The translations under genes were made by a program, and so were the position numbers. From positions 207,674-271,673 of the forward strand of contig JAKLFP010000002.1 in the NCBI GenBank assembly GCA_022711115.1: DNA of 64,000 nucleotides, in the 5' to 3' direction. Of the stretch, positions 1 through 64,000 are shown piece by piece (position 1 is the first letter of the stretch; the number at the start of each line of letters is the position of its first letter). The stretch comes from Candidatus Omnitrophota bacterium. GTDB lineage: Bacteria > Omnitrophota > Omnitrophia > Omnitrophales > Aquincolibacteriaceae. Below the pieces are notes generated by a model. The model searched no databases, had not been told where the DNA came from, and saw nothing but the letters and a program-made list of their open reading frames with translations.

Positions 1-311
1 TTTTCATCTCGTGCCGCAATTTCCGCAAGAGATTTACGATTCAAGCTCACCTTGTTCTTTTTAAGGGCATCGATGAATCTTGAATAGGAAATCCCGCTCG
101 CCCTGCAGGCCGCATTGATGCGGACATTCCAAAGCTGGCGGAAATGGCGCTTGCGCTGTTTGCGATCACGCGTGGCGAACGCCATGGCGCGCGCAACGGT
201 TTCCTTGGCCGTGCGAAGAAGACTACCGCGACCTCCGACAAAACCTTTGGCACGCTTGAAGATCTTCTTTTTCGTTTTTCGAGTAGCTACTGTGTGTGTG
301 GTCCTTGGCAT
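1..311 (-). CDS. rplT: 50S ribosomal protein L20 (3' end runs off the window)
   Basis: Minus-strand translation from the ATG at 311 gives MPRTTHTVATRKTKKKIFKRAKGFVGGRGSLLRTAKETVARAMAFATRDRKQRKRHFRQLWNVRINAA..., a classic L20 sequence. A GAGGAG RBS sits upstream. No stop falls before position 1. Confidence 0.85.
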   Translation of the reverse strand, partial: MPRTTHTVATRKTKKKIFKRAKGFVGGRGSLLRTAKETVARAMAFATRDRKQRKRHFRQLWNVRINAACRASGISYSRFIDALKKNKVSLNRKSLAEIAARDE

Positions 312-357
312 AAATCACTCCTCTTCGTGTGTCAATTCAGACCGCGTCCTTCATGGA

Positions 358-558
358 TCACTGGTCGTACGGCATGCAACGCTTAATCGCGGTAACATGC
401 ATGGGTTCGACCCCAAGCGACCGGCGGTTTTGTCGCTTTTTTTTGGGTGAACGGTCGGTCAACATGTGGCGCGTAAAAGATTTTTTCCCGAGCACTTTGC
501 CGGTCTTGGTGATTCTGTACCGCTTCTTCATGGCTTTTTTAGTTTTCAACTTTGGCAT
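358..558 (-). CDS. rpmI: 50S ribosomal protein L35
   Basis: MPKLKTKKAMKKRYRITKTGKV... has the L35 signature. The start was chosen at the internal ATG (558), which follows a GAGGAAA RBS. Confidence 0.85.
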   Translation of the reverse strand: MPKLKTKKAMKKRYRITKTGKVLGKKSFTRHMLTDRSPKKKRQNRRSLGVEPMHVTAIKRCMPYDQ

Positions 559-568
559 TTTCGTTTCC

Positions 569-1156
569 TCATTCTGTCTTCGGCGGCAAAGCATTCGCAC
601 TTGCCGGTTCATTTGATGAAGCCTCTTTTTTCTTCACAGGCGCTATCTTCGTCAGATAGACCTGAATAGCCTTCCCCTCTAAACCATCATTCCGTTCAAT
701 CATGGCAATATCCGACAGGTCCTGGATAAAGCGATCCACAAGTAAACGACCTTTGTCCACATACACGATCTCACGCCCGCGAAAGAAAACCACCAGTTTC
801 ACTTTGTCCCCGCGCTCGATAAAACGGCGCGCGTTGCGAAGTTTTGTCTGGTAATCATGATCTTCGATCTTGGTGGTCATTTTCACTTCCTTGATATCAA
901 TGACCTTTTGTTTTTTGCGGGATTCCTTTTCCTTCTTGCCCAGCGTGTAAAGGTATTTCCCAAGATCCATGATCCGGCATACCGGCGGGGTCGTCGTGGC
1001 CGCGACTTCGACCAGATCCAATCCTGCCTCTAGCGCTCGCTGCATACCCTCTTGCGGCGTCACGATACCGAATTGTTCTCCGGCAGCTCCGATCAACCGG
1101 ATCTGCGGTGAGCGAATACGCTCATTAGCGCGAACTTTTTGTGGACTGAGTGCCAA
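569..1156 (-). CDS. infC: translation initiation factor IF-3
   Basis: ...ANERIRSPQIRLIGAAGEQFGIVTPQEGMQRALEAGLDLVEVAATTTPPVCRIMDLGKY... aligns to IF3. The ORF-track start at 1195 is a TTG that overlaps the thrS stop. The true start is probably a non-AUG codon (a TTG at 1156 after AGGAGG, or the upstream one), so the start is uncertain. Confidence 0.8.
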   Translation of the reverse strand: MALSPQKVRANERIRSPQIRLIGAAGEQFGIVTPQEGMQRALEAGLDLVEVAATTTPPVCRIMDLGKYLYTLGKKEKESRKKQKVIDIKEVKMTTKIEDHDYQTKLRNARRFIERGDKVKLVVFFRGREIVYVDKGRLLVDRFIQDLSDIAMIERNDGLEGKAIQVYLTKIAPVKKKEASSNEPASANALPPKTE

Positions 1157-1172
1157 TGATCCTCCTGAATAG

Positions 1173-2906
1173 TTAAGGGTTGATTCGCTGCGCAATCTCT
1201 TGTTTGATCCGTTGGATCATCGTATCCGGATCCTGAACCCCAAGATCCTTCCGACCGCGCATCCGGACCGCAACGCGACCCGTTTCCATCTCTTTGTCAC
1301 CAATGACAAAGAGATAAGGGACTTTTTCCAGCTCTGCCTCACGCACCTTATGGCCGATCTTCTCGGTTTTTAAATCTTGATCGACTCGAAGTCCTGCATG
1401 CTTTAATGTTTCAATCAACTTTTCCGCAAACGGGATATGACGCTCTGCAATCGTCGCCACACGCACATGCACCGGTGAAAGCCAGAGAGGAAATGCCCCC
1501 GCATAGTGCTCAATCAAGATCCCGATAAAACGCTCCAAACTTCCGAAAATCGCGCGATGCAGCATAATCACGCGATGGTCCTTTCCATCCGCACCCACGT
1601 AATTCAAATCGAAGCGTTCCGGCAAATTCATGTCCAATTGGATGGTGCCGCACTGGAGCGTCCGTCCGATCGCATCTTTTAAATGAAAATCAATCTTCGG
1701 ACCGTAAAAGGCCCCGTCACCCTCATTGATCTTGTACGACATTTTGAGTTCGTCGAGCGCGTTCCGGAGCCCTTCAGTCGCAATCTTCCATTGGTCATCC
1801 GTCCCGAGTGACTTTGCCGGCCGAGTTGAAAGTTCTACATGATAAACAAAATCAAACGCTTTGTACACCTCATCTGTAAAACGGATCGTTTCGACCACAC
1901 TTTCCTGCAGTTTCTCGGGTGTGGTAAAAATATGCGCGTCGTCCTGCGTGAATCCACGCACCCGAAAAAGACCGGACAAAACACCCGAACGCTCATAACG
2001 ATGCACCTTCCCGAATTCTGCTACCTTGAGCGGCAACTCACGGTAGGAATGCTTTTCCTCCTGAAACATCAGCATCCCACCCGGACAATTCATGGGCTTT
2101 AGGGCATAGATTTCTTCTTCTCTTTCGAGAAAAAACATGTTCTCGCGATAATTGTCCCAATGTCCGGAAGTGCGCCAAAGTTTGTCGCGCAAAATAGTCG
2201 GGGTCTCAACTTCCGTGTAACCGTAGGCTGAAAGTTTCTCTCGCATGAACGCAATCAGCAGGTTTTTAAGGAGCAACCCTTTCGGTTTCCAGAACGGAAG
2301 GCCCGATCCCTCGTCATGGAAGCTAAAAAGACCGAGTTGCTTACCGATTCTTCGATGATCGCGTTTTTGGGCCTCTTCACGCTGAAGGATAAAAGCATCT
2401 AATTCTTTAGAAGTTAAAAAAGCGGTCCCGTAGATGCGTTGAAGCATCGGGTTTTTTTCATTCCCGCGCCAATACGCCCCCGCAACCGAGAGCAGCTTGA
2501 AAGCCTTGATTTCATTCGTGTTGGAAACATGGCCACCACCGCACAGATCCGTAAAAGGACCATTTTGAACAAAATTGACAACATCGCCCGGAATGCCGTC
2601 AATGATCTCGAGTTTATACGGCTCCTGCCTCTCCTGATAAATCTTGCGGGCTTCCTCTTTGGAGGCAGACCACGACTTGAATTCCTGACCTTCAAGAATA
2701 ATTTCCCGCATCCTGCTCTCAATTTTCGACAAATCCTCGTCCTGGAAAGCCGTTTTTGAATCGAAGTCATAGTAAAACCCTTCGTCTATCACAGGACCAA
2801 TCGCAAGTTTTGTTCCAGGAAAAAGATCTAGGACAGCTTGGGCGAGAATGTGGGATGCAGAATGCCGCAATCTGTACAACGGTTCGTAGTTCTTATCGTC
2901 TGACAT
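1173..2906 (-). CDS. thrS: threonine--tRNA ligase (short N-terminus)
   Basis: A 577-aa class II aaRS with ThrRS-like catalytic and anticodon-binding regions. It sits in the conserved thrS-infC-rpmI-rplT context. It lacks the long TGS N-domain. Confidence 0.85.
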   Translation of the reverse strand: MSDDKNYEPLYRLRHSASHILAQAVLDLFPGTKLAIGPVIDEGFYYDFDSKTAFQDEDLSKIESRMREIILEGQEFKSWSASKEEARKIYQERQEPYKLEIIDGIPGDVVNFVQNGPFTDLCGGGHVSNTNEIKAFKLLSVAGAYWRGNEKNPMLQRIYGTAFLTSKELDAFILQREEAQKRDHRRIGKQLGLFSFHDEGSGLPFWKPKGLLLKNLLIAFMREKLSAYGYTEVETPTILRDKLWRTSGHWDNYRENMFFLEREEEIYALKPMNCPGGMLMFQEEKHSYRELPLKVAEFGKVHRYERSGVLSGLFRVRGFTQDDAHIFTTPEKLQESVVETIRFTDEVYKAFDFVYHVELSTRPAKSLGTDDQWKIATEGLRNALDELKMSYKINEGDGAFYGPKIDFHLKDAIGRTLQCGTIQLDMNLPERFDLNYVGADGKDHRVIMLHRAIFGSLERFIGILIEHYAGAFPLWLSPVHVRVATIAERHIPFAEKLIETLKHAGLRVDQDLKTEKIGHKVREAELEKVPYLFVIGDKEMETGRVAVRMRGRKDLGVQDPDTMIQRIKQEIAQRINP

Positions 2907-3257
2907 GCTTGTTCAATCTGTACCGGTTTCATTTAAATTCAGGGGCTATTGGCAAATCTCCGCCAACCCAAAAACATAAATTTAAAGCGGTACTAGAAAA
3001 TAATTCCTCCTTATCTTTCTAAAGGGGCTGTATTCTACAATCAGAGATCAAATCTCGCAACTCTTTTCCTAACCTCTTGCATATCAGAGAATTATGGAAG
3101 ATCCGAAATCGAGTGACCGTTACTTTGGGTGACTGTCTTTAAATACTTTGTAATTTTTTTTCACAAATCCCTGTGTCATTTTTAGACGCAGCCTCAAAGG
3201 ACCCCGGATCTCGAATTTTTTAACTTATTGTATTCCCATAAGTTACGATTTTAAATT

Positions 3258-3276
3258 CTTGGCATAGAAACTGCAA
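3258..3276 (+). promoter_or_regulatory. sigma-54-type (-24/-12) promoter candidate
   Basis: TGGCAT-agaaac-TGCA with GG(3261-62)-N10-GC(3273-74) spacing, about 50 nt upstream of the hsp20 ATG. Confidence 0.4.
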
Positions 3277-3328
3277 TATTAGGATTGAAGTAAAAAACAA
3301 CTCATATTCATCATTAAAGGAGGCACGT

Positions 3329-3784
3329 ATGAACAATCTGATGAGACAAACACAAAAATGGTTGGATCCGTTCGATCTGGTCACAGACCTGCAGGATGAT
3401 ATCAACCACCTCTTCTCGACTTCCCTTCGCAGAGGCCAGCCGAGCAACTTCAGCGATTTTGTTCCCAGCGTTGAGATCCATGAGGACGAAAATAATTTCA
3501 CGCTCCACTTGGACGCTCCTGGGATCGACAAAAAGGATATGGATATCTCCGTCACAGGCAATACCGTGACGATCAAAGGGGAACGAAAAATCGAAGAAAA
3601 GAAGAAAGAAAAAGGCTACTTCTATTCCGAGCGGCGCTATGGCAGTTTTCAACGTTCGCTCGAGTTGCCGACCACCGTTGAGTCCGACAAGATCACAGCG
3701 AATTACAAAGACGGAGTGCTTGAACTTGTCGTTCCGAAGTCGGAAAAATCAAAACCGAAGCAAATCAAGGTCGAGGTGAAGTAA
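3329..3784 (+). CDS. Hsp20/alpha-crystallin family small heat shock protein
   Basis: Alpha-crystallin domain motifs are present (DAPGIDKKDMDISV...TVTIKGERK...YGSFQRSLELP...ANYKDGVLELVVPK). An AAAGGAGG RBS precedes the start. Confidence 0.85.
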   Translation: MNNLMRQTQKWLDPFDLVTDLQDDINHLFSTSLRRGQPSNFSDFVPSVEIHEDENNFTLHLDAPGIDKKDMDISVTGNTVTIKGERKIEEKKKEKGYFYSERRYGSFQRSLELPTTVESDKITANYKDGVLELVVPKSEKSKPKQIKVEVK

Positions 3785-3797
3785 CGCGTTTAGTCCC

Positions 3798-3842
3798 CCG
3801 CTGCTCTGTGATAAAATCATCAACAAAGAAACAGAGCAGCGG
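3798..3842 (+). repeat. perfect 12-bp inverted repeat (CCGCTGCTCTGT / ACAGAGCAGCGG) with a 21-nt loop between the two hsp20 genes
   Basis: Read directly from the sequence. It lies immediately 5' of the GGAGG RBS of the second hsp20. No T-tract follows it. Confidence 0.5.
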
Positions 3843-3864
3843 TTGCCTTAGAGGAGGAATGACC

Positions 3865-4638
3865 ATGACCGAATTTTCAGAAAATAAAAAAAATAATATG
3901 AATGTTTTGCACCTCATCATTGCGATATTGGTGCTTGTCTCCGTTGTACAGACCATCGCATTGATCCAACAGAATAAAAACCAGAAGGAATTGGCTGCTA
4001 ATTATCGAAAACAAATTTCCATGCAACAAGAGTTACAGCCAAGGACCGAGCGATTTGTGTCGCAAGCGACCCGTCAGGCACCGCAGGCCTGGTCAAATCT
4101 ATTCCATAAACCAAGGGCTGCGACAAACACCTCGGCAACACCCGCCGTTCCCGCAGCTGGCTTTTTCGACACATGGGACCATGATCCGTTCGAAGAATTT
4201 GACGCGATATCCCGCCGGATGAGCAACATGATGCGACAGGCGTTTCTCATGTCAGGCCCCCTGATGAACCAAGCCGTAACCGGAATGAGCCAGATCGCCA
4301 ATTCGGATTTCATGCCGGCGATTGATCTTCAAGAAACGGACAAGACCTACATTGTGCGCGGCGATCTGCCTGGACTTGATAAAGACAAGATCAACATCAC
4401 GGTCCAAAATAACATGCTGACGCTTCAGGGCATACGGGAAACCGGCTCCGAAACGAGTGACTCCAAACAAGGATTTTACTCGCAGGAAAGAAGTTACGGC
4501 TCTTTCACGCGAACCCTCGCCCTGCCGGGCCCGGTGGATGAAAATAAAATCAGTGCGGAATACAAAAACGGCGTGTTGACCATCACACTTCCGAAACTCA
4601 CAGGCCAAGAGCATAAACAAAAAGTCACAATCCAGTAA
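3865..4638 (+). CDS. membrane-anchored Hsp20-domain protein
   Basis: An N-terminal TM helix (VLHLIIAILVLVSVVQTIALI) is followed by a linker of roughly 130 aa and a C-terminal alpha-crystallin domain (AIDLQETDKTYIVRGDLPGLDKDKINITV...YGSFTRTLALPGPVDENKISAEYKNGVLTITLPK). The start was chosen after the GGAGG RBS. Confidence 0.75.
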   Translation: MTEFSENKKNNMNVLHLIIAILVLVSVVQTIALIQQNKNQKELAANYRKQISMQQELQPRTERFVSQATRQAPQAWSNLFHKPRAATNTSATPAVPAAGFFDTWDHDPFEEFDAISRRMSNMMRQAFLMSGPLMNQAVTGMSQIANSDFMPAIDLQETDKTYIVRGDLPGLDKDKINITVQNNMLTLQGIRETGSETSDSKQGFYSQERSYGSFTRTLALPGPVDENKISAEYKNGVLTITLPKLTGQEHKQKVTIQ

Positions 4639-4646
4639 AACGAATA

Positions 4647-4682
4647 CCCCGGATCAGTTTCCGCCTCATCCGGGGTATTTTT
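4647..4682 (+). terminator. rho-independent terminator after the hsp20 pair
   Basis: A CCCCGGAT...ATCCGGGG stem is followed by TATTTTT. Confidence 0.7.
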
Positions 4683-4733
4683 CCATTGAAAACACAAACA
4701 CATCAGTTTATGATGTCCGCCTTCCACTCCCGT

Positions 4734-4807
4734 GCGCGGTTAGTTCAGTTGGTTAGAACGCTTCCTTGACATGGAAGAGGTCAGAGGTTCGAGTCCTCTA
4801 CCGCGCA
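4734..4807 (+). tRNA. tRNA-Val (anticodon GAC)
   Basis: The acceptor stem GCGCGGT/ACCGCGC has 7 bp. The sequence also carries GTTCGAGTC (T-loop), the anticodon loop TTGACAT, and discriminator A. CCA is not encoded. Confidence 0.85.
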
Positions 4808-4832
4808 GGTTTCATTAAGTATGGCTGGGTCA

Positions 4833-5261
4833 CTACTTTAAGTTTCCGTTTTCGTCATACTTCTTGACCTCTCCCTCATACTTTCCATCCCTGATCACTG
4901 CGTCAAACCTTATTTGCCCGTTTTCGTAATACTCCTTGAGCTGCCCTTCCATATTTCCGTCCTTGTAGACAGCTTCCTGCTGCAACTGCCCGTTTTCGTA
5001 ATACTGCCGCGCTTGCCCTGCAGGTTTTCCATTTTCGTAAGTCATCTCACTTTTTAATTGTCCGTTTTTGTAATAATACTTAATCACCCCTTCAGGCTTT
5101 CCATTCTCGTAAGTCATCTCGCTTTTCAATTGTCCGTCCGCGTAATACGCCCTGACAGGTCCTTCTTCCCCGTATCCGATCGAACTCAATGTGAATAGTA
5201 CAATCACGGTCAATCCGATCAGCCCGCCTCGATGAGTTCCTGTTTTAGCATTCATTTTCAC
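4833..5261 (-). CDS. secreted MORN-variant/YwqK-like repeat protein
   Basis: A signal peptide is followed by repeated YYENGQLKSEMTYENGKPEG units. Confidence 0.6.
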   Translation of the reverse strand: MKMNAKTGTHRGGLIGLTVIVLFTLSSIGYGEEGPVRAYYADGQLKSEMTYENGKPEGVIKYYYKNGQLKSEMTYENGKPAGQARQYYENGQLQQEAVYKDGNMEGQLKEYYENGQIRFDAVIRDGKYEGEVKKYDENGNLK

Positions 5262-5327
5262 AACCCCTTCCTCTTTAAAATAGCTTGCTGCGTTTCTTTT
5301 TGATTGTGATGTGACTTGAATCAGACT

Positions 5328-5528
5328 TTATAGTTTCTTCGTCTTCGACATGTGAGGCATCACAACGCCGCGCAACTCTTTGCAGGCAGCTTCGGATGAA
5401 ACCATTTGCAAAACGCCTCTGGCGTAGCACGCAATATTTTTTTTGGAAAACCAAGGAAAAGCAAACACCGATCCCGTCATGAACACCCCCATGAAGAACA
5501 CGATAAGACTTGCAAGTGATTTTTTCAC
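5328..5528 (-). CDS. small secreted hypothetical protein
   Basis: A 66-aa ORF with an N-terminal signal peptide and two Cys. Confidence 0.35.
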   Translation of the reverse strand: MKKSLASLIVFFMGVFMTGSVFAFPWFSKKNIACYARGVLQMVSSEAACKELRGVVMPHMSKTKKL

Positions 5529-6451
5529 GGATTCAGTCCTCCAGAATTTTAAAGTCCAGCATCATGGCATCATCCCAAAAAATGCGGTATAAGTATATCC
5601 TAGCTGGAATCGACTGACTAGGTGGGTTTTAGTGAACTGGTGGAATCACCTCGCAGCCGCACATTCACGAATCTCAAGGGTATGCTGGCAGCGATCACAA
5701 TATGGCTGAATCTAACAAGGTGGGCATCTGCAAAGCAGCTTCGGAAAACAAAACAGCTAACAAAAGGGCTGATCGAAGTTAATCAGCAGAAGTCTGTGCG
5801 CTCGGGATATTTTGCTGTGCAATGGGTGCACTCGTACTCGCAGACATTTCAGACCGGTAAGATGCGGCACGGCCTTCAGGGCGAAGCGTAATATCAGCAA
5901 AGGCAGGGGGCATAGCCTGAAAAATAAAAAAAGCAAATAAAAAAAGGATGATACCGATCTTCTGAAAAATTGAATTCCGTTGCTGCTGAAAATGATTCTT
6001 TTTTGAGTGCATTTTGTCCGCCGCCTTCAGATGAATTTTTCTCTCCAGATCCATGGACCTGTTGGAGAGCACTACTTTAAAATCTCATGCCATGAAAATC
6101 CTCTAAAGATTAGCATGTGAAAAATCCGTTGTCAACTTGCGCAACCCATTACAAATAAACGGGTTAAGACTTATTTTAAAATTTAAAAAGTGTTTTTTTG
6201 GTCGAATGTCCGAGTTTCACGTAATTTGCGAGTGCTGTGAAAGTCAAAAATTGAAAACCATTCCTCATTTCCCTGCATTAGGACAAACTCACCACCGAAG
6301 CACCTTCAGCCTATACGGACGGAAACCTTCAAATGATAGGTCTGTGTATGAAGGAATGCCGCTTGCAAAACGGCTCATGGGTCTTGCCTAAAATCGCTTA
6401 ACAAGGAATATGTTTTAAGTAAAGTAAATCAAGGCGAGCCTGATCGATATT

Positions 6452-6826
6452 CTATCTGCTAAAACCCACCCCCAAAAAGCCCAAGAAAAGTAAGATAAAC
6501 AAAAAACCGGTAATGGAACCTATTGCTAAATTTCTTTTAAGATCCAAAAACCATTTGGGCAAAACAAGCACCGTGAAAATAAAAAATCCCACGAGCAAAC
6601 AGTTTAAAAAGACCCACGGAAATCTTGCATGCGGTTGGCCGATACTGTTTATAAGCATCAAAAAAAAAGCAAGGACGCTTCCGCCCCCTAGCAGCATCGT
6701 CAGAATAAGACCGGGTAAAAAACCGCTTGTTTTCTGCTTGTTGAGTTGAATTTCCATATTCGATGAGTTTTGCATGACATTCATAGCTTTCCCTTTTTCA
6801 GCTCGTATATCGATCTTTGATTCCAA
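6452..6826 (-). CDS. hypothetical integral membrane protein
   Basis: A 124-aa ORF with three or four hydrophobic helices. Confidence 0.4.
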   Translation of the reverse strand: MESKIDIRAEKGKAMNVMQNSSNMEIQLNKQKTSGFLPGLILTMLLGGGSVLAFFLMLINSIGQPHARFPWVFLNCLLVGFFIFTVLVLPKWFLDLKRNLAIGSITGFLFILLFLGFLGVGFSR

Positions 6827-7069
6827 TTTGGAATTACCCTAGCTATTAAACTATCGGTCATTCTTGCAAAATCCTGAACAGATGGGTTCGTACCGCTTTC
6901 AAATTTAATCTATGAACGGATGAAGAATTGTGTAATGAATCGTGCGGGGCATTAGATGAATTTTGAGAGAATGGCCTCATGCCAAACCTTCTACAAACAA
7001 AAAGGGACAGGTAAAATGAAATATTCAACCTGTCCCTTCAATAACTGTTGTATCTTTTTTCTAAAAGCT

Positions 7070-7486
7070 TTAAACTCCTTCTGCTTCCTCCTCCTCTTCG
7101 TCTTCCTCTTCATGGATTTTGCTTTTATTATCGATGGCTTTCTGAAGCGCAACTTTCGCCTTTTCCGATTTGACCTTTTCCAGATTCCTGGTCAAAACTT
7201 CGATGGCACGGGCACCTTTATTGGCTTTGTTCGGATTGTCTATCTTTTCCTCACTCGCCTTTGCAAGTGGCTTTTCTGACGCCATCATGGTCTCTGTGGT
7301 CGTAGGTTTGCCATGTTCTGCAGTTATCTTAGCTGTTGCATTCTGAATGCCCTTGGCAGCTTTTTCCGCTGCATGCGAAGCACCTTTCGGTAGATCTGTC
7401 GGCTGAATCGCGTAAGCAGACACCGAAAAAAAGGCAACGGCAACTACCAATGCAATGCCGATTTTTGTCAATGTTTTGACTTTCAT
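7070..7486 (-). CDS. secreted Lys/Ala-rich protein with a polyacidic tail
   Basis: It has a signal peptide (VAFFSVSAYA), KA-rich low complexity, and a C-terminal EEEDEEEEEAEGV. Confidence 0.45.
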   Translation of the reverse strand: MKVKTLTKIGIALVVAVAFFSVSAYAIQPTDLPKGASHAAEKAAKGIQNATAKITAEHGKPTTTETMMASEKPLAKASEEKIDNPNKANKGARAIEVLTRNLEKVKSEKAKVALQKAIDNKSKIHEEEDEEEEEAEGV

Positions 7487-7684
7487 TTTTGAATCCCCCT
7501 TTTTTGAATACTTTTCAAAATCTCTTCAAAAGTAAGTCTTATAAGAAAAATAACATATCCTCATTTTCAGTCAAATAAATGTTATATTCTGATAAGATTT
7601 GCTACATAAAATTCGTATACTTTACTGAAAAATTTTGTTCGTGCAGACCAATGAATATGGAAATCTAGAAAATTTTTTAGGCAA

Positions 7685-8119
7685 TTACAAGATTAACGTG
7701 CGGGAGACGCCGGATTTAATATCCTTAAGCGTCACGGAATTGGGTGTGATGGTGGTGACTTCCTGATCATCAATGCGGGCACGGACTTCCAGCATATTAC
7801 CGTTAATAACCGCAAACGGATGATCGGCATTATAGATAATACCGCCCAGAACATAGTCATTCTCCGTTGCCCCGGAAGAGCCGGCTATTTGTGTCCGCAG
7901 CTGAGGCCGTATCTGTTCTGAAAGCAGTTTATTCTTATCCATGCGAAGCAAGAGAAAAAAAGCGGCCACAATCAGAGCTACAAAAAAAACAGAGGCTACA
8001 AAAAGCGTTAGCCAGTTTAAATACTTCCGCTCACGAGTAACAAATCCTTCCTTCGATGGAAGGACATCGGAATCATTTTTTTTCTGTATCTGCTTCAAAT
8101 AATCATAAACAATACTCAT
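7685..8119 (-). CDS. membrane protein, GspB-like position (last gene of the pilus/T2SS operon)
   Basis: A single TM helix. It overlaps the ExeA/GspA gene by 4 nt, which suggests translational coupling. Confidence 0.45.
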   Translation of the reverse strand: MSIVYDYLKQIQKKNDSDVLPSKEGFVTRERKYLNWLTLFVASVFFVALIVAAFFLLLRMDKNKLLSEQIRPQLRTQIAGSSGATENDYVLGGIIYNADHPFAVINGNMLEVRARIDDQEVTTITPNSVTLKDIKSGVSRTLIL

Positions 8120-8919
8120 CGGATCTCTTCCATCGCGGCAAAAATAATTTCGGAACTCAAGGTTTTTTCCTTACGGACAAACCCGAGCAAAAGCGCCCTG
8201 TCGCAAAGGAGATTTACAAGGCGCGGGATCCCTTTCGAAAATTCATGGATCATGCGATACCCTTCCGCGGGAATGGACACCCCTGTCACCCCGGAGTGTT
8301 GCAGGCGAAAATCTATATAGGCCTTCACTTCGTTGAATTCGAGGGGCTGAAGCTCGCACTTGATCACGATACGCTGATAAATCTGCCGCAGGTCAAACCG
8401 ATGCAAACTTGCCTTAAGCTCCGGCTGACCCACCAGGACGATCTGCAGAAGTTTTCCGTGCTTTGTCTCAAGATTGGACAAAAGACGAATCTGTTCTAAC
8501 TGGTAGCCTCTGAGGTTTTGCGCTTCATCGATGATCAAGACTGCATTGCCCTGATTCAAACTGAGATGGATCAAGAAGGCATCCAACTTTTTGACAATAT
8601 CAAGATGGGTCTTTTTCTCAGGCTCAATGCCGAAGTCCTCGACAATCGCCTGCAAAAGCTGAAGGTCATTGAAATACGGACTCAAAACAAGCGAGGTCCG
8701 CACTGACTTTGGCAATCGTTCCAAAAGCGTCTTGCAAAGCGTCGTTTTGCCGGTCCCCACTTCCCCGGTAATCAGAATCAGCCCCTTGCGTTCTTCAATG
8801 CCGTACATCATCAAAGCCAGGGCCTCTTTGTGAGACCGGCCTTCAAAGAAAAAATCCGCATCCGTGGTAATGTTAAACGGCTGAGTCCTGAACCCGTAGA
8901 ATTCCTGAAGCGCGGTCAT
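8116..8919 (-). CDS. ExeA/GspA-family AAA ATPase
   Basis: Walker A motif GEVGTGKTT with ExeA-like overall length and layout. Confidence 0.75.
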   Translation of the reverse strand: MTALQEFYGFRTQPFNITTDADFFFEGRSHKEALALMMYGIEERKGLILITGEVGTGKTTLCKTLLERLPKSVRTSLVLSPYFNDLQLLQAIVEDFGIEPEKKTHLDIVKKLDAFLIHLSLNQGNAVLIIDEAQNLRGYQLEQIRLLSNLETKHGKLLQIVLVGQPELKASLHRFDLRQIYQRIVIKCELQPLEFNEVKAYIDFRLQHSGVTGVSIPAEGYRMIHEFSKGIPRLVNLLCDRALLLGFVRKEKTLSSEIIFAAMEEIR

Positions 8920-10472
8920 AACGCCTTGACCTTCTGATCGACAATATCACGCCCGATCACATCATTCGGCAAAACACCACCGGGCCGCACGATCTTCACC
9001 GTCAAAAAGATCAGAAGATCAGTTTTCTGTTTGCTATCGGTTTTTCTGTCAAACAGTTTTCCAAAAATCGGAATATTGCTAAGCCCAGGAACTCCGGTGG
9101 TCAAATCTTTCTTGGCATCCTTGAGCAGTCCGCCAAGCACAACGGTTTCCCCATCCTCGACCACCATCTGCGTCTCCGCCTCCCGGGTATTGATAATGGG
9201 ATATTGGGCAATAATGGGCGGCGTATCCCCTGCCGCCACAGGAGGCCCGTTGATATCAACGGTTTTCGTGTAATCGGAAACTGTCGGATGGACAATCAAA
9301 TTCACTTGATCCTCGTTATCACCGCAGATCTGCGGGACCACACGCAACTGGATCCCGATGTTTTGATAAAACGAGAGCGAACCACCCACCGTATTATCGG
9401 TATAAGTACTCGAGCTGGTTTCGATAATCGGAAACTGCTGGCCGACCAGGATCGTGGCCTCCCGCCCATCCATGGTAAGCACCGTAGGCGTTGAAAGCGT
9501 GTTGGTGTCGGCATCGGCCTGAAGCGCATGCAACACGGCGTCAAACTTTGTCCCATTGACCTTCATAAAATCCAATTTAAGACCCGATTTATAGGGATCC
9601 AGATCGATATTATCCGTCTGGAAAGCGGATGGTTTGGTCACTTCACTATAGCGGCTTGCAGCTCCTAGCTTGAAATCCTTATTTACAATAGACCCTGGCG
9701 TCGGGGTCGTATTAATCGTCCCAAAATCAAGACCGAGGTCAAACGCCTTGCCACGATTGACTTCCAGCATGATCGCCCGAATCAAAACCTGCTTCGGCGC
9801 AACATCCATCTCTGCAATAAGCTTAGCTACCTGACGCACCACCGCCGGCGTATCCGCAATCGCGAGGATCTTGGTCCGGGTCATTTTGTTCGTATTTTGA
9901 GTTGCCACCGGTTGGTTGTAGGTTCCCGAAGAATTGGACTGCACATTGATCATGCCGCTTGTGGTCGCGGAGAACCCCCAGCCCTGCTTGTTGACAACAT
10001 CCATCACGGAGATCTTCCCCTCCTTAGTCAGGAACGGCTGGATCATTTTTGCGGCATCCGCGGCTTCCACGTGTTTAAGCTTGAACGCTTCAATCTTCAT
10101 CCCCCCGGAAGCGAACAAGGCATCGTCTTCCTTTTTCTGGTCCTCCTGGATCTTGCTCAAGGCAGAGACGGTAATGACGGGACCGTCTTGCGTGTAACCG
10201 AGATCGTACATTTTAAGAATGACTTTAAGAGCCGTTTTCCAGTCCACCGCCTCCAGATCCACGGTGACAAGGCCATACACCTCCGGCGTCGCCACGATAT
10301 TGACCTTCTGACCTTCCTGCGCGGCTTTTTTCTCGATAGCTTTGAGTACGGTACCGATATCGGTATCTTTAAATCTCAGACTGCTCAGATCCTGCTTTGC
10401 GGCATGACCTAAAGATGATAGCGAAAACATAGTCACCATAAAAAACGCGGTGACAATGATCTTGACCTTCAT
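8916..10472 (-). CDS. pilQ: type IV pilus / T2SS secretin (PilQ/GspD family)
   Basis: A signal peptide is followed by a canonical secretin C-domain (VVLGGLLKD...TGVPGLSNIPIFGKLF...DLLIFLTVKIV). Confidence 0.9.
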   Translation of the reverse strand: MKVKIIVTAFFMVTMFSLSSLGHAAKQDLSSLRFKDTDIGTVLKAIEKKAAQEGQKVNIVATPEVYGLVTVDLEAVDWKTALKVILKMYDLGYTQDGPVITVSALSKIQEDQKKEDDALFASGGMKIEAFKLKHVEAADAAKMIQPFLTKEGKISVMDVVNKQGWGFSATTSGMINVQSNSSGTYNQPVATQNTNKMTRTKILAIADTPAVVRQVAKLIAEMDVAPKQVLIRAIMLEVNRGKAFDLGLDFGTINTTPTPGSIVNKDFKLGAASRYSEVTKPSAFQTDNIDLDPYKSGLKLDFMKVNGTKFDAVLHALQADADTNTLSTPTVLTMDGREATILVGQQFPIIETSSSTYTDNTVGGSLSFYQNIGIQLRVVPQICGDNEDQVNLIVHPTVSDYTKTVDINGPPVAAGDTPPIIAQYPIINTREAETQMVVEDGETVVLGGLLKDAKKDLTTGVPGLSNIPIFGKLFDRKTDSKQKTDLLIFLTVKIVRPGGVLPNDVIGRDIVDQKVKAL

Positions 10473-10547
10473 GACTCCTCCGTCCATGATGACCGTTCAG
10501 CCCTGTTTTTCGCATAGGCCAACAGCCTTGCATTGCAACCCATGAAT

Positions 10548-11027
10548 CTAATTTTTATGGGGTGCTAAATGCAATTCGAACTCCGAAACATTATCTTTCA
10601 GCCGGACACTGCCCGGTTGGATCTTGACGACCTGAAACTCGCCAAGGGCGTCTCCTTCGTTCAAAAAAATCCGGTTAATAATGACCGTCGGCTTTTGAGG
10701 ATCCCACATGATGCCCCCCAAAACCAAAGTTTGCCGCGAACCCATGGCATCCAGTCTCTTGCTCGCAAAAGGATCCCTTCCAACCGGTAATGCATCCACT
10801 ATGGCATTAAACCTGACAACAAAATTATCGTCTTTAACGTTCCTTCTCTTGACCTCCAAGAGAGAAGATTGTCGCGGAGTGCTCGGAACAGTTTCCGAGA
10901 TGATTTCTGCGACTGGCGCCGTACTTCGCGGTCCTTTGTTCTGCTGAAAAAGAGACCTAATCCCCCCAAAAAGCAAAATCACCAAAATGATGACAATGCC
11001 TAGCTCGATGATATCCTTGCGTCTCAT
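10548..11027 (-). CDS. PilP-like pilus assembly lipoprotein
   Basis: An N-terminal TM helix and a C-terminal beta-domain, positioned between pilO and pilQ. Confidence 0.5.
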   Translation of the reverse strand: MRRKDIIELGIVIILVILLFGGIRSLFQQNKGPRSTAPVAEIISETVPSTPRQSSLLEVKRRNVKDDNFVVRFNAIVDALPVGRDPFASKRLDAMGSRQTLVLGGIMWDPQKPTVIINRIFLNEGDALGEFQVVKIQPGSVRLKDNVSEFELHLAPHKN

Positions 11028-11617
11028 TTCGGCTCCAAAAGAAACAAGTTCAACTCCATCTGGATCTCCAGTCCTGGCACCGCCGGCAACACATCCGTTA
11101 TTTCCATTTTTTCGACAGTCAGATACGCCGGCAAAACCTTACGCAACGCTTCCAAATACTTGACCAGGTTCAGATAACCAGCCCTCATTTTCATGGCCAC
11201 TAAAACGGAAAGGCATGTCTTGCCCTCCACCACAACAGGGCGAGCAAGGCTGCCCTTAAAAATAACGGCAGGCTTCGCGCTGATCTTGTCTACATGAATT
11301 TGAAACTTACGCGCATAATCCGAAAGCATGACCAGTGATTTATGCTCATCATAAGGAAATTTTCGGGCAAGTTCTTTTTGTTCGCGAATGAAATAGGCCG
11401 CTACTTGGTCCGGATCTTTCACATGCTCAATCACCTGTCTCACCCATGACAATTGTTTCTTAAGGAAAAAATCCTGGGTCTTGACTGTTTCAAACGCAGT
11501 TTCCGCCGGCTGCAACGCAAAAACATAAAAGAGAACCACCGCGGCACAAAAAAGCACCCCCCACGCAACAATGATGACCTGCGCAAAAGTGATCTTGGGA
11601 CCTTGAACATTAATCAT
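11024..11617 (-). CDS. PilO/GspM-like inner-membrane assembly protein
   Basis: A single TM helix plus a periplasmic domain. Position within the operon supports the call. Confidence 0.55.
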   Translation of the reverse strand: MINVQGPKITFAQVIIVAWGVLFCAAVVLFYVFALQPAETAFETVKTQDFFLKKQLSWVRQVIEHVKDPDQVAAYFIREQKELARKFPYDEHKSLVMLSDYARKFQIHVDKISAKPAVIFKGSLARPVVVEGKTCLSVLVAMKMRAGYLNLVKYLEALRKVLPAYLTVEKMEITDVLPAVPGLEIQMELNLFLLEPK

Positions 11618-13199
11618 CTTTAAAAACCCCCTCGATACGAGACAAAGCCTCGGATTCCCCGAAAACAGGAGAAGAAGAAACCTTATCAAAAAAAGATGTC
11701 CCTCTCAATCTTGAAACAAAATCATCGACTACTTCGGCGCTTTGGATCCTTGAAAGCTCGATGGCGACCTCCAGAACGACCCTCTTTAAAGCAGCATCCA
11801 AAAAGAATTTCTTTATGACCATTTGCTCCGGCAACAAATACCCCAGCAGCTTCAAAACTTTTTCAGCCGGAACGGTCCCTCGTTCGATCTCCGAAACCAA
11901 GAAATGACGGGGAAAGGCCTTGCTGGAAAGCTCTGCAAAATTTCCCAATGTCTTAAGATGTCTTTCATCCATAGCGACATATTGCGCGTAATAAGCGGTC
12001 TGAAGCTTTACGAAGAAGAAAGACATCGCAAAAAACCCCGTCAGCCCCACTGTCAAAAGCAAAAGAATCTTTCGCTGAAATGCCTCAAATCTACGGCTTC
12101 TGAATTCAAACGGAAGAAAATTAACAGCTTCTTGCCCGGCAAAAACTCCCGCGACGCCGCTGACAAACTGACTCGTCTGAAAACTGTCACGTCCACCTTC
12201 CGCGGTCGGTCCTTTTTGATTTTGAATTTTGGCCGGAAGAAACAGATTGTGAACATTCATCCCGAGCCCCCGGCCAAGAAAGACATCCAGATTTTTGAAG
12301 GTCGCTCCGTGTCCCGTTAAAAAAAGTTTGGTGGGCGCAGTTTCCTTCCACCGGGTTTCATAATAGGAAAAAGAATAACGCATCTCCCGAACGAGTCCTT
12401 CCAAAAGAGGACGGATCAAGGCATAGAACTTTCCGATCCGGCTTGCTCCGTCTAAAACGGCGGTTTCTTCATCCGGAACGCCGTACATCTGAAGCACCTG
12501 CTCGACTTTTTGATCGGCAGCTTCTCCCTGTGTCTGAGATTCAAGAAATAAAGGATCGTTTAAACATTGTTTGATCTTGGCGAATGAAAAAGCCAGATCT
12601 CGGAAAAAGATCAACTGATTGCGTTTGTAAATCGCCAAGGTCGAATGATTATACCCGACATCCAGCAGGGCCTGGGTTTCGGCAGTCTCGCCCAACCAAG
12701 CAAGCATCTTCGGATAATCCAGCGGTGCAGCGGTCACCCGTTCGATATCAAAACCGGCTCGGGTCAGCACTAAAAGAAGGGATTGCAGGAGTTTCTGCTG
12801 TACTGTCGCATAGACCACAGCGCACTTTTGGGCCTGATCATCGTCTGTGAATTCTTTGACCACCTGATAATTAAAAAGCACTTGCGCTTGGCTCTTGGGA
12901 TCTTCATCTCTCGCATGCCAGGTCAGCGCCTGGACAAGTTCCTTGGCGGGCATCATGGGAAGGATGACGTTTTTGATCATGATGACGTTCGGGTCATAGA
13001 TCGTGACAAATACCTTGCGAGAAGAGATCCGATGCTGCCTTACAAACAACAGCATAGCTTCCCGAAGATTGACTTTGATATCTTCTTGACTAGGAAGGAC
13101 ATGCGTCATTTCCTGCGAGATCGTTACCTGGTCCTTTTCTTTTTGCAAAAGCAAGATCTTGACCCTGTGCTTTCCGATCTCAACGGCTAAAAACGACAT
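11610..13199 (-). CDS. fused PilM (actin-like ATPase fold) - PilN protein (GspL-like)
   Basis: An N-terminal PilM-like region of roughly 350 aa is followed by a TM helix (ILLLLTVGLTGFFAMSFFFV) and then a PilN-like periplasmic domain. Confidence 0.7.
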   Translation of the reverse strand: MSFLAVEIGKHRVKILLLQKEKDQVTISQEMTHVLPSQEDIKVNLREAMLLFVRQHRISSRKVFVTIYDPNVIMIKNVILPMMPAKELVQALTWHARDEDPKSQAQVLFNYQVVKEFTDDDQAQKCAVVYATVQQKLLQSLLLVLTRAGFDIERVTAAPLDYPKMLAWLGETAETQALLDVGYNHSTLAIYKRNQLIFFRDLAFSFAKIKQCLNDPLFLESQTQGEAADQKVEQVLQMYGVPDEETAVLDGASRIGKFYALIRPLLEGLVREMRYSFSYYETRWKETAPTKLFLTGHGATFKNLDVFLGRGLGMNVHNLFLPAKIQNQKGPTAEGGRDSFQTSQFVSGVAGVFAGQEAVNFLPFEFRSRRFEAFQRKILLLLTVGLTGFFAMSFFFVKLQTAYYAQYVAMDERHLKTLGNFAELSSKAFPRHFLVSEIERGTVPAEKVLKLLGYLLPEQMVIKKFFLDAALKRVVLEVAIELSRIQSAEVVDDFVSRLRGTSFFDKVSSSPVFGESEALSRIEGVFKDD

Positions 13200-13227
13200 G
13201 GGGTGTTTTGACTTTCTTATTTTAGTT

Positions 13228-13779
13228 TTAGATGTACTTGTTCACTTGAACGGAAGAGCTCTGCTGACTCATCCCCTCTAGATTATCGGAAGAACCCGTG
13301 CCGTTTTGAGCTATTAAATTGATCGCGATGCGCCGGACATCGGCCGCCGTATTCGTCACGGCTTCATTAGCGTCATAATATGTGAATAAAGCCCCGCTAA
13401 CGCCTGCAAGGACCATGTCCGATGCCGCCCCGTCGGGGACAAGAGCCTCCGCTCCGGTATCGATCTTGCGATAAAGTTTCCCAAGACCCACATCAAGACG
13501 GTAGGATATGGTGTGGTCATCCTGGTTGGTAACAATGATTTGATTGGGACTTGCCGTCGTCACGGCTTTGCTGAACCTTAACCCCTTCGCCAGCACATCT
13601 CCTTCGATCATGGTTTCCATGGCGCTGGCGGCCGTAAGATCCGCATTGACCTGGCTGGGTAAATAAAATGTATTATTGATTACAAACTTTGAGATGTGGA
13701 GCGATCCCACGGTCAGGAGTGCGATGATCAAAATCGTCATCACGACTTCAAGGATTGTAAACCCTTTAGCGTGTTTCAT
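13228..13779 (-). CDS. prepilin-type N-terminal cleavage/methylation domain protein (minor pilin)
   Basis: The N-terminus reads KGFTILEVVMTILIIALL. Confidence 0.75.
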   Translation of the reverse strand: MKHAKGFTILEVVMTILIIALLTVGSLHISKFVINNTFYLPSQVNADLTAASAMETMIEGDVLAKGLRFSKAVTTASPNQIIVTNQDDHTISYRLDVGLGKLYRKIDTGAEALVPDGAASDMVLAGVSGALFTYYDANEAVTNTAADVRRIAINLIAQNGTGSSDNLEGMSQQSSSVQVNKYI

Positions 13780-14159
13780 AAACCGTGCGTCACATCTTTT
13801 GTGATGGAACCATAAAGCGTCACTATATCCGTTGCCGACCCGGTCCGTTTGGCAGTCAAGGTAATGTCTTTTCTCTCCGCACCCCCGCCCCCCACCACCG
13901 TTGCCACAGTCCAGGTCACCGTATAGGAACCGTCTACAGAACTTCCGTTTGCAAGAGAACCATACGGAATATTATGCAATCTTTCCATTGCTTGGCGCGC
14001 CAAGTTGCCGGATGCCGTAAAATCAGTCGAGGTCATCATGCCCTGGATCTGTGAGCCGATCATGGAAGCCATCGGGATGGCGACCAAAGCCAAAATAACT
14101 GCCGCCATAATCAGTTCAATCAGCGTCACACCCTTGGAGAAATTATGGTTTCGTCGCAT
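13776..14159 (-). CDS. prepilin-type minor pilin
   Basis: The N-terminus reads SKGVTLIELIMAAVILALV. The start was chosen at MRRNH. Confidence 0.65.
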   Translation of the reverse strand: MRRNHNFSKGVTLIELIMAAVILALVAIPMASMIGSQIQGMMTSTDFTASGNLARQAMERLHNIPYGSLANGSSVDGSYTVTWTVATVVGGGGAERKDITLTAKRTGSATDIVTLYGSITKDVTHGL

Positions 14160-15207
14160 TGTAATAATCCAGAATCTCTTGAGCGGTCTTTTGACAGGCA
14201 TAGATATAAGCCTCATCGATCGTTCCGATAAATCGTGTCGTAGCACTATTGGTCGCCCGTGTCCCGATCTGTAAATTCCCGGCGGTCGCCCTTGCTACCC
14301 GGACTGTGGCATCAAAATTGACCGGATTACCATTCAAATAAAGACGCATGCCGGTCGCGCCCCAAGTTCCTGCGACGTGATACCAAGTGTTGAGTGCGAG
14401 ATTAGTATTTTCAGTCACACTTCGTTCGACACCTCCGGCATCGCGCAGTAAAATGCGAATACGACGGTTCGCTCCTGTTCGATTGATGACAAGCCCATAG
14501 GCTTCATCGTTGGAGTTGGATAAATTCCCTTTATGCACAATGCCTGCATTATTATTAACTTGAGCTGTAATATAAATCCACGCCATGATCGATCCAGAGG
14601 TCGTCAAATCAAGCCCATTGGCATCGGGAACAGTGACATAGTTATGCGTCGCTCCCTGGTTAAACCTTAACGCGGTTCCAATACGCCCTGCAACCCATGC
14701 GGGGCCTGTCGCATTGGAAGGGGTCAGCGTTCCCACATAGGGAGCGGTCCCTGTGGTAAAACCCGCTCCTTCGCTAAAAGGCCACCAGATTTGATCGCAA
14801 CAGACGGGCGGCGGGATGCCCGTACCCTCTCCTTCAAGATAAAGGGTTATTTTTGTCGCAGAATGATCGTATTGGGCAAAAACCGTACGAGATATCGAAT
14901 TACCCGAAGCAACTGAAGTCCCTATCGATTTGAGTTGATAAATATTCGAGCACTGGGCTACCACGGTAACCACAATTTGATTATTGGCATCCCAATTCGT
15001 GACAGGAAGCGGCGTCCCCGTCGACTTGATGTTGAAAATGGCTTTGTGAATCCCAGACTCGGCGAGATACAGGGCCTTCATACTGCGCGTCTGGGCATCA
15101 TAGCGGGTGATACTGCTTGTAATAAAAAAGGTGGTCCCGAAGACAATGATAGGGACAAGGATGATAATGATCAAAACGGTCATGAGAGCAAATCCCCTGC
15201 TCTTCAA
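14143..15207 (-). CDS. PilX/GspK-like minor pilin with a C-terminal LamG/concanavalin-like domain
   Basis: The N-terminus MKSRGFALMTVLIIIIL has no Glu5. A PilX_N-like ALYLAESG motif is present. The C-terminal region resembles a LamG jelly-roll (NGNPVNF...IDEAYIYA). Confidence 0.6.
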   Translation of the reverse strand: MKSRGFALMTVLIIIILVPIIVFGTTFFITSSITRYDAQTRSMKALYLAESGIHKAIFNIKSTGTPLPVTNWDANNQIVVTVVAQCSNIYQLKSIGTSVASGNSISRTVFAQYDHSATKITLYLEGEGTGIPPPVCCDQIWWPFSEGAGFTTGTAPYVGTLTPSNATGPAWVAGRIGTALRFNQGATHNYVTVPDANGLDLTTSGSIMAWIYITAQVNNNAGIVHKGNLSNSNDEAYGLVINRTGANRRIRILLRDAGGVERSVTENTNLALNTWYHVAGTWGATGMRLYLNGNPVNFDATVRVARATAGNLQIGTRATNSATTRFIGTIDEAYIYACQKTAQEILDYYNATKP

Positions 15208-15282
15208 AAATCCTCCCTTGAAAAATGAAGGGATGGCGCTTTTAAAAGCGCCATCCCATAACGTTAAAATGGTCTAAAATAC

Positions 15283-15651
15283 TTAAACGAATTGCCCAGT
15301 CGCTGCGGTATAGGTATACGTCGTGCCGGCCGGTCCGGTATAAGTTGTCGCACTTGCCTTGGTCCAATCCTGCTGAATACCGCCTTGATCCAAAATGGTA
15401 TCAAAGCATTTATTGGCTACCGCACAGGCTCCGACAGCCGCAGCATCTAGCGTCGCGGGATAGGCTTTATTCTTGGCGAAATAAGTGTAAATCCCGGATC
15501 TCACAGCACCCACCACTCCCTGTTCAGCAGCCGTTTTGGCATCCGTGGTGAGATCATAGTATTTGGGAATGGCCACAATGGCCAAGAGTCCCAATAGTAC
15601 AATGACCATAATCAATTCAATCAGCGTAAAACCTCTTTGATTTTTCCTCAT
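15283..15651 (-). CDS. type IV (pseudo)pilin, major pilin candidate (PilA/GspG-like)
   Basis: MRKNQRGFTLIELIMVIVLLGLLAIVAIP. The protein is 122 aa and its gene directly follows pilC. Confidence 0.8.
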   Translation of the reverse strand: MRKNQRGFTLIELIMVIVLLGLLAIVAIPKYYDLTTDAKTAAEQGVVGAVRSGIYTYFAKNKAYPATLDAAAVGACAVANKCFDTILDQGGIQQDWTKASATTYTGPAGTTYTYTAATGQFV

Positions 15652-15686
15652 TGCTTTCTCCTTTCAGCGAGAAATGTTTAAAAATA

Positions 15687-16901
15687 TTACTTTCGGAACA
15701 AACTGATAAGATTCCACATTGGCAAAAACATTCCCAACGCCAAAATAAGAACCATGCAACCAAGGACCACGATCAGCATCGGTTCAATAAGGGCCATGAG
15801 ATTGTCTACCGTATACGCTACCTGCATATCATAATAGTCTGAGACCTTTAAAAGCAATTCATCAATTTTACCGGTCTCTTCCCCCACCCGAACCATGCGT
15901 ACGACCGCCGGCGGAAAAATCTTGCTGGCCTTCATGGGCTCGGTCATTCCCGAACCTTCAATCACGCTCACCCGAATCTTATCAATCGCCTGGGCAACCA
16001 CCCTATTTTCCGCACTCCCATAAGCGATCTCTAGGGCCTTGACGGCCGTAATACCGCTTTGAATAAGCATGGACATGACTCGCGCAAAGCGGGACATATC
16101 GGCTTTCAATATTAACGGACCAAAGACCGGCAACTTGAGTATCATCTGATCCCAATAAAGTTTCCCCATCGGCGTTGTCAAAAACTTCCGAAAAAGAACC
16201 ACCGCCAAAATAAGCCCCGCAGCCATGAGCCAGCCGTAATGAACGGTTGCTTCATGGATCCCCAATAAAATACGCGTCGGCAGCGGGAGTATAACGTTGC
16301 GCTGAGCAAATAATTGGGCAAAGCGCGGAATGATGAAATTCGTCAGTGTAAAAAAAGCCAGCATGATCGCACTCAGAACGATGATGGGATAACGCAAAGC
16401 GGCTTTGATGCGCAAACGGAGTTTTTCCTCGGCCTCTCCAATATAGATCAGCCTCTCAAGGATCTGTTCCAATCGCCCCGATATTTCTCCAGCGCTGAAC
16501 ATATTCACGTAAAGTGAGTTAAAGGCTTGGGGATAACGCGCCAAACTTTCGGAGATGCTCGCGCCACCTCGAATGCTCCCCAATAAACCGTCCACAATAT
16601 TTTTGAGTAAGGGATTGCGGTCTTGTTCGCCGATGACTTCCAAAGATGCGGGAACCGTGAGGCCGGCTTTGACCAGGGTATAAAATTCACGCGTAAAACC
16701 GTTGATATCCGAGATTTTGAGCCGCCGGAAACGTTCAAAAAAACTCAAGGAAACGGAACTGCGGGACGGCGAGATCTGGAGCGGCGTCAAACCATCTTGT
16801 TTGAGGGCATTCCCTGCCTCAATTTCGTTATTCGCAGTGAGTTGGCCCGTGATAAGCTTGCCGAAATTATCCCGCGCCTTGTACTGGAAAAGGGTTGCCA
16901 T
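15687..16901 (-). CDS. pilC: type II secretion system F family platform protein (PilC/GspF)
   Basis: A 404-aa protein with two GspF repeats and three TM segments. Confidence 0.9.
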   Translation of the reverse strand: MATLFQYKARDNFGKLITGQLTANNEIEAGNALKQDGLTPLQISPSRSSVSLSFFERFRRLKISDINGFTREFYTLVKAGLTVPASLEVIGEQDRNPLLKNIVDGLLGSIRGGASISESLARYPQAFNSLYVNMFSAGEISGRLEQILERLIYIGEAEEKLRLRIKAALRYPIIVLSAIMLAFFTLTNFIIPRFAQLFAQRNVILPLPTRILLGIHEATVHYGWLMAAGLILAVVLFRKFLTTPMGKLYWDQMILKLPVFGPLILKADMSRFARVMSMLIQSGITAVKALEIAYGSAENRVVAQAIDKIRVSVIEGSGMTEPMKASKIFPPAVVRMVRVGEETGKIDELLLKVSDYYDMQVAYTVDNLMALIEPMLIVVLGCMVLILALGMFLPMWNLISLFRK

Positions 16902-18571
16902 TATTCGATCTCAGTAACGCGCAGAACCTCTTCCAAGGGCGTCAGACCCTGCTGAACTTTATCCAGACCGTCCTGTCTCAAAGTCTTCATCCCCTGTTCT
17001 ATAGCTTTTTTCTTTATGTCCATGGCTGAGCGCTTGTTGTCGACCATTGCCTTTATCTCATCATTCAGGGTCAAGAACTCAAAAATACCGATGCGACCCA
17101 TAAATCCGGTTTGATCGCACTTGGAACATCCTTTCCCTCGCATAAGTTGCACACCCTCCGGAAGCCCAACGCTCTGCAAAACAGCATGTGGTAACGCATA
17201 GGATTCCCGGCATTTCAAGCAATTCACGCGAACAAGACGTTGGGCCAGAATCCCAATCACCGAACTTGAAATCAGAAAAGGTTCGATACCCATATCGATA
17301 AGACGGGTCAAAGCCGAGGAAGCATCATTCGTGTGCAGCGTCGAGAAAACAAGATGGCCTGTCAACGAAGCCTGAATGGCCACCTCCACGGTTTCCCGAT
17401 CGCGAATCTCACCTACCATCATAGTATCCGGATCCTGACGAAGAAATCCGCGCAACCCATTGGCGAACGTAATCCCCGCTTTGGGGTTCACCTGCGTCTG
17501 ACGAATCCTCGGGATCACATACTCCACAGGGTCTTCAATGGTCACGATATTCTTTTGTTCCGCATTAATCTTGGAGAGTGCGGAATAAAGAGTCGTCGTT
17601 TTTCCGCTTCCGGTAGGACCCGTCACCAAAATAATCCCGAAAGGACGTGCGATCATCCGTGTAAAGCATTCCAAAATTTCCTTTGAAAAACCTAGTTCGG
17701 CAAGGTTCGGAAGCATCGCGCGTTTGTCCAAAAGCCGAAGAACAACATTCTCGCCAAACAATGTGGGAAATGTCGAAACACGAATGTCCAGGTCCTTGCC
17801 TTCAAGCTCGGTATGAATCTTACCGTCCTGGGGCTTTCGGTTTTCGGTGATATCCAAACCAGCCAGGATTTTGATCCTTGAAACAACCGGGTTCAGTATC
17901 TCAGAAGGAAATGTCGTAATCTGACTCAGCAACCCGTCGACCCGGAAACGAACCGCCACAATGCTTTCTTCGGGTTCGATGTGAATATCCGAAGCGCGAG
18001 ACTGGACAGCTTGGGAGAGTAGACTGTCGACAAGTTTGCTGATCGAAGTCCGTTCCGTAATTTCGCCAAGGATCGTTCCTTGTGCCGCAGGTGCTTTTTC
18101 CTTTTCAATAGACTTCACGATCTCTGCCACCGAGCCGTAGGAGTGGTAATAGGCATTGTAGGCCTTTTGAAATCCTCCCAAAGAAACAAGTACGGGATCG
18201 ACGACATCAAAATTGGTCACCGCACGAACCTGATCGATCGCGATAATATTATGAGGATCGACCATCCCGATCGACAGGGAATTCCCTGTCGTAAAAAGAG
18301 GAATGACATTGTACTTCTTGACAATGCTTTCGGGAACCAATTTGACAAGAGCACGATCAAGCCGGTAGTTATTCAGATCAACGTAGGGGACACCAAGCAG
18401 AGACGCCTTGGTATTGGCAATATCCTCTTCGGTGACATACCCGCTTTTGACCAATACGATTTCAAGCGGCTGACCGACGCGCGCAGCCTCTTTGGTGGCT
18501 CGTTCAGCCTCTTCCGGCCGAAGAAGCTCCTGCTTCAGCAGTAGATCAATGATTTTCATGGGTTGTGCCAT
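16901..18571 (-). CDS. pilB: type IV pilus assembly / T2SS ATPase (PilB/GspE)
   Basis: It has a GspE N-domain, Walker A GPTGSGKTTT, Asp and His boxes, and a C-terminal CxxC...CxxC motif. Confidence 0.9.
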   Translation of the reverse strand: MAQPMKIIDLLLKQELLRPEEAERATKEAARVGQPLEIVLVKSGYVTEEDIANTKASLLGVPYVDLNNYRLDRALVKLVPESIVKKYNVIPLFTTGNSLSIGMVDPHNIIAIDQVRAVTNFDVVDPVLVSLGGFQKAYNAYYHSYGSVAEIVKSIEKEKAPAAQGTILGEITERTSISKLVDSLLSQAVQSRASDIHIEPEESIVAVRFRVDGLLSQITTFPSEILNPVVSRIKILAGLDITENRKPQDGKIHTELEGKDLDIRVSTFPTLFGENVVLRLLDKRAMLPNLAELGFSKEILECFTRMIARPFGIILVTGPTGSGKTTTLYSALSKINAEQKNIVTIEDPVEYVIPRIRQTQVNPKAGITFANGLRGFLRQDPDTMMVGEIRDRETVEVAIQASLTGHLVFSTLHTNDASSALTRLIDMGIEPFLISSSVIGILAQRLVRVNCLKCRESYALPHAVLQSVGLPEGVQLMRGKGCSKCDQTGFMGRIGIFEFLTLNDEIKAMVDNKRSAMDIKKKAIEQGMKTLRQDGLDKVQQGLTPLEEVLRVTEIE

Positions 18572-18603
18572 AGGTCTCCCGCCAAAAGAAATAAGAGGTC
18601 GAC

Positions 18604-18972
18604 TTAACTTCCCAGCAATTTCTGGATCGTTTCGATAAACGCCTTCAGGTCAAAGGGTTTTGTCAAATAGCCATCCGCACCCACTTCTACGGCCAATTTG
18701 CGGTCCGCCTCACTTCCCTTTGCGGAAAAAATAACGATGGGAATATGCTCATACGCTTTATCAAATTTCAGCATCCGACAAACTTTATAACCGTCCAGCT
18801 TAGGGAGCATAAGGTCCAAAAGAATCAAATCCGGAGAATCTTTTCGAGCTGATTCAAGACCCTCCTGCCCATCCATGGCAGTAATCACTTCACAACCTAT
18901 TGCGGAAAGACGAGCCGATACAATTTGACGTATATCCGCCTCATCATCCACAAGCAGTATCTTTTTTTTCAT
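18604..18972 (-). CDS. stand-alone response regulator receiver (CheY-like)
   Basis: LLVDDE...DLILLDLMLP...YLTKPF. Confidence 0.85.
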   Translation of the reverse strand: MKKKILLVDDEADIRQIVSARLSAIGCEVITAMDGQEGLESARKDSPDLILLDLMLPKLDGYKVCRMLKFDKAYEHIPIVIFSAKGSEADRKLAVEVGADGYLTKPFDLKAFIETIQKLLGS

Positions 18973-19072
18973 TGCTTAACCCTTCGCTGTTCATAGCGAC
19001 TCAAAAAACCTTTAATAAAATATCGACATAAATCTCCCGGACTAAAACAACCTGGATGCACAAGTCCCGGGT

Positions 19073-21205
19073 TCATCTGTTCGGGAATTGGCGCCGTTCC
19101 TTGATCGGCAATATAAAATGCATGGTGGTCCCCTCCCCCAGTTTGGATTCAGCCCAAATCTTGCCCTGATGCCGGATGATGATCTCCTTGCAGATCGCCA
19201 GCCCAAGCCCGGAGCCTCCGGTCTTTTTCTCTTTGACATTATCAAGCTGTTGAAAGCTTTGAAAAAGTTTCGGGATATCGTCCGCTGAAATTCCGGGACC
19301 GGTATCGCTCACGGAAACATGAGCCATGACATCTTCCTGATGCAGTCGGATCACGATACTGCCATGATCCGTGAATTTAACGGCATTGTTCAGCAAGTTG
19401 ATCAACACCTGAACGATTTTGTCCCGATCAAAACGCAAGTGCGGCATCTTATCATCCAGATCGAGCTCGAATTTCAGCCCTTTTTGTTCGATCACAAGCT
19501 TCATCGTCTCATAGACTTCCCGGATCACACTCTGCAAATCATTTTCTTCAGGGGTAAAAACCATTTTCCCCGATTCCAGTTTTTGAAAATCCAAAACGCT
19601 GTTGATCAGCCTGTGAAGTCGCTCCGTATTGCGCCTGCCGATTTCCAGAAATTTCTTCTGTTGCTCATTGACATCGCCAAAAACCCCGTCCAGGACGATC
19701 CCCACTCCCTCTTTGATGGCAGTCAGCGGTGTGCGCAATTCATGGGTGACCATCGAAACAAACTGGGCCTTAGCTTCCACGAGTTCTCGATTTCGCCGTT
19801 CTACACTTTTTCGTTCCGTAATATCGCGCGCAACCCCGATGACGCCGAGAATCTTCCCTGCATAATCACGGTGGGGCGCACGGACAGTATGAAGAATCAA
19901 ACTTTTGCCATGAACATCAAGTGTTTCTTCGGATTCATAAAGTTTACCGCCACCGACCATGGCCTTGAGATCATTGTCCTTGAATTGACGGGCATCCGCC
20001 TCAGAAAGGATCTCGATGTCCAACTTTCCGATGATTTCACTCCTCGATTTTCCAAACCACCGCTCTCCAACAGAGTTAATCATGATGTAGCGGCCCCTGT
20101 AATCTTTCACGGATACCATCTCACTTGTTCCGTCAACGATGGCCTGAAGAAGATTATAACTGTTCTGAAGTTTCTCCTCTCCTTCGATACGAATCTGAAG
20201 AAATCTTAGAAACAGATTGACCAGCAAAATACTGAATGCCAGCAAAATCCCATAAAAAAGCAAAACCTCCCGGAGAGCTTTATCGCGATCCTTAAACACT
20301 TTTTGAACCGGCTGGGTCACGACAACACCCCATCCGAACTTGGGAATCGGTTCATAGGCCACAAGTTCATTTAACTTTTCGACGGGATTGAAAATGACTT
20401 CTGCGCCGTTTTTTCCTTTTAAAAGCGCGTTCATGATCGGAAGGCCCGAAAAATCCACGATCCCTTTCGTAAACGGAAACCTTGGATGATAAACAATGTG
20501 ACCGCTTTGATCCACCAAGTAGGCAATCTGCTCCGTGTTCCTCTCCATGGGCTTTAAAATGAGTTCGAAGGGATCGAGCTTGATCTGAAGGGTAAGTATG
20601 CCTTGCATGTTCTTCAAGGCTTCTCGTTCCTCTTGGCCAGCAGCCACGCCGGAGCCAGGAGGAAGAATGGGAATCGCGATCGCAATAACGTTATATTTGG
20701 GCTCCGACCAAGTCTGATATACTTCGGTCACAAAAGGCCGCATGGTCTTGATGACGCCCTTGTACCATTCCCGATTAGCACGACTCGTTCCGGCGATTCC
20801 CGCAACTCCCGGATAATCTCCGATAACAGTACCCTGAGGATTTGAAATAAAAATACGCTCAATGAATGGGAATAAGGTTGGAAGTCCGGTTAGAGCCACA
20901 CGGGCCTTCTTCTGGTCTCCAAGCGTCACAGCATCCACAACGAGCGGATTCATAGCCAGGGAGGTCCCGATATCGATAAAGTTACTGATCTTCTCGGAAA
21001 CGGTCACTGCGGAAAGCTTGGCAAGAAATTCCTTCTGCGATATTTCGAAGCGGGTCAGTTGCTCGAAAGTCTTAAGGTAGCTGAATGCAGCTAAAACGAG
21101 CACGGGCGAGATGGCAAAAAAAAGGAACAGTCCCCGGGCATAAAAGCCCTTCCACCCTTTTGAAAACAACCATGATGTCAACGCTGACGGAATTTTTTCA
21201 AACAT
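19073..21205 (-). CDS. sensor histidine kinase (Cache-like periplasmic domain, PAS, HisKA, HATPase)
   Basis: Two TM helices flank a periplasmic domain of about 250 aa. It also carries a PAS domain, an H-box (HELRTPL), and N/G boxes (GGSGLGL). Confidence 0.85.
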   Translation of the reverse strand: MFEKIPSALTSWLFSKGWKGFYARGLFLFFAISPVLVLAAFSYLKTFEQLTRFEISQKEFLAKLSAVTVSEKISNFIDIGTSLAMNPLVVDAVTLGDQKKARVALTGLPTLFPFIERIFISNPQGTVIGDYPGVAGIAGTSRANREWYKGVIKTMRPFVTEVYQTWSEPKYNVIAIAIPILPPGSGVAAGQEEREALKNMQGILTLQIKLDPFELILKPMERNTEQIAYLVDQSGHIVYHPRFPFTKGIVDFSGLPIMNALLKGKNGAEVIFNPVEKLNELVAYEPIPKFGWGVVVTQPVQKVFKDRDKALREVLLFYGILLAFSILLVNLFLRFLQIRIEGEEKLQNSYNLLQAIVDGTSEMVSVKDYRGRYIMINSVGERWFGKSRSEIIGKLDIEILSEADARQFKDNDLKAMVGGGKLYESEETLDVHGKSLILHTVRAPHRDYAGKILGVIGVARDITERKSVERRNRELVEAKAQFVSMVTHELRTPLTAIKEGVGIVLDGVFGDVNEQQKKFLEIGRRNTERLHRLINSVLDFQKLESGKMVFTPEENDLQSVIREVYETMKLVIEQKGLKFELDLDDKMPHLRFDRDKIVQVLINLLNNAVKFTDHGSIVIRLHQEDVMAHVSVSDTGPGISADDIPKLFQSFQQLDNVKEKKTGGSGLGLAICKEIIIRHQGKIWAESKLGEGTTMHFILPIKERRQFPNR

Positions 21206-21524
21206 CGAACAAACAAACCTTTTCTGAATACTGATAAAATTTGTTTTTTGTGAACCCCAAAAAAAGAAGAAACAAGAAAGTAGCAGAGATTATTTTCCAC
21301 AACTCTCATAAATTCAATATGATGCGTGAAGTCTCCGGATTTATCAAGCCTTTAGTGTCACAAGACGACCGAATAAACATTTGGGCGTTGCCTATCGATT
21401 CAAACAAGAGATTGCAGCATCGTTTTTATCAAAAAGGATGAAGCTAAAAGGAGCCGTACGCCAGTGGCTGTGTGTTGAAAGACGTTGGGGCGTTTTTCCC
21501 GCAGGACCTATGAATCAATTTTCA

Positions 21525-22097
21525 TCAGGGTTGTTTCGGGATCGTTTGATAGTAAAAAAAGATCACATCCCTGCGTCCGATGACACCAACGAGATTATCA
21601 TTTTCTATCACCGGCAGCGTATGGATATTGCCGATACACATCAACTGGATCATTTCAGAAAAAGGTGTTTCCGGCGAAATCGTTTGAACATCCCGCGTCA
21701 TCACCTCCTGCACATCCGGGAAGGCTGGCTGTTTTTCGCCCTGAAGCTGCGCTTTTCCCATAATATGAAACAGATCTGTCGCGGTAATAACGCCGACGAG
21801 CCTATGGTTTCGGGATACCACCGGCAAACCACTTACCCGATAACGCATCATCAGTAATGCTGCCTGAACTACGGAATCTTCTTCACAGACCGTCACCATG
21901 GATTTTGACATCAAGTCCTTGGCTTTCAATTGCATCGCTTTTTCCGGGTCAAGACTGCTGATATGATGACTGTCGAAAATAGATTGGAAAAGAACTTCTG
22001 AATCGATCAGAGGATTCCCGCAATAAGCACAAAAACGGGCTTCGGAAGCAGGTTGATCACTACACTTACTGCAACCTTTTTTGTATTTTTGTTCCAT
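21525..22097 (-). CDS. CBS-pair protein with an N-terminal zinc ribbon
   Basis: The N-terminus carries CSKCS...CAYCG, followed by two CBS motifs. Confidence 0.7.
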   Translation of the reverse strand: MEQKYKKGCSKCSDQPASEARFCAYCGNPLIDSEVLFQSIFDSHHISSLDPEKAMQLKAKDLMSKSMVTVCEEDSVVQAALLMMRYRVSGLPVVSRNHRLVGVITATDLFHIMGKAQLQGEKQPAFPDVQEVMTRDVQTISPETPFSEMIQLMCIGNIHTLPVIENDNLVGVIGRRDVIFFYYQTIPKQP

Positions 22098-22328
22098 GGT
22101 GTTCTCCCCGACACCGCATCGACATTATCAGCATCGCTGGTTGAGGATGCACGAAATGGCTCCGGCATGAAAAAAATGCTTTCATCGTCCGAAAACACAC
22201 CTGATGGTGCGAACCTATTCTACAAATCAAATACCCGGGTATTTCATGAAAACGCTGTAATTCTAGCGCACATCATATAAATGAGTCTATGGCTAAAACC
22301 ATCTGTCAACGAGCGGAAACAAAAAAAA

Positions 22329-22754
22329 TTAGCTTGAAGGCAAATAATTCGATGTGCCGGTAAACGTACCGTCCTGATCGATTCTGATCGTTGAAGCATC
22401 CTTAAGGCTTGTTGCCGTAGCGTAAAAGGATGTCGCGATGTCCCCCGTCAAACCTGGTCCTATGCTGAAATTGTAGCTTTCCGTTGTGACCTCCACTCCC
22501 AGTTTGTCCTTGATATCTGTAATGGTGCACGGAGTGGCCGCACACGCGATATACGTATTGTGCGTCGTATAATAAACCCTTTCTCCGGTTCTGATGACTC
22601 GCAGATAGACCGCCGCCGCACTAGCTTTGGATTTGTCCACACTCGCGGTAAAGTTTGGAATCACCATCGCGGCCAGAATGGATGCCACCACCATGGTTAC
22701 GATAAGTTCTAAAAGCGTTAAGCCTTTTTGTATTTTTTTATTTGTCTTTTGCAT
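22329..22754 (-). CDS. prepilin-type minor pilin (PilE/FimT/GspH-like)
   Basis: MQKTNKKIQKGLTLLELIVTMVVASILAAMV. The start was set at the internal ATG (22754). Confidence 0.7.
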   Translation of the reverse strand: MQKTNKKIQKGLTLLELIVTMVVASILAAMVIPNFTASVDKSKASAAAVYLRVIRTGERVYYTTHNTYIACAATPCTITDIKDKLGVEVTTESYNFSIGPGLTGDIATSFYATATSLKDASTIRIDQDGTFTGTSNYLPSS

Positions 22755-22831
22755 TTTAAAAACTCCTTTGCTGCCATCGATGAGTCCATCATAGCCTATT
22801 TGACACCTCACACCAATCCTCCTCTGAAGTC

Positions 22832-23149
22832 TCAATAGGCAACAGTCGATTCAATTTTGATCGATCCATCTGCTTGCATTGTTTTCGTAATCTCGACGGT
22901 TCTTCCATCCACATTGAGAAAACCAACCACCGGCGATCCCAGTGTGGGTGAAGAAATCCCATTTCTGGATTCCCATATGCCATGTTGCACTCCCGCCTCG
23001 GCAAGGTATTGAGCATTGATCATAGCAGCACCGGACATCTGCAGCATTGACGCAAGATTCGCTTTTGCATTCAGAATCGCCGTGAGCAGAATCGCCGTGA
23101 TGATCGCAAAAACCAAAACTGATATGAGTGCAAATCCGTTTTTTTTCAT
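22832..23149 (-). CDS. PilX/GspK-like minor pilin
   Basis: MKKNGFALISVLVFAIITAIL has no Glu5. A PilX_N-like YLAEAG motif is present. Confidence 0.6.
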   Translation of the reverse strand: MKKNGFALISVLVFAIITAILLTAILNAKANLASMLQMSGAAMINAQYLAEAGVQHGIWESRNGISSPTLGSPVVGFLNVDGRTVEITKTMQADGSIKIESTVAY

Positions 23150-23673
23150 GGCTGAGCACTCCTGCAACGCGACACGATCGTTGTTTTCAAAATTAATGGC
23201 GGCGCATTTTCAGGCTGGGCCGTGATCTTGATTTCGACTCGATTAGCATCAAGAAGCGTAAACCCTAAACTCACCACCTTGCTTGCTAACACTACTGGCG
23301 CGTTCGCCGGATTGCTTCCTTCTTGACTTATATATTTCAAATCGTTTAAACCTGTGCCGTCTGGATATAAAGCATAAGTATAAGTCGTATCATCCGCATC
23401 GGATGCCGGCGTGCCTGCTTCGTCGATCCCGATGGTAATACTGCCGGCAGAGACGTTGATTGCATTAGCAATTTGAACTTTATTGATGATATCTTCAAAA
23501 GCTTGTATGATCGCCGTCTGAGAAGCTGGTTCCGACTTACTAAGGTTAATCATAGCTCGCATCAAAGTAGTCATCACATTCGACGAAGCGAGCAAAACCG
23601 TCGAAAGCAAGGCCATCGCGATGATCATTTCAAGCAAAGACAGCCCTTCGTGCCCCTTTTTTATTCGTTCCAT
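23146..23673 (-). CDS. PilW/GspJ-like minor pilin
   Basis: GLSLLEMIIAMALLSTVLLAS prepilin N-terminus. The protein is 175 aa. Confidence 0.65.
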   Translation of the reverse strand: MERIKKGHEGLSLLEMIIAMALLSTVLLASSNVMTTLMRAMINLSKSEPASQTAIIQAFEDIINKVQIANAINVSAGSITIGIDEAGTPASDADDTTYTYALYPDGTGLNDLKYISQEGSNPANAPVVLASKVVSLGFTLLDANRVEIKITAQPENAPPLILKTTIVSRCRSAQP

Positions 23674-24050
23674 GTTACAGTCACCGTCACTTTTTTATAC
23701 ATCAGTCTTCCAAAACCATCCATGATGTCATCCACCTGATAATTCCGGGTTGCCGCATAGCTTGCGTTTGCAAAAAAAGGACCCGAGGTAATCGGATCAC
23801 TTTTGGGCAAGCCGGAATCCACGAGCGGTTCCCCGAGATCGCCTGGACCAGACAGTACACTTACATGATTTTTGAGATTCTCCATGGTTTCTCTCGCATA
23901 GTAAGTCGCCATGATCGTATTCGCGGCATTTTTCGTCAGGGTCGGCTTAGTGCCCGTATAAAAAAGCGCGGCACACACCCCCAACGTGATCGTCGAAAAT
24001 ACGACCAAACTGACAATCACCTCAATCAGCGAAAATCCACGCTTTTTCAT
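23661..24050 (-). CDS. PilV/GspI-like minor pilin
   Basis: MKKRGFSLIEVIVSLVVFS. The protein is 129 aa. Confidence 0.7.
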   Translation of the reverse strand: MKKRGFSLIEVIVSLVVFSTITLGVCAALFYTGTKPTLTKNAANTIMATYYARETMENLKNHVSVLSGPGDLGEPLVDSGLPKSDPITSGPFFANASYAATRNYQVDDIMDGFGRLMYKKVTVTVTWNE

Positions 24051-24095
24051 ACTTTCAACCTTTCTAAACTCAAGACACTATCATTTTCTACTGCA

Positions 24096-24923
24096 TCAAG
24101 CGATACCCGGCAATTCCTTCCAGGCATGCGAACTGTTGCAGTACATGATCCTTCCAGTGACGGGCGCTCCGGGCTGATAATACACAAGCGTCCCTTCTCG
24201 CGTTGCATTACACGCATAGACGTTTATATCCACAGCCCCAACCTTGATGGCGCCTTCGACGCTTAACACCGGATAAACGTTAGAATCGGAACTGCTCATG
24301 GTGACCCCTCTGCCCGAAAAAGTAGTTGTTGAAGTGGCCGGATCGCCAGGAGAACCCGTTTGAACGCGCAGTTCCCGCGGAACAGAAAGTTGTGTTGCAT
24401 TCGGTAAAGTCGCATGGGCAGACCCATGCATGCGCAACACCGCTGTATCATTCAAATTGTTTTGAAATGCTATCCCCGCGCCATTCGCCGCATCATAGTT
24501 TTGCAATCGAATGCCCGGACTGCTGACGTAAGCAAAGAACTTCGCAGTGGTCGAAGTCATCGTTCTGATTTTTACGTTTCCTTGATTATCCACATAAAAT
24601 CCGTTATGAATATCCAAAAGAAAATTGGGGTAGATTGTCCCAATACCAACTTTCCCTTGAACGACGAGGGAAGTCGCTGTTTCCGTTCGGGAGGAATTCG
24701 CTGGGCACACTTCATCCACCCAGCAGACACTGCTTGCATTCATGTAATCAGCACCGATGGCCGCACGTTTAAGGCTTAATTGCTTATAGCCACCAAAAGG
24801 AGAAGGATAAGAAGAATTAACAGTCATTTGTCTGTCGACAGCAGCTGCAAAATCTGAAAAAGCAAACAGCCCCGCGATGCTTATCAAAATTATTCGACTT
24901 GCCTTCCTCATTCTCTTTTGCAT
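24096..24923 (-). CDS. secreted Cys-containing protein, paralog 1 of 3 (unknown family, co-operonic with the minor pilins)
   Basis: A Sec signal peptide (IAGLFAFSDFAAA). Conserved blocks shared with paralogs 2 and 3 include SYPSPFGGYKQLSLKRAAIG, VCW, LVVQGKVGIGT, and a C-terminal GAIKVGA...C...YCN..W..L. Confidence 0.6.
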   Translation of the reverse strand: MQKRMRKASRIILISIAGLFAFSDFAAAVDRQMTVNSSYPSPFGGYKQLSLKRAAIGADYMNASSVCWVDEVCPANSSRTETATSLVVQGKVGIGTIYPNFLLDIHNGFYVDNQGNVKIRTMTSTTAKFFAYVSSPGIRLQNYDAANGAGIAFQNNLNDTAVLRMHGSAHATLPNATQLSVPRELRVQTGSPGDPATSTTTFSGRGVTMSSSDSNVYPVLSVEGAIKVGAVDINVYACNATREGTLVYYQPGAPVTGRIMYCNSSHAWKELPGIA

Positions 24924-24943
24924 TTTTTCCTCATCCTGCCTCA

Positions 24944-25918
24944 TTAAGCTTTAAGTTTTTTCCAGCCACGGCCGTCACAAAAATAAAAACGTCTATCACT
25001 AAGAAAGGTGATGACTCCTTTCGTCCATGCGGTGCCATCATCACAAGCAGGCAGACTCGTCGCCAGCCATTGCGCCCCGATTTTTACGGCACCCCTTACA
25101 TTCAAGACCGCTTCAGTAACATGATTGGGATCTGAGCTTTTGATGGTCATGTTGGCCCCTCCAAAAAAATCGGTGGTCGATGTCGAAGTACCACTGCTGT
25201 CGCCGGAAAAAAATAAAAGCCGGTTATTCATGATAAAACTCCAAACCGATTTATTTGGATCGACGGACGTATAATAGGGATTAAGCGTGAAAATGCTATA
25301 TTGACCTAAATTATTTAACAGGTCTAACTGAATCGAGTTCCCCGCCACGGGTTGTTGAAATTTGATTGTCGGAGAAGTCGTTGCTGACGGTTTCTCGTAA
25401 ATGTAAACTTTTGCATTAGGCACTAGATCAAGCGCCCCTATCGCGATACGCGCATAGCGATCCACCTGGAATGCGGTTATCTTGCATTCGAGACCATCTT
25501 TCGAGCCGTTACCATTTTCATCATACCAATCATACCCCGGGGGACAGGAGGTACCGGAGGGAGCTACCGCATTCCCCACAACCGACAAAAGCCCTTTCGG
25601 CCGTGCCGTGCCAATGCCCACATTCCCCTCCACAAACAATGAGTCATTAAGAGCCGAAGACCGTGAAGATCCGCTCGGACAGTACGGATCATTGGAATCA
25701 TCCCAACAAACAACCGATCGATTGACATAATGGGTGCCGAGGGCCATATACTTCAGGTTCGCTTGCCGGTAGCTTCCGTGGGAAGTCGGATAGGTCTCCG
25801 TAGAGGTAAAGTGGTTACCGCTTGCAAAAGAAATAGGCGAAGAGAAAAAGAGAGTTCCTAACAACGCCATCGCCAAAGTTTTTCCGGCCGCACTCACCTT
25901 CAAATCAACTCTTTTCAT
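24944..25918 (-). CDS. secreted Cys-containing protein, paralog 2 of 3
   Basis: A signal peptide. It shares TYPTSHGSYRQANLKYMALG, VVCW, FVEGNVGIGTARP, SCPPGYDWYDENGN...ECKITAFQV, and the C-terminal VRGAVKIGA...CDDG...FYFCDGRGWKKL. Confidence 0.6.
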   Translation of the reverse strand: MKRVDLKVSAAGKTLAMALLGTLFFSSPISFASGNHFTSTETYPTSHGSYRQANLKYMALGTHYVNRSVVCWDDSNDPYCPSGSSRSSALNDSLFVEGNVGIGTARPKGLLSVVGNAVAPSGTSCPPGYDWYDENGNGSKDGLECKITAFQVDRYARIAIGALDLVPNAKVYIYEKPSATTSPTIKFQQPVAGNSIQLDLLNNLGQYSIFTLNPYYTSVDPNKSVWSFIMNNRLLFFSGDSSGTSTSTTDFFGGANMTIKSSDPNHVTEAVLNVRGAVKIGAQWLATSLPACDDGTAWTKGVITFLSDRRFYFCDGRGWKKLKA

Positions 25919-25966
25919 TAAAGATTCACCGTCCATGTTTCACCTGGTTTTTCGCCATACTTCTCA

Positions 25967-26908
25967 TCAAGTGCCGAGAGTTTGCCATCCTGTATTGTCA
26001 CAAAACTGAAACTGGTTCCCGCTATACCGAATAAGCCCGTGATTAGTCACATCACAAACGACCGTTCCAGGCGTCGCGCCGACTTTGATCGATCCGTTAA
26101 CACCTAAGAGAGGGGATGTGGATCCAGCCGGATTTTTTATAACGATCCCTTTTCCGGAAAAAATCATTTTCTCTACGTTGGGTCCCATCATATAAAGAAC
26201 CAGTTCAGCCGGAGTCGTTAGGCTGAATAATCTTGGAGTTGGCGCCGCCGACCCGAAAAGTTGAAATGAAATGCTTTTGTTTCCCTCGTTTTGCAGCTGA
26301 AGACTCGGGCCGACAGCCGGGTTATCATTTTCCATCTTGAGAACATAACTATTCGTGATGGGCCCTCCCGATGAGGAAGTAAGAGAACGGTCGCTGAAAA
26401 AAATTGTTTTTCCATTATTGTTTACGTGCCCCACACTCAGTTCGTTCGATGCATTGATCTGAAATGCAGTGACCCGGCATTCTCCGGCATTAATGGCATT
26501 GTCACCATTTGCATCGTACCAATTCCAACCAATCGGGCAGCTTCCGCTGGTTGAGGGAATCACATTAAACTCGGGCGAAGTAACCGCAAAGCGCGCAACA
26601 GGAAGAGACGTAGTTCCGTCTTTCCCTTGCCGTGTATTCCCTATGCCCATATATCCCTGCACCACCAGAGACGTCGCCGCATCGATCGGGGTCGTTAAAA
26701 GACAAGTGGGATCATCGGCCCAACAGGTTGTTTTGGGATCCATGTAATTGGATCCAATAGCGGCATGCTTCAAGCCAATCTGCTTATAAGATCCTTGGGA
26801 GCTCGGAAGATAGGTTGTAAGCGTTACTTGCCGGGTTGCGGCAAAGAGAAATACTGGAAACAGGATAAAAAAAATTGCTAGCAATACAGCAATAGTCTTT
26901 TTACTCAT
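25967..26908 (-). CDS. secreted Cys-containing protein, paralog 3 of 3
   Basis: A signal peptide. It shares TYLPSSQGSYKQIGLKHAAIG, TTCW, LVVQGYMGIGN, SCPIGWNWYDANGD...ECRVTAFQI, and the C-terminal GSIKVGA...CDV...FQFCDNTGWQTL. Confidence 0.6.
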   Translation of the reverse strand: MSKKTIAVLLAIFFILFPVFLFAATRQVTLTTYLPSSQGSYKQIGLKHAAIGSNYMDPKTTCWADDPTCLLTTPIDAATSLVVQGYMGIGNTRQGKDGTTSLPVARFAVTSPEFNVIPSTSGSCPIGWNWYDANGDNAINAGECRVTAFQINASNELSVGHVNNNGKTIFFSDRSLTSSSGGPITNSYVLKMENDNPAVGPSLQLQNEGNKSISFQLFGSAAPTPRLFSLTTPAELVLYMMGPNVEKMIFSGKGIVIKNPAGSTSPLLGVNGSIKVGATPGTVVCDVTNHGLIRYSGNQFQFCDNTGWQTLGT

Positions 26909-26934
26909 TCTATTCTCCGAAGATCTAAAACAAT

Positions 26935-27105
26935 TTATTAATTAAATTTTATATCTAGTTTAATTATAGCATATTATAACTACTTTATATAAAACTATAA
27001 TATACTTAAATATAAAAATATATAAAAATAAATAGTATTTTATAACAATAAATTTGTAACATTTTTACTACATGCTCGAGTCAAATTCCCATAATAGATC
27101 TTTGT
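26935..27105. other. extreme AT-rich tract (mostly A/T over about 170 nt) in the 660-bp leader of the paralog-pilin operon
   Basis: Direct reading: ttaattaaattttatatctagtttaattatagcatattataactactttatataaaactataatatacttaaatataaaaatatataaaaataaatag... Confidence 0.7.
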
Positions 27106-27568
27106 AAGCAATCAAATCGGCACTACAAAAGATGTCTACCTACCAAGGCACTCATGCACAATAAAGCTACAAATCGCTTATACTTTAAAATCAAAAAAAA
27201 CTCGCATGTTCCGTTACACGTTTAGTATCGGCAAAATAATCAAAAATTTAGACTCACTTCAACATAGACAAAGAATGTTTATAAACTATGAATCAAAAAG
27301 AGCCATTTTAAAGCAATCTTATCTTCGCCCTTACGCTTAGATGCTTGAATCTAGAAAATGAGATTTCGATTGTAAGGAAGACATTAAACAACCCGCCGAT
27401 ATGCTAACAATACAACCGACTACACAGATCTTGGAGTGCGAAAAACCAACCGAGTGACGGATAAGATTCTCTCTTGAGCCCATCCCTCAAAACGGAATTC
27501 AGACATTCAGAAAAAGATCGTTCAAGACTCTAGGGCCGATCGCCCGTCTTATTTGAGTTAGTTTATAA

Positions 27569-28186
27569 TCACCGTACAGATGCAATATATTGTGTCAGGA
27601 GGGATTTTAACTTCAGAAATGCCTTGCCACGGTGGGAAACGCGATGTTTCATCACGGGCGGGACTTCACCGAAAGTTTTTTGATAAGGAGGGTAGTAAAA
27701 AAGAGGGTCATAGCCAAAACCTTCGGCACCTTGAAGCTCACGCACAATAAACCCATGAACTTGTCCGCGAACAACTCCAATAAGCTTTGCGGGTTCAGCA
27801 AGAGCAATGGCGGATTCATAATAGGCGGTACGTTTTTCATCCGGCACCTCTTTAAGCATTGCGATAAGTTTCGCGTTATTGGCGTCATCACTTTTTCCGG
27901 TGCCGGAAAAACGCGCCGAAAGAACGCCGGGAGCCCCGTCTAAGGCGTCACAGCAAAGTCCGGAATCTTCACCTAAAGTCAGCATCCCTGTTTGCTCCGC
28001 ATACCCCAGCGCCTTGATCTTGGCATTTTCTTCAAATGTGCGCCCGGTTTCCGGCACTTCCTGATAATCGGGAAAATCTTGCAGAATCAGATACTGGATT
28101 GGCAAATCCTCCAGAAATGTCTGACACTCTTTCAGCTTCTTACGATTGGTCGTCGCAATCAAAAGCCGAATTTTAGGATTGGACAT
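27569..28186 (-). CDS. rdgB: non-canonical purine NTP pyrophosphatase (RdgB/HAM1)
   Basis: Motifs [13 protein letters not shown], and FGYDPLF. Confidence 0.85.
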
Positions 28187-28889
28187 ATTTCTTTTGAATG
28201 GCTGTCAGCTTACGGATCCCCTGCTTCGCCAGTTGAAGCATCTTCTGGAGCGTCAATTCCGTAAACGGCTTCCCTTCCGCGGTTCCCTGAACTTCCACCA
28301 ATTTCCCGGAACCGGTCATCACCACATTCATATCCACCTCCGCTTTCGAATCTTCGGCATAGCAAAGATCCAGGACTGGCATCCCGCCCACCACCCCCAC
28401 GCTGACAGCAGCCACAGAATCAAGAATGGGATTTTCCGTGATGATTCCTTCAATCAAAAGTTTTTGCACCGCTTGTTCGAGCGCAATATAACATCCTGTG
28501 ATCGAAGCCGTCCGCGTGCCGCCATCCCCCTGGATCACATCCGCATCCAGCCAAATGGTGCGATCTTTGAGTTTTTTGAGATCGACGATCGAACGCAAAC
28601 TTCTTCCAATCAGACGCTGGATCTCCTGGGTGCGTCCTGAAAGCTTCCCTTTGGATGCTTCGCGCGCAATACGCTCGCTACAGGATGCCGGGAGCATGCC
28701 GTATTCAGCCGTAACCCACCCTTTCTCTTCCAACTTGCAGAATGGCGGTACTTTTGCTTCAACGCTCGCCGAACAAACGACTTTCGTGTCGCCCATCTCG
28801 ATCAGACAGGAGCCATGCGCGTTTTTCAAAAAGTGAGTGTGGATGGTGATTTTGCGAAGCTGATCGTTCTTTCTTTTATCGATTCTCAA
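28173..28889 (-). CDS. rph: ribonuclease PH
   Basis: A 238-aa protein with PNPase-like fold motifs ([14 protein letters not shown]...[10 protein letters not shown]). Confidence 0.85.
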
Positions 28890-28900
28890 GCGAGACCTCC

Positions 28901-29614
28901 TTAACGAACGTTGAAAATTTTATGAAGTTGGATCCCTAATCGCACATCCGGAAGCCATTGGCTGCCAAGGCGTTGCAAATCGTTTAGAAGTTTTATAAGT
29001 TCGGTATCCTCATAAGCCTCTTTGCCTTTGCTTGCCGGCTGTAAAAAAACAGGTGCTTTCGAAGCTACGGCGGCCACCATACGCAAATGCCGTTCAAATT
29101 CCTGTTGATCTATTTCTTCAGAAACCACGACTTTGATATAGGCTTCCTTTTGCCATGCTATTTTAAGAAATTTCCTGTGTTCCTCAAGATAATCCTTGTC
29201 ACGGCTGACGCTGGAGAGTTTGAGGTCCATGGCTATAAGGTCACAATCGTTCACGATGCCTTCAAGGGCCTGCCACAAGATCCCGTTCGTTTCCAAAAGA
29301 ATTTTATATTTTTTTTCTTTCAGCTTATAACACAGGGGTTTCAAAAAACTGGTATAAAGTAACGGCTCTCCGCCCGTAAGGCTTACAAAAGCATGAGGGC
29401 CTTTCTCATCCTCAAGGCGATCTAGTTCGTGCAAGATTTCATCCGGAGTCATCTCTTTGCCGCTTTTATCGTGTTCGTCACAGTAATCGCATGCCATGTG
29501 GCATTCTTCAAATCGGATGAACAGATGGCGCTCTCCCATCCGCAATCCTTCCCCCTGGATCGATGAGAAGATCTCCGTAATACGGGCTTTTTCACTTGTC
29601 GGCGGATGAATCAT
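28901..29614 (-). CDS. queE: 7-carboxy-7-deazaguanine synthase (radical SAM)
   Basis: [10 protein letters not shown]...CHMACDYCD. Confidence 0.8.
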
Positions 29615-30279
29615 GATAGGAGCGGATCCGGGATGCCGGCCTCCTGGAATCCTTTGGCCCTCAGCACGCAGGCGTCACACACACCGCAAGGTTTATCCTC
29701 TCCGGCATAACACGACCATGTCTTTTCAAAAGGCACATCCAGTTTTTTTCCTAAGAGAACAATATCTTTTTTACTCAAATGGAGCAGCGGCGTTTGGATC
29801 TCGATTTTTTTTCCTTCGATTCCGATTTTGGTACCGAGCAACATGGCACGGACAAAAGCTTCCAGATAGTCGGGCCGGCAATCCGGATAACCGCTGTAAT
29901 CGAGCGCATTGGCGCCAAAAAAAATTGCGTCCGCATTTTCCGTCTCTGCGCAGGACATGGCTAAAGCGAGAAAGGCACTGTTTCGTCCGGGAACATACGT
30001 GCTGGGTATCTCTTTGGAAAGGATCGGCAAATCTCTATTCTGGGGAAGCCTCACTTTATCATCAAGCAAAGAACTCCCCTTCCAGGGCATGCTCAATGAC
30101 GCGAAATAATGTCTGACCTGCAAGGCCCGGGCGAGAACCTGCGCCTTTGAAACTTCTTTATAATGCCTTTGGCCATATTCGATGGACAACGCAACCGTTT
30201 CATATTGCTGCGAACGGGCCAGATACAAACAAACTGTGGAATCTAGTCCGCCGGAAAAAAGGCAAATGGCTTTTTTCAT
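29611..30279 (-). CDS. queC: 7-cyano-7-deazaguanine synthase
   Basis: SGGLDSTVCL PP-loop plus the C-terminal Zn-binding cysteines (CGVCDAC). Confidence 0.85.
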   Translation of the reverse strand: MKKAICLFSGGLDSTVCLYLARSQQYETVALSIEYGQRHYKEVSKAQVLARALQVRHYFASLSMPWKGSSLLDDKVRLPQNRDLPILSKEIPSTYVPGRNSAFLALAMSCAETENADAIFFGANALDYSGYPDCRPDYLEAFVRAMLLGTKIGIEGKKIEIQTPLLHLSKKDIVLLGKKLDVPFEKTWSCYAGEDKPCGVCDACVLRAKGFQEAGIPDPLLS

Positions 30280-31130
30280 GCAACCTCGACAAGCTGGGCA
30301 TTCTTAAGGCGTTCGCCGAGAAAGGATTCACCGATCCGCAAAAAATTACGCACAAAATCAGTCACAAAAATCTTCAAAGCGGCCCGTCGCGGCCGCGGGT
30401 AAAGGATCCCATGCGAAGCAAGAAGCGCTTTTAATTTCAACGCAGTCGGCACCGCCGAATCAATGAGCCGCACCTTTTTCCCCATGACTTTACCGATGAC
30501 TTTCTCAAGAAGCGGGTAGTGCGTGCAGCCAAGGATCAATGTATCGATATTTTTCTTTTTCATCGGGCCTAAATACCGACGGGCCGTACCGAACGCAATC
30601 GCATCCTCCAACCAGCCCTCTTCCGCAAGCGGGACAAAAAGCGGACAAGCTTCCAAAAAATATTCCGCTTCCGGACAACGCGCCTGAAGGGCCTTGGTAT
30701 AACTGCCGCTTGCGATGGTGGCATAGGTCGCGATCACACCGATCCGAAAATTGCGGGTCGATGCCAGCGCTTCTTCCACTGCCGGAGTGATCACATTTAA
30801 GACAGGAATAGGCAATTTTTCGGAAAGAACCTTGGAAGCAACGCTGGATGCCGAATTGCATGCGATCACCAGGGCCTTGGTTCCTTTTTTTAATAAAAAA
30901 CGAGCACACTCTTCAGACCGACGCCGAATTTCGTCCGTCGACTTTGTGCCGTAAGGCAAATGGGCCAGATCGCCAAGATATAGGATTTCTTCATGAGGCA
31001 GGAGTCGGCGTAATTGACGTACCACCGTAAGACCGCCGAGCCCAGAATCAAAAACACCAATGGGCCGCAAAGGAATGGCAGGCATAATAAATAAGCTTAA
31101 TGTGCCTGGGTTTGGGAGATCACAGGACAC
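30276..31130 (-). CDS. murI: glutamate racemase
   Basis: GVFDSGLGGLTV...ACNSAS...GCTHYP. Confidence 0.85.
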   Translation of the reverse strand: MSCDLPNPGTLSLFIMPAIPLRPIGVFDSGLGGLTVVRQLRRLLPHEEILYLGDLAHLPYGTKSTDEIRRRSEECARFLLKKGTKALVIACNSASSVASKVLSEKLPIPVLNVITPAVEEALASTRNFRIGVIATYATIASGSYTKALQARCPEAEYFLEACPLFVPLAEEGWLEDAIAFGTARRYLGPMKKKNIDTLILGCTHYPLLEKVIGKVMGKKVRLIDSAVPTALKLKALLASHGILYPRPRRAALKIFVTDFVRNFLRIGESFLGERLKNAQLVEVA

Positions 31131-32190
31131 TCACTTTTTTCATGGCATCACGAATTCGATTGAGTCCTTCTTCTATCTGCTTGACGTCAAGGGCATAGCT
31201 GAAGCGCAGGCGGTCGGGTGCACCGAACCACTCACCCAAATAAGCGATGACCTTGTAATCTTGAAAAAGAACACTTAAAAACTTGCGGGCATTATGACAC
31301 TTGGGAAGCACATAAAAAGCACCTTCGGGTCTCCAGAGTTCAAAACCCAAGCTCAAAAGCCCTTGGTAAATAAAATCCCGGCGCTCACGCCATATAAGCT
31401 GCTGCTTCTTGATATATTCCTTCGGTGCTTTCATCGCATGGAGGGCCATGTCTTGCCCCACAAGATTCGTATTCATGGAAGTATGCGTTTTTTCTTCACA
31501 GACATTTTCCACCACTGTCTTATCAGAACTCCATAAATAGCCGACGCGGACACCGCACATACAATAGGTTTTCGAAAAGGAGTTCACCGTAATGACATGA
31601 TCGCCTTTGATGTGGTAATTTTCGCGTTCATAGATCAGATCTTTATAAACTTCATCCGAAACCACATAAATTCCGAGCTCTTGGGTAATCCGTTCTATTT
31701 CTTTGAGCGTCTCGATAGACTCAACGCGTCCCGTTGGATTCGAGGGTGAATTGATCAGCACGGCTTTGCATTCTTTCACCTTCTTTTTAAAATCCTCAAG
31801 ATCTATCCGGCCTTCGATCATATCGGTGTACACAGGAACCATGCCTGCCATTTCGATGATCGGCGGATAAGAATAGTAGTACGGCCGAGGCAAAAGGACC
31901 TTACCGCCTTTGCCCCAGCTACGAAAAATAAGATCAAGCGCTTCGGAGGCCCCGTTCGTAATCACGAAGTTCTCAGCCGTGGATCCAGGGTATTCATGAG
32001 ACAGGGCTTCTCGCAGTGCGACTTCACCCTGGATAAGGCCGTAGCGAAGATCTCGTTTTAAATTAATGCCGGCAAAGGCTTCAGGAGGCGGAGGCAAATC
32101 CGGCTGGCCAGATCCGAAACTGATGACACCGTCCTGCCCCTGTTTGCCAATAAATACCGCCGGGCTGTTAAGCTTGAGAATTTCAGACAT
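31120..32190 (-). CDS. class I/II pyridoxal-phosphate aminotransferase
   Basis: NSPSNPTG and SFSKTY motifs (PLP lysine). Confidence 0.8.
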   Translation of the reverse strand: MSEILKLNSPAVFIGKQGQDGVISFGSGQPDLPPPPEAFAGINLKRDLRYGLIQGEVALREALSHEYPGSTAENFVITNGASEALDLIFRSWGKGGKVLLPRPYYYSYPPIIEMAGMVPVYTDMIEGRIDLEDFKKKVKECKAVLINSPSNPTGRVESIETLKEIERITQELGIYVVSDEVYKDLIYERENYHIKGDHVITVNSFSKTYCMCGVRVGYLWSSDKTVVENVCEEKTHTSMNTNLVGQDMALHAMKAPKEYIKKQQLIWRERRDFIYQGLLSLGFELWRPEGAFYVLPKCHNARKFLSVLFQDYKVIAYLGEWFGAPDRLRFSYALDVKQIEEGLNRIRDAMKKVSVL

Positions 32191-32312
32191 AGAACCACTC
32201 GAACTCCGGCAACGGACTAGAGATCAGCGTCATCGCCAGGTTTGCTTCTTTCATAGACATGATTATTGGCTCACTTTCTGAAAAAAATCTTATAAATTCA
32301 ATTTGCTGGGAA

Positions 32313-32612
32313 CTAACCGTCCTCATCTTCCTTGTCATCTTTTTCATCGTCATCATCATTGTCATCACTATCCTCTTCTTCCTCATCGATGACACAAATC
32401 ACTTCATCGCGCTGAACCGTTTCATCCTCATCAAAATAAACTTCCGTCAAAATGCCAGTCGCAGGGGCCGGTATCACCACCACAGAATCTTCTGTCCGAA
32501 GCTCTACAAGATCATCCCCTTCGGTCACGGCATCTCCTTCTTCAAAGATCCATGATTTTACAACCGCCTCATCAACGTTCGGGCCCAGCCCTTTCACCAA
32601 GACTTCGATCAT
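32313..32612 (-). CDS. lipoyl/biotinyl-like domain protein lacking the acceptor lysine, with a polyacidic tail
   Basis: EGDAVTEGDDLVELRTEDSVVVIPAPATGIL aligns to the lipoyl motif, but the ETDKA lysine is replaced (TEDS). The C-terminus is EEEEDSDDNDDDDEKDDKEDEDG. Confidence 0.55.
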   Translation of the reverse strand: MIEVLVKGLGPNVDEAVVKSWIFEEGDAVTEGDDLVELRTEDSVVVIPAPATGILTEVYFDEDETVQRDEVICVIDEEEEDSDDNDDDDEKDDKEDEDG

Positions 32613-32658
32613 GGTTCCGATTCTCTCCTATGGTCTTTCTGTTTCATTTTCCGGAGAC

Positions 32659-33561
32659 TCACGCGCCGGTGTTGGTTTCCGCAGTTCCAAAAGTTTTTTC
32701 CTCTCCGAGATCGGTGAATGTCTCTCTTGCATGATAAGAACTCCTCACATACGGTCCCCCAAAAACTTTTTCAAATCCCATCGCCATCAGTTTGCGGCTC
32801 AAATCCCGGAATTTCTCAGGAGTCACATATTCCTGGACTTCCAAACTCTGCGTATTGGGCTGCAAATATTGCCCGATCGTTAAGATACTGACTCCGACGG
32901 AAAGAAGATGCCTTCCGGTTTCGAGAATCTCCGGGACCGTTTCTCCCAGTCCTAGCATGAGCCCGCTTTTCGTGATCCGCTTAGATCCCAACCGTTTGGC
33001 GATCTCAAGCGTTTTTAGAGAACACTGATAATCAGCCTGAGGCCTTACCGTCCGCTGAAGCCGTTCCACTGTTTCCAGATTATGATTAAAAACTTCCGGC
33101 CCTGCTTCTACCACCTGTCGAATCAGTTCTTCCCGGGAATGAAAATCGGGCGTTAAAACTTCAACGCGCGATTCTGGAATCTCTCTCTTGACTGCATACA
33201 CCGTATTCGCATAGTGTGCCGCGCCTTCATCCGATAGATCATCACGCGTCACCGATGTAATCACCACATAGCGAAGTCCTAATTCCTTCGCTGCAAACGC
33301 CACGCGTTCCGGCTCATCCTGCCGAATCAATTCACCCTGTCCTGTCCTCACAGCACAAAAACCGCAATGACGCGTGCACACATTGCCAAGTATCATAAAA
33401 GTCGCGGTATCTTCGGCATAACATTCCTGACAATTAGGACACATGGCAGATTTGCAAACGGTGTTGAGCCGGTATTTGTTCAAAATTGCATATGTTCTTT
33501 CCGAAGAATTTTCAGGCAAAGAACGGCGCAACCAGTCGGGAAAACGTCTAAAAGCTCTCAC
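32659..33561 (-). CDS. lipA: lipoyl synthase
   Basis: CPNCQEC plus the radical-SAM motif CTRHCGFC. Confidence 0.9.
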   Translation of the reverse strand: MRAFRRFPDWLRRSLPENSSERTYAILNKYRLNTVCKSAMCPNCQECYAEDTATFMILGNVCTRHCGFCAVRTGQGELIRQDEPERVAFAAKELGLRYVVITSVTRDDLSDEGAAHYANTVYAVKREIPESRVEVLTPDFHSREELIRQVVEAGPEVFNHNLETVERLQRTVRPQADYQCSLKTLEIAKRLGSKRITKSGLMLGLGETVPEILETGRHLLSVGVSILTIGQYLQPNTQSLEVQEYVTPEKFRDLSRKLMAMGFEKVFGGPYVRSSYHARETFTDLGEEKTFGTAETNTGA

Positions 33562-33689
33562 TCATTTTTTCCTTGTTTGCTTGTTGAAAAATGACAAATG
33601 AAAAATTGTTTTTATCAGAAAGCCTCTGGAGTGTCAAGCCTCAACCATTTCCTTTTATAATGCCTCTTCCGTAACACAACCCACAACGA

Positions 33690-34367
33690 TCAAAGACGTT
33701 CATTCAAATACGAAAGCAATAACTCTTTGGGAAGTCCGATATCCACAAGCTCTATTTTCCCAGCATGATCAGGCCCGTCGCCGACGAAAAGCCCTTTCTT
33801 GGGCAATCCCAAAGTCAAAGTGCGATTAGCTGTCACGGCTACACCATGGACTTGACCTGTATCCGCATCCAACCCTGAAGGGATATCAATACTTATCACG
33901 GTTTTCTTACTCCGTATAATCCCCTGGATCGCTTTCTCAAAAAATCCATCCACCCAGTGTCTGAGCCCGATTCCGAAAATCGCATCGACCAAAAGATCGG
34001 AACTTTGACAAGCCCCAAAAACTGAACTTTCCGGGTCTTTTGTATCGACAAAAGTAACCGGGATGTTCATTTTTTTTATGATTTGAAAATTAATCAGGGG
34101 ATCCGATTTAAGATTTGCTTCCGTCTCAAGCAGAACCACCCGGACATCAAAACCGTGATTGGCAAGATGCCGAGCCACCACGAGCCCATCCCCGCCATTG
34201 TTTCCCTTGCCGATAAAGCAACATACCCGACTCGCAACAAAATCCCGGCACAGGACATCCGATATTCCCCGGCCCGCATTCTCCATAAGGAGCAAACTGG
34301 GGATAGAGAAATCCTTGATCGCGATCTCTTCTAATCGCCGGATCTCGTCACGTGAAACAGGACGCAT
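33690..34367 (-). CDS. nnrE: NAD(P)H-hydrate epimerase (YjeF N-terminal domain)
   Basis: CFIGKGNNGGDGLVVARHL. Confidence 0.75.
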   Translation of the reverse strand: MRPVSRDEIRRLEEIAIKDFSIPSLLLMENAGRGISDVLCRDFVASRVCCFIGKGNNGGDGLVVARHLANHGFDVRVVLLETEANLKSDPLINFQIIKKMNIPVTFVDTKDPESSVFGACQSSDLLVDAIFGIGLRHWVDGFFEKAIQGIIRSKKTVISIDIPSGLDADTGQVHGVAVTANRTLTLGLPKKGLFVGDGPDHAGKIELVDIGLPKELLLSYLNERL

Positions 34368-34376
34368 GGGAACCGG

Positions 34377-36287
34377 TCAGGTTGTTGTGGATTCGTTTTG
34401 ATTGACCGATCGGTTGAATAACGCCCTGGGACCATTCTTTTTTTCCGGCTCCGGTTCCGCCGATTGATTGCCAAGAAAAACAATTAATTTCTGAAGACCT
34501 TGCCTGAGGATATCCACATTACGTGACCATTCCCCCAACTCACGAATGGCCGCCGCATTACGGCGATCCACTCGACTCCGGTAACGCCGATGCTCGTCCT
34601 CCAATTTGGCAACACGTATTTCCTGCTCGGTAAGCTTTGCGTCATACTCACCGCGTATCGTCTCACGCTCTTTGGAAAGAATGGCATGTTCTTGACGAAT
34701 ATTCTCCGTTTCCTGGACTTTCGTAATAAGCTCCGTGACTTTCCGTTCCAACTCAGAAAGCGCCATATCCCGAGCCTTAAGAATTTCCTCTTTTTCAATC
34801 AGACTGCGGTCTAACATCTTAATCTTTGCCGTCAAATCCATCTCACGGCTTTGAAGTCCTGCGATTTGGATCCTCACATCCTCCTGAACTTTTTCTTTCT
34901 CTGATAAACGCGTTTCCAGATCAGAAATTGTTGCATTCAATTCCTTTTCGCGGTTCTGAAAATGTAAAACCTGCGCTTGTGCCTCCTCCTGAGTTTTTTC
35001 CTTCTTCGCCAAACGCATTTCCAAATCAGAAGTCTTCGCTATCAATTCTTTTTCCCGATCCTGCCATACCGAAAGCTGACCCGTTGCTTCTTGCAACGCG
35101 TTTTCCTTTTCAGCGATCTTCGATTCCAAATCGGAGGTTTTTGCAGCCATCCCCTTTTCACGAAATTGATATTCCGCCAGCTCTTTCTGAACCGCTTCCA
35201 ACGATTTTTCAGTTTCTTGTAAGACACTTGCCAACGCATCCGCTCTGACTGTCATCTCTTTTTCACGGTTTATCAAATCAGACTGAGCTGTTTCCAGAGA
35301 ACGTTGTTTGTCAGTAAAATCCGCATCCGAAGCTTTTGCCTTCATCGCCAATTCCTGAACTCGCGCCTGAAGCGCTGCGATCTCCTCCTCCCGCTCAGCC
35401 AAGTCCCTTTCAAGCATCTTAATCCTGGATTCGGCCTCTTCGTCTTGTCTTCCCGTTTGTGAGCACGCTTCCTTTGAATCAGCCTTCTGAAAATCTCGCA
35501 TCCTGTTCTCCAAACGCTCCATTTGGCTCCGAAGGACGTCACACGTATCCTGCAAAGTTTGCTTGTTTTGTATTTCGCGGGCAAGTTCGTCCCTCAGCTT
35601 GGAAACTTCCTCACTTCCCTGTTTTTCCGATGGTCCTCTAAATCTATCCTGAAGTTCGCTTTTGAATTTTTCTTTCTCCTCAGAGGGCTGTTTGTTCATT
35701 GCTGCCTTCTCGTCTTGCATTCTTTGAAGACGATCCGAAAGCTCTCTCGCTCGCTTGTCCCAATCAGATTCAACGACAGGAACGTCTTCTTTAGCGGCGC
35801 TTTCTGCATCCGGGGATTTCACCTCCGGCAACGCGGGGTTCACTTCCATTTCAGGCGCAGGCACAGGAACCGTTTCAGAAATTTTTAGCAGATCCGGTTC
35901 GCTGACAACGGGGACAGAATCTGACGCCACCGACTGTTCTTTGGACAGCATATTCTCTGAATCATCTTTTAAAAAAATAGCAAGATCCGGAACTTCCGGC
36001 CACACAATTTGAAAACAATTTTTTTTGATCATGTCATGATTAGTCGTTTCGACAACAACTCCGAGTTTTTGAAAAAAATTCTTGATCCGGGCGGCCATGC
36101 CGAAAGAGAGATTGTCCAAAAGAATAAGCGGCATATTCAAGAGAGCCTGCTCGGCATCTTTTTTCTCAAGATCAAAAATTTCAACCATACGTTTCACAAC
36201 TTCTTTTTTTTGCTTCGGTGAAACAGATTGCAAAATGACGCTCCAATCCTCCGAAACGCCTCCGATCCTACTTTCATGCATCGCCAT
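34377..36287 (-). CDS. long coiled-coil protein with a globular N-domain and about four 35-aa tandem heptad repeats
   Basis: A 636-aa protein rich in E, K, L, and Q. It contains repeated KTSDLE.KIAEKE...REKEL units. Confidence 0.6.
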   Translation of the reverse strand: MAMHESRIGGVSEDWSVILQSVSPKQKKEVVKRMVEIFDLEKKDAEQALLNMPLILLDNLSFGMAARIKNFFQKLGVVVETTNHDMIKKNCFQIVWPEVPDLAIFLKDDSENMLSKEQSVASDSVPVVSEPDLLKISETVPVPAPEMEVNPALPEVKSPDAESAAKEDVPVVESDWDKRARELSDRLQRMQDEKAAMNKQPSEEKEKFKSELQDRFRGPSEKQGSEEVSKLRDELAREIQNKQTLQDTCDVLRSQMERLENRMRDFQKADSKEACSQTGRQDEEAESRIKMLERDLAEREEEIAALQARVQELAMKAKASDADFTDKQRSLETAQSDLINREKEMTVRADALASVLQETEKSLEAVQKELAEYQFREKGMAAKTSDLESKIAEKENALQEATGQLSVWQDREKELIAKTSDLEMRLAKKEKTQEEAQAQVLHFQNREKELNATISDLETRLSEKEKVQEDVRIQIAGLQSREMDLTAKIKMLDRSLIEKEEILKARDMALSELERKVTELITKVQETENIRQEHAILSKERETIRGEYDAKLTEQEIRVAKLEDEHRRYRSRVDRRNAAAIRELGEWSRNVDILRQGLQKLIVFLGNQSAEPEPEKKNGPRALFNRSVNQNESTTT

Positions 36288-36546
36288 GGTCAGTACCCTT
36301 CCTTTTGAATTTATATTTAAGTATTTAAGGCCGCGCGAAATAGCGGTATTATACCCCGCCCAGAAAATAATTCTAGTACCGCGTCAACATCGATTTTACC
36401 GGCGCTTGCTAAGCCAGAACCGATCCTGCCGGAGGGGAAGCCCGACGGCGATAGCGGATGGATTCTCGGGACGGCATTGTGACTTATGGATGCAGCCTTT
36501 AAACAATATTCGCAAGACCTTTCGATTAAAATTCAAAGGATATCTC

Positions 36547-37533
36547 ATGATTCAGCTGAAATCTTTCAAATTGCAAACACCGATTTATCAATCACCAATG
36601 GCCGGTTGCACCAACATACCCTTCCGGCTCATCGCACGAGCATTAGGCCTGGAACTCGCTTTCACAGAAATGATCTCTTCCGAAGCGCTTGTCCGAGAAA
36701 ATAACAAGACGCGACAACTTCTTAAAAAAATTCGCGGAGACCACCCTTTGGGGGCACAACTTGTCGGGCATGATCCGGATTCCATGGGAAGAGCCGCCGC
36801 TTTAGTGGAAGCTATGGGAATCGATATTCTCGATCTCAATTTCGGATGTCCTGTCCGTAAAATCACAAGTTCCGGCGCCGGTTCCGCACTTTTACAAAAA
36901 CCTGATCTCGCCAAAAAAATCTTTCAGAGCGTCATGCGGCACGTCAAAAAAATTCCCGTTACGGTCAAGATGCGCACAGGATTCACAGACGCTTCCGGCG
37001 CTGAAGCTCTCAGGATTGCCAAAATCGCTGAAGCTTGCGGTCTTGCCGCGGTCACCGTACACGGCCGCACTCGCGCCCAGGGTTACACCGGCAAAGCCGA
37101 CTGGAAAGTCATCGGGCTCATTAAACGAGCCTTAAAAATCCCCGTCTTCGGCAACGGCGATATTTTTTCCCCTGAGGATGCCCAACGCATGGTGGAACTC
37201 ACGGGCTGTGATGCCATTGCCATCGGCCGTGGAGCTCTGGGGAATCCTTGGCTCTACCAACAAATTTGTGACGTTTTAGAAGGCAAAAAATATGCGCTCC
37301 CTACTTTCGAAGAGAAAAAGGAAGTTGTTCTCAGACATGTTCAATTGGAGACTCAATACGAAGGAGAAAAAAACGGAGTGCTTCAATCACGGAAAATCGT
37401 CAGCTGGTACTTCAAGGGGTGTCCTCATGTTGCGCAGTTCCGCAGTCAACTCAACCGAGTCACAACAAAAAAAGAATTGCTGAAACTCATCAGGCATTTT
37501 AACGAGGAAAAATCCGACGAAAAATGCTCTTGA
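36547..37533 (+). CDS. dusB: tRNA-dihydrouridine synthase
   Basis: PMAGCTN...LNFGCP...VKMRTG, a TIM-barrel FMN motif set. The start is at the internal ATG. The longer ORF-track N-terminal extension overlaps the divergent upstream gene. Confidence 0.85.
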   Translation: MIQLKSFKLQTPIYQSPMAGCTNIPFRLIARALGLELAFTEMISSEALVRENNKTRQLLKKIRGDHPLGAQLVGHDPDSMGRAAALVEAMGIDILDLNFGCPVRKITSSGAGSALLQKPDLAKKIFQSVMRHVKKIPVTVKMRTGFTDASGAEALRIAKIAEACGLAAVTVHGRTRAQGYTGKADWKVIGLIKRALKIPVFGNGDIFSPEDAQRMVELTGCDAIAIGRGALGNPWLYQQICDVLEGKKYALPTFEEKKEVVLRHVQLETQYEGEKNGVLQSRKIVSWYFKGCPHVAQFRSQLNRVTTKKELLKLIRHFNEEKSDEKCS

Positions 37534-37573
37534 AAAATCTCCGGCTCACTGCGATTGAAACAGGAAAACGTGA

Positions 37574-38467
37574 CTACCAGTGGCGCTGCACCCAATCCGA
37601 AGAACGATCAGAAGAAGAACGATAAGCGATCGAATAGATAATTTTTTTAAGTGTCCGATGCAATATTTTGACCAGCAAGGAATCAGGCCTGAAATCCGCC
37701 GGAGCAAAGTGTTGGGCGCGTTTTTCTGCCACCATCGTTTTCACCTTTCGCGGAACGCGCCGGCACGGGTCATAAACCGCAATCGCATTACCACCGGCCT
37801 TGTCAATGACCGTCATGGACGGGACATCCGTAATCCCGTCTCCGATATAGATCATATTGCGAAACGGCACACGACGTTCTTCTTCCGGCATGTGCTGGTT
37901 AATACTCTCGCTCAGTGCCAGCTTGCCTTTATTGATACGGAAAAGAAATTGCGTCTTATTGGTATCATTAATAACAAGCTTCGGAAAAACGGGCTTGCCA
38001 TGATCATAGTCATATTCACAAGCATAAATTTTTTTGAAATATTTCCGGATGCTTATGCCGTCCAGGATCTCCTTGAGCCCGCTTGAAATGATGTAGTGCT
38101 CCAGCATAATACCGCATTCTGCGACCTCGGGGACACTTCGCATAAATCGCTCAAGCTGTTCGAAATACCCTTCCGCAACACCCGGATAGTAAGGAACCTG
38201 ACCACAAAGTTTTTGAAGCATCGGCTTCGTGAGCGGTCTCTTTTTGAACGCCGGATCCGTTATCAGCAGCTTCAGATAAGCAAGCGTTTGTTCATATCCT
38301 TTTTCATGGACTAGTTTCTGGGATTTAGCCCAAAAAATTTTTTTATCGATACCATAATATTTGAATATCGTTTCCTCCTGCATATTGCCAGGCGAAAGCG
38401 TTCCGTCGAAATCATAGACAAGCGCAATAATATTCTGCTTTGTTTTTTTACTCATCACTAGCACCAA
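37574..38467 (-). CDS. HAD-superfamily hydrolase
   Basis: Motif I DFDGTL and motif IV GDGITD. Confidence 0.7.
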   Translation of the reverse strand: MVLVMSKKTKQNIIALVYDFDGTLSPGNMQEETIFKYYGIDKKIFWAKSQKLVHEKGYEQTLAYLKLLITDPAFKKRPLTKPMLQKLCGQVPYYPGVAEGYFEQLERFMRSVPEVAECGIMLEHYIISSGLKEILDGISIRKYFKKIYACEYDYDHGKPVFPKLVINDTNKTQFLFRINKGKLALSESINQHMPEEERRVPFRNMIYIGDGITDVPSMTVIDKAGGNAIAVYDPCRRVPRKVKTMVAEKRAQHFAPADFRPDSLLVKILHRTLKKIIYSIAYRSSSDRSSDWVQRHW

Positions 38468-38618
38468 GGCCCTGAAAACTCGGATTTAAAATATCCCCAT
38501 TGCTTCATGTTGCTTTTCTGTTCTCGCAATTTGAATTTTCATTTCAAGAGAACGCCCCCTGTTCAGTAAAAGTCTTCTGAGGCCGTCTCAAAAAAACATT
38601 TTATAATCCGATCCGCGA

Positions 38619-39164
38619 TCACTTAAAATATTTCTCTCGATAATACTTCAGCTCTGCAATGGACTCCCGAATATCCGAAAAAGCGCGGTGTTCTTTACTT
38701 TTTTCCGGCATTTTATCTTTGGGGTACCACCGCATGACCATCGCCTTGAAAGAACTCACATCGACATGACGATAGTGAAGATAGCCATCGATCCCAGGCA
38801 TATACTTTGCTAAAAACCGGCGATCGTGATGCACGGAATTCCCGCACAAAGGCGCTTTTTTAGGTTTGCAATACTCTTCAATAATGTTCAAGGTCAACTG
38901 CTCCGCTTTTTTGGCAGTCATCGTGGATTCCTTGACGGCCTTCAGCAACCCGGAACTCGTATGATGCTTCAGGTTCCATTCATCCATATTTTTTAAAAAA
39001 CTTTCCGGTTGATGGATCACAAGATCAGGCCCTTCCGCAAGAATGTCAAGGTTTCCATTCGTAATAATCGCCGCGATTTCAATAATACGGTCTTTATTCG
39101 GGTCCAGCCCCGTCATTTCCATATCAATCCAAACCATATTATTTCGATGGATCTTCTGAACCAT
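38619..39164 (-). CDS. orn: oligoribonuclease
   Basis: MVWIDMEMTGLDP...CGNSVHHDRRFL...HYRHVDVS, a DEDDh exonuclease aligning to Orn. Confidence 0.85.
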   Translation of the reverse strand: MVQKIHRNNMVWIDMEMTGLDPNKDRIIEIAAIITNGNLDILAEGPDLVIHQPESFLKNMDEWNLKHHTSSGLLKAVKESTMTAKKAEQLTLNIIEEYCKPKKAPLCGNSVHHDRRFLAKYMPGIDGYLHYRHVDVSSFKAMVMRWYPKDKMPEKSKEHRAFSDIRESIAELKYYREKYFK

Positions 39165-39183
39165 AATCCCCTTTCTTAGGCCC

Positions 39184-39726
39184 TCAGGCGTGCATACCGT
39201 CATTTTGTTGATAGATAAAATCATTAAATCGGTCTTCAAATACTGTTTTAAAAGCATCACTGACTTCCATCATAAAACACAATCCCTGGCTCACCGATTT
39301 CTCATCCTCATTTTCAGGCCCGCCCAGAGTTGTCAGTTTCAGCTTATGAAACAGATGGACCATGATTCCCAAGATGGGCGAATTTTCCTTATCCGCATTC
39401 GCGGCATAGAGGCTTTCACTAAAGCGCGAGGCACTTCCAAGCGAACGAGGGCCTTCAAAAAGATTCATCACTTCTTTAAAATAAATATTTCTTGTTTCCT
39501 TATCGGCGATGTTGTGAATCTCACAGCAATTGGTCCAAAAAAAACAGCCCAGGGCTAATTTGACCGGCACATATTCGGCGCCAAAATCCTGGCACGTCAT
39601 GTTCTTAAGCTTCGCATCGCGTCGGGCAAGTTCCTGATAAACCAGATCATGTCCGGTTGCATCAAGAGCTAGAGCCATCAGTCCTTGAGCACATTTTTTA
39701 AATGCTGGGATCGTTTTCTTATTCAT
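39184..39726 (-). CDS. hypothetical protein
   Basis: A 181-aa ORF with an AAGGA RBS and no recognisable motifs. Confidence 0.4.
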   Translation of the reverse strand: MNKKTIPAFKKCAQGLMALALDATGHDLVYQELARRDAKLKNMTCQDFGAEYVPVKLALGCFFWTNCCEIHNIADKETRNIYFKEVMNLFEGPRSLGSASRFSESLYAANADKENSPILGIMVHLFHKLKLTTLGGPENEDEKSVSQGLCFMMEVSDAFKTVFEDRFNDFIYQQNDGMHA

Positions 39727-39912
39727 AAATTTAATCCTTCGAATCAGGAAAGATTGTATCCTATCAAGGCAGAAGCAGACTTGCAACAACCGAAATGGTT
39801 ATCAACCGCTACGATCTTTTTTTGAGCCGACCGGTAAGCATCCGTGACTGTTTACAACATACTTTGTTAATTCCATGAGGATTTTGCCGTTTTTATGCTA
39901 TAAAGGATCATT

Positions 39913-40752
39913 ATGGGAAAACGCCGTTTTTTTAATTTTAAGCTTACAAAGAAACAAAAAAGAAAACTTTTTTCATTTTTAGTTTTTTGCCTGATTTTTA
40001 CTGGCATTTTTTTACTTTACAAGCATCACGCCAAATTCTGGCTCCATCGGATCGCACCCGAGAGCGTCAAACCCAAGATCACTTTTGTAATCGATGATAT
40101 CGGCGCCCATAATAAGCTCAAATCGGAGCTTGCCGTTCTCAAAAATAAAGTCACCTATGCGATCCTGCCGCTGCTTCCTTACTCAAAATATTTCGGCAAT
40201 CTTAGCGAAACGACGCATGCCGAGGTCATTTTGCATCTTCCGCTCGATACGATTCAGGACAAAATTCCGGGACCCGGCTTAATCGTGAATACCATGCCCG
40301 ACGAACATATCCGGGATCTCCTTGCCAGAAACCTGGACTCTGTTCCCCATCATGTCGGCGCCAACAATCATTTCGGCTCCAGCGGCACCGCCGATCGGCG
40401 AGTCATGACCATTATTTTGACGGAATTTAAAAAGCGGAATCTTTTTTTTCTGGACAGCTACACAACTCCCTCGTCCGTAGTCCGTGAAATCGCGCACAAA
40501 GTAGGCGCCAAAGTCCTGACACGCGGGGATATGAAACGGGGGGTCTTCCTGGATAATGTGGACGCTAAAACACCCATTCTCCAGCAACTTCAGACCGCTA
40601 AAAAAATCGCTCGCGAAAAAGGCGATGTCATCGTCATCGGTCATTACCGGAAAAACACTCTTGAAATCTTAGCACAGGAAATCCCGCGTCTGGAACAAGA
40701 AGGTTTCGAAATCATTTCCCTGAGGGACCTTCTAAAAATTCGGAAGGATTAG
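39913..40752 (+). CDS. divergent polysaccharide deacetylase family protein (YibQ-like)
   Basis: An N-terminal TM helix and ITFVIDDIG...AILPLLPYS. Confidence 0.65.
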   Translation: MGKRRFFNFKLTKKQKRKLFSFLVFCLIFTGIFLLYKHHAKFWLHRIAPESVKPKITFVIDDIGAHNKLKSELAVLKNKVTYAILPLLPYSKYFGNLSETTHAEVILHLPLDTIQDKIPGPGLIVNTMPDEHIRDLLARNLDSVPHHVGANNHFGSSGTADRRVMTIILTEFKKRNLFFLDSYTTPSSVVREIAHKVGAKVLTRGDMKRGVFLDNVDAKTPILQQLQTAKKIAREKGDVIVIGHYRKNTLEILAQEIPRLEQEGFEIISLRDLLKIRKD

Positions 40753-42095
40753 ACTTTTTCCCCGCGAAAAGTTTCGTGCCGCAAATCTGTAAGGCGCACT
40801 TTCACGAAAGAACCGAGGTCGGCTTCTTTTGATTCAAAATAAACTCTTTTGTCCTGATCCGTGCGGCCGATCCTTTCTTTGGGATTTTCCGGGTTGAGGG
40901 ATTCGACAAAAACAGAAAACGTCTTTCCCAGCAACATCTCATTTTTTTCTCTCATCACCTGCCGCTGGACTTTCAAAAGCTCGTTATTTCGATGCGCCTT
41001 GATCGTTTGCGATACGTCATCCGGAAGATTCGAGGCGGGGGTACCGGGACGCACCGAATATTTATAAATGAAGGCCCCATCGAATCGGATCTCCTCGAGC
41101 GCCCGTTTCGTAGCCTGATAGTCCTCGTCGGATTCCCCTGAAAACCCAACGATGATATCCGTCGTGATAGAAATATCCGGCACCAACTCTCTCAAACGTT
41201 CAATGCGTGTTTTATATTCTCCGTAAGTGTGAAGTCGTTTCATCCTTTTCAAGATCTTGTCGGAGCCGGACTGAAGCGGCAAGTGAAGTCTCCGGCCGAT
41301 CTTGGGATTGCGCGCGATCGATTGAAAAAGCTCTTCCGTTGCATCCTGAGGATGAGATGTCGTGAACGAGAGCCGTTCCAGCCCGTCAATCTCGCAAAGC
41401 TGACCCAATAATTGCGGAAAAGAAACATGCCCGCCGTCATAACTGTTCACATTCTGTCCAAGCAGCGTGATCCATTTCACCCCGTCCTCCACAAGACGCT
41501 TGGCCTCCGAGCAAACATCACGCGCCGACATGGACACCTCGTGACCTCGGGTTTTGGGGACAATACAGAAAGTACAAACCTTATCGCAACCCGTCATGAT
41601 AGGAAGCCATGCGTGAAAACCGCTTTCGCGTTTCGTGAACTCGCTGTATTCGATGGAGACGCCATCCTGTTTGATCCTGGAAACCTGCTGACGCTTTTCC
41701 TGGATCTGGCGGATCAGTTGCGGGAGTTCCTTGATATTGCGGGTCCCGATCATCAGATCAAGCTGGGGAAAACGTTTAAAAAGCTTTTCTCGGTGCTCTT
41801 CAACCATACAACCCATGAGTCCGATAATGAGGTCTGGATTTTTTTTCTTTTCAATCCCGAGCATCCCCAATCGACCCCAAACACGGTTTTCCGCATGGTC
41901 TCTCACAGAGCATGTATTCATAAGGACTATGTCGGCCTTCCCGGAATTATTTTTCTCCAGGTTCTCTTCTTCTCCAGAATTATCTCCTTCAAAAAAAACC
42001 TGATAGCCCGCTTTTTCGAGCAGGCCGGCAGCAACTTGACTGTCATAAACATTCATCTGGCAGCCGAAGGTACGAATCAAAACATTCTTTGACAC
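40749..42095 (-). CDS. miaB: tRNA (N6-isopentenyl adenosine(37)-C2)-methylthiotransferase
   Basis: A UPF0004 N-domain (TFGCQMN), the radical-SAM motif CTFCIVP, and a TRAM C-domain. Confidence 0.85.
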   Translation of the reverse strand: MSKNVLIRTFGCQMNVYDSQVAAGLLEKAGYQVFFEGDNSGEEENLEKNNSGKADIVLMNTCSVRDHAENRVWGRLGMLGIEKKKNPDLIIGLMGCMVEEHREKLFKRFPQLDLMIGTRNIKELPQLIRQIQEKRQQVSRIKQDGVSIEYSEFTKRESGFHAWLPIMTGCDKVCTFCIVPKTRGHEVSMSARDVCSEAKRLVEDGVKWITLLGQNVNSYDGGHVSFPQLLGQLCEIDGLERLSFTTSHPQDATEELFQSIARNPKIGRRLHLPLQSGSDKILKRMKRLHTYGEYKTRIERLRELVPDISITTDIIVGFSGESDEDYQATKRALEEIRFDGAFIYKYSVRPGTPASNLPDDVSQTIKAHRNNELLKVQRQVMREKNEMLLGKTFSVFVESLNPENPKERIGRTDQDKRVYFESKEADLGSFVKVRLTDLRHETFRGEKV

Positions 42096-42247
42096 TGTTT
42101 ATTCTCCTTTGACAAAGCGCTAGGTGTCTTTTAGAGCATTAAAGAATCGCCTCTGAAACTTTTAGGTCATGACTTAGAGAGAAATATAAAACAGCTGGAG
42201 TGAACCGCCTTTTGAATTTACAAAACCACGCGGCCTAACGAGATTTT

Positions 42248-43267
42248 TTATACGACCCGGTCCTTGCCTTCATATTTGGCTCGATACAAAGCTGCATCGG
42301 CTTTTCGGACCAGTTCCTCCCAGGAATCACAGTCCAATGGAAATTCGGAAACCCCGATGGATACGGTCAGCCTGCCCTGAGGTTGTTCTTCTTTATGGGC
42401 AAAGGGGAAATTCCGCACATCATTCAATATTCTCTTCGCCCTGACATAGGCCCCTGCCTTAGGTGTTTCGGGAAGAATAATCACAAACTCCTCGCCGCCA
42501 TATCTGGCCACCATATCATTGCTCTTCGCTGCCTGGGCGGGATTTGCAAGACGCGTCGACCGTGATGTTTTGGAAAACAGATCTGCCAATTGTTTCAAAA
42601 GGATATTTCCTTCTTCATGTCCGTTCTTGTCATTGTAGTGCTTGAAGTTATCAATATCGATAAAAAGCAGGGACACCTGATAATTGTATTTCCTGGCCCT
42701 GCCGATTTCATCAATCAAAGTCTCTTCAAAAAAGCGGTAATTATATAACCCGGTCAGGCTGTCTTTAACCACCAGCGATTCAAGCTTCTTTGTTTCAAAG
42801 TAAAGAGTCCGGACCCGTTCCTCTCCCGATTGATCAAGCACCCCTCTGATAAAACTCAGCTCACTGCTTAAATCAACGATTGTTTTTTCTACCGCCTGCA
42901 TATGAAAGCGAATCAGATCCCGGATCGAAAGGATCCCGAGTAAAACGTCATTTTCCACAATCGGCAAGTGACGGATGGCGCGCGCTCTCATCAGACTATA
43001 GACTTGTTCACAACTGGCTTTGGTCGTCACTGTCAATAATTCCGAGGTCATAACCTCTTTGACCAAAGTTTTCGAGACATCCCGTCCCTCGGCCCCCACT
43101 CGATTTACCAAATCCCGCTCCGTGAAAACCCCCAAAGGTTTCTTCTTATCCGCGATGACCACACAACCAATATTATGTTTTTTCATGATGAGACACGCAT
43201 CGTATACCGTCTGATCCGGGCTAATGGTTTTAACGTCTTTGATCATCCACTGTGACACAAGATTCAT
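42248..43267 (-). CDS. CBS-pair / GGDEF diguanylate cyclase
   Basis: Two CBS motifs followed by GGDEF with an intact RYGGEEF. Confidence 0.8.
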   Translation of the reverse strand: MNLVSQWMIKDVKTISPDQTVYDACLIMKKHNIGCVVIADKKKPLGVFTERDLVNRVGAEGRDVSKTLVKEVMTSELLTVTTKASCEQVYSLMRARAIRHLPIVENDVLLGILSIRDLIRFHMQAVEKTIVDLSSELSFIRGVLDQSGEERVRTLYFETKKLESLVVKDSLTGLYNYRFFEETLIDEIGRARKYNYQVSLLFIDIDNFKHYNDKNGHEEGNILLKQLADLFSKTSRSTRLANPAQAAKSNDMVARYGGEEFVIILPETPKAGAYVRAKRILNDVRNFPFAHKEEQPQGRLTVSIGVSEFPLDCDSWEELVRKADAALYRAKYEGKDRVV

Positions 43268-43558
43268 GATGCTTGCTCCTCCAAAAAATCCTAACTATTG
43301 CATGTCATTAAGCACTACTACCGCTCTTCGGCAGGACAGGTTAAATCGCTTACAAGCACTTGGGATATACCATAATCCTTATCCCTTGCCAAGCTTTTCC
43401 CACAAAACTAAGCCACTTCTTTTATTGCAAATTTTGTTCGAGAAATAAAACAACTTGTTTATGTATACGGCCATTCCCAACTTTAATTAATCATATTTTA
43501 TCCGCGACAGCATAACACAGGATTGTTTAATTCTACAGGTATTGGCGGCAGTTTTTGA

Positions 43559-44281
43559 TCACTCACGAATTTGAAAGGATGCAAAAAGAGATTGAAGAGT
43601 CGAACGGAGTCCGGCAGAAATGATGGGCGTTTGGGCATAGCTTTCACGAAGTTCTTTGTCATGGCAATGTTCACCGCGAAATGATTGAAGCGTGAAGTTC
43701 TTGCAGCCCATTCCTGCCAATTCGCGTGCCATCTCAAGAATTTCCATTTCGGTAAGAAGGTCTGGATGAATGGTCGTCCGAAATTCATAAGGCTTGTTGC
43801 TCGCAAGCACCAGGGAGGCACTCTGACGCGCCGCATCACCGCTTGCTGGAATTCGGGTCACTTTCTCATACAAGCTGAATGGAACCTTGATATCCATCCC
43901 GACCCAATCACAAAGAGGAAGGACTCCCGACAACCGGTCAGGGAAAATACCTCCCGTATGAAGTCCTATTTCGTATCCCATGTCCTTAACAGCTTTGATC
44001 CAGGCAGAAAGCTGCAAATGGACGGTGGGTTCTCCTCCCGAAAAGACAATGCCGTCGAGATGTCCCTTGCGCGAGGTAAGGTAGTGTCTGATTTTTTCAA
44101 CAGGAATATGCGTTCCGTAAGGCGGGAGCGGCCAGAATTCCGAGTTGTAACAATAACGGCAACGCCAAGCACAACCCTGAAGATAGAAAACCCCGGCCAG
44201 ACGGCCGGGGAAATCTATGGTTGTAAAGGGCGTAATACCCGCAACACAAATATCGTCAAGATTACATGCACCGTTTCTCAT
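43559..44281 (-). CDS. nrdG: anaerobic ribonucleoside-triphosphate reductase activating protein (radical SAM)
   Basis: CAWRCRYC. Confidence 0.8.
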   Translation of the reverse strand: MRNGACNLDDICVAGITPFTTIDFPGRLAGVFYLQGCAWRCRYCYNSEFWPLPPYGTHIPVEKIRHYLTSRKGHLDGIVFSGGEPTVHLQLSAWIKAVKDMGYEIGLHTGGIFPDRLSGVLPLCDWVGMDIKVPFSLYEKVTRIPASGDAARQSASLVLASNKPYEFRTTIHPDLLTEMEILEMARELAGMGCKNFTLQSFRGEHCHDKELRESYAQTPIISAGLRSTLQSLFASFQIRE

Positions 44282-44342
44282 TTGTCTTTATAGGTGAACG
44301 GTGCAAGCACTGCGAACCCTAAAAATTAATAGCAACGCAGTG

Positions 44343-44516
44343 CTAGGCGCATTCACACCCGGCTTCTTTGGGCTCGGCAAAATATTTACGTTCATCGAAT
44401 TCGCCCTTTTTCCCCACATTAAAACCGGAAACAGGCCTGTGATACCCCATCACACGTGTCCATACCTCACAACGCGTTCTTTCTTCATCTTTTAAAATGG
44501 CGCTCTCTTTATTCAT
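44343..44516 (-). CDS. NrdD glycyl-radical C-terminal segment encoded as a separate 57-codon ORF
   Basis: Minus-strand translation gives MNKESAILKDEERTRCEVWTRVMGYHRPVSGFNVGKKGEFDERKYF.... This matches the class III RNR glycyl-radical motif RVxGY...WN.GK..E. It is in frame with the large nrdD ORF but separated from it by TAA. An AAGGAG RBS overlaps that stop. Confidence 0.6.
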   Translation of the reverse strand: MNKESAILKDEERTRCEVWTRVMGYHRPVSGFNVGKKGEFDERKYFAEPKEAGCECA

Positions 44517-44525
44517 TTTTTCTCC

Positions 44526-46595
44526 TTATTTCTGAATCTCCTGCACCTGCGTCTCACCCGCAGTGATGTTTGAACTATGATGCTCATAAAGCAATTTTGC
44601 CTGAATCAATTCCTGATCGCACTTGGGACAAAATTCGTGTTCTCCGGGAAGATAACTATGCTTCGGACAAATCGAAAAAGTCGGTGTGACCGTCACGTAA
44701 GGGATCCGATACCCCTCCAAAGCCCTTTTGACAAGCTTCTTGCAGGCCTCCGAACTTGAAATACGCTCCCCCATGTAAAGATGCAGCACGGTGCCACCGG
44801 TATAGCGGCGCTGAAGCGACTCTTGCCGCTCCAAGGCTTCAAACGGATCATCCGTGAAAGCCACGGGAAGTTGCGATGAGTTCGTGTAATAAGGCCTTTC
44901 ATCCGTTCCCGCATGCAAGATATCGGGAAAACGCTTGATGTCTTCCTTGGCAAACCGGTAGGTCGCTCCTTCAGCAGGTGTCGCTTCGAGGTTATACAAG
45001 TGCCCCGTTTCTTCCTGGAAGGAAGTAATCCGTTCTCGGATAAAATCCAGCAGTTTCACCGCGAATTCAAAACCAGCAGGGGTGGTCACATTTTCTTTAC
45101 CGCTTGTGAAATTCCGGATGCATTCATTGATCCCATTCACACCGATCGTGGAAAAATGATTCCGCAACGTTCCCAGATAACGCTTTGTATACGGGAAAAG
45201 TCCTGCGTCCATATGGCGTTGAATGATCTTGCGCTTAATTTCAAGACTTGTCTTAGCGACCTGCAGGAGGGCATCGACCCGCTTTAAAAAGGCGCTTTCA
45301 TCTCCCTTGGCGAGGTACCCGATGCGTGCACAATTGATCGTCACCACTCCCAAGGAGCCCGTCTGCTCCGCGGAACCAAAAAGACCGTTCCCGCGCTTTA
45401 AAAGTTCCCGAAGATCCAGTTGCAAACGGCAGCACATGGAACGAATCTGGTTTGGCTTGAGATCTGAATTGAGAAAATTTTGAAAATACGGAAGACCATA
45501 CTTCGCCGTCATCTCAAAGAGAGGATCACAATTCGGATGGTCCCAATCGAAGTCCGGCGTGATGTTATAGGTCGGGATCGGGAAAGTAAACACGCGCCCC
45601 TTAGCATCCCCTCGCATCATCACCTCGATATAGGCTTTATTGATCATGGCCATTTCTTCTTGAAGCTCACCGTAGGTAAACTCCATCTCTTTACCACCCA
45701 CGATCGGATGTTCGCTTCGCAAATCTTCAGGACAAACCCAGTCAAAAGTCACATTCGTAAAAGGAGTTTGCGTTCCCCACCGCGAAGGCACATTGAGGTT
45801 GTAAATAAATTCCTGTATGGATTGTTTCACGTCCTCGTAAGGAAGATTATCAATGCGAATATAAGGCGCAAGATAGGTGTCAAAGGAAGAAAACGCCTGG
45901 GCGCCTGCCCACTCATTTTGCAGGGTCCCGAGAAAATTTACCATTTGTCCGACGGCGGAAGAGAGATGTTTCGGAGGAGCGGATTCGATCTTATCGGGAA
46001 CACCGTTGAACCCTTCGCGAAGAAGTGTCTTAAGAGACCACCCGGCACAATATCCGGAAAGCATATCAAGGTCATGAATATGAATGTCCCCATGACGATG
46101 GGCATTACTTACTTCTTCCGGATACACGTGCGAGAGCCAATAGTTTGCAATCACCTTCCCGGAAATATTGAGAATCATCCCGCCTAACGAGTAACCCTGA
46201 TTCGCGTTCGCGTTCACGCGCCAATCCAGCTTATAGAGATATTCGTTCACCGAAGATGTCACATCGACAACTGTCTTTTGATCTTTCCGCAATTTCTTGT
46301 GCTGCTCGCGGTAAACAATGTAAGCGCGCGCTGTCTTGAGATGATTCGAGGAGATAAGGACTTGCTCAACAATATCTTGGATTTTTTCGATATCGAGAAA
46401 TCCGGAAGCATAACGGTTATCAATAACTTTTATAACTTCTAATGTTAGCAGGTGAGCCTCGGCCCCATCATATTCCCCAGTCGCCTGCCCCGCTTTAAGA
46501 ATCGCGTTATAAATCTTGGCTCCATCAAAAGAAACGATTGAGCCGTCACGCTTGCGGATGCTGGTGATCTTTTTGGAAAGGAATTGTTCGGCCAT
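44526..46595 (-). CDS. nrdD: anaerobic ribonucleoside-triphosphate reductase, large part (ATP-cone ... Zn ribbon). It lacks the Gly-radical motif.
   Basis: It has an N-terminal ATP cone and a C-terminal CPKH...CPKC zinc ribbon. The ORF ends at TAA 3 codons before the ATG of the Gly-radical ORF. Confidence 0.8.
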   Translation of the reverse strand: MAEQFLSKKITSIRKRDGSIVSFDGAKIYNAILKAGQATGEYDGAEAHLLTLEVIKVIDNRYASGFLDIEKIQDIVEQVLISSNHLKTARAYIVYREQHKKLRKDQKTVVDVTSSVNEYLYKLDWRVNANANQGYSLGGMILNISGKVIANYWLSHVYPEEVSNAHRHGDIHIHDLDMLSGYCAGWSLKTLLREGFNGVPDKIESAPPKHLSSAVGQMVNFLGTLQNEWAGAQAFSSFDTYLAPYIRIDNLPYEDVKQSIQEFIYNLNVPSRWGTQTPFTNVTFDWVCPEDLRSEHPIVGGKEMEFTYGELQEEMAMINKAYIEVMMRGDAKGRVFTFPIPTYNITPDFDWDHPNCDPLFEMTAKYGLPYFQNFLNSDLKPNQIRSMCCRLQLDLRELLKRGNGLFGSAEQTGSLGVVTINCARIGYLAKGDESAFLKRVDALLQVAKTSLEIKRKIIQRHMDAGLFPYTKRYLGTLRNHFSTIGVNGINECIRNFTSGKENVTTPAGFEFAVKLLDFIRERITSFQEETGHLYNLEATPAEGATYRFAKEDIKRFPDILHAGTDERPYYTNSSQLPVAFTDDPFEALERQESLQRRYTGGTVLHLYMGERISSSEACKKLVKRALEGYRIPYVTVTPTFSICPKHSYLPGEHEFCPKCDQELIQAKLLYEHHSSNITAGETQVQEIQK

Positions 46596-46937
46596 GCATA
46601 CTCCCCTTTCTGTGATTAACCTATCGGCAAATTCGCCAGATATTGTAGTTTTATTTTAATGCTTACACCATATCTAGTATTCAATGCGGTCAAAGAGCAA
46701 TTCTTTTAAAACTGGATTTTTAATTTAAAGATTTGTTTGGAATGTTTTGATGCGGTGCTTTTAAAAAAAGTCTGTCGTTGAAAAAAATAAATTAAAAATG
46801 GCACCGAATTATTGCATTTCCAAAACCGCGTGAAATAATATTCCTCAAAAACAAAAGTTGCAACAAGAATTTTTAACTTTTTTTCGAAAAAAATTTTGAC
46901 GGGGAGAGAAAAATATTTATTTGAAAAAAGTTCTTGA

Positions 46938-47651
46938 TTAATACTTGGTTTCAGCTTTTTTGCGGATCATCTCCACAAGCACTCCAGCAATTTCATCCAT
47001 CGAAACACGATCCGTATTCCAAATGGCGTCATAAAGCAATGGATCATGAATATCTTTAGAAAAAAATGTTTTCACAAGTTCGGCTTTCGCTTTATCTTTT
47101 TCCGCAATCGCTTGGCGCGCTTCTTTCTCACTGATCTGCAAGGCCTGCATCATCCTTTTGATGCGCGAGTCAAGAGAAGCAACGAGCCTGATATGAATCC
47201 CTAAAGGAAGATCGTGCGTCAGAAGAGCCGAACCGCGGCCAACAAAGACTACTTTGCCATAAATAGCAAAGGCGCGCATCATGTGGAACATTTTTTTGAT
47301 GACAACATCCTGAGAAGACACGCCAAAAACAAGCTGCCCGATGAAATCTTCCGCGTGAGAATGATATTCCGTTTTCAAGAGCGATTCGACAGATGATTTT
47401 AATGCCGGATCCTGTGCAACAATATGGCAAATTTCCTGATTGCAAAGCTGCCAGCCGCAAAAGAGAGGCTCTTGATTCAGCTTTTGGATTTTTTCGTAAA
47501 GAATTTTAGCAAGAGATTGGCCTCCCGCGCCGGCAAGGCGGGAAATGGTTATAAAGGGGAAATTTCTTTTTTTTGAATTTACTTGCGAAGGTTCGTGCTC
47601 GTAGTAAAGAAGACTATCAACAAAAGATTTCAGCTTCTGGATTTCACTCAT
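46938..47651 (-). CDS. cytidylate kinase-like family protein
   Basis: ITISRLAGAGGQSLAK, an atypical P-loop of the cytidylate-kinase-like family. Confidence 0.5.
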   Translation of the reverse strand: MSEIQKLKSFVDSLLYYEHEPSQVNSKKRNFPFITISRLAGAGGQSLAKILYEKIQKLNQEPLFCGWQLCNQEICHIVAQDPALKSSVESLLKTEYHSHAEDFIGQLVFGVSSQDVVIKKMFHMMRAFAIYGKVVFVGRGSALLTHDLPLGIHIRLVASLDSRIKRMMQALQISEKEARQAIAEKDKAKAELVKTFFSKDIHDPLLYDAIWNTDRVSMDEIAGVLVEMIRKKAETKY

Positions 47652-47695
47652 GGGCTACACCTCGCATATGGGATAACCAACAGCCCAAGATCAGC

Positions 47696-49834
47696 TTACT
47701 TCAAAATAATTCGAGCGTCAATGACGCCGGCACCTTTCCCCTCTCCATAAACCATAAGAGGATTGATGTCAATCTCATCAATTTCGGGATGGTCGCAAGA
47801 AAGCTGGGATAAGCGTTTCAAACACTCCGCCATTGCTTCAATGTCTGCAGGCGGTTCTCCGCGCACACCTTGAAGCAACTTATACGCGCGGATGCTTTTA
47901 ATCATATCGTAAGCACTCAATTCGCGGATCGGGGCCACGCGGAAGGTAACATCCTTGAGCGCTTCGACATAAATGCCACCCAACCCGAACATCAGAACCG
48001 GACCGAAGTGAGGATCTCTTTTCATCCCCAAGATCACTTCCCGACCTTTCGGCGCCATACGCTGCATGAACACCCCGTCAATCTTGGCTTTTAGTTTCTC
48101 TCCGACAGCCATAATGTCCCGGAAAGAATTCTGGACATCTTCGGCAGAATTCAGATTCAGACGCACGCCTCCGACATCCACCTTATGAACGATTTGCTGG
48201 GAAACAACTTTCATGACTACTGGAAAACCAATCTTAACGGCCTGTTCCCAGGCATCTTCCGCAGTCCTGACAAATGCCCAAGGAATAACCGGAAAATCAT
48301 AGGCACTGAAAATATCCATGGATAGATTGATCGGTAGGAATTTTTGCTGACTCTTGAGTGCCTTATCAATCACAGCATCAGCGGCCTGCCGGTTCACTTT
48401 ATAGCGTTTCACGCCCGTACGAGAGCGATGAAGCCACTCTTGATATTTATTCATGGAAGCCAGCGCACGGGCCGCTTCTTCAGGAAATACATAATGAGGG
48501 ATTTGATGTTCTTTCAGCACGCTCACACCCGCCTCGACATCCGCATGCCCCATAAAACATGTCACAATGGTTTTGTCGGATTCTTTGTCCACTTCAACGA
48601 TCACCTTTGCCGTGGCTTCCGCTTCGGTCATCGCCTGCGGCGTCAGCAGTACCAGCACACCGTCCACATTCGGATCGGCAATGACAACACGCAACGCATG
48701 TTCATACCGGTCATGCTGCGCGTCTCCAATCACATCTATCGGATTAGAAAAATTCGACGTAGGGGGAAGTTTTTCTTTCAATTTTATAACGGTTGCAGGG
48801 CTCATCTCAGCCATTTGAAGTCCGAATTTTACACAGGCATCCGTTGCCATGATCCCGGGACCGCCGGCATTGGTCACGATTGCCACGCGGTTGCCTTTCA
48901 TCAATGGCTGGTTCGCAAAAACAATTGCAAGTCCGAACATCTCTTCCGCCGAGTCCATGCGCATCACACCCGACTGCATAAATACCGCATCATAAACCTC
49001 ATCCGAACCCATCAGGGATCCCGTATGGGAACTTGCCGCCTTGGCACCCTGGGCTGTCCGGCCGGATTTAATGACAAGAATGGGTTTTGTCTTCACAATA
49101 TCGCCTGTGATTTCGCGTGCTACTTCGATAAAACCGGATCCATTGACGACATCTTCAAGGTACATCATGATGACGTCTGTGTTCGGATCGTCTTTCAGGT
49201 ATTGAAGAATCTCCAGCTCAGTCACATCGACTTTATTTCCAAGGCTGATGAATTTAGAAAAACCGATGTTCTCACCCCGGGCATAATCCAGCATCGCTGT
49301 TCCCAAAGCACCGCTCTGAGACACAAACGCGATGTTGCCTGGCTTGGGAATCGTTCCTGCAAAACTGGCATTCATGGAAAGCTTGGGATCGTTATTGATA
49401 AGTCCTAAACAGTTGGGCCCCAAAACGGAAATGCCGTAGTCATCGGCAATCTTTTTGACTTCCTTTTCAAGCCGGATGCCTTCTCCTCCGATTTCACGAA
49501 ACCCCGCTGAAATGATAATGGCGGCCTTGGCCCCTTTTTTCGCGCAGGCTTCAAGTTCCGGCGGTACCGCAGCCCCGGGAATGATGAAAATGGCCTGATC
49601 GATAGCTTCAGGAATTTCCGCAACGGTCGGGATGCACTTCACTCCAAGAATTTCATCCGCCTTGGGATTGACCGGATAAATCCTTCCTTTATACCCGGTT
49701 TGAAGAAGGTTTTTGAGAATGGCATAACCGACAGCCTCCGTACGGCGCGAAGCACCCACCACGGCAATCACTTGCGGCTCAAAAAGAGCCTTCAGATCTT
49801 TTTTTTTGGACGTCATCACAACATCGGCGCTCAT
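47696..49834 (-). CDS. acetate--CoA ligase (ADP-forming), fused alpha/beta
   Basis: A 712-aa protein with a CoA-binding domain, a succinyl-CoA-synthetase-like domain, and an ATP-grasp domain. Confidence 0.8.
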   Translation of the reverse strand: MSADVVMTSKKKDLKALFEPQVIAVVGASRRTEAVGYAILKNLLQTGYKGRIYPVNPKADEILGVKCIPTVAEIPEAIDQAIFIIPGAAVPPELEACAKKGAKAAIIISAGFREIGGEGIRLEKEVKKIADDYGISVLGPNCLGLINNDPKLSMNASFAGTIPKPGNIAFVSQSGALGTAMLDYARGENIGFSKFISLGNKVDVTELEILQYLKDDPNTDVIMMYLEDVVNGSGFIEVAREITGDIVKTKPILVIKSGRTAQGAKAASSHTGSLMGSDEVYDAVFMQSGVMRMDSAEEMFGLAIVFANQPLMKGNRVAIVTNAGGPGIMATDACVKFGLQMAEMSPATVIKLKEKLPPTSNFSNPIDVIGDAQHDRYEHALRVVIADPNVDGVLVLLTPQAMTEAEATAKVIVEVDKESDKTIVTCFMGHADVEAGVSVLKEHQIPHYVFPEEAARALASMNKYQEWLHRSRTGVKRYKVNRQAADAVIDKALKSQQKFLPINLSMDIFSAYDFPVIPWAFVRTAEDAWEQAVKIGFPVVMKVVSQQIVHKVDVGGVRLNLNSAEDVQNSFRDIMAVGEKLKAKIDGVFMQRMAPKGREVILGMKRDPHFGPVLMFGLGGIYVEALKDVTFRVAPIRELSAYDMIKSIRAYKLLQGVRGEPPADIEAMAECLKRLSQLSCDHPEIDEIDINPLMVYGEGKGAGVIDARIILK

Positions 49835-49849
49835 TATTCCATCCTCCCC

Positions 49850-52800
49850 TTATGCGGTCGCTGGTTTCGGAGCTTCAGATTGCACTTTCCCGCCGGAAGC
49901 GAGATATTCATAGAGTTTCCACCTATAATCAACGTCCATCTGAGCAAGTTGATGAAGCCTTTTTGATTCCTCCGGATTGATCTTCGCAAGCATCTTGAAG
50001 CGATTCTCCATCATCAGGAATTGCTCCACAGGGATAGAGGGCTTGCGAGAATCCAACGTCAGAGGATTTTCACCCTTCTCAATCTTTTGCGGGTCGAAGC
50101 GATAGAGAAGCCACTGCCCTGAAGCCACAGCAACCTTCTGTTCTTGCATCCCTTTTGTCATGTTGATGCCATGAGCAATGCAATGGCTGTAAGCCAGAAT
50201 CAGGGACGGCCCATCATAGGCCTCGGCTTCAAGAATCGCCTTAAGGGCCTGTTGATCATTCGCCCCAAGAGCGATCGACGCGACATACACATTCCCGTAG
50301 GTCATGGCAATTAGCCCGAGATCTTTTTTCCCGAGTAATTTTCCGCCCATGGCGAATTTCGCGATCGCGGAACGCGGGGTGGACTTTGACATTTGCCCGC
50401 CCGTATTGGAATAAACCTCGGTATCAAGCACCAGGATATTGACATTCTTGCCTGATGCGATCACATGATCCAAACCGCCGAAACCGATATCGTAGGCCCA
50501 TCCGTCCCCGCCCATAATCCAAACGCTCTTTTTCACCAGCGTGTCCGCCAGGCTCAAAAGTTGCACAGCCTCAGGATTTTCATTAAGGCTCGCGATCTTT
50601 TTCTTGAGCGCAGCAACCCGCTCGCGCTGATCATGGATTTCCGCCTCGGTTTTCTGCGTCGCATTGATCAGAGACTGCACCAGATCGTTTCCGATCCTGT
50701 CCTGAAGTTTCACGAGAAGCTCGGTCGCATATTCCTTTTGCTTATCGATTGCCAACCGAAACCCGAACCCAAACTCCGCGTTATCTTCAAAAAGAGAATT
50801 CGACCATGCCGGACCTCGGCCGTTGGCATCTTTGGCCCAAGGCGTGGTCGGCATATTGCCGCCATAAATCGACGAACAACCTGTGGCGTTCGCAATGACC
50901 GCACGATCGCCGTAAAGCTGCGAAACCAGTTTGACATAGGGCGTTTCCCCGCAACCGCCACACGCTCCCGAAAATTCAAAAAGCGGACGCATGGCCTGCT
51001 GCTGGTTGATCATCCCGACCTTAAGCTTCTTGCGGTCATATTCAGGAATCGCCAAAAAATGATCCCATTTCGGCTTTTCGGATTCACGCAGAGGGATCTG
51101 CGGGTGCATATTGATCGCTTTTTTGTTGGGATCCGTCTTGCTCTTGGCAGGACAGGTTTCCACGCAAGCCCCGCAGCCCGTGCAATCTTCCGGAGCAACC
51201 TGAATCGTGAATTTCTGCCCTTTGAAATCCGGCATCTTGGCATCGGCCGACTTGAACCCAGCCGGAGCACCTTCGAGATGCTTGGGGTCATAAACCTTCA
51301 TGCGGATCACCGCGTGAGGACAAACAATATTGCACTTGCCGCACTGGATACAAATCTCGGGTTCCCAAACGGGAATCTCCAACGCAATATTACGTTTTTC
51401 ATATTGGGTCGTCGCTGTCGGAAAAGTTCCGTCCACCGGAAACGCACTGACCGGCAGATCATCTCCTCGGCCTTCGATAATCGTCCCTATCACATCCTTG
51501 ACAAATGCAGGCGCATTATCCGTTACCGGCGCAAGCATTTTAACCTTGCTATCGGCCACCGCCGGAACTTTCACTTCCTGCAAATGCGCCAGCGTCATAT
51601 CCACGGCCATGAGGTTTTGTTTGACAACCTCTTCACCCTTCTTCCCATAGGTCTTCTGGATCGATTTTTTAATCTCGCTAATCGCTTGCTCACGCGGTAA
51701 AACACCCGAGATGGCGAAAAAACATACCTGCATGATGGTATTGATCCTCATCCCCATCCCACTGTCCGCCGCCACTTTGTAGGCGTCGATCACGTAGAAT
51801 TTGAGCTTCTTCGCGATGATCTGCTGCTGGACTTCGATCGGGATATTACTCCAAACATCTTTGACATCCCAGGGCACGTTCAGCAAGAAGGTTCCGCCCG
51901 GCATCGCATTCCTCAGCATGTCATATTTCTCAAGAAAAACCGTCTGGTGACAGGCCACAAAATGCGCCTGGCTGATTAAATAAGGGGAACGGATCGGTTC
52001 CGGCCCGAACCGTAGATGCGACACGGTGATCGCGCCGGATTTTTTGGAATCGTAGACAAAGTATCCCTGCGCATAGTTCTCTGTGTTCTCACCGATGATC
52101 TTGATGGAATTCTTGTTGGCACCGACCGTCCCATCCGCACCGAGCCCGTAGAAAAGAGAGCGGACGACTTTTTCGGATTCGATCGAATACGCCGGATCAT
52201 AGGAAATGCTGGTCTGGGTTACATCATCATTGATCCCGATGGTAAAACCGTTTTTGCTTTTTCCGGACGCAAAGAAATCAAAGATCCCTTTGACCATGGC
52301 CGGTGTGAATTCTTTGGAGGAAAGCCCGTAGCGGCCTCCGTAAACTTTGGGCGTTTGTTTGAATTTCGACCAGCCGTTCTGTTCCGCTTCCTGGAGCGCG
52401 CTTACCACATCCTGATAAAGAGGTTCACCGATGGCTCCGGGTTCTTTCGTGCGATCGAGAACAATCAGATTTTTGGTGGTTTGAGGGATAAGACTCACAA
52501 ATCGCTTTACATCAAAGGGACGGTAAAGCGCCACTTTGAGACAACCGACCTTCGCACCTTTTGCCTGAAGCGCTTTGATCGTCTCTTCGACAACCTCCAC
52601 ACCTGAGGCCATGATCACGATGACCTGTTCCGCGTCTTTAGGACCGGAATATTCGAAAAGCTGATAACGTCGCCCCGTCAATTCGGCGAATTTGTCCATG
52701 GTTTGCTGGACAATATCCGGGCATGCCGCATAAAACTTATTAACCGTTTCTCGCACCTGAAAATAGACGTCCGGATTCTGGGCCGTCCCGCGAAGCACGG

Positions 52801-53485
52801 GATTGTCCGGTGTAAGCGCACGATTCCGGTGCTCCATCACTCTTGCCATATTGATCATGCTGCGAATCTGGTCTTCCGAAAGTGTGCTGATCTTCTGAAC
52901 TTCGTGGGACGTGCGGAAGCCATCAAAAAAATGAAGGAATGGAATACGGGATTCCAACGTGGCCGCATGCGCAATCATGGCAAAATCCATCGCTTCCTGA
53001 ACCGAACTGGAAGCAAGCATGGCATAACCGGTTTGCCGAACGGCCATCACGTCGCTGTGATCGCCAAAAATGGAGAGTGCCTGGCAAGCCAGCGAACGCG
53101 CCGAGACATGAATGACCATGGGTGTCAATTCACCCGCAATCTTGTACATGTTCGGGATCATAAGAAGCAGCCCTTGGGATGCTGTAAAAGTCGTGGTCAG
53201 AGCTCCGCGCTGAAGCGCGCCGTGAACAGCTCCGGACGCACCGCCTTCACTCTGCATCTCGGCTACAGACGGAATCGTACCCCAAATATTTTTTTTATTC
53301 TCCGAAGCCCATTGATCCGCCCATTCCCCCATCGGCGAAGATGGCGTAATCGGGTAAATCGCGATACATTCATTCACGCGATAGGCAACGTGTGCGACCG
53401 CTTCATTGGCGTCCATGGTAATAAACTTTGATTGGTCCATTTTTTTTGCTCCGGATTTTTCTTTTTCCAAGGTTTGTTCGGCCAT
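49850..53485 (-). CDS. nifJ: pyruvate:ferredoxin (flavodoxin) oxidoreductase, single-chain
   Basis: About 1,210 aa, with two 4Fe-4S CxxCxxCxxxCP motifs and a TPP-binding domain. The N-terminus aligns from MAEQ/MDQSK, so the ORF-track N-terminal extension is probably spurious. Confidence 0.85.
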   Translation of the reverse strand: MAEQTLEKEKSGAKKMDQSKFITMDANEAVAHVAYRVNECIAIYPITPSSPMGEWADQWASENKKNIWGTIPSVAEMQSEGGASGAVHGALQRGALTTTFTASQGLLLMIPNMYKIAGELTPMVIHVSARSLACQALSIFGDHSDVMAVRQTGYAMLASSSVQEAMDFAMIAHAATLESRIPFLHFFDGFRTSHEVQKISTLSEDQIRSMINMARVMEHRNRALTPDNPVLRGTAQNPDVYFQVRETVNKFYAACPDIVQQTMDKFAELTGRRYQLFEYSGPKDAEQVIVIMASGVEVVEETIKALQAKGAKVGCLKVALYRPFDVKRFVSLIPQTTKNLIVLDRTKEPGAIGEPLYQDVVSALQEAEQNGWSKFKQTPKVYGGRYGLSSKEFTPAMVKGIFDFFASGKSKNGFTIGINDDVTQTSISYDPAYSIESEKVVRSLFYGLGADGTVGANKNSIKIIGENTENYAQGYFVYDSKKSGAITVSHLRFGPEPIRSPYLISQAHFVACHQTVFLEKYDMLRNAMPGGTFLLNVPWDVKDVWSNIPIEVQQQIIAKKLKFYVIDAYKVAADSGMGMRINTIMQVCFFAISGVLPREQAISEIKKSIQKTYGKKGEEVVKQNLMAVDMTLAHLQEVKVPAVADSKVKMLAPVTDNAPAFVKDVIGTIIEGRGDDLPVSAFPVDGTFPTATTQYEKRNIALEIPVWEPEICIQCGKCNIVCPHAVIRMKVYDPKHLEGAPAGFKSADAKMPDFKGQKFTIQVAPEDCTGCGACVETCPAKSKTDPNKKAINMHPQIPLRESEKPKWDHFLAIPEYDRKKLKVGMINQQQAMRPLFEFSGACGGCGETPYVKLVSQLYGDRAVIANATGCSSIYGGNMPTTPWAKDANGRGPAWSNSLFEDNAEFGFGFRLAIDKQKEYATELLVKLQDRIGNDLVQSLINATQKTEAEIHDQRERVAALKKKIASLNENPEAVQLLSLADTLVKKSVWIMGGDGWAYDIGFGGLDHVIASGKNVNILVLDTEVYSNTGGQMSKSTPRSAIAKFAMGGKLLGKKDLGLIAMTYGNVYVASIALGANDQQALKAILEAEAYDGPSLILAYSHCIAHGINMTKGMQEQKVAVASGQWLLYRFDPQKIEKGENPLTLDSRKPSIPVEQFLMMENRFKMLAKINPEESKRLHQLAQMDVDYRWKLYEYLASGGKVQSEAPKPATA

Positions 53486-53852
53486 TTGATTAAGTTCCTT
53501 TTTGATATAAATTTTTATAAAAAATATCGCAAAAAAACATCCCTGGATAACCGCTCGAATTACACGGGTAGCCAGCCATACTTTACTCATGTCCTCCGGA
53601 AATTCCAGCAGTAAGAATCAGGAACGGGGAACTTTGAAAGGCTTTATAAATCGCAGGAAGTCTTACTGATAGGCCTCCATTGATTCAGCGATTTTGATAC
53701 TTTATTTTATGCTTTTAAGGATAATTTTTCAATAGCAAAGTCGTCAAGGCCTCCCATCATCTCCAGCTTTACGGAAAATATGAGTGGCTCCTAGCCTTGA
53801 GGCTTAGCGTCTTCGCTTGAAATGATGCGCTGGATTCATTAATATCTAGCAT

Positions 53853-54251
53853 ATGGAACATTACAAGATTCAGCTGCTACAATTTTTGATTTGCAAAGAA
53901 TTCGAACCGGGCGAACAGGATTGTTACACGGCCGAACTTGTGAAGAGCAATCTCCATGTTCCCTCTTTTCCCTATCGCTTCGACCAACTCTATGCCGTCA
54001 CGTGCTGGCGCAAAGACAAGATGTTCCACAAAGAAGTCATCGAGTATTCCACGGAAAACGGACAAATCGTAAAAACGGCCCCCATGGATATCGAACCCGT
54101 CACCAATAGCGTACTTTTCCGCTGGCACAAACACGCCTTCCCAGTAGACCTCGAGATCAAGGAAGATTCCCTGCTGCATATCCGCGTGATCCTGGATTGG
54201 AAGGTCCATTTTGAATCTTACCTGATGATCGAAAAAAAGCCGGGGATATAA
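53853..54251 (+). CDS. hypothetical protein
   Basis: A 132-aa ORF with no recognisable motifs. Confidence 0.35.
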   Translation: MEHYKIQLLQFLICKEFEPGEQDCYTAELVKSNLHVPSFPYRFDQLYAVTCWRKDKMFHKEVIEYSTENGQIVKTAPMDIEPVTNSVLFRWHKHAFPVDLEIKEDSLLHIRVILDWKVHFESYLMIEKKPGI

Positions 54252-54255
54252 CGGC

Positions 54256-55497
54256 ATGCTGCACACATGGCTCCCCGACCTCTGGATGGTGCTTCCGTTC
54301 GTCGGACTTCTTTTATCCATCGCCATCCTTCCGGTCTCAGCCCCGCATTTCTGGCATTCATTAAAAAATCAGGGCCTTGTCGCTTTTATTTTCTCGCTAC
54401 CGGTCATTTATCTCTGTCTGGCAAACAACCCAGCGCTCCTCGGCGAAAGTCTTGAACATTATCTTTCCTTTGTCATTCTCCTGGCTTCTCTTTTCATCGT
54501 TTCCGGAGGCATTTGGCTGACAGGAGACCTGGTCAGCACGCCTCTGGGAAATACTTTCATGTTGGCCGTTGGCGCCGTCCTGGCGAATTTTATTGGAACG
54601 ACGGGCGCCAGCATGGTCCTGATTCGTCCGCTGCTTTCATCAAACGCCTACCGCAAGCATCATGTTCATATTCCCATATTTTTCATCATGATCGTCAGCA
54701 ATATCGGCGGCCTGCTGACCCCGCTTGGGGATCCTCCGCTTTTTCTCGGCTATCTCCTCGGGGTTCCCTTTTTCTGGACTCTAAAACTTATCCCCCACTG
54801 GCTGATCGCCGTTTCCGCGCTCCTTTTGATCTTTTACTGGATCGATCACCGGGCTTTCGACCATGAAACACAGCAACAGCAGCGCAAAGCGCGGTCTGAT
54901 GTTCCGGTCCGTCTGAAAGGCCTAAGAAACTTGTTTTGCCTTGCGATCATTATCTCTGCCACGCTTTTCTTGAAAGAACCTTACCGGGAGATCCTGATGA
55001 TCGCGGCCGCAGTCCTCTCACTTAAGATCACTCCAAAAAGTTACCATGAAGCAAACGGATTTAATTTCTATCCCATTCTCGAAGTTGCGATCCTGTTCCT
55101 CGGCATCTTCATTACAATGGAACCGGCTTTGGCGATTCTTTATCAACGCGGACATGAACTGGGCGTGACGACACCAGGACAATTTTTTTGGAGCACCGGA
55201 CTTTTCTCGTCATTCCTGGACAATGCCCCGACTTATTTGACATTCGCTTCGTTGGCTCAGGGGTTAAAGCTTTCCGGACCTTACCTAAAAATGCCGGAGT
55301 CTTTGCTTGCCGCGATCAGCGTCGGGGCCGTTTTTTTCGGCGCCATGACCTACATCGGCAACGCGCCGAATTTTATGGTGAGAACAATCGCGATCCACCG
55401 CGGATGGAAAATGCCGAGCTTTTTCGGGTATATGCTCTGGTCGTGCGCCATCCTGCTCCCGCTTTTGGTGCTAATCACTTTGATCTTTTTTAGGTAG
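54256..55497 (+). CDS. ArsB/NhaD-superfamily permease (putative Na+/H+ antiporter or anion permease)
   Basis: A polytopic protein with about 11 TM helices. Confidence 0.5.
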   Translation: MLHTWLPDLWMVLPFVGLLLSIAILPVSAPHFWHSLKNQGLVAFIFSLPVIYLCLANNPALLGESLEHYLSFVILLASLFIVSGGIWLTGDLVSTPLGNTFMLAVGAVLANFIGTTGASMVLIRPLLSSNAYRKHHVHIPIFFIMIVSNIGGLLTPLGDPPLFLGYLLGVPFFWTLKLIPHWLIAVSALLLIFYWIDHRAFDHETQQQQRKARSDVPVRLKGLRNLFCLAIIISATLFLKEPYREILMIAAAVLSLKITPKSYHEANGFNFYPILEVAILFLGIFITMEPALAILYQRGHELGVTTPGQFFWSTGLFSSFLDNAPTYLTFASLAQGLKLSGPYLKMPESLLAAISVGAVFFGAMTYIGNAPNFMVRTIAIHRGWKMPSFFGYMLWSCAILLPLLVLITLIFFR

Positions 55498-55504
55498 GCT
55501 CGGC

Positions 55505-58500
55505 TTATGCCGCGGTCTTGACCGAGGCTTGTGCCTGATAATTATCCACCATTTCTTGAATGGCGAGATACAGACGCCCGTCGCTGGTGATTTTGATGAA
55601 CTTCATCACGCCTGACTGCTCAAGCTCGCTTTTGATCAACTCAGGCTTCAGCATGATCTGTTTTTGCTTCTCAGGTTCCAAAGACACATATTTAAGAAGC
55701 GCGTAGCGCACCGCCGTCAAGGCGAGTTCTTTCAGACCGGCATCCGAGATCTGGCTGATTTCGGCCAGGATCGAATAGATCCCGGCATCTTTCACGCCGA
55801 TATCCTGCGTCCAGGACGCCACCAGCAATTCCTGATGCGCCCTTCTCACATTCGCCATGCGTATATTGAGATTCTTCGCATCAACAGCCACCGGCGTAAC
55901 CGGCCCTGCTTTGTTCCATCCGATACCGATCCGTTCCCCTTTTCTCTGATTGTAGAAAATGATCACCTGCGACGGTTTCATTAACGCCAGCATATTCAGC
56001 ACAGCTTCCGCATCCTTTCCGGGATGATTCATAAGAACTGAAAAGGATGGGCTCTTGTTATTTTGCAAAAGTTGTCCCAAAGCCGTATCCAGCATCGCCT
56101 TGTCGTGCGCGATCTTACCCTGGTCTAACCGGCCGGACATATCCGCGTAACGCGTGGGCTCCACAAACACTTCCGATCCGCCCATCACGACCATTTGAAT
56201 CCTGGCGCTCAGCGCATCCGCATCCCCATATCGCCCGATATTCTTCAGCTGACCCGTAAGATCCGAATTCACGAGAATCACAATCGCATCCGCATCCAAA
56301 CCAAGCAACTTATTCATGAACGCATCTCGAAATAAATTAAACTGTGTTTTTTCGCGCTCCAAACCTTTTTGTCCCAACTCCCGCAATTCCGACCGAAATT
56401 TTGCTTCATCAAACGGCTCCTGAAGTGTTACCTTCTCGATTTGCCCTTTCTCCATCAATCCCACCAACGGATTTTCCGCAAGTCCTACCTCCGAACGAGT
56501 GACAGCGAGTGCTGGTTCTTTATCGCCGATCTGCGCATCCCAAGCATCCAACCCCGCTTGTTCTTCAAGCCTCATCGCCAGGGGCAACTGCGCATCACGG
56601 TCAATTTCCTTCACCAAAAGTCCGTTGAACCATAGCAATTTTTCGGTAATGGTCCGGGACTCGGCCTGAGGATCGATCTCTGAAAGATCCACGACGAGTT
56701 CTGAAAAATGTTCGACAATTTCCTGTTTATCGGGAAGATTTGCGTCCAATAAGACTTTTAAGTTTTCAAACACCCGACGGAATCCTTCCAGGACCTTCGG
56801 ATCATGATCCGCGCGCCCAAGGCCGAAGAGCTTTTGAAAATACCGCACACCCGGATCCTTTGAATTCGGATCAAAAACATCGAGCAGGGATACATAATAG
56901 TAATCTGAAGTTTCTACATCTGCGCAACATGCGGCGTTTCTTTTGAGACCAAGGATGAGGATCGGATTCTTTGAATTAACAGGCTTGACCTCCCCTTGGT
57001 TTTCTTTCAACAACGACGCTTTGTAATATTTGTTGATCGTCTTGACAATGTCCGCTATCGCCTTTCCCCATTTAAAATCAAGAATCTGCCCATCCAAGAC
57101 TAAGTCCGGAAAAAGTGTGGCTCCGTCAGCCGAACGAATTGGGGGTTTTACACTTGTTTCCCGGCCTATGACCAAATACTTCGCAAAAACAGTCCCTACC
57201 GTCTCCCATATTTTCCCTTTCGCCCTATTTACGCTTTGCGTCGGCGCTGATTTATCAAAAACCTTATAAGTTTTCGCACTACGATCCCACACAAGGGTCG
57301 ACCACCCCGGAGAACCATCCTCGTCTTCATAGGTGAATGTCAAATACAGCCTCCCATCCTCCGGTTTTTCGATCTTAGTGAGATAAATGGAGGCGAGACT
57401 CCCCACCGCGCCAATGGGAAAGACACTGCCCAACTCAGTGCCGTCAGGAAGAAGTGTAGTTTTTTGCAATCGCCCATATCGCATAGACACCAGCCAAAAA
57501 GCAACATCAAGCTGAAACTTTTTTGTAATACCAGTGCGAAACACTTCCTCCTGCATCCAGTAAAACTCTGCCATCTGTCGGGTTCCAAAACTGTGGTATT
57601 TTTTTGGATCTCTCGGATCCCAAAAAATAACTGTGGTACCTTTTTTTTCATTTTCTCCCTCATACTCAAATGTCAGATAAAGTCGGCCGGAACGCTTTTC
57701 AATCTTTATGAGATAAATGGAGACAAGACCAGCCCCCGCCCCAATGGTGGGAGTGCTTCCTAATTTGACACCGTCAAGCGGGAGAGGTGCGACCCTTTGC
57801 AAAGTTCCACGTCCCATTTCCACAAACCAATCAGCAACATCAAGTCGAAGATCTTTTGCGATTCCAGTATGCCAAACTTTCCGCATTCCTTCTAAAACTT
57901 CAAGCAGATTTGTCTCCTTTTCCGTTTTAGAAAGGATTGTCTTTCCCTTACCTTGGTCGAACCTTTGATATGTTTTTGGATTTTGAGGATCCCAAATTAT
58001 AACAACCCTGCTTTCTTTGTCATTCTCGCTTTTATTTTTATACTCAAATATCAGGGAAAGGCGATCGTCATCACGTTTTTCGATTTTTGTTAGATAAATC
58101 CAAACAAGATCTGTCGTTCCTATACTAAAGCTCACATCCAATTTATGACCATCAGGACGCAGTGTTTCTTTGAGAAAACGTCCCTGTTTCATGTAAACAA
58201 GCCAGTCAGCAGCATCCAGTCGAAGGTTTTTTGCAACACCAGTGCGGAATACTTCCTCCTGCATCCAGTAAAATTCTGCCATTTGCCTTGTCCCGAAATC
58301 ATGATAAGTTTTTGGATCTTTGGGGTCCCAAAAAATAACAGCCGTGTCTTTCTTTCCATTTTTTCCTTCATATTCAAACGTCAGATAAAGCCGCCCATCG
58401 AAACGCTTTTCGAGTTTCGTGAGGTAAATTGAAACAAGATCCTTAATTACGCCTATATGAAGCTGTTCATTTAATGTATCGCCATTAGGAAAAAGCATAG

Positions 58501-61500
58501 TTTTTTGCAATGTGCCATTACCAGTAGAAACAAGCCAATCAGCGACGTTCAGCCTAAGCTCTTTCGTAACACCTGTTCGAAAAACTTCCTCTTGCATCCA
58601 ATAAAATTCGGCCATTTGCTTTGTCCCAAAATTATGGTAAGTTTTTGGATCTTTGGGGTCCCAAAAAATAACAGCCGTGCCTTTTTTCCCATTTTTTCCT
58701 TCATATTCAAACGTCAGATAAAGCCGCCCATCGAAACGCTTTTCGAGTTTAGTGACGTAAATAGAAGCAAGATCATTAATCGCACCAACTGAAAATCGTT
58801 TATTCAATCTATTCCCATCAGGAAGGCGAGCAGCCTCTTGCAATTCGCCACTCCCCATTCCCACAAGCCAATCAGAAACGTTTAGTCTAAGTTTTTTCGT
58901 AATCCCTGTTCGAAACACTTCCTCCTGCATCCAGTAAAATTCTGTCATTTGTCGCGTCCCAAACTTCTGGTATGTCTGTGGATTTTTCTGATCCCAAAAA
59001 ATAACTGCGGTACCGTCCTTACCATTTTTCCCTTTATACTCAAATGTCAGATATAGCCGGCCATCGAAATGTTTTTCGATCTTTGTAAGATGAATAGAAG
59101 CAATATCCATAATGGCTCCCACGGGAAGACGGTTGGCTAGTTCAGCACCTCCAGGTAACCGGGCAGACTCTAGCAATATTCCTCTCCTCAGATACACAAG
59201 CCAATCAGCAACATCAAGTCGAAGCTCTTTGGCAACCCCTGTCCGCATGACTTCTTGAATAAGTGCTAAAAATTCGCGATGCTTTTGATTCTTTTCCACA
59301 TTTGAAAGCTCAGGCGTAAGATCTTCTTTTCCCCTCACCTCCGAGCGATGAACAAGGCTTGCGACATCCGTCACCCAGAATTTCTTAACGCTGTCAATCC
59401 CTACATCCCGGATTTCTACAACATCCCATGTCTTGCGGAATGGCTGGATGTAATGCGTGGCCAGGTTGCCCGAGGTCATGACTTGATATTTGGGTTCTTT
59501 GTCAAGCGCTTCGGTGGAGGCAAGAACTTTATTCTCTTCCTGAACCGTTGAATAGTGTTTGACATATATTTTCTGAACACCGGTCTCGCTGAGCACAAAA
59601 GCTATTTTTTGTATTAGGGCCTGAATCCATCCTTGATAAACTTTCCGTTGCTCAGGTGTAAGATGGTGCATTCCCCGGCTGGACTGAATCTCATCAATAT
59701 AAAGTGCTTTTTCACCATCCACATTCACCTGCAAAGCGATGAAACGTCCCAAAGAGCCTTGTGTTGGCAAATAGCTTAACCCCTGCTCCATATTCAACAT
59801 TTTGAGTTCCGGCCTTTTTTCGATCTCTTCAGAATCCGGAAACACATGGAAGGATATAAAATGGGTGTCGACGCGATGTCCTGTAGCGGCAAAACCACGA
59901 CTCGTAGGATACCAGAATGCATCAACGGTGGCCCTGACCGGCTGGCCGGCTGCATCATTCCATGAAATCTGCGGCGCGTTTTCAATCGCCTGAATCCACT
60001 TCTCCTCGCCTTCCGTAAGTTTTTCTTCGGGAACGAATTCCAACCCAGATCCTTTTTCTGCGACCGGAGCACCTCCTTCTCTCACCTCCGAGCGCGACAG
60101 ATTGATGGTACGCTTGTCGCTGCGAATTTGAATATTATAAGTCTCTCCAAGAATCGTTATCCGGCCACCTTTTATGGGTGGGTGATCCCACGAATGGCTC
60201 CAAGCTTCTTTGACCCCGATACTTGGTTTACCGTCGACAAATTCAAAAATGAGATCAAAAAGATCAATTTTATAATGACGATCTCCCTCTTCATGCCGGA
60301 CGATGTCCGATCTAAAAATTTCGTAATATCCCCTTTTATCCGCACCGTTCGTTGCCTGCGACCATTCAGCTTCGGCATATTTGATTTCTTGACCCAACAG
60401 GATCTCCTTCCACTTCGGAATCACCCATGACCTTACCGATCTTATTTCAGAACGTCCAACCGGTTGAGAACGAGTGCCCGTTTTTCTTTGTACTAACACG
60501 AAAAACTCGCCTGCTGTCACATCCTTGAGTTCATTACCACCGATCCCTTGAGATGCAAAAAAGCCGGCTTGACTCTGAAAGGACAAAAATTCCAGACCCT
60601 GCTCGGTTCCATAAGAAGCTATGGCCTCCCAATGAGGATCGGACGTGATATCGACTTCGCCAGGTTTTTCATACATAAAATAGTCATCGCGTAGAATCAG
60701 CCAAGCAAACGGATTAAGACGCGCAAAGATTCTCGAGAGCCCCTTGGGCAATCTTCGATACCACTCATATATTTTGTCTTTAATCTCACCCTTGAGAAAT
60801 TGATTGATCCTGACATTCTTTATTTTCCACGGACCGATTACGAATGGCCTGTCACTGGCAAAACTCCTGACAGATAATTTCGTAAATTGTTTTGCAAAGC
60901 CAAAATAGTCGATGGTGATGACGGATCCGGCTTCAAGCCGTTCCGCGACATTCTTCTGCCATTCCAAGGCGTGAAGATTGACCGCGATTTCACCGCCACG
61001 ATCTAATACCTTTGCTCCTGATTCACCGAGACGCGCAAGATAGTCTAGAATCGCAGATTCATTCTGCGCATCTAACGAATCAAAAATTTCTTGCAACTTC
61101 CCTCCTTCATTCACCATGACATAAGCCTCGACCAACTTCCCAGTCTTCTTGTCCTTTCGAACACGATGCACCGGTAATGCATCCGGAAGTTCATTAGAGA
61201 CAAAAACACCTTTGATTCCTTTCGCAAGATCGAGATCCGGTGCGTAGGCGGAGCCGAGAACCCATCGAACAGGTTCTCTGACAAGGCGGGGATGCTGAAC
61301 GTTTTCAATCAATCCTTTGCTCGAATCAACGATAACGTATTCGAATCCCTTGCTCGAATAAAGATCCGTTTTCTTCAAGTGCTCCAGAATGGCTTTCGCC
61401 ATTGCCCCCGTTCCAGCCCCCATTTCAACCACCTTGAAATTATCCGGTCGGCCCAGCCGTTCCCACTCGGAAACAATAGCCTGCCCGAGTCCTGTTCCAA

Positions 61501-64000
61501 AAGTTTCAGGTGCGATCATGGGAAACGTATAAAAATCTTGTTCTCGATTTACTCCAATCTTTGCAATATTCTCACCATAATATCCGGCTCCATAAGCGTT
61601 TAAGCGCATGAATGCTTCGAAAGTCACCATGTTCCCTTGCGCGCGAATGGCCGTTACCACAGGATTTTCCGTAATCCTCAATTCCGAACGAGTCATAAGA
61701 TGGTCATATTTTTTAACCGCAACAAGAATATCAGGGCGTCCAAGCTGAGCAAATTGTTCGGCCATGGGTCTTAATCGCGCAAAGACTTTTTGAGCGCCAT
61801 CGAGATTACCATTCGCCACCATGTCGGCAAAATCCGCGATCGCCCGAACTAATTCGCCCCGCGAAGTCACTCTTCCAGTTGAGAAATCCTTCATGTTCGC
61901 CGCTATTTCCATTAAAGTAGTGCCGGAAACATCCGCTCCCGGCTTCAGCGAATCACGCTGCAACATGTGAAGTCCCATATCGACGGCAAAATCCACATCT
62001 TCGCCTTGAAGCATGCCAATGAAGCGGTTCATTTTTATCGAAATATCCTGAGCGCGGGCCTCATCTAAAACGTTTTGGCCTTTCGCGGCAAATTCACTTA
62101 TTGAATCCTGGGCTAATTGATAATTAGGGGAAAAAGCCGTCACCGCCGATAAAAAGCTCAAAATCGAATGAGCTGCATCCCCTCGGGAAGTATGGCCACG
62201 TTGAAGCATGTTCTCTGCCGCACTAACACGGCTTAGAGTTTCAATGATTGCATCCTGATGAGGCAATTTCCCGTAAACCAAATCATCGAAAAGACCTACG
62301 CTCTGGATCACTGCCTGAACTAAAACTTCCTCAGCATCTTTCTCACCCTTCAAGGATTCAAATGCTGCCAACTCACGACGAGCAGCCTCAAACGCTTTAT
62401 CCAATGCAAGCAAAGTTGCGGCTCGATTACTTCGGAATGGCAAATCAAAGGGCTCCAGATATAGAGATAAATTTTTCAAAACTGTTTCACTCAAGGGAGC
62501 CGGCGTTTTACCTTTCAAACCATTAAATAGCTCCTGCGCCTTGATAAAATCACCCGCTAGCATGGCCTCCTGCATGGCATCCAATACCATTAATTTTTCA
62601 CTTTTCCCTCTCATTTCAGATCGGGTTCTTTGAGACGCTTCGCGCGTCACTGAAATCTGTGGTTTTTCAATCGTTGTTGGCATGTTTGACGCAGGCATCG
62701 CTGTTGGAACCGTCTGGGCCGCCATGGCTGCAAGCAGTTTTTTCGCAAAATAATTGTATTCCGCCATGCGGTACGGGTTTTGTCCAAACACTTTATGCCG
62801 CGCCTCATCGATCGCGATTTTACGAAGCGGCTTAATTGCCAGTTGGAAGGAACGTGTGATCAAGCGCGTCGCCATATAGCACATCACTCCGAAAATTCCG
62901 GCTACCCCCGCCGAAGCAATCCCCATCTTGCTCCAAAGGCGATCCATGATCGCGCCGATTAAAGCGGAAAAAACAGAAGCGATCAGGATGTAGCTTAGCG
63001 CGCGCCCAAACTGATAAGTCACTTGCTGCCAAACGGGCACTTGGATAAGCGTGCTTTCGGACTTTAAGCCAAGCCAGGAGATCATATTCCCGCTTTCAAA
63101 ATTTTTCACGGCCTGACGCGCAAGGAGGATGGCTTTGCCGACGATCTCCTCTTTCTGTGACAACTCCGCACCCACAAAAGCGGCCACGAATTGCTGAAAG
63201 GCATCACTCAGAAAATAACCGTTGCGATCGAGCTCATTTTCCAAACGTTCTCCAGGCTGCATAAAATGAGCCTGCGGGTGCTCCTGAAGCCATGTGCTGG
63301 ATGTGTGCCGGTCGAGGACTGACTGAATAAGTTTGTCATAAAAATAAACGGCCAAATTCTTATCTTTGAATAAATTCTCAGGCTTCATGATCTTTTTCGA
63401 AACAAGAAATCTTCCAAGCTTCTTGTCCTGTTCCGACAGAGTTCCTAACTGTGCTGGTTCCGCCCTCATCTCGGAGCGGGGTTTGCCTTGGGAAACTTGC
63501 GATGGTCTTGTGACGGGTCCTTCCTTAATGGCTTTTGCGATATCCCGCCTAATAGCTTCCACGGACCTCGGACGCCATTCTTGCTTTGATTTTGCCGTGT
63601 GCGGCGCACTTTTCGTTGAAGGTTTAGCTGCTTTGACCGAGGCGGCTGGAGTTTCTGCCGCTTTCTTAGCCGGCGTTATTGTCGCCGGAATTTTTTGAGA
63701 AGCAACGGTTGCTTTGATGGCCCCCGAAACCGCATTGGTTCCCGACTGCAGCACCGGAGCTGGAGTTCTTATGGTCATCCCCGGCAACGGAGAAGGGATT
63801 CCAATCGCCGCAAACATCGTCGTCGGAGAAACACGGTTGGTCACCGCAGACGCGACTCGAACCGCTTCGGAGATACCATTGGTGATCGCGTTAAGCTTGG
63901 CAATCGGAGGCGCGACGTTAGTTCCGCTCGTCGCAATCATGACTTCCGATGGCGGATAAAGGACATCCACTGCTTTTGCCCATGCTAATGCCTTGGCAAA
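55505..64000 (-). CDS. giant membrane-anchored multidomain protein (at least 2,831 aa, N-terminus beyond the window). It has a MidA/NDUFAF7-like SAM-methyltransferase domain and six ~110-aa tandem repeats.
   Basis: A single uninterrupted reading frame with no stop before position 64000. A Pro/Ala/Lys-rich low-complexity N-region is followed by two TM helices (about 62,850-63,015). The MidA-like block (about 60,570-61,630) carries DFYTFPMIAPETFG, VVEMGAGTGAMA, and DITSD. The repeats lie at about 57,270-59,285, and a C-terminal region of about 590 aa follows. Confidence 0.75.
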   Translation of the reverse strand, partial: FAKALAWAKAVDVLYPPSEVMIATSGTNVAPPIAKLNAITNGISEAVRVASAVTNRVSPTTMFAAIGIPSPLPGMTIRTPAPVLQSGTNAVSGAIKATVASQKIPATITPAKKAAETPAASVKAAKPSTKSAPHTAKSKQEWRPRSVEAIRRDIAKAIKEGPVTRPSQVSQGKPRSEMRAEPAQLGTLSEQDKKLGRFLVSKKIMKPENLFKDKNLAVYFYDKLIQSVLDRHTSSTWLQEHPQAHFMQPGERLENELDRNGYFLSDAFQQFVAAFVGAELSQKEEIVGKAILLARQAVKNFESGNMISWLGLKSESTLIQVPVWQQVTYQFGRALSYILIASVFSALIGAIMDRLWSKMGIASAGVAGIFGVMCYMATRLITRSFQLAIKPLRKIAIDEARHKVFGQNPYRMAEYNYFAKKLLAAMAAQTVPTAMPASNMPTTIEKPQISVTREASQRTRSEMRGKSEKLMVLDAMQEAMLAGDFIKAQELFNGLKGKTPAPLSETVLKNLSLYLEPFDLPFRSNRAATLLALDKAFEAARRELAAFESLKGEKDAEEVLVQAVIQSVGLFDDLVYGKLPHQDAIIETLSRVSAAENMLQRGHTSRGDAAHSILSFLSAVTAFSPNYQLAQDSISEFAAKGQNVLDEARAQDISIKMNRFIGMLQGEDVDFAVDMGLHMLQRDSLKPGADVSGTTLMEIAANMKDFSTGRVTSRGELVRAIADFADMVANGNLDGAQKVFARLRPMAEQFAQLGRPDILVAVKKYDHLMTRSELRITENPVVTAIRAQGNMVTFEAFMRLNAYGAGYYGENIAKIGVNREQDFYTFPMIAPETFGTGLGQAIVSEWERLGRPDNFKVVEMGAGTGAMAKAILEHLKKTDLYSSKGFEYVIVDSSKGLIENVQHPRLVREPVRWVLGSAYAPDLDLAKGIKGVFVSNELPDALPVHRVRKDKKTGKLVEAYVMVNEGGKLQEIFDSLDAQNESAILDYLARLGESGAKVLDRGGEIAVNLHALEWQKNVAERLEAGSVITIDYFGFAKQFTKLSVRSFASDRPFVIGPWKIKNVRINQFLKGEIKDKIYEWYRRLPKGLSRIFARLNPFAWLILRDDYFMYEKPGEVDITSDPHWEAIASYGTEQGLEFLSFQSQAGFFASQGIGGNELKDVTAGEFFVLVQRKTGTRSQPVGRSEIRSVRSWVIPKWKEILLGQEIKYAEAEWSQATNGADKRGYYEIFRSDIVRHEEGDRHYKIDLFDLIFEFVDGKPSIGVKEAWSHSWDHPPIKGGRITILGETYNIQIRSDKRTINLSRSEVREGGAPVAEKGSGLEFVPEEKLTEGEEKWIQAIENAPQISWNDAAGQPVRATVDAFWYPTSRGFAATGHRVDTHFISFHVFPDSEEIEKRPELKMLNMEQGLSYLPTQGSLGRFIALQVNVDGEKALYIDEIQSSRGMHHLTPEQRKVYQGWIQALIQKIAFVLSETGVQKIYVKHYSTVQEENKVLASTEALDKEPKYQVMTSGNLATHYIQPFRKTWDVVEIRDVGIDSVKKFWVTDVASLVHRSEVRGKEDLTPELSNVEKNQKHREFLALIQEVMRTGVAKELRLDVADWLVYLRRGILLESARLPGGAELANRLPVGAIMDIASIHLTKIEKHFDGRLYLTFEYKGKNGKDGTAVIFWDQKNPQTYQKFGTRQMTEFYWMQEEVFRTGITKKLRLNVSDWLVGMGSGELQEAARLPDGNRLNKRFSVGAINDLASIYVTKLEKRFDGRLYLTFEYEGKNGKKGTAVIFWDPKDPKTYHNFGTKQMAEFYWMQEEVFRTGVTKELRLNVADWLVSTGNGTLQKTMLFPNGDTLNEQLHIGVIKDLVSIYLTKLEKRFDGRLYLTFEYEGKNGKKDTAVIFWDPKDPKTYHDFGTRQMAEFYWMQEEVFRTGVAKNLRLDAADWLVYMKQGRFLKETLRPDGHKLDVSFSIGTTDLVWIYLTKIEKRDDDRLSLIFEYKNKSENDKESRVVIIWDPQNPKTYQRFDQGKGKTILSKTEKETNLLEVLEGMRKVWHTGIAKDLRLDVADWFVEMGRGTLQRVAPLPLDGVKLGSTPTIGAGAGLVSIYLIKIEKRSGRLYLTFEYEGENEKKGTTVIFWDPRDPKKYHSFGTRQMAEFYWMQEEVFRTGITKKFQLDVAFWLVSMRYGRLQKTTLLPDGTELGSVFPIGAVGSLASIYLTKIEKPEDGRLYLTFTYEDEDGSPGWSTLVWDRSAKTYKVFDKSAPTQSVNRAKGKIWETVGTVFAKYLVIGRETSVKPPIRSADGATLFPDLVLDGQILDFKWGKAIADIVKTINKYYKASLLKENQGEVKPVNSKNPILILGLKRNAACCADVETSDYYYVSLLDVFDPNSKDPGVRYFQKLFGLGRADHDPKVLEGFRRVFENLKVLLDANLPDKQEIVEHFSELVVDLSEIDPQAESRTITEKLLWFNGLLVKEIDRDAQLPLAMRLEEQAGLDAWDAQIGDKEPALAVTRSEVGLAENPLVGLMEKGQIEKVTLQEPFDEAKFRSELRELGQKGLEREKTQFNLFRDAFMNKLLGLDADAIVILVNSDLTGQLKNIGRYGDADALSARIQMVVMGGSEVFVEPTRYADMSGRLDQGKIAHDKAMLDTALGQLLQNNKSPSFSVLMNHPGKDAEAVLNMLALMKPSQVIIFYNQRKGERIGIGWNKAGPVTPVAVDAKNLNIRMANVRRAHQELLVASWTQDIGVKDAGIYSILAEISQISDAGLKELALTAVRYALLKYVSLEPEKQKQIMLKPELIKSELEQSGVMKFIKITSDGRLYLAIQEMVDNYQAQASVKTAA
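57270..59285 (-). repeat. six in-frame tandem coding repeats (about 330-370 bp each) inside the giant ORF
   Basis: Recurring FYWMQEEVFRTG...LRL.V.DWLV...G.L......P.G..L......G.......IYLTKIEKR.DGRLYLTFEYEGKNGKKGTAVIFWDPKDPKTY..FGT.QMAE units. A DNA-level recurrence of atccagtaaaattctgccat appears at about 57,556, 58,266, 58,599, and 58,930. Confidence 0.85.

Follow-up and report, generated by a model that had tools for sequence, protein, structure and literature searches.

Three adjacent genes of a Candidatus Omnitrophota bacterium (assembly GCA_022711115.1) encode what we regard as old tandem paralogues from a family of small, Sec-exported, disulfide-stabilised fibre proteins, with the build of miniature phage fibres or of the mosaic adhesive trimer (MAT) fibres of Bdellovibrio. 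We would give this reading a probability of roughly 0.55. The genes, here called pA, pB and pC, lie in a 64,000-nt stretch of DNA (contig JAKLFP010000002.1, positions 207,674-271,673, forward strand), which is referred to below as the window. Sequence comparison places the trio, as divergent members, in a multigene family that is almost confined to Candidatus Omnitrophota. The family proteins are probably short surface adhesins, trimeric, in which the base is conserved and the tip varies, as their sequences and the analogy with known fibres suggest.

The three genes and their products

The trio consists of three co-directional ORFs of 282, 330 and 313 aa, which occupy exactly the coordinates (24096-26908, minus strand) given in an earlier note on this DNA (Table 1). 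An alternative start at Met8 of pA would yield the 275-aa protein P0002, and pC is identical to P0001, a 'hypothetical protein' in the annotation of a Candidatus Omnitrophota MAG. The genes pC and pB are separated by 30 bp, the pB stop and the pA start overlap by one base, and a 45-bp gap with no terminator-like site precedes the first of four prepilin-type genes, which then overlap one another. Judged by spacing only, it is plausible that the trio is locally co-transcribed with the four pilin genes. The AT-rich leader upstream of pC contains sigma-70-like sites at 27026-26997, which are weak consensus matches, and no Rfam family was found in it.

Table 1. Features of the trio and its surroundings, in window positions
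Feature	Position	Strand	Description
pC, 313 aa	25967..26908	-	signal peptide (predicted), N-domain, fibre repeat, Cys124-Cys144 insert module, variable middle, C-terminal Cys knob
pB, 330 aa	24944..25936	-	pC-type architecture
pA, 282 aa	24096..24944	-	pC-type architecture without Cys insert module
pA N-domain, residues 36-107	24624..24839	-	conserved family 'base' domain; LVVQGKVGIGT repeat at its end
pB N-domain, residues 42-115	25592..25813	-	55.2 bits, E 3e-13 (N-domain HMM)
pC N-domain, residues 26-93	26630..26833	-	65.9 bits, E 1e-16 (N-domain HMM)
pA C-terminal knob	24099..24284	-	degenerate fibre repeat LSVEGAIKVGA, then Cys245...Cys269 hairpin ending in W
pB C-terminal knob, Cys298...Cys320	24947..25120	-	trio alignment and knob HMM
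pC C-terminal knob, Cys285...Cys303	25970..26134	-	trio alignment and knob HMM
pB insert module, C-P-x-G-Y-x-W-Y-D-E-N-G...E-C, Cys131-Cys151	25484..25546	-	alignment
pC insert module, Cys124-Cys144	26477..26539	-	alignment
AT-rich non-coding region, 660 bp, 5' of pC	26909..27568	-	likely promoter region of the unit
Four prepilin-type genes downstream of pA, tightly packed	22329..24050	-	N_methyl and TIGR02532 matches
Prepilin-type gene, 129 aa	23661-24050	-	
Prepilin-type gene, 175 aa	23146-23673	-	
Prepilin-type gene, 111 aa	22832-23167	-	
Prepilin-type gene, 168 aa	22329-22835	-	

The three proteins are true paralogues, as had been proposed, with pairwise blastp E values of 1e-19 to 1e-35 and 28-42% identity. 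No similarity was found among the three genes at the nucleotide level and the duplications are therefore old; a fourth copy was not found within the window. All three conserved blocks described in the earlier note were recovered in each protein. In pA, pB and pC, respectively, the N-block reads SSYPSPFGGYKQLSLKRAAIG...CW, ETYPTSHGSYRQANLKYMALG...CW and TYLPSSQGSYKQIGLKHAAIG...CW, the mid-motif LVVQGKVGIGT, LFVEGNVGIGT and LVVQGYMGIGN, and the C-terminal block GAIKVGA...C...YCNSSHAWKEL, GAVKIGA...C...FCDGRGWKKL and GSIKVGA...C...FCDNTGWQTL.

The predicted Sec signal peptides also agreed with that description, each having a basic n-region and a 12-aa hydrophobic core (mean Kyte-Doolittle 2.0-3.4), with AxA-like cleavage sites AAA↓V, SFA↓S and LFA↓A, the last at about residue 23 of pC. 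No hydrophobic span follows the predicted signal peptide in any of the trio, and neither a membrane anchor, a lipobox nor a C-terminal sorting signal was detected. The cysteines are paired locally, as previously noted (74/80 and 245/269 in pA; 77/86, 131/151 and 298/320 in pB; 62/69, 124/144 and 285/303 in pC).

In agreement with the earlier statement that no known domain could be recognised, searches of the trio against Pfam, NCBIfam, PHROG and PDB sequences gave nothing significant. The only Pfam/NCBIfam match at E≤1 was a spurious one to nec1, and neither database placed an enzyme domain in the trio; the PDB sequence-profile search found nothing, MAT chains included. A single-sequence search of 5.8 billion proteins returned only pC itself. 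Close orthologues were not found in public data, and the contigs that carry pC give no comparison because all belong to the same population and have the same gene order. The AF2 monomer of full-length pB was of low confidence (pLDDT 57). The Foldseek comparison that had been proposed for predicted models was run with the pB model against the PDB, but it gave no significant fold match (best E 0.34, to Bd1334). A model of the N-domain, which in the trio comprises about 70 aa and six short strands, also had no significant fold match. Tail fibres and endosialidases dominate the non-significant lists of these fold searches.

A large family of Omnitrophota proteins

Profile searches indicate that the family defined by the N-block has thousands of members, nearly all of them from Omnitrophota. 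Its architecture is a signal peptide, an N-domain of about 70 aa, LVVEGNVGIGT fibre repeats and a mosaic C-terminus. The N-domain (consensus TYYPSPxGxYxEL..R.A.G..Y...CW...C...LVVEGNVGIGT) always comes immediately after the signal peptide, and a single LVVEGNVGIGT repeat of the tail-fibre type closes it. Among the best 150 of the 8707 matches from an exhaustive profile search, 89 were proteins of 180-640 aa with the N-block at residue ~26-50, straight after the signal peptide, and in the trio it starts at residues 26-42, in the same position. An N-domain HMM made non-circular by building it from 28 members with the window excluded scored pA at 78.8 bits (pB and pC in Table 1) and shuffled sequences at 6.6 bits or less. 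Conversely, blastp from the trio reached 215-239 of 249 family members.

Species-representative genomes contain at least 511 confirmed loci of the family. By label, the 79 distinct best loci were Omnitrophota (60), 'uncultured Planctomycetia/-ales' (18) or 'uncultured bacterium' (1). Several copies occur per genome, with at least 6 genes at 4 loci in the complete chromosome CP070807, and 11 loci carry tandem pairs of family genes. Members are 105-640 aa long and have 1-7 VGIGT-type repeats, and the trio fits by size (282-330 aa), by one clear and one degenerate repeat and by a variable C-terminal module. The two N-domain cysteines tend to occur together: of 187 sequences, 92 have both, 81 lack both and 14 have a single one. 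The total cysteine count is even in 77% of family sequences. Most family loci adjoin housekeeping genes (recA, alaS, valS, ftsH, smc, pheS/pheT or groES). No conserved partner gene emerged from all-vs-all clustering of 1173 neighbor genes, in which no gene family was present at more than 8 loci and those reaching that number were housekeeping.

The proposal that the trio represents a new family held in one respect: none of the papers searched describes it, and a literature search for the motifs YYPSPYG and GNVGIGT found no paper. However, the trio is not a novelty of this locus, as the family is large. The N-domain would be a new domain family, since the Pfam and NCBIfam copies searched contain no model for it and no PDB homolog was detectable.

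The suspicion that the VGIGT mid-motif is a tail-fibre-type repeat was borne out at the family level. Family member P0018, named 'tail fiber domain-containing protein' by NCBI, matched the crystal structure of the Bd2133 fibre (8OND) with an E value of 2.4e-6 and that of Bd1334 (8OML) with 0.013, both matches running through ERMRI..GNVGIGT..P..KL.V.G repeats. A protein search with a Bd2133 fragment found only short unrelated fibres, and two metagenome scans found no Bd2133 relatives, the best match (L159) being a phage-like fibre that lacks a signal peptide.

The C-termini are mosaic. Among 166 members, 43 (26%) end in Peptidase_S74, 38 (23%) in a Cys knob and 85 in other types; the trio has no Peptidase_S74 (PF13884) and carries the non-S74 Cys-knob tip. 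With an HMM of the trio C-termini, the same module of about 50 aa was recognised in 25 small family members (E 4e-11 to 2e-4) and also in giant proteins, where it occurs in 3-11 repeats. The Cys insert module of pB and pC recurs in repeated form in family members P0006 and P0014.

Pilin neighborhood, alternative readings and proposed role

Pilin adjacency is an occasional arrangement of these genes and not a family rule. The earlier note placed the trio upstream of and co-directional with a minor-pilin operon; four prepilin-type genes are indeed present, but their V/W/X/E labels correspond only to sub-threshold NCBIfam matches. The suggestion that the trio occupies the usual place of PilY1 needs correction: the trio lies upstream of the first minor pilin whereas in Pseudomonas (order fimU-pilVWXY1Y2E) PilY1 is between pilX and pilE. 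It was correct that no PilY1 gene is seen in the adjacent operon, and none is seen in the pilin operons of the relatives described next. Pilin synteny was sought in relatives and two showed it: at locus L074 a family member lies 160 bp upstream of a cluster of pilin, minor-pilin and PilMNOPQ genes, and at L180/L181 the 134-aa P0212 is inside a minor-pilin operon, between PilW-like and pilin genes, that is, in a PilY1-like slot. However, these amount, with the window included, to only 3 of the roughly 87 family loci sampled, close to the 1-2 expected by chance on a rough estimate. The pilin-adjacent members rank 107-218 of about 230 in blastp relative to the trio, far from it, and they are not close relatives of one another; a pilin-associated clade was therefore rejected. 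The pilus link is thus weakened but not refuted: adjacency is near chance and the members are not closely related, yet two relatives share the synteny.

This bears on the possibility that the trio are pilus-tip adhesins, small functional analogs of PilY1 whose N-domain would dock on the tip complex that minor pilins form in a type IV pilus or pseudopilus. The position of the trio at the head of a four-gene prepilin operon, the two other pilin-adjacent loci and the missing PilY1 gene are consistent with it, and a possible interplay with type IV pili was raised for MAT fibres (PMC10769870). Nevertheless, we consider it distinctly unlikely. Besides the near-chance adjacency, no Neisseria_PilC beta-propeller (PF05567) or vWA domain was found in the trio with Pfam and NCBIfam, and with several copies per genome the family genes far outnumber pilus systems. 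Type IV pilins and pseudopilins have a class III signal, G↓F-x-x-x-E, and a hydrophobic N-terminal helix; the prepilin signal (N_methyl, PF07963/TIGR02532) is absent from the trio and present in the four downstream genes. A broader form of the idea, in which the N-domain would be a new docking module through which type IV pili or pseudopili carry interchangeable mini-fibres at their minor-pilin tip, with the scattered paralogues as the tip repertoire of one pilus, would explain three independent insertions into minor-pilin operons (window, L074 and L180) together with the missing PilY1. We regard it as speculative and rather improbable; if true, Omnitrophota would have a retractile pilus fitted with exchangeable receptor-binding tips that resemble tail fibres. 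Somewhat better placed, although still unlikely, is that the trio are soluble exoproteins leaving through the neighboring secretin-based (type II secretion-like or MSHA-like) machine, with the N-domain as a secretion or folding determinant in place of a base, and would not be anchored fibres. The predicted Sec signal peptides, the disulfides and the lack of an anchor, lipobox or sorting signal would suit such proteins, and the window encodes, downstream on the same strand, T2SSE with an MshEN domain, T2SSF, PilM-like and T2SSM-like proteins, a secretin and an ExeA-like AAA protein. On the other hand, a conserved N-terminus followed by fibre repeats and a swappable tip is the architecture of attached fibres, in which S74 tips are typical; no enzyme domain was detected, and at other loci the family genes are unlinked to secretion genes. 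That the genes are the remnant of a tail-fibre module from a prophage, tailocin or contractile-injection system, without a role in the cell, appears highly improbable, even though VGIGT repeats and S74 tips are shared with phage tail fibres and such fibres and endosialidases make up most of the non-significant fold lists. The trio had no PHROG match, tblastn of pC against 50,697 phage records found nothing, and the N-block was essentially absent from 2.9 million viral contigs (of 11 weak matches, most cover the VGIGT end only, and the one long match, with 36% identity, lacks the N-block motif); on these results a phage origin was rejected. In addition, signal peptides are atypical of phage fibres, and the trio is surrounded by housekeeping genes of the chromosome, among which there are no genes for phage structural proteins.

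If the trio are, as we prefer, small exported fibres, their chains would assemble as trimers and the N-domain may serve as a base, either for fibre assembly or for docking the fibre onto a conserved element of the envelope. Ligands would then be bound by the divergent middle and the knob, either on surfaces or on larger cells to which these probably host-dependent nanobacteria attach, and the three paralogues could provide three specificities. Transcription would start in the AT-rich region upstream of pC and include the four pilin genes, so that the fibres would be made along with a type IV pilus or a type II secretion-like machine; the secretin system of the window would be a plausible export route.

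Most Omnitrophota are ultra-small, and genomic evidence suggests that they have host-dependent, possibly predatory or parasitic lifestyles. Multi-copy small secreted fibres with a conserved base and mosaic tips would be an obvious candidate repertoire for recognition of hosts or surfaces in these nanobacteria. Attention has so far been given to their type IV pili and giant ORFs (PMC10066038; bioRxiv 10.64898/2026.06.07.730766). The question is directly testable, because the proteins are small (105-640 aa) and should be easy to express, to solve and to assay on glycan or cell arrays.

Comparison with known systems

The C-terminal knob resembles in its position the PTL_trimer module (PF26696), a precomputed Pfam label on relatives P0183, P0212 and P0239 that covers one knob variant and that no paper found in a literature search mentions. 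This module of about 45 aa follows the fibre repeat, as the trio knob does, and ends in these relatives with G-x-[IV]-[VR]-Y-N...F/Y-x-F/C-x-x-G-x-W. However, the trio knob differs by its Cys pair and by the absence of the PRMTxxQR segment, and hhalign of the Cys-knob alignment with PTL-type knobs gave only a weak match (P 4e-4 over 24 columns, probability 34%). With PilY1/PilC, the trio shares a (predicted) Sec signal peptide, the absence of a prepilin signal and, in the window, a location with minor pilins, the slot between minor pilins being seen for the L180 member. It differs in size (~300 aa vs ~1000 aa) and in lacking the C-terminal beta-propeller and the vWA-like domain that is usual at the N-terminus of PilY1/PilC, and most family members are unlinked to pilins.

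Phage S74 fibres and tailspikes, such as the K1F endosialidase and the T5 L-shaped fibre, have in common with the Omnitrophota family the VGIGT-type repeat, the S74 C-terminal chaperone (in the 26% of members given above) and the logic of a conserved attachment end combined with a variable receptor-binding end. In contrast, the trio itself has neither S74 nor a PHROG, phage DNA or phage protein match, and it is chromosomal, without phage neighbors, and has predicted Sec signal peptides and disulfides.

The closest parallel is with the prey-binding MAT fibres, which are displayed on the cell surface of Bdellovibrio bacteriovorus and consist of a signal peptide, a conserved N-domain, a trimeric fibre and a variable tip with or without S74 (PMC10769870). 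Their N-terminal domain, common to all 21, is beta-rich and about 130 aa long (PMC10769870), whereas that of the trio family has about 70 aa with the pattern TYYPSPxGxY...CW...C, the two domains being compared by description only. MAT fibres are also longer (600 to >1100 aa vs 105-640 aa with 1-7 repeats) and belong to another phylum, and the profile of the trio does not reach the MAT structures. On the other hand, comparison with the named fibres Bd2133, Bd1334 and Bd3182 (PDB 8OND, 8OML and 8OJN) reveals in both systems a conserved N-terminal domain without a PDB homolog immediately after the signal peptide (predicted for the trio), a fibre of ...GNVGIGT..P..KL.V.G repeats (at the family level in Omnitrophota), mosaic C-terminal tips with S74 and non-S74 subgroups, many paralogues per genome and a predatory or host-dependent bacterium as the organism that carries them. 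In these features, the fibre repertoire of Omnitrophota parallels the MAT fibres of Bdellovibrio.

The trio and its probable operon

The three genes designated pA, pB and pC (the trio) lie exactly where the earlier note had placed them, all on the minus strand. Their products are paralogs, as it had proposed (pairwise blastp E 1e-19 to 1e-35, identity 28-42%), and all the motif blocks it described were present in our alignment. No nucleotide similarity was found among the three genes, so the duplication is old, and no further copy was detected within the 64-kb window. Each protein begins with a predicted secretion signal, in which basic residues precede a strongly hydrophobic core of 12 residues and an AxA-like site; no hydrophobic span follows this core in any of the three. 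Every cysteine of the trio occurs in a local pair (two pairs in pA, three each in pB and pC) and sequence searches against Pfam, NCBIfam, PHROG and PDB yielded nothing significant, in agreement with the original description of proteins with paired cysteines and no known domain.

pB and pC contain, once each, an additional module, C-P-x-G-Y-x-W-Y-D-E-N-G...E-C, which is repeated in two relatives, P0006 and P0014. Over these four proteins it spans ~21 residues and reads C-P-x-G-(Y/W)-x-W-Y-D-E-N-G-(N/D)-G...E-C; in some relatives it alternates with fibre repeats. In sequence, this Cys-bounded module is reminiscent of a calcium-binding loop.

Positions of the features discussed (window coordinates unless stated otherwise)
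Feature	Position	Strand	Description
pA	24096-24944	minus	282 aa
pB	24944-25936	minus	330 aa
pC	25967-26908	minus	313 aa
Leader upstream of pC	26909-27568		660 bp, non-coding, AT-rich
Secretin-system cluster	8116-18571	minus	
Cys-bounded module of pB	residues 131-151		
Cys-bounded module of pC	residues 124-144		
Minor-pilin operon with P0212	6020-8266 of L180 (ENA ERZ24794666 contig)		same arrangement in L181

pA is followed immediately, on its own strand, by four prepilin-type genes (129, 175, 111 and 168 aa) with N_methyl/TIGR02532 matches. Along the seven genes, starting from pC, the successive junctions are a 30-bp gap, an overlap of a single base, a 45-bp gap and then overlaps; no terminator-like site was found in the 45-bp gap that precedes the pilins. 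We can reasonably infer from this spacing that the trio and the four pilin genes are co-transcribed. The leader upstream of pC gave weak promoter-like matches only, its last ~150 bp being nearly pure A/T with TATA-like runs, and no Rfam element was found in it.

Two other ORFs noted in the window also lie on the minus strand. The first (55505-63970) encodes at least 2821 aa from its listed GTG start, and the true start could be past the window end; it matched solely a Methyltransf_28 domain and, weakly, Arm-DNA-bind_2, and possibly belongs to the long Omnitrophota proteins with poor annotation. The second (34377-36287, 636 aa) had no Pfam match and a weak CCDC39 coiled-coil as its only precomputed annotation.

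A family of small secreted proteins

Among 5.8 billion proteins, a single-sequence search returned pC itself as the sole match, so there are no close orthologues outside this population. The trio is not an orphan: when the three paralogues were used together as a profile, an exhaustive search yielded 8707 matches at E<=1e-3. Among the best 150 of these, 89 were proteins of 180-640 aa that begin like the trio, with a signal peptide and then, at residue ~26-50, the strongly conserved N-block (E/D)x(L/I)T(I/L)T-TYYPSPYG(S/V)YRELR(A/S)(Q/K)RMAIGDNY...(Y)CW...C...ADLVVEGNVGIGT. The remainder were giant proteins (1000-7400 aa) that match solely via dozens of VGIGT repeats, a fibre repeat of the tail-fibre type, or via the C-terminal knob. 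A non-circular N-domain HMM, constructed from 28 sequences outside the window, gave 78.8 bits for pA, 65.9 for pC and 55.2 for pB, against a maximum of 6.6 bits among 900 shuffled sequences, and blastp with the trio as query reached 215-239 of 249 family members. On these sequence comparisons, membership of the trio in the N-domain family is secure.

With the N-domain as query, a scan of GTDB species, each represented by one genome, gave more than 600 pattern matches, of which at least 511 were confirmed. The 79 distinct best loci carried the labels Omnitrophota (60, including Gygaella and Susulua), 'uncultured Planctomycetia/-ales' (18) and 'uncultured bacterium' (1). Several members occur per genome, with at least six genes spread over four loci on the complete chromosome CP070807; tandem pairs were found at 11 loci.

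Family members contain 1-7 VGIGT-type repeats, and their C-termini are mosaic: 166 non-redundant members ended in a Peptidase_S74 chaperone (43), the trio-type Cys knob (38) or other sequences (85). The knob, with a consensus of ~50 residues, L.V.G.(I/V)K(I/V)G...C.....G.(I/M)RY.....(Y/F)C.G..W, was matched in 25 small members by an HMM made from the trio alone (E 4e-11 to 2e-4) and is repeated 3-11 times in giant proteins. P0183, P0212 and P0239 have a Cys-less variant, which precomputed Pfam annotation labels PF26696 'PTL_trimer'; profile-profile comparison with the Cys knob was weak (P 4e-4 over 24 columns), and a relationship between the two is a lead only. Across 187 sequences, both N-domain cysteines were present in 92, neither in 81 and a single one in 14, and the cysteine count was even in 77% of family members. 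This co-occurrence and the even counts fit the prediction that the proteins are disulfide-bonded and extracytoplasmic.

Many complete members (P0151-P0237) are just 105-140 aa long, their signal peptide and N-domain being followed by a single repeat and a short tail. Among these tails, several types recur (...ATGGLIIETRTxDP..P.DGQ(L/M)WLRTD; ...VTNGIITSII; ...VVGLPVYANNAAAIAGGLTAGALYRTGSDPDQVCVVH), which suggests distinct mini-tip classes.

Fibre likeness and other readings

P0018, a relative with the N-block and a Pfam-confirmed Peptidase_S74 end, named 'tail fiber domain-containing protein' by NCBI, matched the crystal structures of two Bdellovibrio bacteriovorus fibres, Bd2133 (8OND, E 2.4e-6) and Bd1334 (8OML, E 0.013), along ERMRI..GNVGIGT..P..KL.V.G repeats. 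The AF2 monomer of pB was poor (pLDDT 57); low-confidence monomer models are what one usually obtains for chains whose fold is an intertwined trimer. Fold searches gave no significant match, and their lists, dominated by Bd1334, VgrG spike, tail fibres and endosialidases, are consistent with a fibre-like fold and carry no further weight. Given the architecture, the repeat homology to Bdellovibrio and phage fibres, the mosaic tips and the export signals, we favor, at a probability of roughly 0.55, the view that the trio proteins are short, probably trimeric, surface-exposed adhesive fibres, in which the conserved N-terminal part would be the base and the variable C-terminal part the tip.

It is improbable in the extreme that they are phage remnants. 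The surrounding region is ordinary chromosome of a Candidatus Omnitrophota MAG (queC/queE, RNase PH, Ham1, PFOR, NrdD, tRNA synthetases), and the N-block was essentially missing from 2.9 million viral contigs, where most of 11 weak matches covered the VGIGT end only and one long match lacked the motif; pC matched none of 50,697 phage records. The trio proteins might also be soluble substrates of the adjacent secretin system, which we consider unlikely. On the same strand, farther downstream of the pilins, are genes for a CBS protein, a histidine kinase (dCache, PAS) and a response regulator, the latter two placed between the pilin operon and the secretin-system cluster. The cluster encodes a T2SSE ATPase with an MshEN N-domain (c-di-GMP-binding type), T2SSF, a secretin with STN and Secretin_N domains, a 529-aa PilM-like protein, a T2SSM-like protein, an ExeA/MshM-like AAA protein and a 354-aa Laminin_G_3 protein adjoining two to three more prepilin genes, and is an MSHA-like type IV pilus or type II secretion-like system.

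The proposal of the earlier note, that the trio are pilus-tip adhesins, is weakened and now appears quite unlikely. We looked for pilin genes at about 87 family loci, comprising 79 genomic loci, seven found through contig look-ups and the window itself, using a regex and an HMM whose matches include the pilins of the window. Adjacency to pilins does exist beyond the window: at L074 a member is found 160 bp upstream of a cluster of pilin, minor-pilin and PilMNOPQ genes, and at L180/L181 the 134-aa P0212 lies in a compact operon, after PilX-like (130 aa), PilV-like (137 aa) and PilW-like (178 aa) genes and before the last pilin (130 aa), immediately downstream of an O-antigen/glycosyltransferase (Wzy_C) cluster. 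However, together with the window these make only three of the ~87 loci; with pilin-like genes at ~1.3% of genes in the sampled loci, a rough estimate gives 1-2 adjacencies by chance, and three is not clearly above that. Moreover, the three pilin-adjacent members are not closely related to one another by sequence (in closeness to the trio, among about 230, the L074 protein ranks 107-118 and P0212 201-218), and Pfam and NCBIfam searches found neither a PilY1/PilC domain nor a prepilin signal in the trio. Four further loci had a lone pilin 3-9 kb away; neighbours elsewhere included recA, recX, alaS, valS, ftsH, smc, purB, GGDEF, pheS/pheT and groES, and no neighbour family recurred in more than eight loci. 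On the related contigs L178 (8001-8393) and L179, a 130-aa member sits between pheS and pheT, an odd site for a secreted-protein gene.

Comparison with known fibres

The family is not described in either of two papers on Omnitrophota (PMC10066038; bioRxiv 10.64898/2026.06.07.730766), and we found no paper containing its motifs. The mosaic adhesive trimer (MAT) fibres of B. bacteriovorus, whose display on the cell surface has been shown, consist of a signal peptide, a conserved N-domain, a meandering trimeric fibre and variable tips, with an S74 end in 13 of 21 (Caulton et al., PMC10769870). Their N-domain, beta-rich, ~130 aa, immediately after the signal peptide and without a PDB homologue, is presumed to bind a predator surface element (PMC10769870). 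The Omnitrophota family follows the same logic in a smaller version. Bacterial adhesins that resemble tail fibres and have a conserved base at the N-terminus are already known; what is new here is the N-domain, together with the small size and the phylum.

Follow-up and report, generated by a model that had tools for sequence, protein, structure and literature searches.

A class III ribonucleotide reductase that very probably carries its glycyl radical on a separate 57-residue peptide

The nrdD locus in the window (the whole 64,000-nucleotide stretch of Candidatus Omnitrophota DNA that was analysed) very probably encodes, judging from its sequence, an obligate two-polypeptide class III ribonucleotide reductase (RNR), in which a large body is completed by a radical-bearing peptide supplied in trans. 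The peptide is assigned as an obligate subunit because the large subunit has no radical domain. Glycyl-radical enzymes are described as single chains with the radical on a C-terminal domain, GrcA being the one known exception. The split NrdD is apparently a conserved and widespread design that has gone undescribed, and not an error; a full-text literature search found no description of a split NrdD, and an earlier one may yet exist.

The large subunit has the following features (positions are those of the window).

44526..46595 (stop codon within the coordinates), minus strand: nrdD large-subunit ORF, 689 aa, 78.2 kDa, with ATP-cone, alpha/beta barrel and Zn ribbon
46293..46562, minus strand: ATP-cone domain, residues 12-101 (PF03477, E = 2.1e-22)
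45426..45437, minus strand: MCCR motif, residues 387-390, read from the sequence
45372-45386, minus strand: GLFGS finger-loop motif, residues 404-408, read from the sequence
44619..44669, minus strand: Zn ribbon CPKH...CPKC (CPKHSYLPGEHEFCPKC), residues 643-659, with four candidate ligands, all within the large ORF
44529..44618, minus strand: 30-residue C-terminal tail (DQELIQAKLL...), missing in short-linker fused homologues

Family profile searches identified the large ORF as an NrdD family member, with all three NrdD profiles scoring above their curated cut-offs (NF006126, 1142.4 bits against 548; TIGR02487, 490.9 bits against 326; PF13597, 597.9 bits against 26.2); PF03477 scored 79.9 bits. 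The SCCR-type/finger-loop cysteine motif of the NrdDh subclass is present as MCCR and GLFGS. MCCR with a Phe finger residue is the signature of NrdDh4 (Aurelius 2015, PMC4493059), and the window protein, which has both, matches that group. Its Zn ribbon aligned to the C..H..CPVC of Thermotoga maritima NrdD (4COI), and the PDB profile alignment of the large ORF stopped at the ribbon. The glycyl-radical motif RVxGY is absent from the 689-aa ORF and was found on the adjacent 57-aa ORF. The earlier note, made from the letters alone, had the large ORF ending at a TAA after the Zn ribbon, which we confirmed; the 30-residue tail lies between ribbon and stop. The AF2 model of the fused homologue P0186 predicts a helix (residues 661-674) for the segment equivalent to this tail.

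The junction and the small ORF comprise five features.

44526..44528, minus strand: TAA stop of the large ORF, the same in 8 independent assemblies; relatives stop at the corresponding point with TAA, TAG or TGA
44522..44527, minus strand: Shine-Dalgarno (SD) sequence AAGGAG overlapping the stop codon, 5 nt (five A's) before the ATG
44343..44516, minus strand: small-subunit ORF encoding the glycyl-radical peptide, 57 aa, 6.6 kDa (PF13597 positions 532-562, E = 5e-8)
44445..44447, minus strand: codon of Gly24, the predicted radical site (the glycine of RVMGY), which pairs with the glycine of RIVGY in T. maritima NrdD and is invariant in the homologue alignment
44349..44357, minus strand: C-terminal CxC (GCECA) of the small subunit; relatives have GCGCS and phage copies KKCCCRK

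The letters at the junction are CAG AAA TAA GGA GAA AAA ATG, and the SD sequence overlaps the stop and precedes the ATG as had been described. The small-ORF ATG (44516-44514) lies three codons past the TAA in the same frame. The radical motif had itself been placed three codons after the stop, in frame; the frame holds, but that distance belongs to the ATG, and the motif (TRVMGYHRP) begins 19 codons into the ORF. The sole Pfam match of the 57-aa ORF at E <= 0.01 was PF13597 (NRDD), at 32.5 bits against a cut-off of 26.2 bits, a match far exceeding chance. The two ORFs share this 562-position profile between them, the large one covering positions 2-529 and the small one 532-562. Gly24 sits in the context CEVWTRVMGYHRP...FN.GK..E..ER..F, and when T. 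maritima 4COI was aligned through a profile of fused homologues, its Zn ribbon fell in the large ORF and its RIVGY...FN in the small one. PDB searches gave no NrdD match with the small ORF alone and none with a 126-residue junction fragment, which returned two chance-level unrelated matches only. Predicted alone, the structure of the peptide had a pLDDT of 56.6 and a pTM of 0.26; this low-confidence model is compatible with folding on binding but is no proof of it. We also considered the invariant Cys16 of the peptide (CEVW) as a Zn ligand bridging the subunits. This found no support, since the C, H, C and C ligands all align within the large ORF; the residue matching Cys16 in T. maritima NrdD is Asp.

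The TAA could instead reflect an error in sequencing or assembly, or a nonsense mutation that recently inactivated the gene, in which case nrdD would be intact or a pseudogene, as the earlier note had allowed. A lone in-frame stop after which the frame resumes 9 nt later does resemble a point mutation, and fused homologues exist. Several observations nevertheless make this reading extremely improbable. The junction and 858 nt around it were 100% identical in 8 independent assemblies from different samples. The nearest large-subunit homologues (85-93% identity; P0121-P0153) are 677-688 aa long and equally without the radical motif. The proposed comparison of orthologous nrdD loci, split versus contiguous, was run on 84 locus rows and returned 75 split, 5 fused and 4 unresolved. 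The split rows span Omnitrophota, alpha-, beta- and gammaproteobacteria, Elusimicrobiota, Acidobacteriota, Actinomycetota and Coriobacteriia, with complete genomes and cultured strains among them (for example Cupriavidus necator H16 pHG1), and show all three stop codons, all frames and spacers that vary from -32 to +270 nt. Apart from two rows, the start chosen for the small ORF is always ATG, and each split locus has an SD-like motif of 4-6 nt ahead of that start, a layout that supports the earlier proposal of a radical peptide translated separately from its own SD sequence.

Among close relatives dN of the small ORF was 0.02-0.07 with dS large or saturated (dN/dS 0.02-0.04), and 17 residues are invariant across 76 stand-alone homologues; by these sequence comparisons the peptide is under strong purifying selection, against the error or nonsense reading. 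More than 5,300 database proteins matched the peptide, and the best 120 were all 51-100 aa long. In C. necator H16 pHG1 the two ORFs are separated by a 142-nt spacer, the small one has an AAGGAG, and RefSeq annotates it as the 66-aa CDS H16_RS32675. According to a citing paper's account of Siedow 1999, the nrdDG genes of pHG1 were reported to be indispensable both for denitrification to reach completion and for good growth on nitrate, which would amount to a reported in vivo function of a split-type locus.

Programmed stop-codon readthrough or recoding offers another way to an active enzyme, here a single-chain NrdD of 749 aa. The window ORFs are in frame with three codons between them, and a long-linker fused homologue of similar length exists (P0176, 749 aa). 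As a conserved mechanism, readthrough was rejected on frame statistics: offsets of the small ORF relative to the large one of 0, +1 and +2 occur in 24, 25 and 25 cases, and the ORFs overlap in 16 loci. Even close Omnitrophota relatives differ, with L001, L004 and L006 out of frame and L002, L003 and L005 in frame. The in-frame split that had been pointed out is thus real in the window but coincidental, because relatives use all three frames equally. In addition, an Rfam E-value scan of 43000-47500 found no family reaching its gathering score, and a strong SD sequence and ATG stand exactly where independent initiation needs them. We therefore regard readthrough as very unlikely to yield the active form here; given that the ORFs are in frame, some readthrough to the 749-aa protein is possible in the window organism.

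Post-translational rejoining of the halves, through a split intein or another form of protein ligation, deserves mention given that the family is rich in inteins, with relatives carrying one to three in the large subunit (P0200; P0328-P0406). Pfam searches found no intein or Hint domain in either window ORF, however, and the flanks of the break are just 30 and 15 residues long, poorly conserved and judged too short for intein halves; we give ligation practically no chance. The NrdD structure appears to tolerate a split: linkers in fused homologues range from 3 to 47 residues, at least five switches between split and fused states were counted, and the AF2 model of a fused homologue shows the Zn ribbon followed by a helix and the Gly framed by a beta-hairpin.

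In the two-polypeptide enzyme that we favour, the large subunit would supply the ATP-cone, the catalytic barrel with the MCCR and finger-loop cysteines, and a complete Cys-His-Cys-Cys Zn ribbon, while the glycyl-radical loop would come from the separate 57-aa peptide with its Gly24. Translation of the peptide would start at a dedicated AAGGAG/ATG located on the large-ORF stop codon, with ribosomes either initiating de novo or re-initiating after termination, an arrangement that would tend towards near-equimolar synthesis. NrdG and S-adenosylmethionine would then take a hydrogen atom from Gly24, and the peptide would dock in the barrel at the site occupied in single-chain NrdD by the C-terminal radical domain and hand the radical to the finger-loop cysteine. 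Papers on glycyl-radical enzymes state that oxygen cleaves them at the radical glycine; a plausible advantage of the split is therefore that a 6.6-kDa cartridge, and not a 78-kDa enzyme, would have to be replaced. This advantage is offered as a hypothesis only. The activase may also have readier access to a free peptide. Split forms are found also in lineages that we take to be strict anaerobes, which counts against the cartridge advantage.

Comparison with known systems places the locus most closely beside single-chain NrdD with NrdG (phage T4, 1H78; T. maritima, 4COI/4U3E; P. copri, 8P23; S. thermophilus, 9D3X), which match the same family profiles. Both share the ATP-cone, barrel, finger-loop cysteines, Zn ribbon, RVxGY and an adjacent radical-SAM activase. 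In all solved or characterised NrdDs that we found, the radical glycine follows the final cysteine of the Zn ribbon by ~13-16 residues, within one chain. The window instead has this glycine on a 57-aa product of its own, and the break is flanked by a 30-residue tail and a 15-residue head. Split class II RNRs (NrdJa/NrdJb of Pseudomonas aeruginosa, Crona 2015, and of Thermus phage phiYS40) also have their catalytic chain in two consecutive ORFs and a C-terminal functional module on the second polypeptide. They belong to another class with AdoCbl as cofactor, however, and NrdJb, a large folded domain that is IscU-like and has a Zn finger, serves re-reduction and is not a radical-bearing element. 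Phage RNR genes are also found in pieces through introns, inteins and homing endonucleases (the T4 nrdD intron, Aeh1 nrdA, phiAS4 nrdD), and a phage survey found nrdD to be the most often interrupted RNR gene. Those splits stem from mobile elements or are isolated events, whereas the break in the window has no mobile element and its point is kept across bacterial phyla.

The closest functional parallel, already drawn in the earlier note, is GrcA/YfiD, the spare part of pyruvate formate-lyase (PFL). Like the window peptide, GrcA and its T4 homologue Y06I are small stand-alone radical-glycine polypeptides, and phage copies of both are known; GrcA and the window peptide are each presumably radicalised by the activase of the partner and inserted into a barrel without a working radical domain. 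Could the small ORF then encode a spare part that repairs oxygen-damaged enzyme, and not an obligate subunit? A small stand-alone gene for an RVxGY protein next to an activase gene, with orphan copies in prophages as for the YfiD homologue Y06I in T4, would suit such a role. The parallel breaks down at the partner. GrcA (~127 aa, homologous to the PFL C-terminus) supplements a PFL that has its own radical domain, whereas the window large ORF has no radical domain to repair and the 57-aa peptide is the only one. The peptide is moreover a fragment of NrdD (PF13597) and not a PFL-type Gly_radical domain, and it fills the exact position of the missing C-terminus. The analogy thus holds in part, and we consider a spare-part role very unlikely at this locus; it may apply to the orphan phage copies. 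A 2026 review describes stand-alone radical modules (spare parts) as known only for PFL/formate-lyases and poses their existence in other glycyl-radical enzymes as an open question.

Gut Parasutterella prophages carry the small peptide gene as orphan copies. In the best 80 viral-contig relatives, examined up to 10 kb on each side with many contigs ending sooner, the small ORF was stand-alone in all; within these limits the NrdD barrel was absent from 78 of the 80 contigs and nrdG from all 80. One phage contig of ~174 kb has its small ORF 2.7 kb upstream of the large one, which also speaks for independent translation. The prophage gene is placed between the lysis cassette and attP/integrase, and in one Parasutterella genome it sits at the prophage/host junction. 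The native split operon is present on gut contigs of Sutterellaceae type. A search of a GenBank phage collection with the prophage peptide gave no match. As a tentative extension, possible rather than probable, we suggest that the peptide is an adaptive, replaceable radical cartridge: NrdG would radicalise the peptide free in solution, the peptide would be exchanged in the large subunit after oxygen damage, and temperate phages of gut Sutterellaceae would carry the small gene alone, to boost or repair the class III RNR of the host through lysogenic conversion or as an auxiliary gene. In that case the orphan copies in phages would count as auxiliary metabolic genes of a new type.

If the two-polypeptide reading is true, a class III RNR whose sole radical glycine resides on a free ~6-kDa peptide would offer a natural setting in which to study both access of the activase to the glycine and the docking and exchange of a radical module. 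The split may explain how an oxygen-sensitive enzyme is kept running in facultative anaerobes and microaerophiles such as denitrifiers and sulfur-oxidising symbionts. Model and pathogenic organisms would be affected (C. necator, Ralstonia solanacearum, Paracoccus, Bradyrhizobium), in which usually only 'nrdD' and 'nrdG' are counted. The small peptide gene is a blind spot of annotation and surveys; one large phylogeny dropped every sequence under 400 residues.

Further features surround the two ORFs.

43559..44281, minus strand: nrdG, radical-SAM activase, 240 aa (TIGR02495 NrdG2, 171 bits against a 131-bit cut-off; also PF04055 and PF13353)
44306..44344, minus strand: stem-loop between the small ORF and nrdG, beginning in the small-ORF stop codon (predicted RNA fold)
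46665..46680, minus strand: upstream conserved palindrome-like box 1 (ATACTAGATATGGTGT), candidate NrdR operator, kept in 8 aligned Omnitrophota nrdD upstream regions
46635..46650, minus strand: upstream conserved box 2 (AACTACAATATCTGGC), followed by an invariant GCCGAT, ~31 nt from box 1

The order is nrdD large subunit, small ORF and, directly downstream, nrdG. Box 1 upstream of nrdD resembles the NrdR box consensus; a pattern for that consensus gave no formal match at the locus, and the boxes are visible in the alignment only. There, CTACAATAT is invariant in 8 of 8 nrdD upstream regions. At the other end of the operon, the 83-nt stretch 44270-44352, which includes the stem-loop, folded at -24.6 kcal/mol (z = -2.37), with 1 of 200 shuffled sequences as stable.

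The minus strand of the window at 43559-46595 carries three successive ORFs of 689, 57, and 240 aa. The features of this locus are as follows.

46635-46680, minus strand: conserved boxes ATACTAGATATGGTGT and AACTACAATATCTGGC upstream of nrdD, ~31 nt apart and followed by an invariant GCCGAT
46595->44526, minus strand: nrdD large ORF, 689 aa (ORF reading)
Residues 643-659 of the large ORF, minus strand: zinc ribbon CPKH...CPKC, followed by a 30-residue tail
44528-44526, minus strand: TAA stop codon of the large ORF (sequence)
44527-44522, minus strand: AAGGAG Shine-Dalgarno (SD) motif overlapping the TAA stop, followed by five A's and the ATG at 44516
44516->44343, minus strand: small ORF, 57 aa (ORF reading)
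44281->43559, minus strand: nrdG ORF, 240 aa, NrdG2 activase (TIGR02495)

The large and small ORFs share one frame with a gap of three codons, and their junction reads ...CAG AAA TAA GGA GAA AAA ATG AAT.... The large ORF matches NCBIfam model NF006126 with 1142 bits. The Pfam NRDD model is split over both ORFs, with the small ORF, whose Gly24 lies within TRVMGYHRP, taking positions 532-562 (E = 5e-8, above the gathering score). Checked on the sequence and against Pfam and NCBIfam, the earlier note's description of the ORFs, stop codon, SD, and glycyl-radical motif is accurate. The upstream boxes are kept in 8 Omnitrophota relatives and are candidate tandem NrdR operators by their appearance. 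A hairpin with a 9-bp stem (44306-44344, minus strand) starts within the stop codon of the small ORF and lies in the 61 nt that separate this ORF from nrdG; an 83-nt stretch bearing it has a folding energy of -24.6 kcal/mol (z = -2.37), and the hairpin could set the NrdD:NrdG expression ratio. A terminator-like element (44191-44210, minus strand; 8 G-C pairs, then a T-run) lies inside the nrdG reading frame toward its 5' end, at the codons for FPGRLAGVFY.

At E <= 1e-3, 5,362 database proteins matched the 57-aa peptide, and the best 120 of these matches were all 51-100 aa long. Our sample joined the window and two plasmid records to 80 genome loci that encode large-ORF relatives at 71-91% identity, and locus states were scored by a scan of all frames. 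To the question raised in the earlier note, whether orthologous nrdD genes are split or contiguous, the answer was predominantly split: 75 of the 84 rows have the radical motif on a separate small ORF, 5 encode a fused, single-chain NrdD, and 4 could not be scored, owing to contig ends or masked bases. The split rows span Omnitrophota, alpha-, beta-, and gammaproteobacteria, Elusimicrobiota, Acidobacteriota, Actinomycetota, and Coriobacteriia, and include the cultured Noviherbaspirillum sp. ST 5-3 (complete genome), Thiocapsa roseopersicina DSM 217, Afifella pfennigii DSM 17143, Rhodovulum kholense DSM 19783, Thiohalocapsa marina DSM 19078, and Bradyrhizobium liaoningense NBRC 100396. Plasmid records also encode the peptide (133 from Ralstonia, with others from Cupriavidus, Paracoccus, Bradyrhizobium, and further genera). 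The locus in the window belongs to a large two-polypeptide variant of class III ribonucleotide reductase (RNR) that crosses phyla and is apparently undescribed. In one Geobacteraceae MAG locus (L033, 6098-7774), a complete small ORF is followed by a 312-aa ORF with a C-terminus (VPEPSS...RRRKS) that is PEP-CTERM-like by eye only, and then by a second, 5'-truncated small-ORF copy overlapping nrdG, an arrangement suggestive of an insertion with duplication of the small ORF's 3' part.

The earlier note had offered a nonsense mutation or sequencing error as its alternative to a separately translated, radical-bearing peptide. The exact 57-aa protein is present on the 14 contigs that we read, and at 8 fetched places, from different samples and assemblers (ENA, JGI, Logan), the sequence is 100% identical to the window over 810-858 nt, junction included. 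The closest relatives are Candidatus Omnitrophota MAGs at 89-91% protein identity, and this phylum is the most likely origin of the window. Between the window and close relatives, a 43-codon core of the small ORF gave dN = 0.02-0.07 against dS = 1.7-2.2 or saturated, with dN/dS = 0.02-0.04 where computable. Seventeen residues (R13, C16, E17, W19, R21, V22, M23, G24, Y25, H26, R27, P28, N33, G35, K36, E39, and R43) are invariant in 76 stand-alone homologues. Junction identity in eight assemblies, conservation of the split, the small ORFs' own starts with SD-like motifs, and purifying selection together refute a sequencing error or pseudogene, and the reading preferred in the earlier note holds, with corrections on the in-frame layout and on the GrcA/YfiD likeness.

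Junction statistics were counted by hand on 74 distinct split loci. The offset between the large-ORF stop and the small-ORF start falls in frames 0, +1, and +2 in 24, 25, and 25 loci, and the frame varies even within the seven Omnitrophota loci. Spacers range from -32 nt (overlap) to +270 nt, with overlap in 16 of the 74. The start codon chosen was ATG in all but two split rows, and an SD-like motif of 4-6 nt (AAGG or GGAG up to AAGGAG) precedes the start in every split locus, a count that is partly by construction since the choice of start favoured motif-bearing starts. In Cupriavidus necator H16 plasmid pHG1, 142 nt separate the two ORFs and AAGAAGGAG lies 5' of the small ORF's ATG; RefSeq has the locus as three CDSs, named 'ribonucleoside triphosphate reductase' (676 aa) and 'nrdD' (66 aa) for the two NrdD parts, plus the activase. 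Because the frames are equally used, the spacers are variable, and a start with an SD-like motif is found throughout, these sequence comparisons indicate that the small ORF is an independently initiated gene, and that the window's in-frame, 9-nt layout represents one of three frames in equal use, not a recoding signal. Readthrough of the in-frame stop as the functional route is not supported, as the frame statistics go against it; low-level readthrough is possible in the window's in-frame case. With an SD on the stop codon, termination-reinitiation and plain de novo initiation would both be plausible.

In an alignment of the fused-homologue profile with Thermotoga maritima NrdD (4COI; ...C-EDG-H...CPVC-GKA-KVDEYMRIVGYLVPVSAFN...), all four zinc ligands (Cys, His, Cys, Cys) lie within the large ORF, and the break falls between the zinc ribbon and the radical loop. 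Cys16 of the peptide was considered as a further ligand; its T. maritima counterpart is Asp, making it unlikely to be a universal one. The linker from ribbon to CEVW in fused forms is either short (3-8 residues; Desulfovibrionales, Geobacter, and a Myxococcales MAG) or long (14-47 residues; other fused relatives), and several long linkers retain the 'CDxE(L/I)(L/I)..K' tail and 'L(K/R)DEER..C' head of split forms. When 120 large-subunit regions are placed on a neighbour-joining tree, short-linker forms stand together in leaf order and long-linker fused and split forms are interleaved, requiring at least 5 changes of state in this sample, which is biased by the fused query. The AF2 model of P0186, a long-linker fused homologue 70% identical to a synthetic large-plus-small fusion query (pLDDT 77, pTM 0.75), places a helix (661-674) directly after the ribbon, a beta-hairpin (694-705) around the Gly, itself of low confidence, and a helix at 711-719. 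It agrees with solved class III RNRs, which are all single chains. The peptide modelled alone reached a pLDDT of 56.6, a poor prediction that is compatible with folding on docking.

We propose an obligate complex of two chains in which the peptide would fill the site of the large subunit's missing C-terminal domain, NrdG would radicalise Gly24 of the peptide, and the radical would pass to the finger-loop cysteine (MCCR/GLFGS region). The closest analogues are the split class II NrdJa/NrdJb and GrcA/YfiD. The likeness to GrcA/YfiD drawn in the earlier note holds only in part: the large subunit lacks a radical domain and the peptide is a piece of NrdD, not of the PFL type, both of which speak against an accessory spare part. 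Rejoining of the two halves as a split intein is countered by the absence of intein domains from either ORF and by flanks that are too short. A 1012-aa relative of the large subunit (P0200) does contain a LAGLIDADG (PF14528) intein and lacks the radical motif, so inteins and the split co-occur among NrdD relatives. Oxygen cleaves glycyl-radical enzymes at the radical glycine, so a replaceable 6.6-kDa radical module would be cheap to renew; we hypothesize that this is the advantage of the split. The small ORF ends in GCECA in the window (44349-44357), GCGCS in relatives, and KKCCCRK in prophage copies. Such a C-terminal Cys pair or cluster occurs in many small subunits (among loci L001-L009 and viral contigs L171-L247), not family-wide, and is reminiscent of the redox-shuttle cysteines at the C-terminus of class I and II RNRs.

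In the literature covered, including RNRdb papers, structure papers on T. maritima and P. copri, two large-scale RNR phylogenies, and a survey of phage RNRs, neither a two-gene NrdD nor a stand-alone NrdD radical peptide is described; an earlier mention is possible. A 2026 review states that spare-part radical proteins are known for formate-lyases alone. One of the phylogenies dropped all sequences below 400 residues, which would hide a small subunit. RefSeq annotates the small CDS, mostly as 'anaerobic ribonucleoside-triphosphate reductase', and the small ORF reaches the cut-off of no NCBIfam model, so there seems to be no model dedicated to it. One locus of the split type, that of C. necator pHG1, works in vivo: its nrdDG genes are reported to be essential for complete denitrification and good growth on nitrate. 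The 676-aa large ORF of this locus (L081, 1277-4353) has a computed mass of 76.19 kDa, matching the 76.2 kDa that a 1999 study reportedly gave for NrdD in its abstract; if so, the 66-aa ORF was seemingly overlooked then. For C. metallidurans, the genome paper gives NrdDG as Rmet_5137 and Rmet_5139, with 5138 passed over.

Of the peptide's 200 IMG/VR relatives, the best 80 are all stand-alone small ORFs (genes of 50-66 aa). Within up to 10 kb per side, many contigs ending sooner, an NrdD barrel was found in just 2 of these 80 loci and an NrdG-like protein in none. In the two loci with a barrel (L181 and L182, on ~174-kb and 38-kb contigs; 9992-15261), the small ORF lies 2.7 kb upstream of an 801-aa large subunit with a mini-intein and no radical motif, relatives of which carry zero to several inteins (659 to 1380 aa). 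By exact-sequence look-up of seven viral peptides, three fell in clusters named Parasutterella by the sources and two in Caudoviricetes MAG clusters, one including Duodenibacillus members; the prophage peptide had no match among GenBank cultured phages. Prophage-type loci run holin, lysozyme, DUF1643, peptide gene, tRNA-Leu, and integrase, and in a Parasutterella genome (L248-L252, together with gut metagenome contigs) the peptide gene sits at the prophage/host junction. Gut Sutterellaceae-type contigs (L253, 3001-6097) carry a native split operon (669 aa, 67-nt spacer, 62 aa, and a 246-aa NrdG), with Candidatus Sutterella merdavium as the nearest named relative of the large subunit. Such organisms would be the likely hosts of the prophages with orphan small ORFs. 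The prophage copies are 56-66% identical to the Sutterellaceae-type small subunit and agree in their motif region with the conserved core of stand-alone homologues; judged from sequence, the orphan genes may represent spare or booster radical modules carried by phages.

Follow-up and report, generated by a model that had tools for sequence, protein, structure and literature searches.

The minus-strand frame at one end of the 64-kb stretch of DNA analysed here (64,000 nt, hereafter the window) is the 3′ part of a gene for a megaprotein, from an uncultured bacterium, that belongs to the giant multi-enzyme membrane ORFs already known from its phylum, the Omnitrophota; in its visible part autonomous modules follow one another, punctuated by a recurrent pentapeptide, RSE[MLIV]R. 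The modules run in the order membrane hairpin, aa 465-770, MidA methyltransferase, small module, NatD-like GNAT fold, six-repeat array with its accessory domain, and tail (Table 1). As the best explanation, to which we give a probability of about 0.4, we propose that this megaprotein of a known class may be a polyprotein cleaved at the motif, its enzymes working in a cytoplasm. The junction peptides would be recognition sites of a dedicated endoprotease, and the giant gene would therefore act as a polyprotein: one membrane-anchored product, cut into separate enzymes, some of them protein-modifying. The freed enzymes would act in a cytoplasm, either that of the producer or, after delivery, that of a prey or host cell.

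Table 1 Features of the visible part of the giant gene (nt, window positions; aa, residues counted from the window edge)
Feature	Position (nt)	Strand	Residues and remarks
Megaprotein gene, 3′ part	55505-64000	-	2,831 sense codons plus stop; stop-free translation
End of upstream ~476-aa module and Pro/Ala/Lys-rich linker	63479-64000	-	aa 1-174; internal to the protein
Junction motif 1, RSEMR	63464-63478	-	aa 175-179
Membrane-hairpin module	62624-63463	-	aa 180-459
TM1	62945-63001	-	aa 334-352; Kyte-Doolittle
TM2	62870-62926	-	aa 359-377; Kyte-Doolittle
Junction motif 2, RSEMR	62609-62623	-	aa 460-464
Module aa 465-770	61691-62608	-	between motifs 2 and 3
Junction motif 3, RSELR	61676-61690	-	aa 771-775; directly before MidA fold
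MidA/NDUFAF7-type class I SAM methyltransferase module, complete	60455-61675	-	aa 776-1182; PF02636
Junction motif 4, RSEIR	60440-60454	-	aa 1183-1187; directly after MidA fold
Small module, 115 aa	60095-60439	-	aa 1188-1302; between motifs 4 and 5
Junction motif 5, RSEVR	60080-60094	-	aa 1303-1307
GNAT-fold module closest to NatD/Naa40 N-terminal acetyltransferase	59348-60079	-	aa 1308-1551
Junction motif 6, RSEVR	59333-59347	-	aa 1552-1556
Six tandem ~111-aa repeats	57251-59308	-	aa ~1565-2250
Post-repeat domain	56498-57250	-	aa 2251-2501; conserved with P0001, P0145, P0147
Junction motif 7, degenerate RSEVG	56483-56497	-	aa 2502-2506
Junction motif 8, RSELR	56381-56395	-	aa 2536-2540
Tail module, 291 aa	55508-56380	-	aa 2541-2831

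Extent and class of the giant gene

The preliminary description of this locus reported an uninterrupted 8.5-kb minus-strand frame open to the window edge, and we found the same: 2,831 codons and one terminal stop (55505-55507; product end ...ASVKTAA), with no ORF longer than about 110 aa in the other frames across 55505-64000. Its size estimate, at least 2.8k aa and larger still, was right in direction but too low, since gene calls on contigs of three sources give a product of 9,878 aa (29.6 kb), encoded by a gene entirely internal to a 76-kb contig. The window part is the C-terminal 29% of this product, and the gene runs on about 21 kb past the window edge. We read the C-terminal 3,330 of the 9,878 residues (9,993 nt read directly, stop-free), about 500 of which come from extension upstream of the window. 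The Pro/Ala/Lys-rich region noted earlier exists at aa ~20-175, but it is not N-terminal, about 7,000 residues lying upstream of it; in the extended translation a further junction motif is found 481 aa upstream, with globular sequence between. The loci in ENA, JGI and NCBI match the window with 0 mismatches over 19,745 bases, the ENA and NCBI contigs, almost equal in length, possibly being one and the same assembly, and the 3′ end of the gene is also present on a Logan contig. The upstream 400 aa had no match among genome contigs and metagenome contigs, and the 9,878-aa protein itself was not among the matches from two protein databases.

ORFs that exceed 20 kb occur commonly in Omnitrophota (Seymour et al. 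2023, PMC10066038), and both defining features of the giant ORFs in that study, a single ORF of >20 kb and an Omnitrophota genome, are found here; four proteins encoded in the window have ‘Candidatus Omnitrophota bacterium’ in their NCBI names. Two groups of giants, ‘Archaeovorin’ and ‘Dockerin-type’, have been described (West-Roberts et al. 2023, 10.1101/2023.11.21.568195), and a 2026 preprint (10.64898/2026.06.07.730766) describes ‘multi-enzyme’ long proteins of Omnitrophota. Between them these two studies catalogue hundreds of giants that tile enzymes, including methyltransferases, between TM helices, so the earlier suggestion that the parts of this protein are not normally found together is not supported as it was put. 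Like those giants, the protein is from the same phylum and is encoded by a single ORF, with TM helices among unrelated enzyme modules including a methyltransferase, tandem repeats inside the chain that have diverged from copy to copy at the DNA level, housekeeping neighbours, and poorly conserved, mostly unannotated sequence. Unlike them, it falls below the length of the published sets (at least 30,000 aa and at least 10,000 aa). The visible third has the features of multi-enzyme class 1 of the 2026 preprint (MidA, GNAT fold and TM hairpin), with a length just under the 10,000-aa cut-off. Archaeovorins differ in length (>30,000 aa) and in their glycosyl transferases/hydrolases, NUDIX, peptidase (C39/S8) and SecA-like DEAD domains, none of which was found in the C-terminal 3,330 aa; Dockerin-type giants differ in that the visible part has no dockerin or TSP3 Pfam matches. 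The text of neither study mentions PF02636 or a NatD-like GNAT module, and neither text describes a recurrent junction peptide.

The neighbours of the giant gene encode PFOR, acetyl-CoA synthetase, NrdD and a CitMHS transporter. The window also contains a type IV pilus cluster. The same genome has at least one further giant gene with the junction motif, and a third giant gene adjoins that one.

A junction peptide between modules

The pentapeptide, Arg-Ser-Glu-(Met/Leu/Ile/Val)-Arg, is found within a short polar linker between neighbouring modules. It occurs 8 times in 3,330 aa, where 0.011 are expected, and a count of 8 was reached in 0 of 20,000 shuffles; over the whole window the giant frame has 7 copies and the other five frames 2. 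The intervals between motifs are domain-sized, and one pair brackets the MidA module at the exact ends of stand-alone MidA proteins. Motifs 7 and 8 form a tandem pair 34 aa apart, an arrangement that is also common in relatives (8-66 aa apart). A short conserved peptide thus stands at each module junction, as a polyprotein-like organisation would have it.

A search of 1.84 billion proteins yielded 31 relatives, nearly all of 1.3-7 kaa, and those with names are Omnitrophota or Omnitrophica. Eight have the same motif (2-26 copies each), and in two or three others homologous modules are set off by another junction peptide (KPEAPDMA, KPGSSDME); none of the counted junction forms is found in 20 of the 31. 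With the looser pattern R[SA]E[MLIVAQ]R, nine proteins have 9, 5, 3, 10, 4, 8, 11, 2 and 26 copies, against 0.04-0.31 expected, and in the consensus of 79 instances the flanking residues are small or polar. Homologous modules in other Omnitrophota megaproteins are bracketed by the same punctuation or by a lineage-specific substitute. The motif flanks the repeat module both here and in P0001, flanks the GNAT module here and in P0139 and P0141, and stands just after GNAT in P0140; in P0155, KPGSSDME and KPSSSDIE take its place on either side of the GNAT module. That lineages differ in dialect suggests that the peptide co-evolves with a specific reader, as the cleavage sites of viral polyproteins do.

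We conclude from its counts and from its synonymously varying codons that the motif is real and acts at the peptide level. An internal start or Shine-Dalgarno site, an idea raised by the frequent Met, Val or Leu at position 4, was rejected, since codon choice is free at Arg, Ser and Glu, a Shine-Dalgarno sequence is absent, and position 4 of the 53 instances with DNA is encoded not just by ATG and GTG but also by GCG, GCC, GTC, GTA, CTT, CTA and ACG. A piece of a longer DNA or protein repeat was also rejected, given that the flanks are unrelated in this protein; in P0141 some copies lie inside a longer repeated linker. The motif is unlikely to be a MidA substrate, since PF02636 gave no match in the motif-bearing relatives scanned, namely P0001, P0130, P0132, P0134 and, over its last 4,344 aa, P0141. 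Neither the motif strings nor any processing of polyproteins in Omnitrophota came up in the literature searched, and a junction peptide delimiting the modules of a giant seems to be new.

The modules, their relatives and cysteine content

TM1 and TM2 are the sole segments above 1.5 in a Kyte-Doolittle scan of the 3,330 aa, and the two TM helices reported earlier correspond to this hairpin of hydrophobic 19-mers, which has a 6-aa loop and an Arg/Lys-rich C-terminal flank. By the hydropathy scan and the positive-inside rule, from which module sidedness was judged, the hairpin would seem to be a resident of the inner membrane. No homologue of the hairpin module was found among the 31 relatives. 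The module at aa 465-770, which we would expect from its sequence to be mostly helical, has no match in Pfam, NCBIfam or PDB and none among the relatives, and the small module has no match in any library or relative. PHROGs, PADLOC and NCBIfam returned nothing meaningful for the 3,330 aa.

The MidA-like domain of the preliminary description was borne out by the HMM search it had proposed: PF02636 matches aa 838-1034 (E=1.9e-32, 113.1 bits against a cut-off of 23.3), and the three motif matches given there hold in alignment. Solved relatives are 4f3n (COG1565, E=1e-10), 5ztz (NDUFAF7 homolog) and 1zkd. The module aligns end to end with stand-alone MidA proteins and keeps their motifs (VEMGAGTG, SNELPDALPVH, TIDY and DIT), so that E-x-G-A-G-x-G, which is the SAM-binding motif, N-E-x-x-D-A-x-P-x-H, T-I-D-Y and D-x-T are invariant in the alignment. 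This full-length homology, with the SAM-binding and other invariant residues kept, is shared with MidA/NDUFAF7; the differences are a ~45-aa insertion, a shorter helical part at the C-terminus, an identity of at most 33% to any relative found, and the embedding itself, MidA/NDUFAF7 proteins being stand-alone and about 380 aa long (or about 350-450 aa). The module has zero cysteines. It looks intact, and we know of no bacterial MidA with a defined substrate. All 209 MidA homologues found are stand-alone, of about 290-690 aa, in a set with no match above 6,964 aa, so that longer fusions could be hidden. The view that MidA embedded in a giant is unusual is therefore upheld for the fusion, which appears unusual on this sequence comparison, and not for the architecture, giant multi-enzyme ORFs being known in the phylum.

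The module at aa 1308-1551 has a GNAT fold and recurs in more of the related megaproteins than any other module. Sixteen were found in an exhaustive search, whereas a homologue search with the GNAT module alone returned nothing; it had no match among genome contigs and matched one locus, that of P0141, among metagenome contigs. Its best Pfam match, Acetyltransf_8 (E=0.14), is below threshold and was obtained for 1 of 14 members. A conserved E-[IV]-Q-x-S-x-G stretch lies at the expected place of the CoA loop, with spacing unlike the canonical Q/R-x-x-G-x-G/A, which is not clearly present. The module further differs from NatD/Naa40 in having an extra N-terminal subdomain, and its identity to NatD/Naa40 and other GNATs is about 12%, below every Pfam GNAT threshold. 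It is presumably acetyl-CoA-dependent. We conclude that the MidA (SAM) and GNAT (acetyl-CoA) modules probably work in a cytoplasm, the producer's or another cell's, and not on the surface, because both cofactors are cytoplasmic.

The six repeats of ~110 aa and the long C-terminal region described earlier are both present, the latter extending about 580 aa beyond the array. The repeats are 46-62% identical to the first copy, with a DNA period of 333 nt and 77-80% matches (TRF). AF2 models each unit as one helix and a β-meander (pLDDT 70-89), with conserved W, P-x-G and Y/FW-D/N positions; no PDB match to this fold was better than E=0.017. The structural check proposed in the preliminary description thus succeeded for the repeats and not for the post-repeat domain, which AF2 modelled poorly. 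Homologous repeats are found in 13 long relatives, and the repeat-plus-domain stretch is 39% identical to P0001 over the aligned part. Tails after the last junction are 141-295 aa in RSExR-type relatives, counting from the second-last motif in P0131 and P0134. This tail has no homology to other tails by phmmer or jackhmmer. Aligned C-termini end in Ala in 20 of 20 cases and in Ala-Ala in 12 of 20.

A homologue search with the whole fragment gave one match only, being swamped by word candidates. Enzyme cargo in the relatives includes an SNF2 helicase, PP2C, an NAD-dependent dehydrogenase and HATPase_c, and PTS-HPr and response-regulator receiver modules are also present. Full-length relatives, one of them a 7,015-aa gene from this assembly, start with a signal peptide of Sec type and a head that is conserved. 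The head domain has no Pfam or PDB sequence match; its pattern x-D-A-H ... E-G ... G-G-F-H may resemble TIKI/TraB/ChaN-type folds. The visible megaprotein has 3 Cys in 3,330 aa (0.09%), about 13-fold less than the 1.16% in 35 other window ORFs (p=3e-13), and all RSExR-type relatives have 0-0.28%. Very low cysteine is typical of proteins exported unfolded.

Possible fates of the chain

The polyprotein reading counts in its favour cargo of cytoplasmic type: MidA and GNAT here, and SNF2, PP2C, dehydrogenase and HATPase_c in relatives. Viral polyproteins (picorna-, flavi- and potyvirus) offer a parallel, in that one ORF encodes many independently folding proteins with a consensus peptide between them that differs between lineages. 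The megaprotein departs from them in its bacterial chromosome, its membrane hairpins and repeat arrays, and the lack of any cis-protease found. Several observations count against cleavage. The motif could instead be a binding, modification or export-pausing site; a protease domain was not found in the C-terminal 3,330 of the 9,878 aa, in the relatives scanned or in conserved neighbour genes; no junction peptide is recognisable in 20 of the 31 relatives; and the strong cysteine depletion would be unexpected if the protein remained in the cytoplasm of an anaerobe. We advance more tentatively the generalisation that Omnitrophota giants are bacterial polyproteins, ‘operons in one ORF’, whose cysteine-free product would be cut at junction peptides into dozens of enzymes. 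The protease might then be the signal-peptide-linked head, and the MidA and NatD-like pieces might act on the proteins of another cell.

It is possible, if doubtful, that the chain is membrane-anchored and never cleaved, with its modules on the cytoplasmic face and the motifs serving as linker elements, be it docking sites for a partner or chaperone, modification sites, or signals for pausing or fold separation that let a 10,000-residue chain fold one module at a time. The single TM hairpin with its positively charged C-terminal flank would fit, as would cargo enzymes that need cytoplasmic cofactors, the absence of a protease in or next to the genes scanned, and tandem motif pairs whose spacing would suit a bivalent binder. 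Moreover, the commonest topology class of the 2026 preprint (46%, TM, no signal peptide) was read as cytoplasmic and membrane-anchored (10.64898/2026.06.07.730766). However, a structural linker needs no three invariant charged residues over dozens of copies while the flanks diverge, and its wholesale replacement by another peptide in other lineages would be unexpected. Cysteine depletion is also left unexplained by an uncleaved chain, and the signal peptides at the start of full-length relatives speak against it.

An unlikely reading is an effector train: the chain or its parts would be delivered into prey or a host, the hairpins translocating them, the motifs being cut in the target cytoplasm and the freed enzymes, MidA and NatD-like here and PP2C and SNF2 in relatives, modifying target proteins and DNA. 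Cysteine depletion and the Sec-type signal peptide and conserved head of full-length relatives would accord with this, as would cargo from protein- and chromatin-modifying families and the type IV pilus cluster within the window. Omnitrophota have been inferred to be predators or parasites, and an action of their giant ORFs on target cells has been proposed (PMC10066038); MARTX toxins free modular effectors by autoprocessing between domains at a P1 leucine (PMC2900308). With MARTX and large clostridial toxins the megaprotein shares a very large single polypeptide, interchangeable cargo that needs cytosolic cofactors, conserved ends with variable cargo in relatives, very low cysteine, and short inter-module sites with a hydrophobic residue. 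Unlike in MARTX, RTX or glycine-rich repeats and a C80 cysteine protease domain were found neither among the C-terminal 3,330 aa nor in the relatives scanned. Secretion-system genes were not found beside any of the genes, whether type I genes next to the giant gene or a type I set at four related loci, and the junction is a strict five-residue charged peptide rather than a loose Leu-X site. The resident inner-membrane topology suggested by the hairpin also argues against delivery, and the housekeeping-like signalling modules of relatives, PTS-HPr and receiver, fit a resident regulatory scaffold better than toxins. Interaction with a host or partner, as proposed earlier, is nevertheless possible through delivery, because the strong cysteine depletion and the signal peptides of full-length relatives point that way.

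The surface or envelope megaprotein of the preliminary description, an adhesin-like protein whose repeats would bind a partner with one enzymatic module outside the cell, is very improbable. Tandem repeats and low cysteine are compatible with it, and giant ORFs of Omnitrophota have been proposed as extracellular coat or adhesins (PMC10066038), but SAM and acetyl-CoA, the usual GNAT cofactor, are unavailable outside cells. Dockerin, TSP3, discoidin, laminin G and Ig-like domains are absent from the 3,330 aa read, no known adhesin fold matches the repeat in structure, and relatives carry the repeats in fusion with SNF2 helicases; the single hairpin with its Arg/Lys-rich C-terminal flank speaks against a surface location as well. 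An artefact, whether from chimeric assembly or from decayed or non-coding DNA that is open by chance, is refuted for practical purposes: the DNA comes from a metagenome and assemblers can be misled by repeats, but nothing positive favours it, 2,831 stop-free codons at 47% G+C are impossible by chance, the ENA, JGI and NCBI records are identical and part recurs in a Logan assembly, several regions have significant protein homologues, and the modules yield confident folds.

The giant ORFs of Omnitrophota count among the largest known genes, and what their products do and whether they work as one chain or are cut up is a question posed in the literature; West-Roberts et al. noted that giants could not be split for structure prediction without ‘information about cleavage points’ (10.1101/2023.11.21.568195). 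Two protein-modifying enzyme folds, one of the Arg-methyltransferase type and one NatD-like GNAT, can now be assigned to such a giant, and its extreme cysteine depletion must be explained by any model of where giants act. If the motif is only a linker feature, the protein is one more member of a catalogued class. A boundary pentapeptide that is common to related megaproteins and replaced in other lineages provides a concrete hypothesis that can be tested with existing data: the junction motif may mark where giants are cut into pieces.

A 9,878-residue gene product in Omnitrophota

The minus-strand frame at the end of the window runs for 2,831 sense codons to a single stop and is open at the window edge; in the other frames over the same 8.5 kb, no ORF exceeds about 110 aa. 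The ENA, JGI and NCBI records carry a gene call of 9,878 aa, internal to a 76-kb contig, so the giant frame announced in the preliminary description is borne out and the gene is larger than stated there. On ERZ761563 NODE_275 the gene occupies about nt 42,794–72,430, and the JGI contig with it is Ga0116241_10000065. The window holds the C-terminal 29% of the protein, and 500 residues beyond the window edge were read from the flanks, giving 3,330 readable residues in all. The three loci, each with the neighbouring transporter gene, showed 0 mismatches to the window over 19,745 bases, although the ENA and NCBI contigs are nearly equal in length and possibly represent one assembly. The chimeric assembly that had been raised as a threat to the frame is very unlikely to be its source.

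The two transmembrane helices described earlier correspond to two hydrophobic 19-mers separated by six residues, the sole such segments in 3,330 aa; the flank C-terminal to this hairpin is strongly basic, some 17 residues containing five Arg/Lys. An HMM search for the proposed MidA-like domain gave a significant PF02636 match (E=1.9e-32, 113 bits against a cut-off of 23.3), with 4f3n, 5ztz (an NDUFAF7 homolog) and 1zkd as related solved structures. Stand-alone MidA proteins align with the module over its full length, and it looks functional, since the SAM motif and the family's other invariant positions are intact. It is a bona fide member of PF02636, the only family feature that it fails being that of standing alone. 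The six tandem repeats are likewise present (about 111 aa each; 46–62% identity to the first copy; a 333-nt period in the DNA with 77–80% matches), as is a further C-terminal region, with about 580 residues between the repeats and the stop. The predicted repeat unit consists of one helix and a beta-meander (pLDDT 70–89), and structural comparison of this model gave no significant match. The repeat module with its accessory domain is the sole part shared with P0001, a related protein of 3,231 aa (38% identity).

Pfam gave no assignment for the module at aa 1308–1551, and its best family match is weak (Acetyltransf_8, E=0.14). An AlphaFold model built with an alignment of 14 homologous modules reached pLDDT 85.9 and pTM 0.85. 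Given the weak support at the sequence level, we call this module a predicted GNAT fold and do not place it in any named GNAT family. No family could be assigned to the modules at aa 465–770 and aa 1188–1302, the domain that follows the repeats, or the tail. Such modules also occur in short proteins of 154–450 aa (P0143, P0148 and P0150) and twice each in P0135 and P0138; with the invariants G-S-F-G, E-[IV]-Q-x-S-x-G, W and N-Y-x-x-P-F, they form a distinct, apparently Omnitrophota-restricted family.

Four window proteins carry the NCBI name 'Candidatus Omnitrophota bacterium', and the gene surroundings are typical of an anaerobe (PFOR, ADP-forming acetyl-CoA synthetase, NrdD/NrdG, a CitMHS transporter, ThrRS and a type IV pilus cluster). 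In Omnitrophota, ORFs >20 kb are common and type-4a pili have been discussed as markers of symbiosis or predation (PMC10066038). Giant proteins with a string of many unrelated enzymes set among TM helices are on record (10.1101/2023.11.21.568195), and long proteins of this type have been catalogued in thousands, the Omnitrophota set having 5,761 members of 10,000 aa or more (10.64898/2026.06.07.730766). The 9,878-aa gene has the features of an Omnitrophota giant ORF and its product those of the multi-enzyme, TM-interspersed class, whereas the domain sets of Archaeovorin and Dockerin-type giants are missing from its visible part. Because such giants are already known, a fusion of enzyme, repeats and TM helices is expected for the phylum, and the parts are not, as had been proposed, ones rarely found together. 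The earlier interpretation is thus supported in part: an intact-looking MidA module in a giant chain stands, whereas the fusion as an anomaly does not; the Pro/Ala/Lys-rich region exists but is internal rather than the N-terminus, since the window holds only the end of the gene product. Taken alone, the identity and architecture of the megaprotein seem to us close to secure.

Elsewhere in the window, three consecutive minus-strand ORFs had no Pfam match, and the two scanned against NCBIfam had none there; a 636-aa ORF gave only weak, sub-threshold matches of coiled-coil type.

Positions of features in the window and at locus L006 (aa, residue of the window fragment; otherwise nt)
Feature	Position	Remark
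Type IV pilus / type II secretion-like cluster	8116-18571	minus strand
PilQ secretin	8916-10487	
PilM-like	11610-13199	
Concanavalin-A-like lectin (Laminin_G_3) ORF	14143-15207	within pilus cluster
PilC/GspF	15687-16901	
PilB ATPase	16901-18571	
Three ORFs in a row	24096-26908	minus strand; 282, 330, 313 aa
636-aa ORF	34377-36287	weak matches only
Megaprotein frame	55505-64000	minus strand
Last residues of megaprotein	55508-55516	...KTAA
Pro/Ala/Lys-rich stretch	aa ~20-175	
Hydrophobic 19-mers	aa 334-352, 359-377	
MidA module	aa 776-1182	
PF02636 match	aa 838-1034	
Predicted GNAT-fold module	aa 1308-1551	window 59348-60079
Six repeats	aa ~1565-2250	
Repeat module and accessory domain	aa 1565-2494	
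RSE[MLIV]R	aa 175, 460, 771, 1183, 1303, 1552, 2536	
RSEVG	aa 2502	
P0130 and 7,015-aa gene, side by side	L006 nt 2076-12512 and 12866-22512	ENA ERZ761563 NODE_112

A junction motif and its dialects

Seven copies of the pentapeptide RSE[MLIV]R lie in the window fragment, together with one RSEVG, and the 500 upstream residues add an RSEMR and an RAEMR. The eight RSE[MLIV]R copies in 3,330 aa compare with 0.011 expected, and none of 20,000 shuffles reached eight; a chance origin is rejected. Across all 64 kb of the window, the five remaining frames contain two matches in all, and outside the repeats RSE is the tripeptide with the highest over-representation. The codons used for Arg, Ser and Glu differ freely between copies, and so do the unrelated flanks, which rejects a DNA-level repeat; conservation is at the peptide level. 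An internal start codon is rejected by the codons at position 4 (GCG, GTC, GTA, CTT and ACG among 53 instances), and a substrate site for MidA by the presence of the motif in scanned relatives with no visible MidA domain.

The pieces between motifs are domain-sized (120–480 aa), the repeat module being about 950 aa. Wherever homologues were available for comparison, motifs and module ends fell together. RSELR stands directly ahead of the first element of stand-alone MidA and RSEIR directly past the last, and the repeat module of P0001 is bracketed by RSEMR copies, as in the 9,878-aa protein.

When 1.84 billion representative proteins were searched exhaustively with HMMER, aa 1303–2502 returned only 31 related proteins, nearly all of 1.3–7 kaa; those named are Omnitrophota. 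The 9,878-aa protein came up in neither protein search, the longest match being 6,964 aa; since very long proteins thus seem to be missing from the databases searched, the numbers of relatives and MidA fusions are minima. Eight relatives carry the motif, with R[SA]E[MLIVAQ]R counts of 5, 3, 10, 4, 8, 11, 2 and 26 against 0.04–0.31 expected; the count for the 9,878-aa protein is 9. Across 79 instances the consensus reads [A/S/P]-R-[S/A]-E-[L/V/M/A/I]-R-[S/A/T/G], the flanking residues being small or polar. Other relatives have different recurrent junction peptides, or dialects: nine of KPGSSDME type in P0155, and KPEAPDMA in P0138 and P0135. The GNAT-fold module is tightly bracketed by RSEVR in the 9,878-aa protein, by RSELR in P0139 and by RAEVR in P0141, is followed by RSEMR in P0140, and lies in the same relative position between KPGSSDME and KPSSSDIE in P0155. 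We conclude that the punctuation is positional, whereas the peptide varies among relatives.

Full-length relatives begin with a signal-peptide-like N-terminus and a conserved head (..IQDAH..EAQ..I...EG....GGFH..). The head is about 400 aa in P0001, P0129, P0130, P0132, P0134, P0139, P0141 and the 7,015-aa gene of locus L006. It had no Pfam or PDB sequence match; we take its motif pattern to be reminiscent of TIKI/TraB/ChaN-type putative metalloprotease folds. P0130 (3,478 aa) comes from the same metagenome assembly and, by its NCBI accession series, the same MAG, and combines the 111-aa repeats with an SNF2 helicase. Directly downstream of it, the 7,015-aa gene starts with signal peptide and head and encodes PTS-HPr, response-regulator receiver and PEP-utilizers_C domains; its first 3,215 residues contain six junction motifs. 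A Laminin_G_3 protein is encoded just upstream. The relatives carry cargo of cytoplasmic type, namely SNF2, PP2C, an NAD-dependent dehydrogenase, HEAT repeats and HATPase_c. At the five loci inspected there was no conserved neighbour gene and no protease.

All 20 aligned C-termini of related megaproteins have Ala as their last residue, and 12 close with Ala-Ala (endings such as KAA, TAA, RAA, IAA and KSA occur). The endings are shared by tails with no detectable homology, usually after a strand and an amphipathic helix, and could act as a signal for sorting, secretion or degradation.

Possible processing, scaffolding or delivery

The chain is modular, and its motif is peptide-level, boundary-specific and different in sequence between groups of relatives. 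We reasoned that a specific protein would recognise the motif, because three invariant charged residues are kept in dozens of copies while the flanks drift, and because the motif is replaced wholesale in other lineages. The outcome that we favour would be endoproteolytic processing at the junctions. The best combined explanation, to which we give a probability of about 0.4, is a modular Omnitrophota megaprotein that would be cut at its junction motifs as a polyprotein. No protease was found in the readable third of the 9,878-aa protein. The main alternative is a scaffold that stays uncleaved and whose motif would serve for docking or modification.

A further alternative, which carries substantial weight, is that the chain is exported or delivered into a prey or host cell and its enzymes are freed there. 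Cysteine is extremely scarce, with 3 in 3,330 residues (0.09%) against 157 in 13,495 (1.16%) in 35 other window ORFs (p=3e-13), and RSExR-type relatives have 0–0.28%. Proteins that are exported or translocated in an unfolded state typically show depletion of this kind, and the signal peptides of full-length RSExR-type relatives also favour delivery. Among individual relatives, P0131 and P0134, each longer than 3,000 aa, have no Cys at all, and the 6,964 residues of P0141 include 4; those with other dialects are less depleted (0.4–0.8%). However, a single short-loop TM hairpin, its basic C-terminal flank and cofactor-dependent modules fit a resident cytoplasmic location. By the positive-inside rule, both hairpin flanks would be cytoplasmic, and no hydrophobic segment follows; from this topology and the cofactor-dependent modules, we infer that the chain is exposed to a cytoplasm over its last 2,450 residues. 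It is because these signs of location conflict that delivery keeps its weight.

The closest analogies to the junction motifs are polyprotein cleavage sites and the inter-effector sites of MARTX toxins (PMC2900308), and the megaprotein possibly works like a polyprotein or a MARTX-like effector train. However, MARTX toxins have RTX repeats, a C80 domain and type I secretion genes, none of which accompanies the visible megaprotein, so it belongs to neither family. A limited literature search found no mention of the junction peptides or their dialects, and a prior description elsewhere is possible. The interest of the locus rests on this punctuation, not on the MidA fusion itself. A study of giant proteins names unknown cleavage points as an obstacle (10.1101/2023.11.21.568195); the punctuation makes it directly testable whether Omnitrophota giants are cut, and where.
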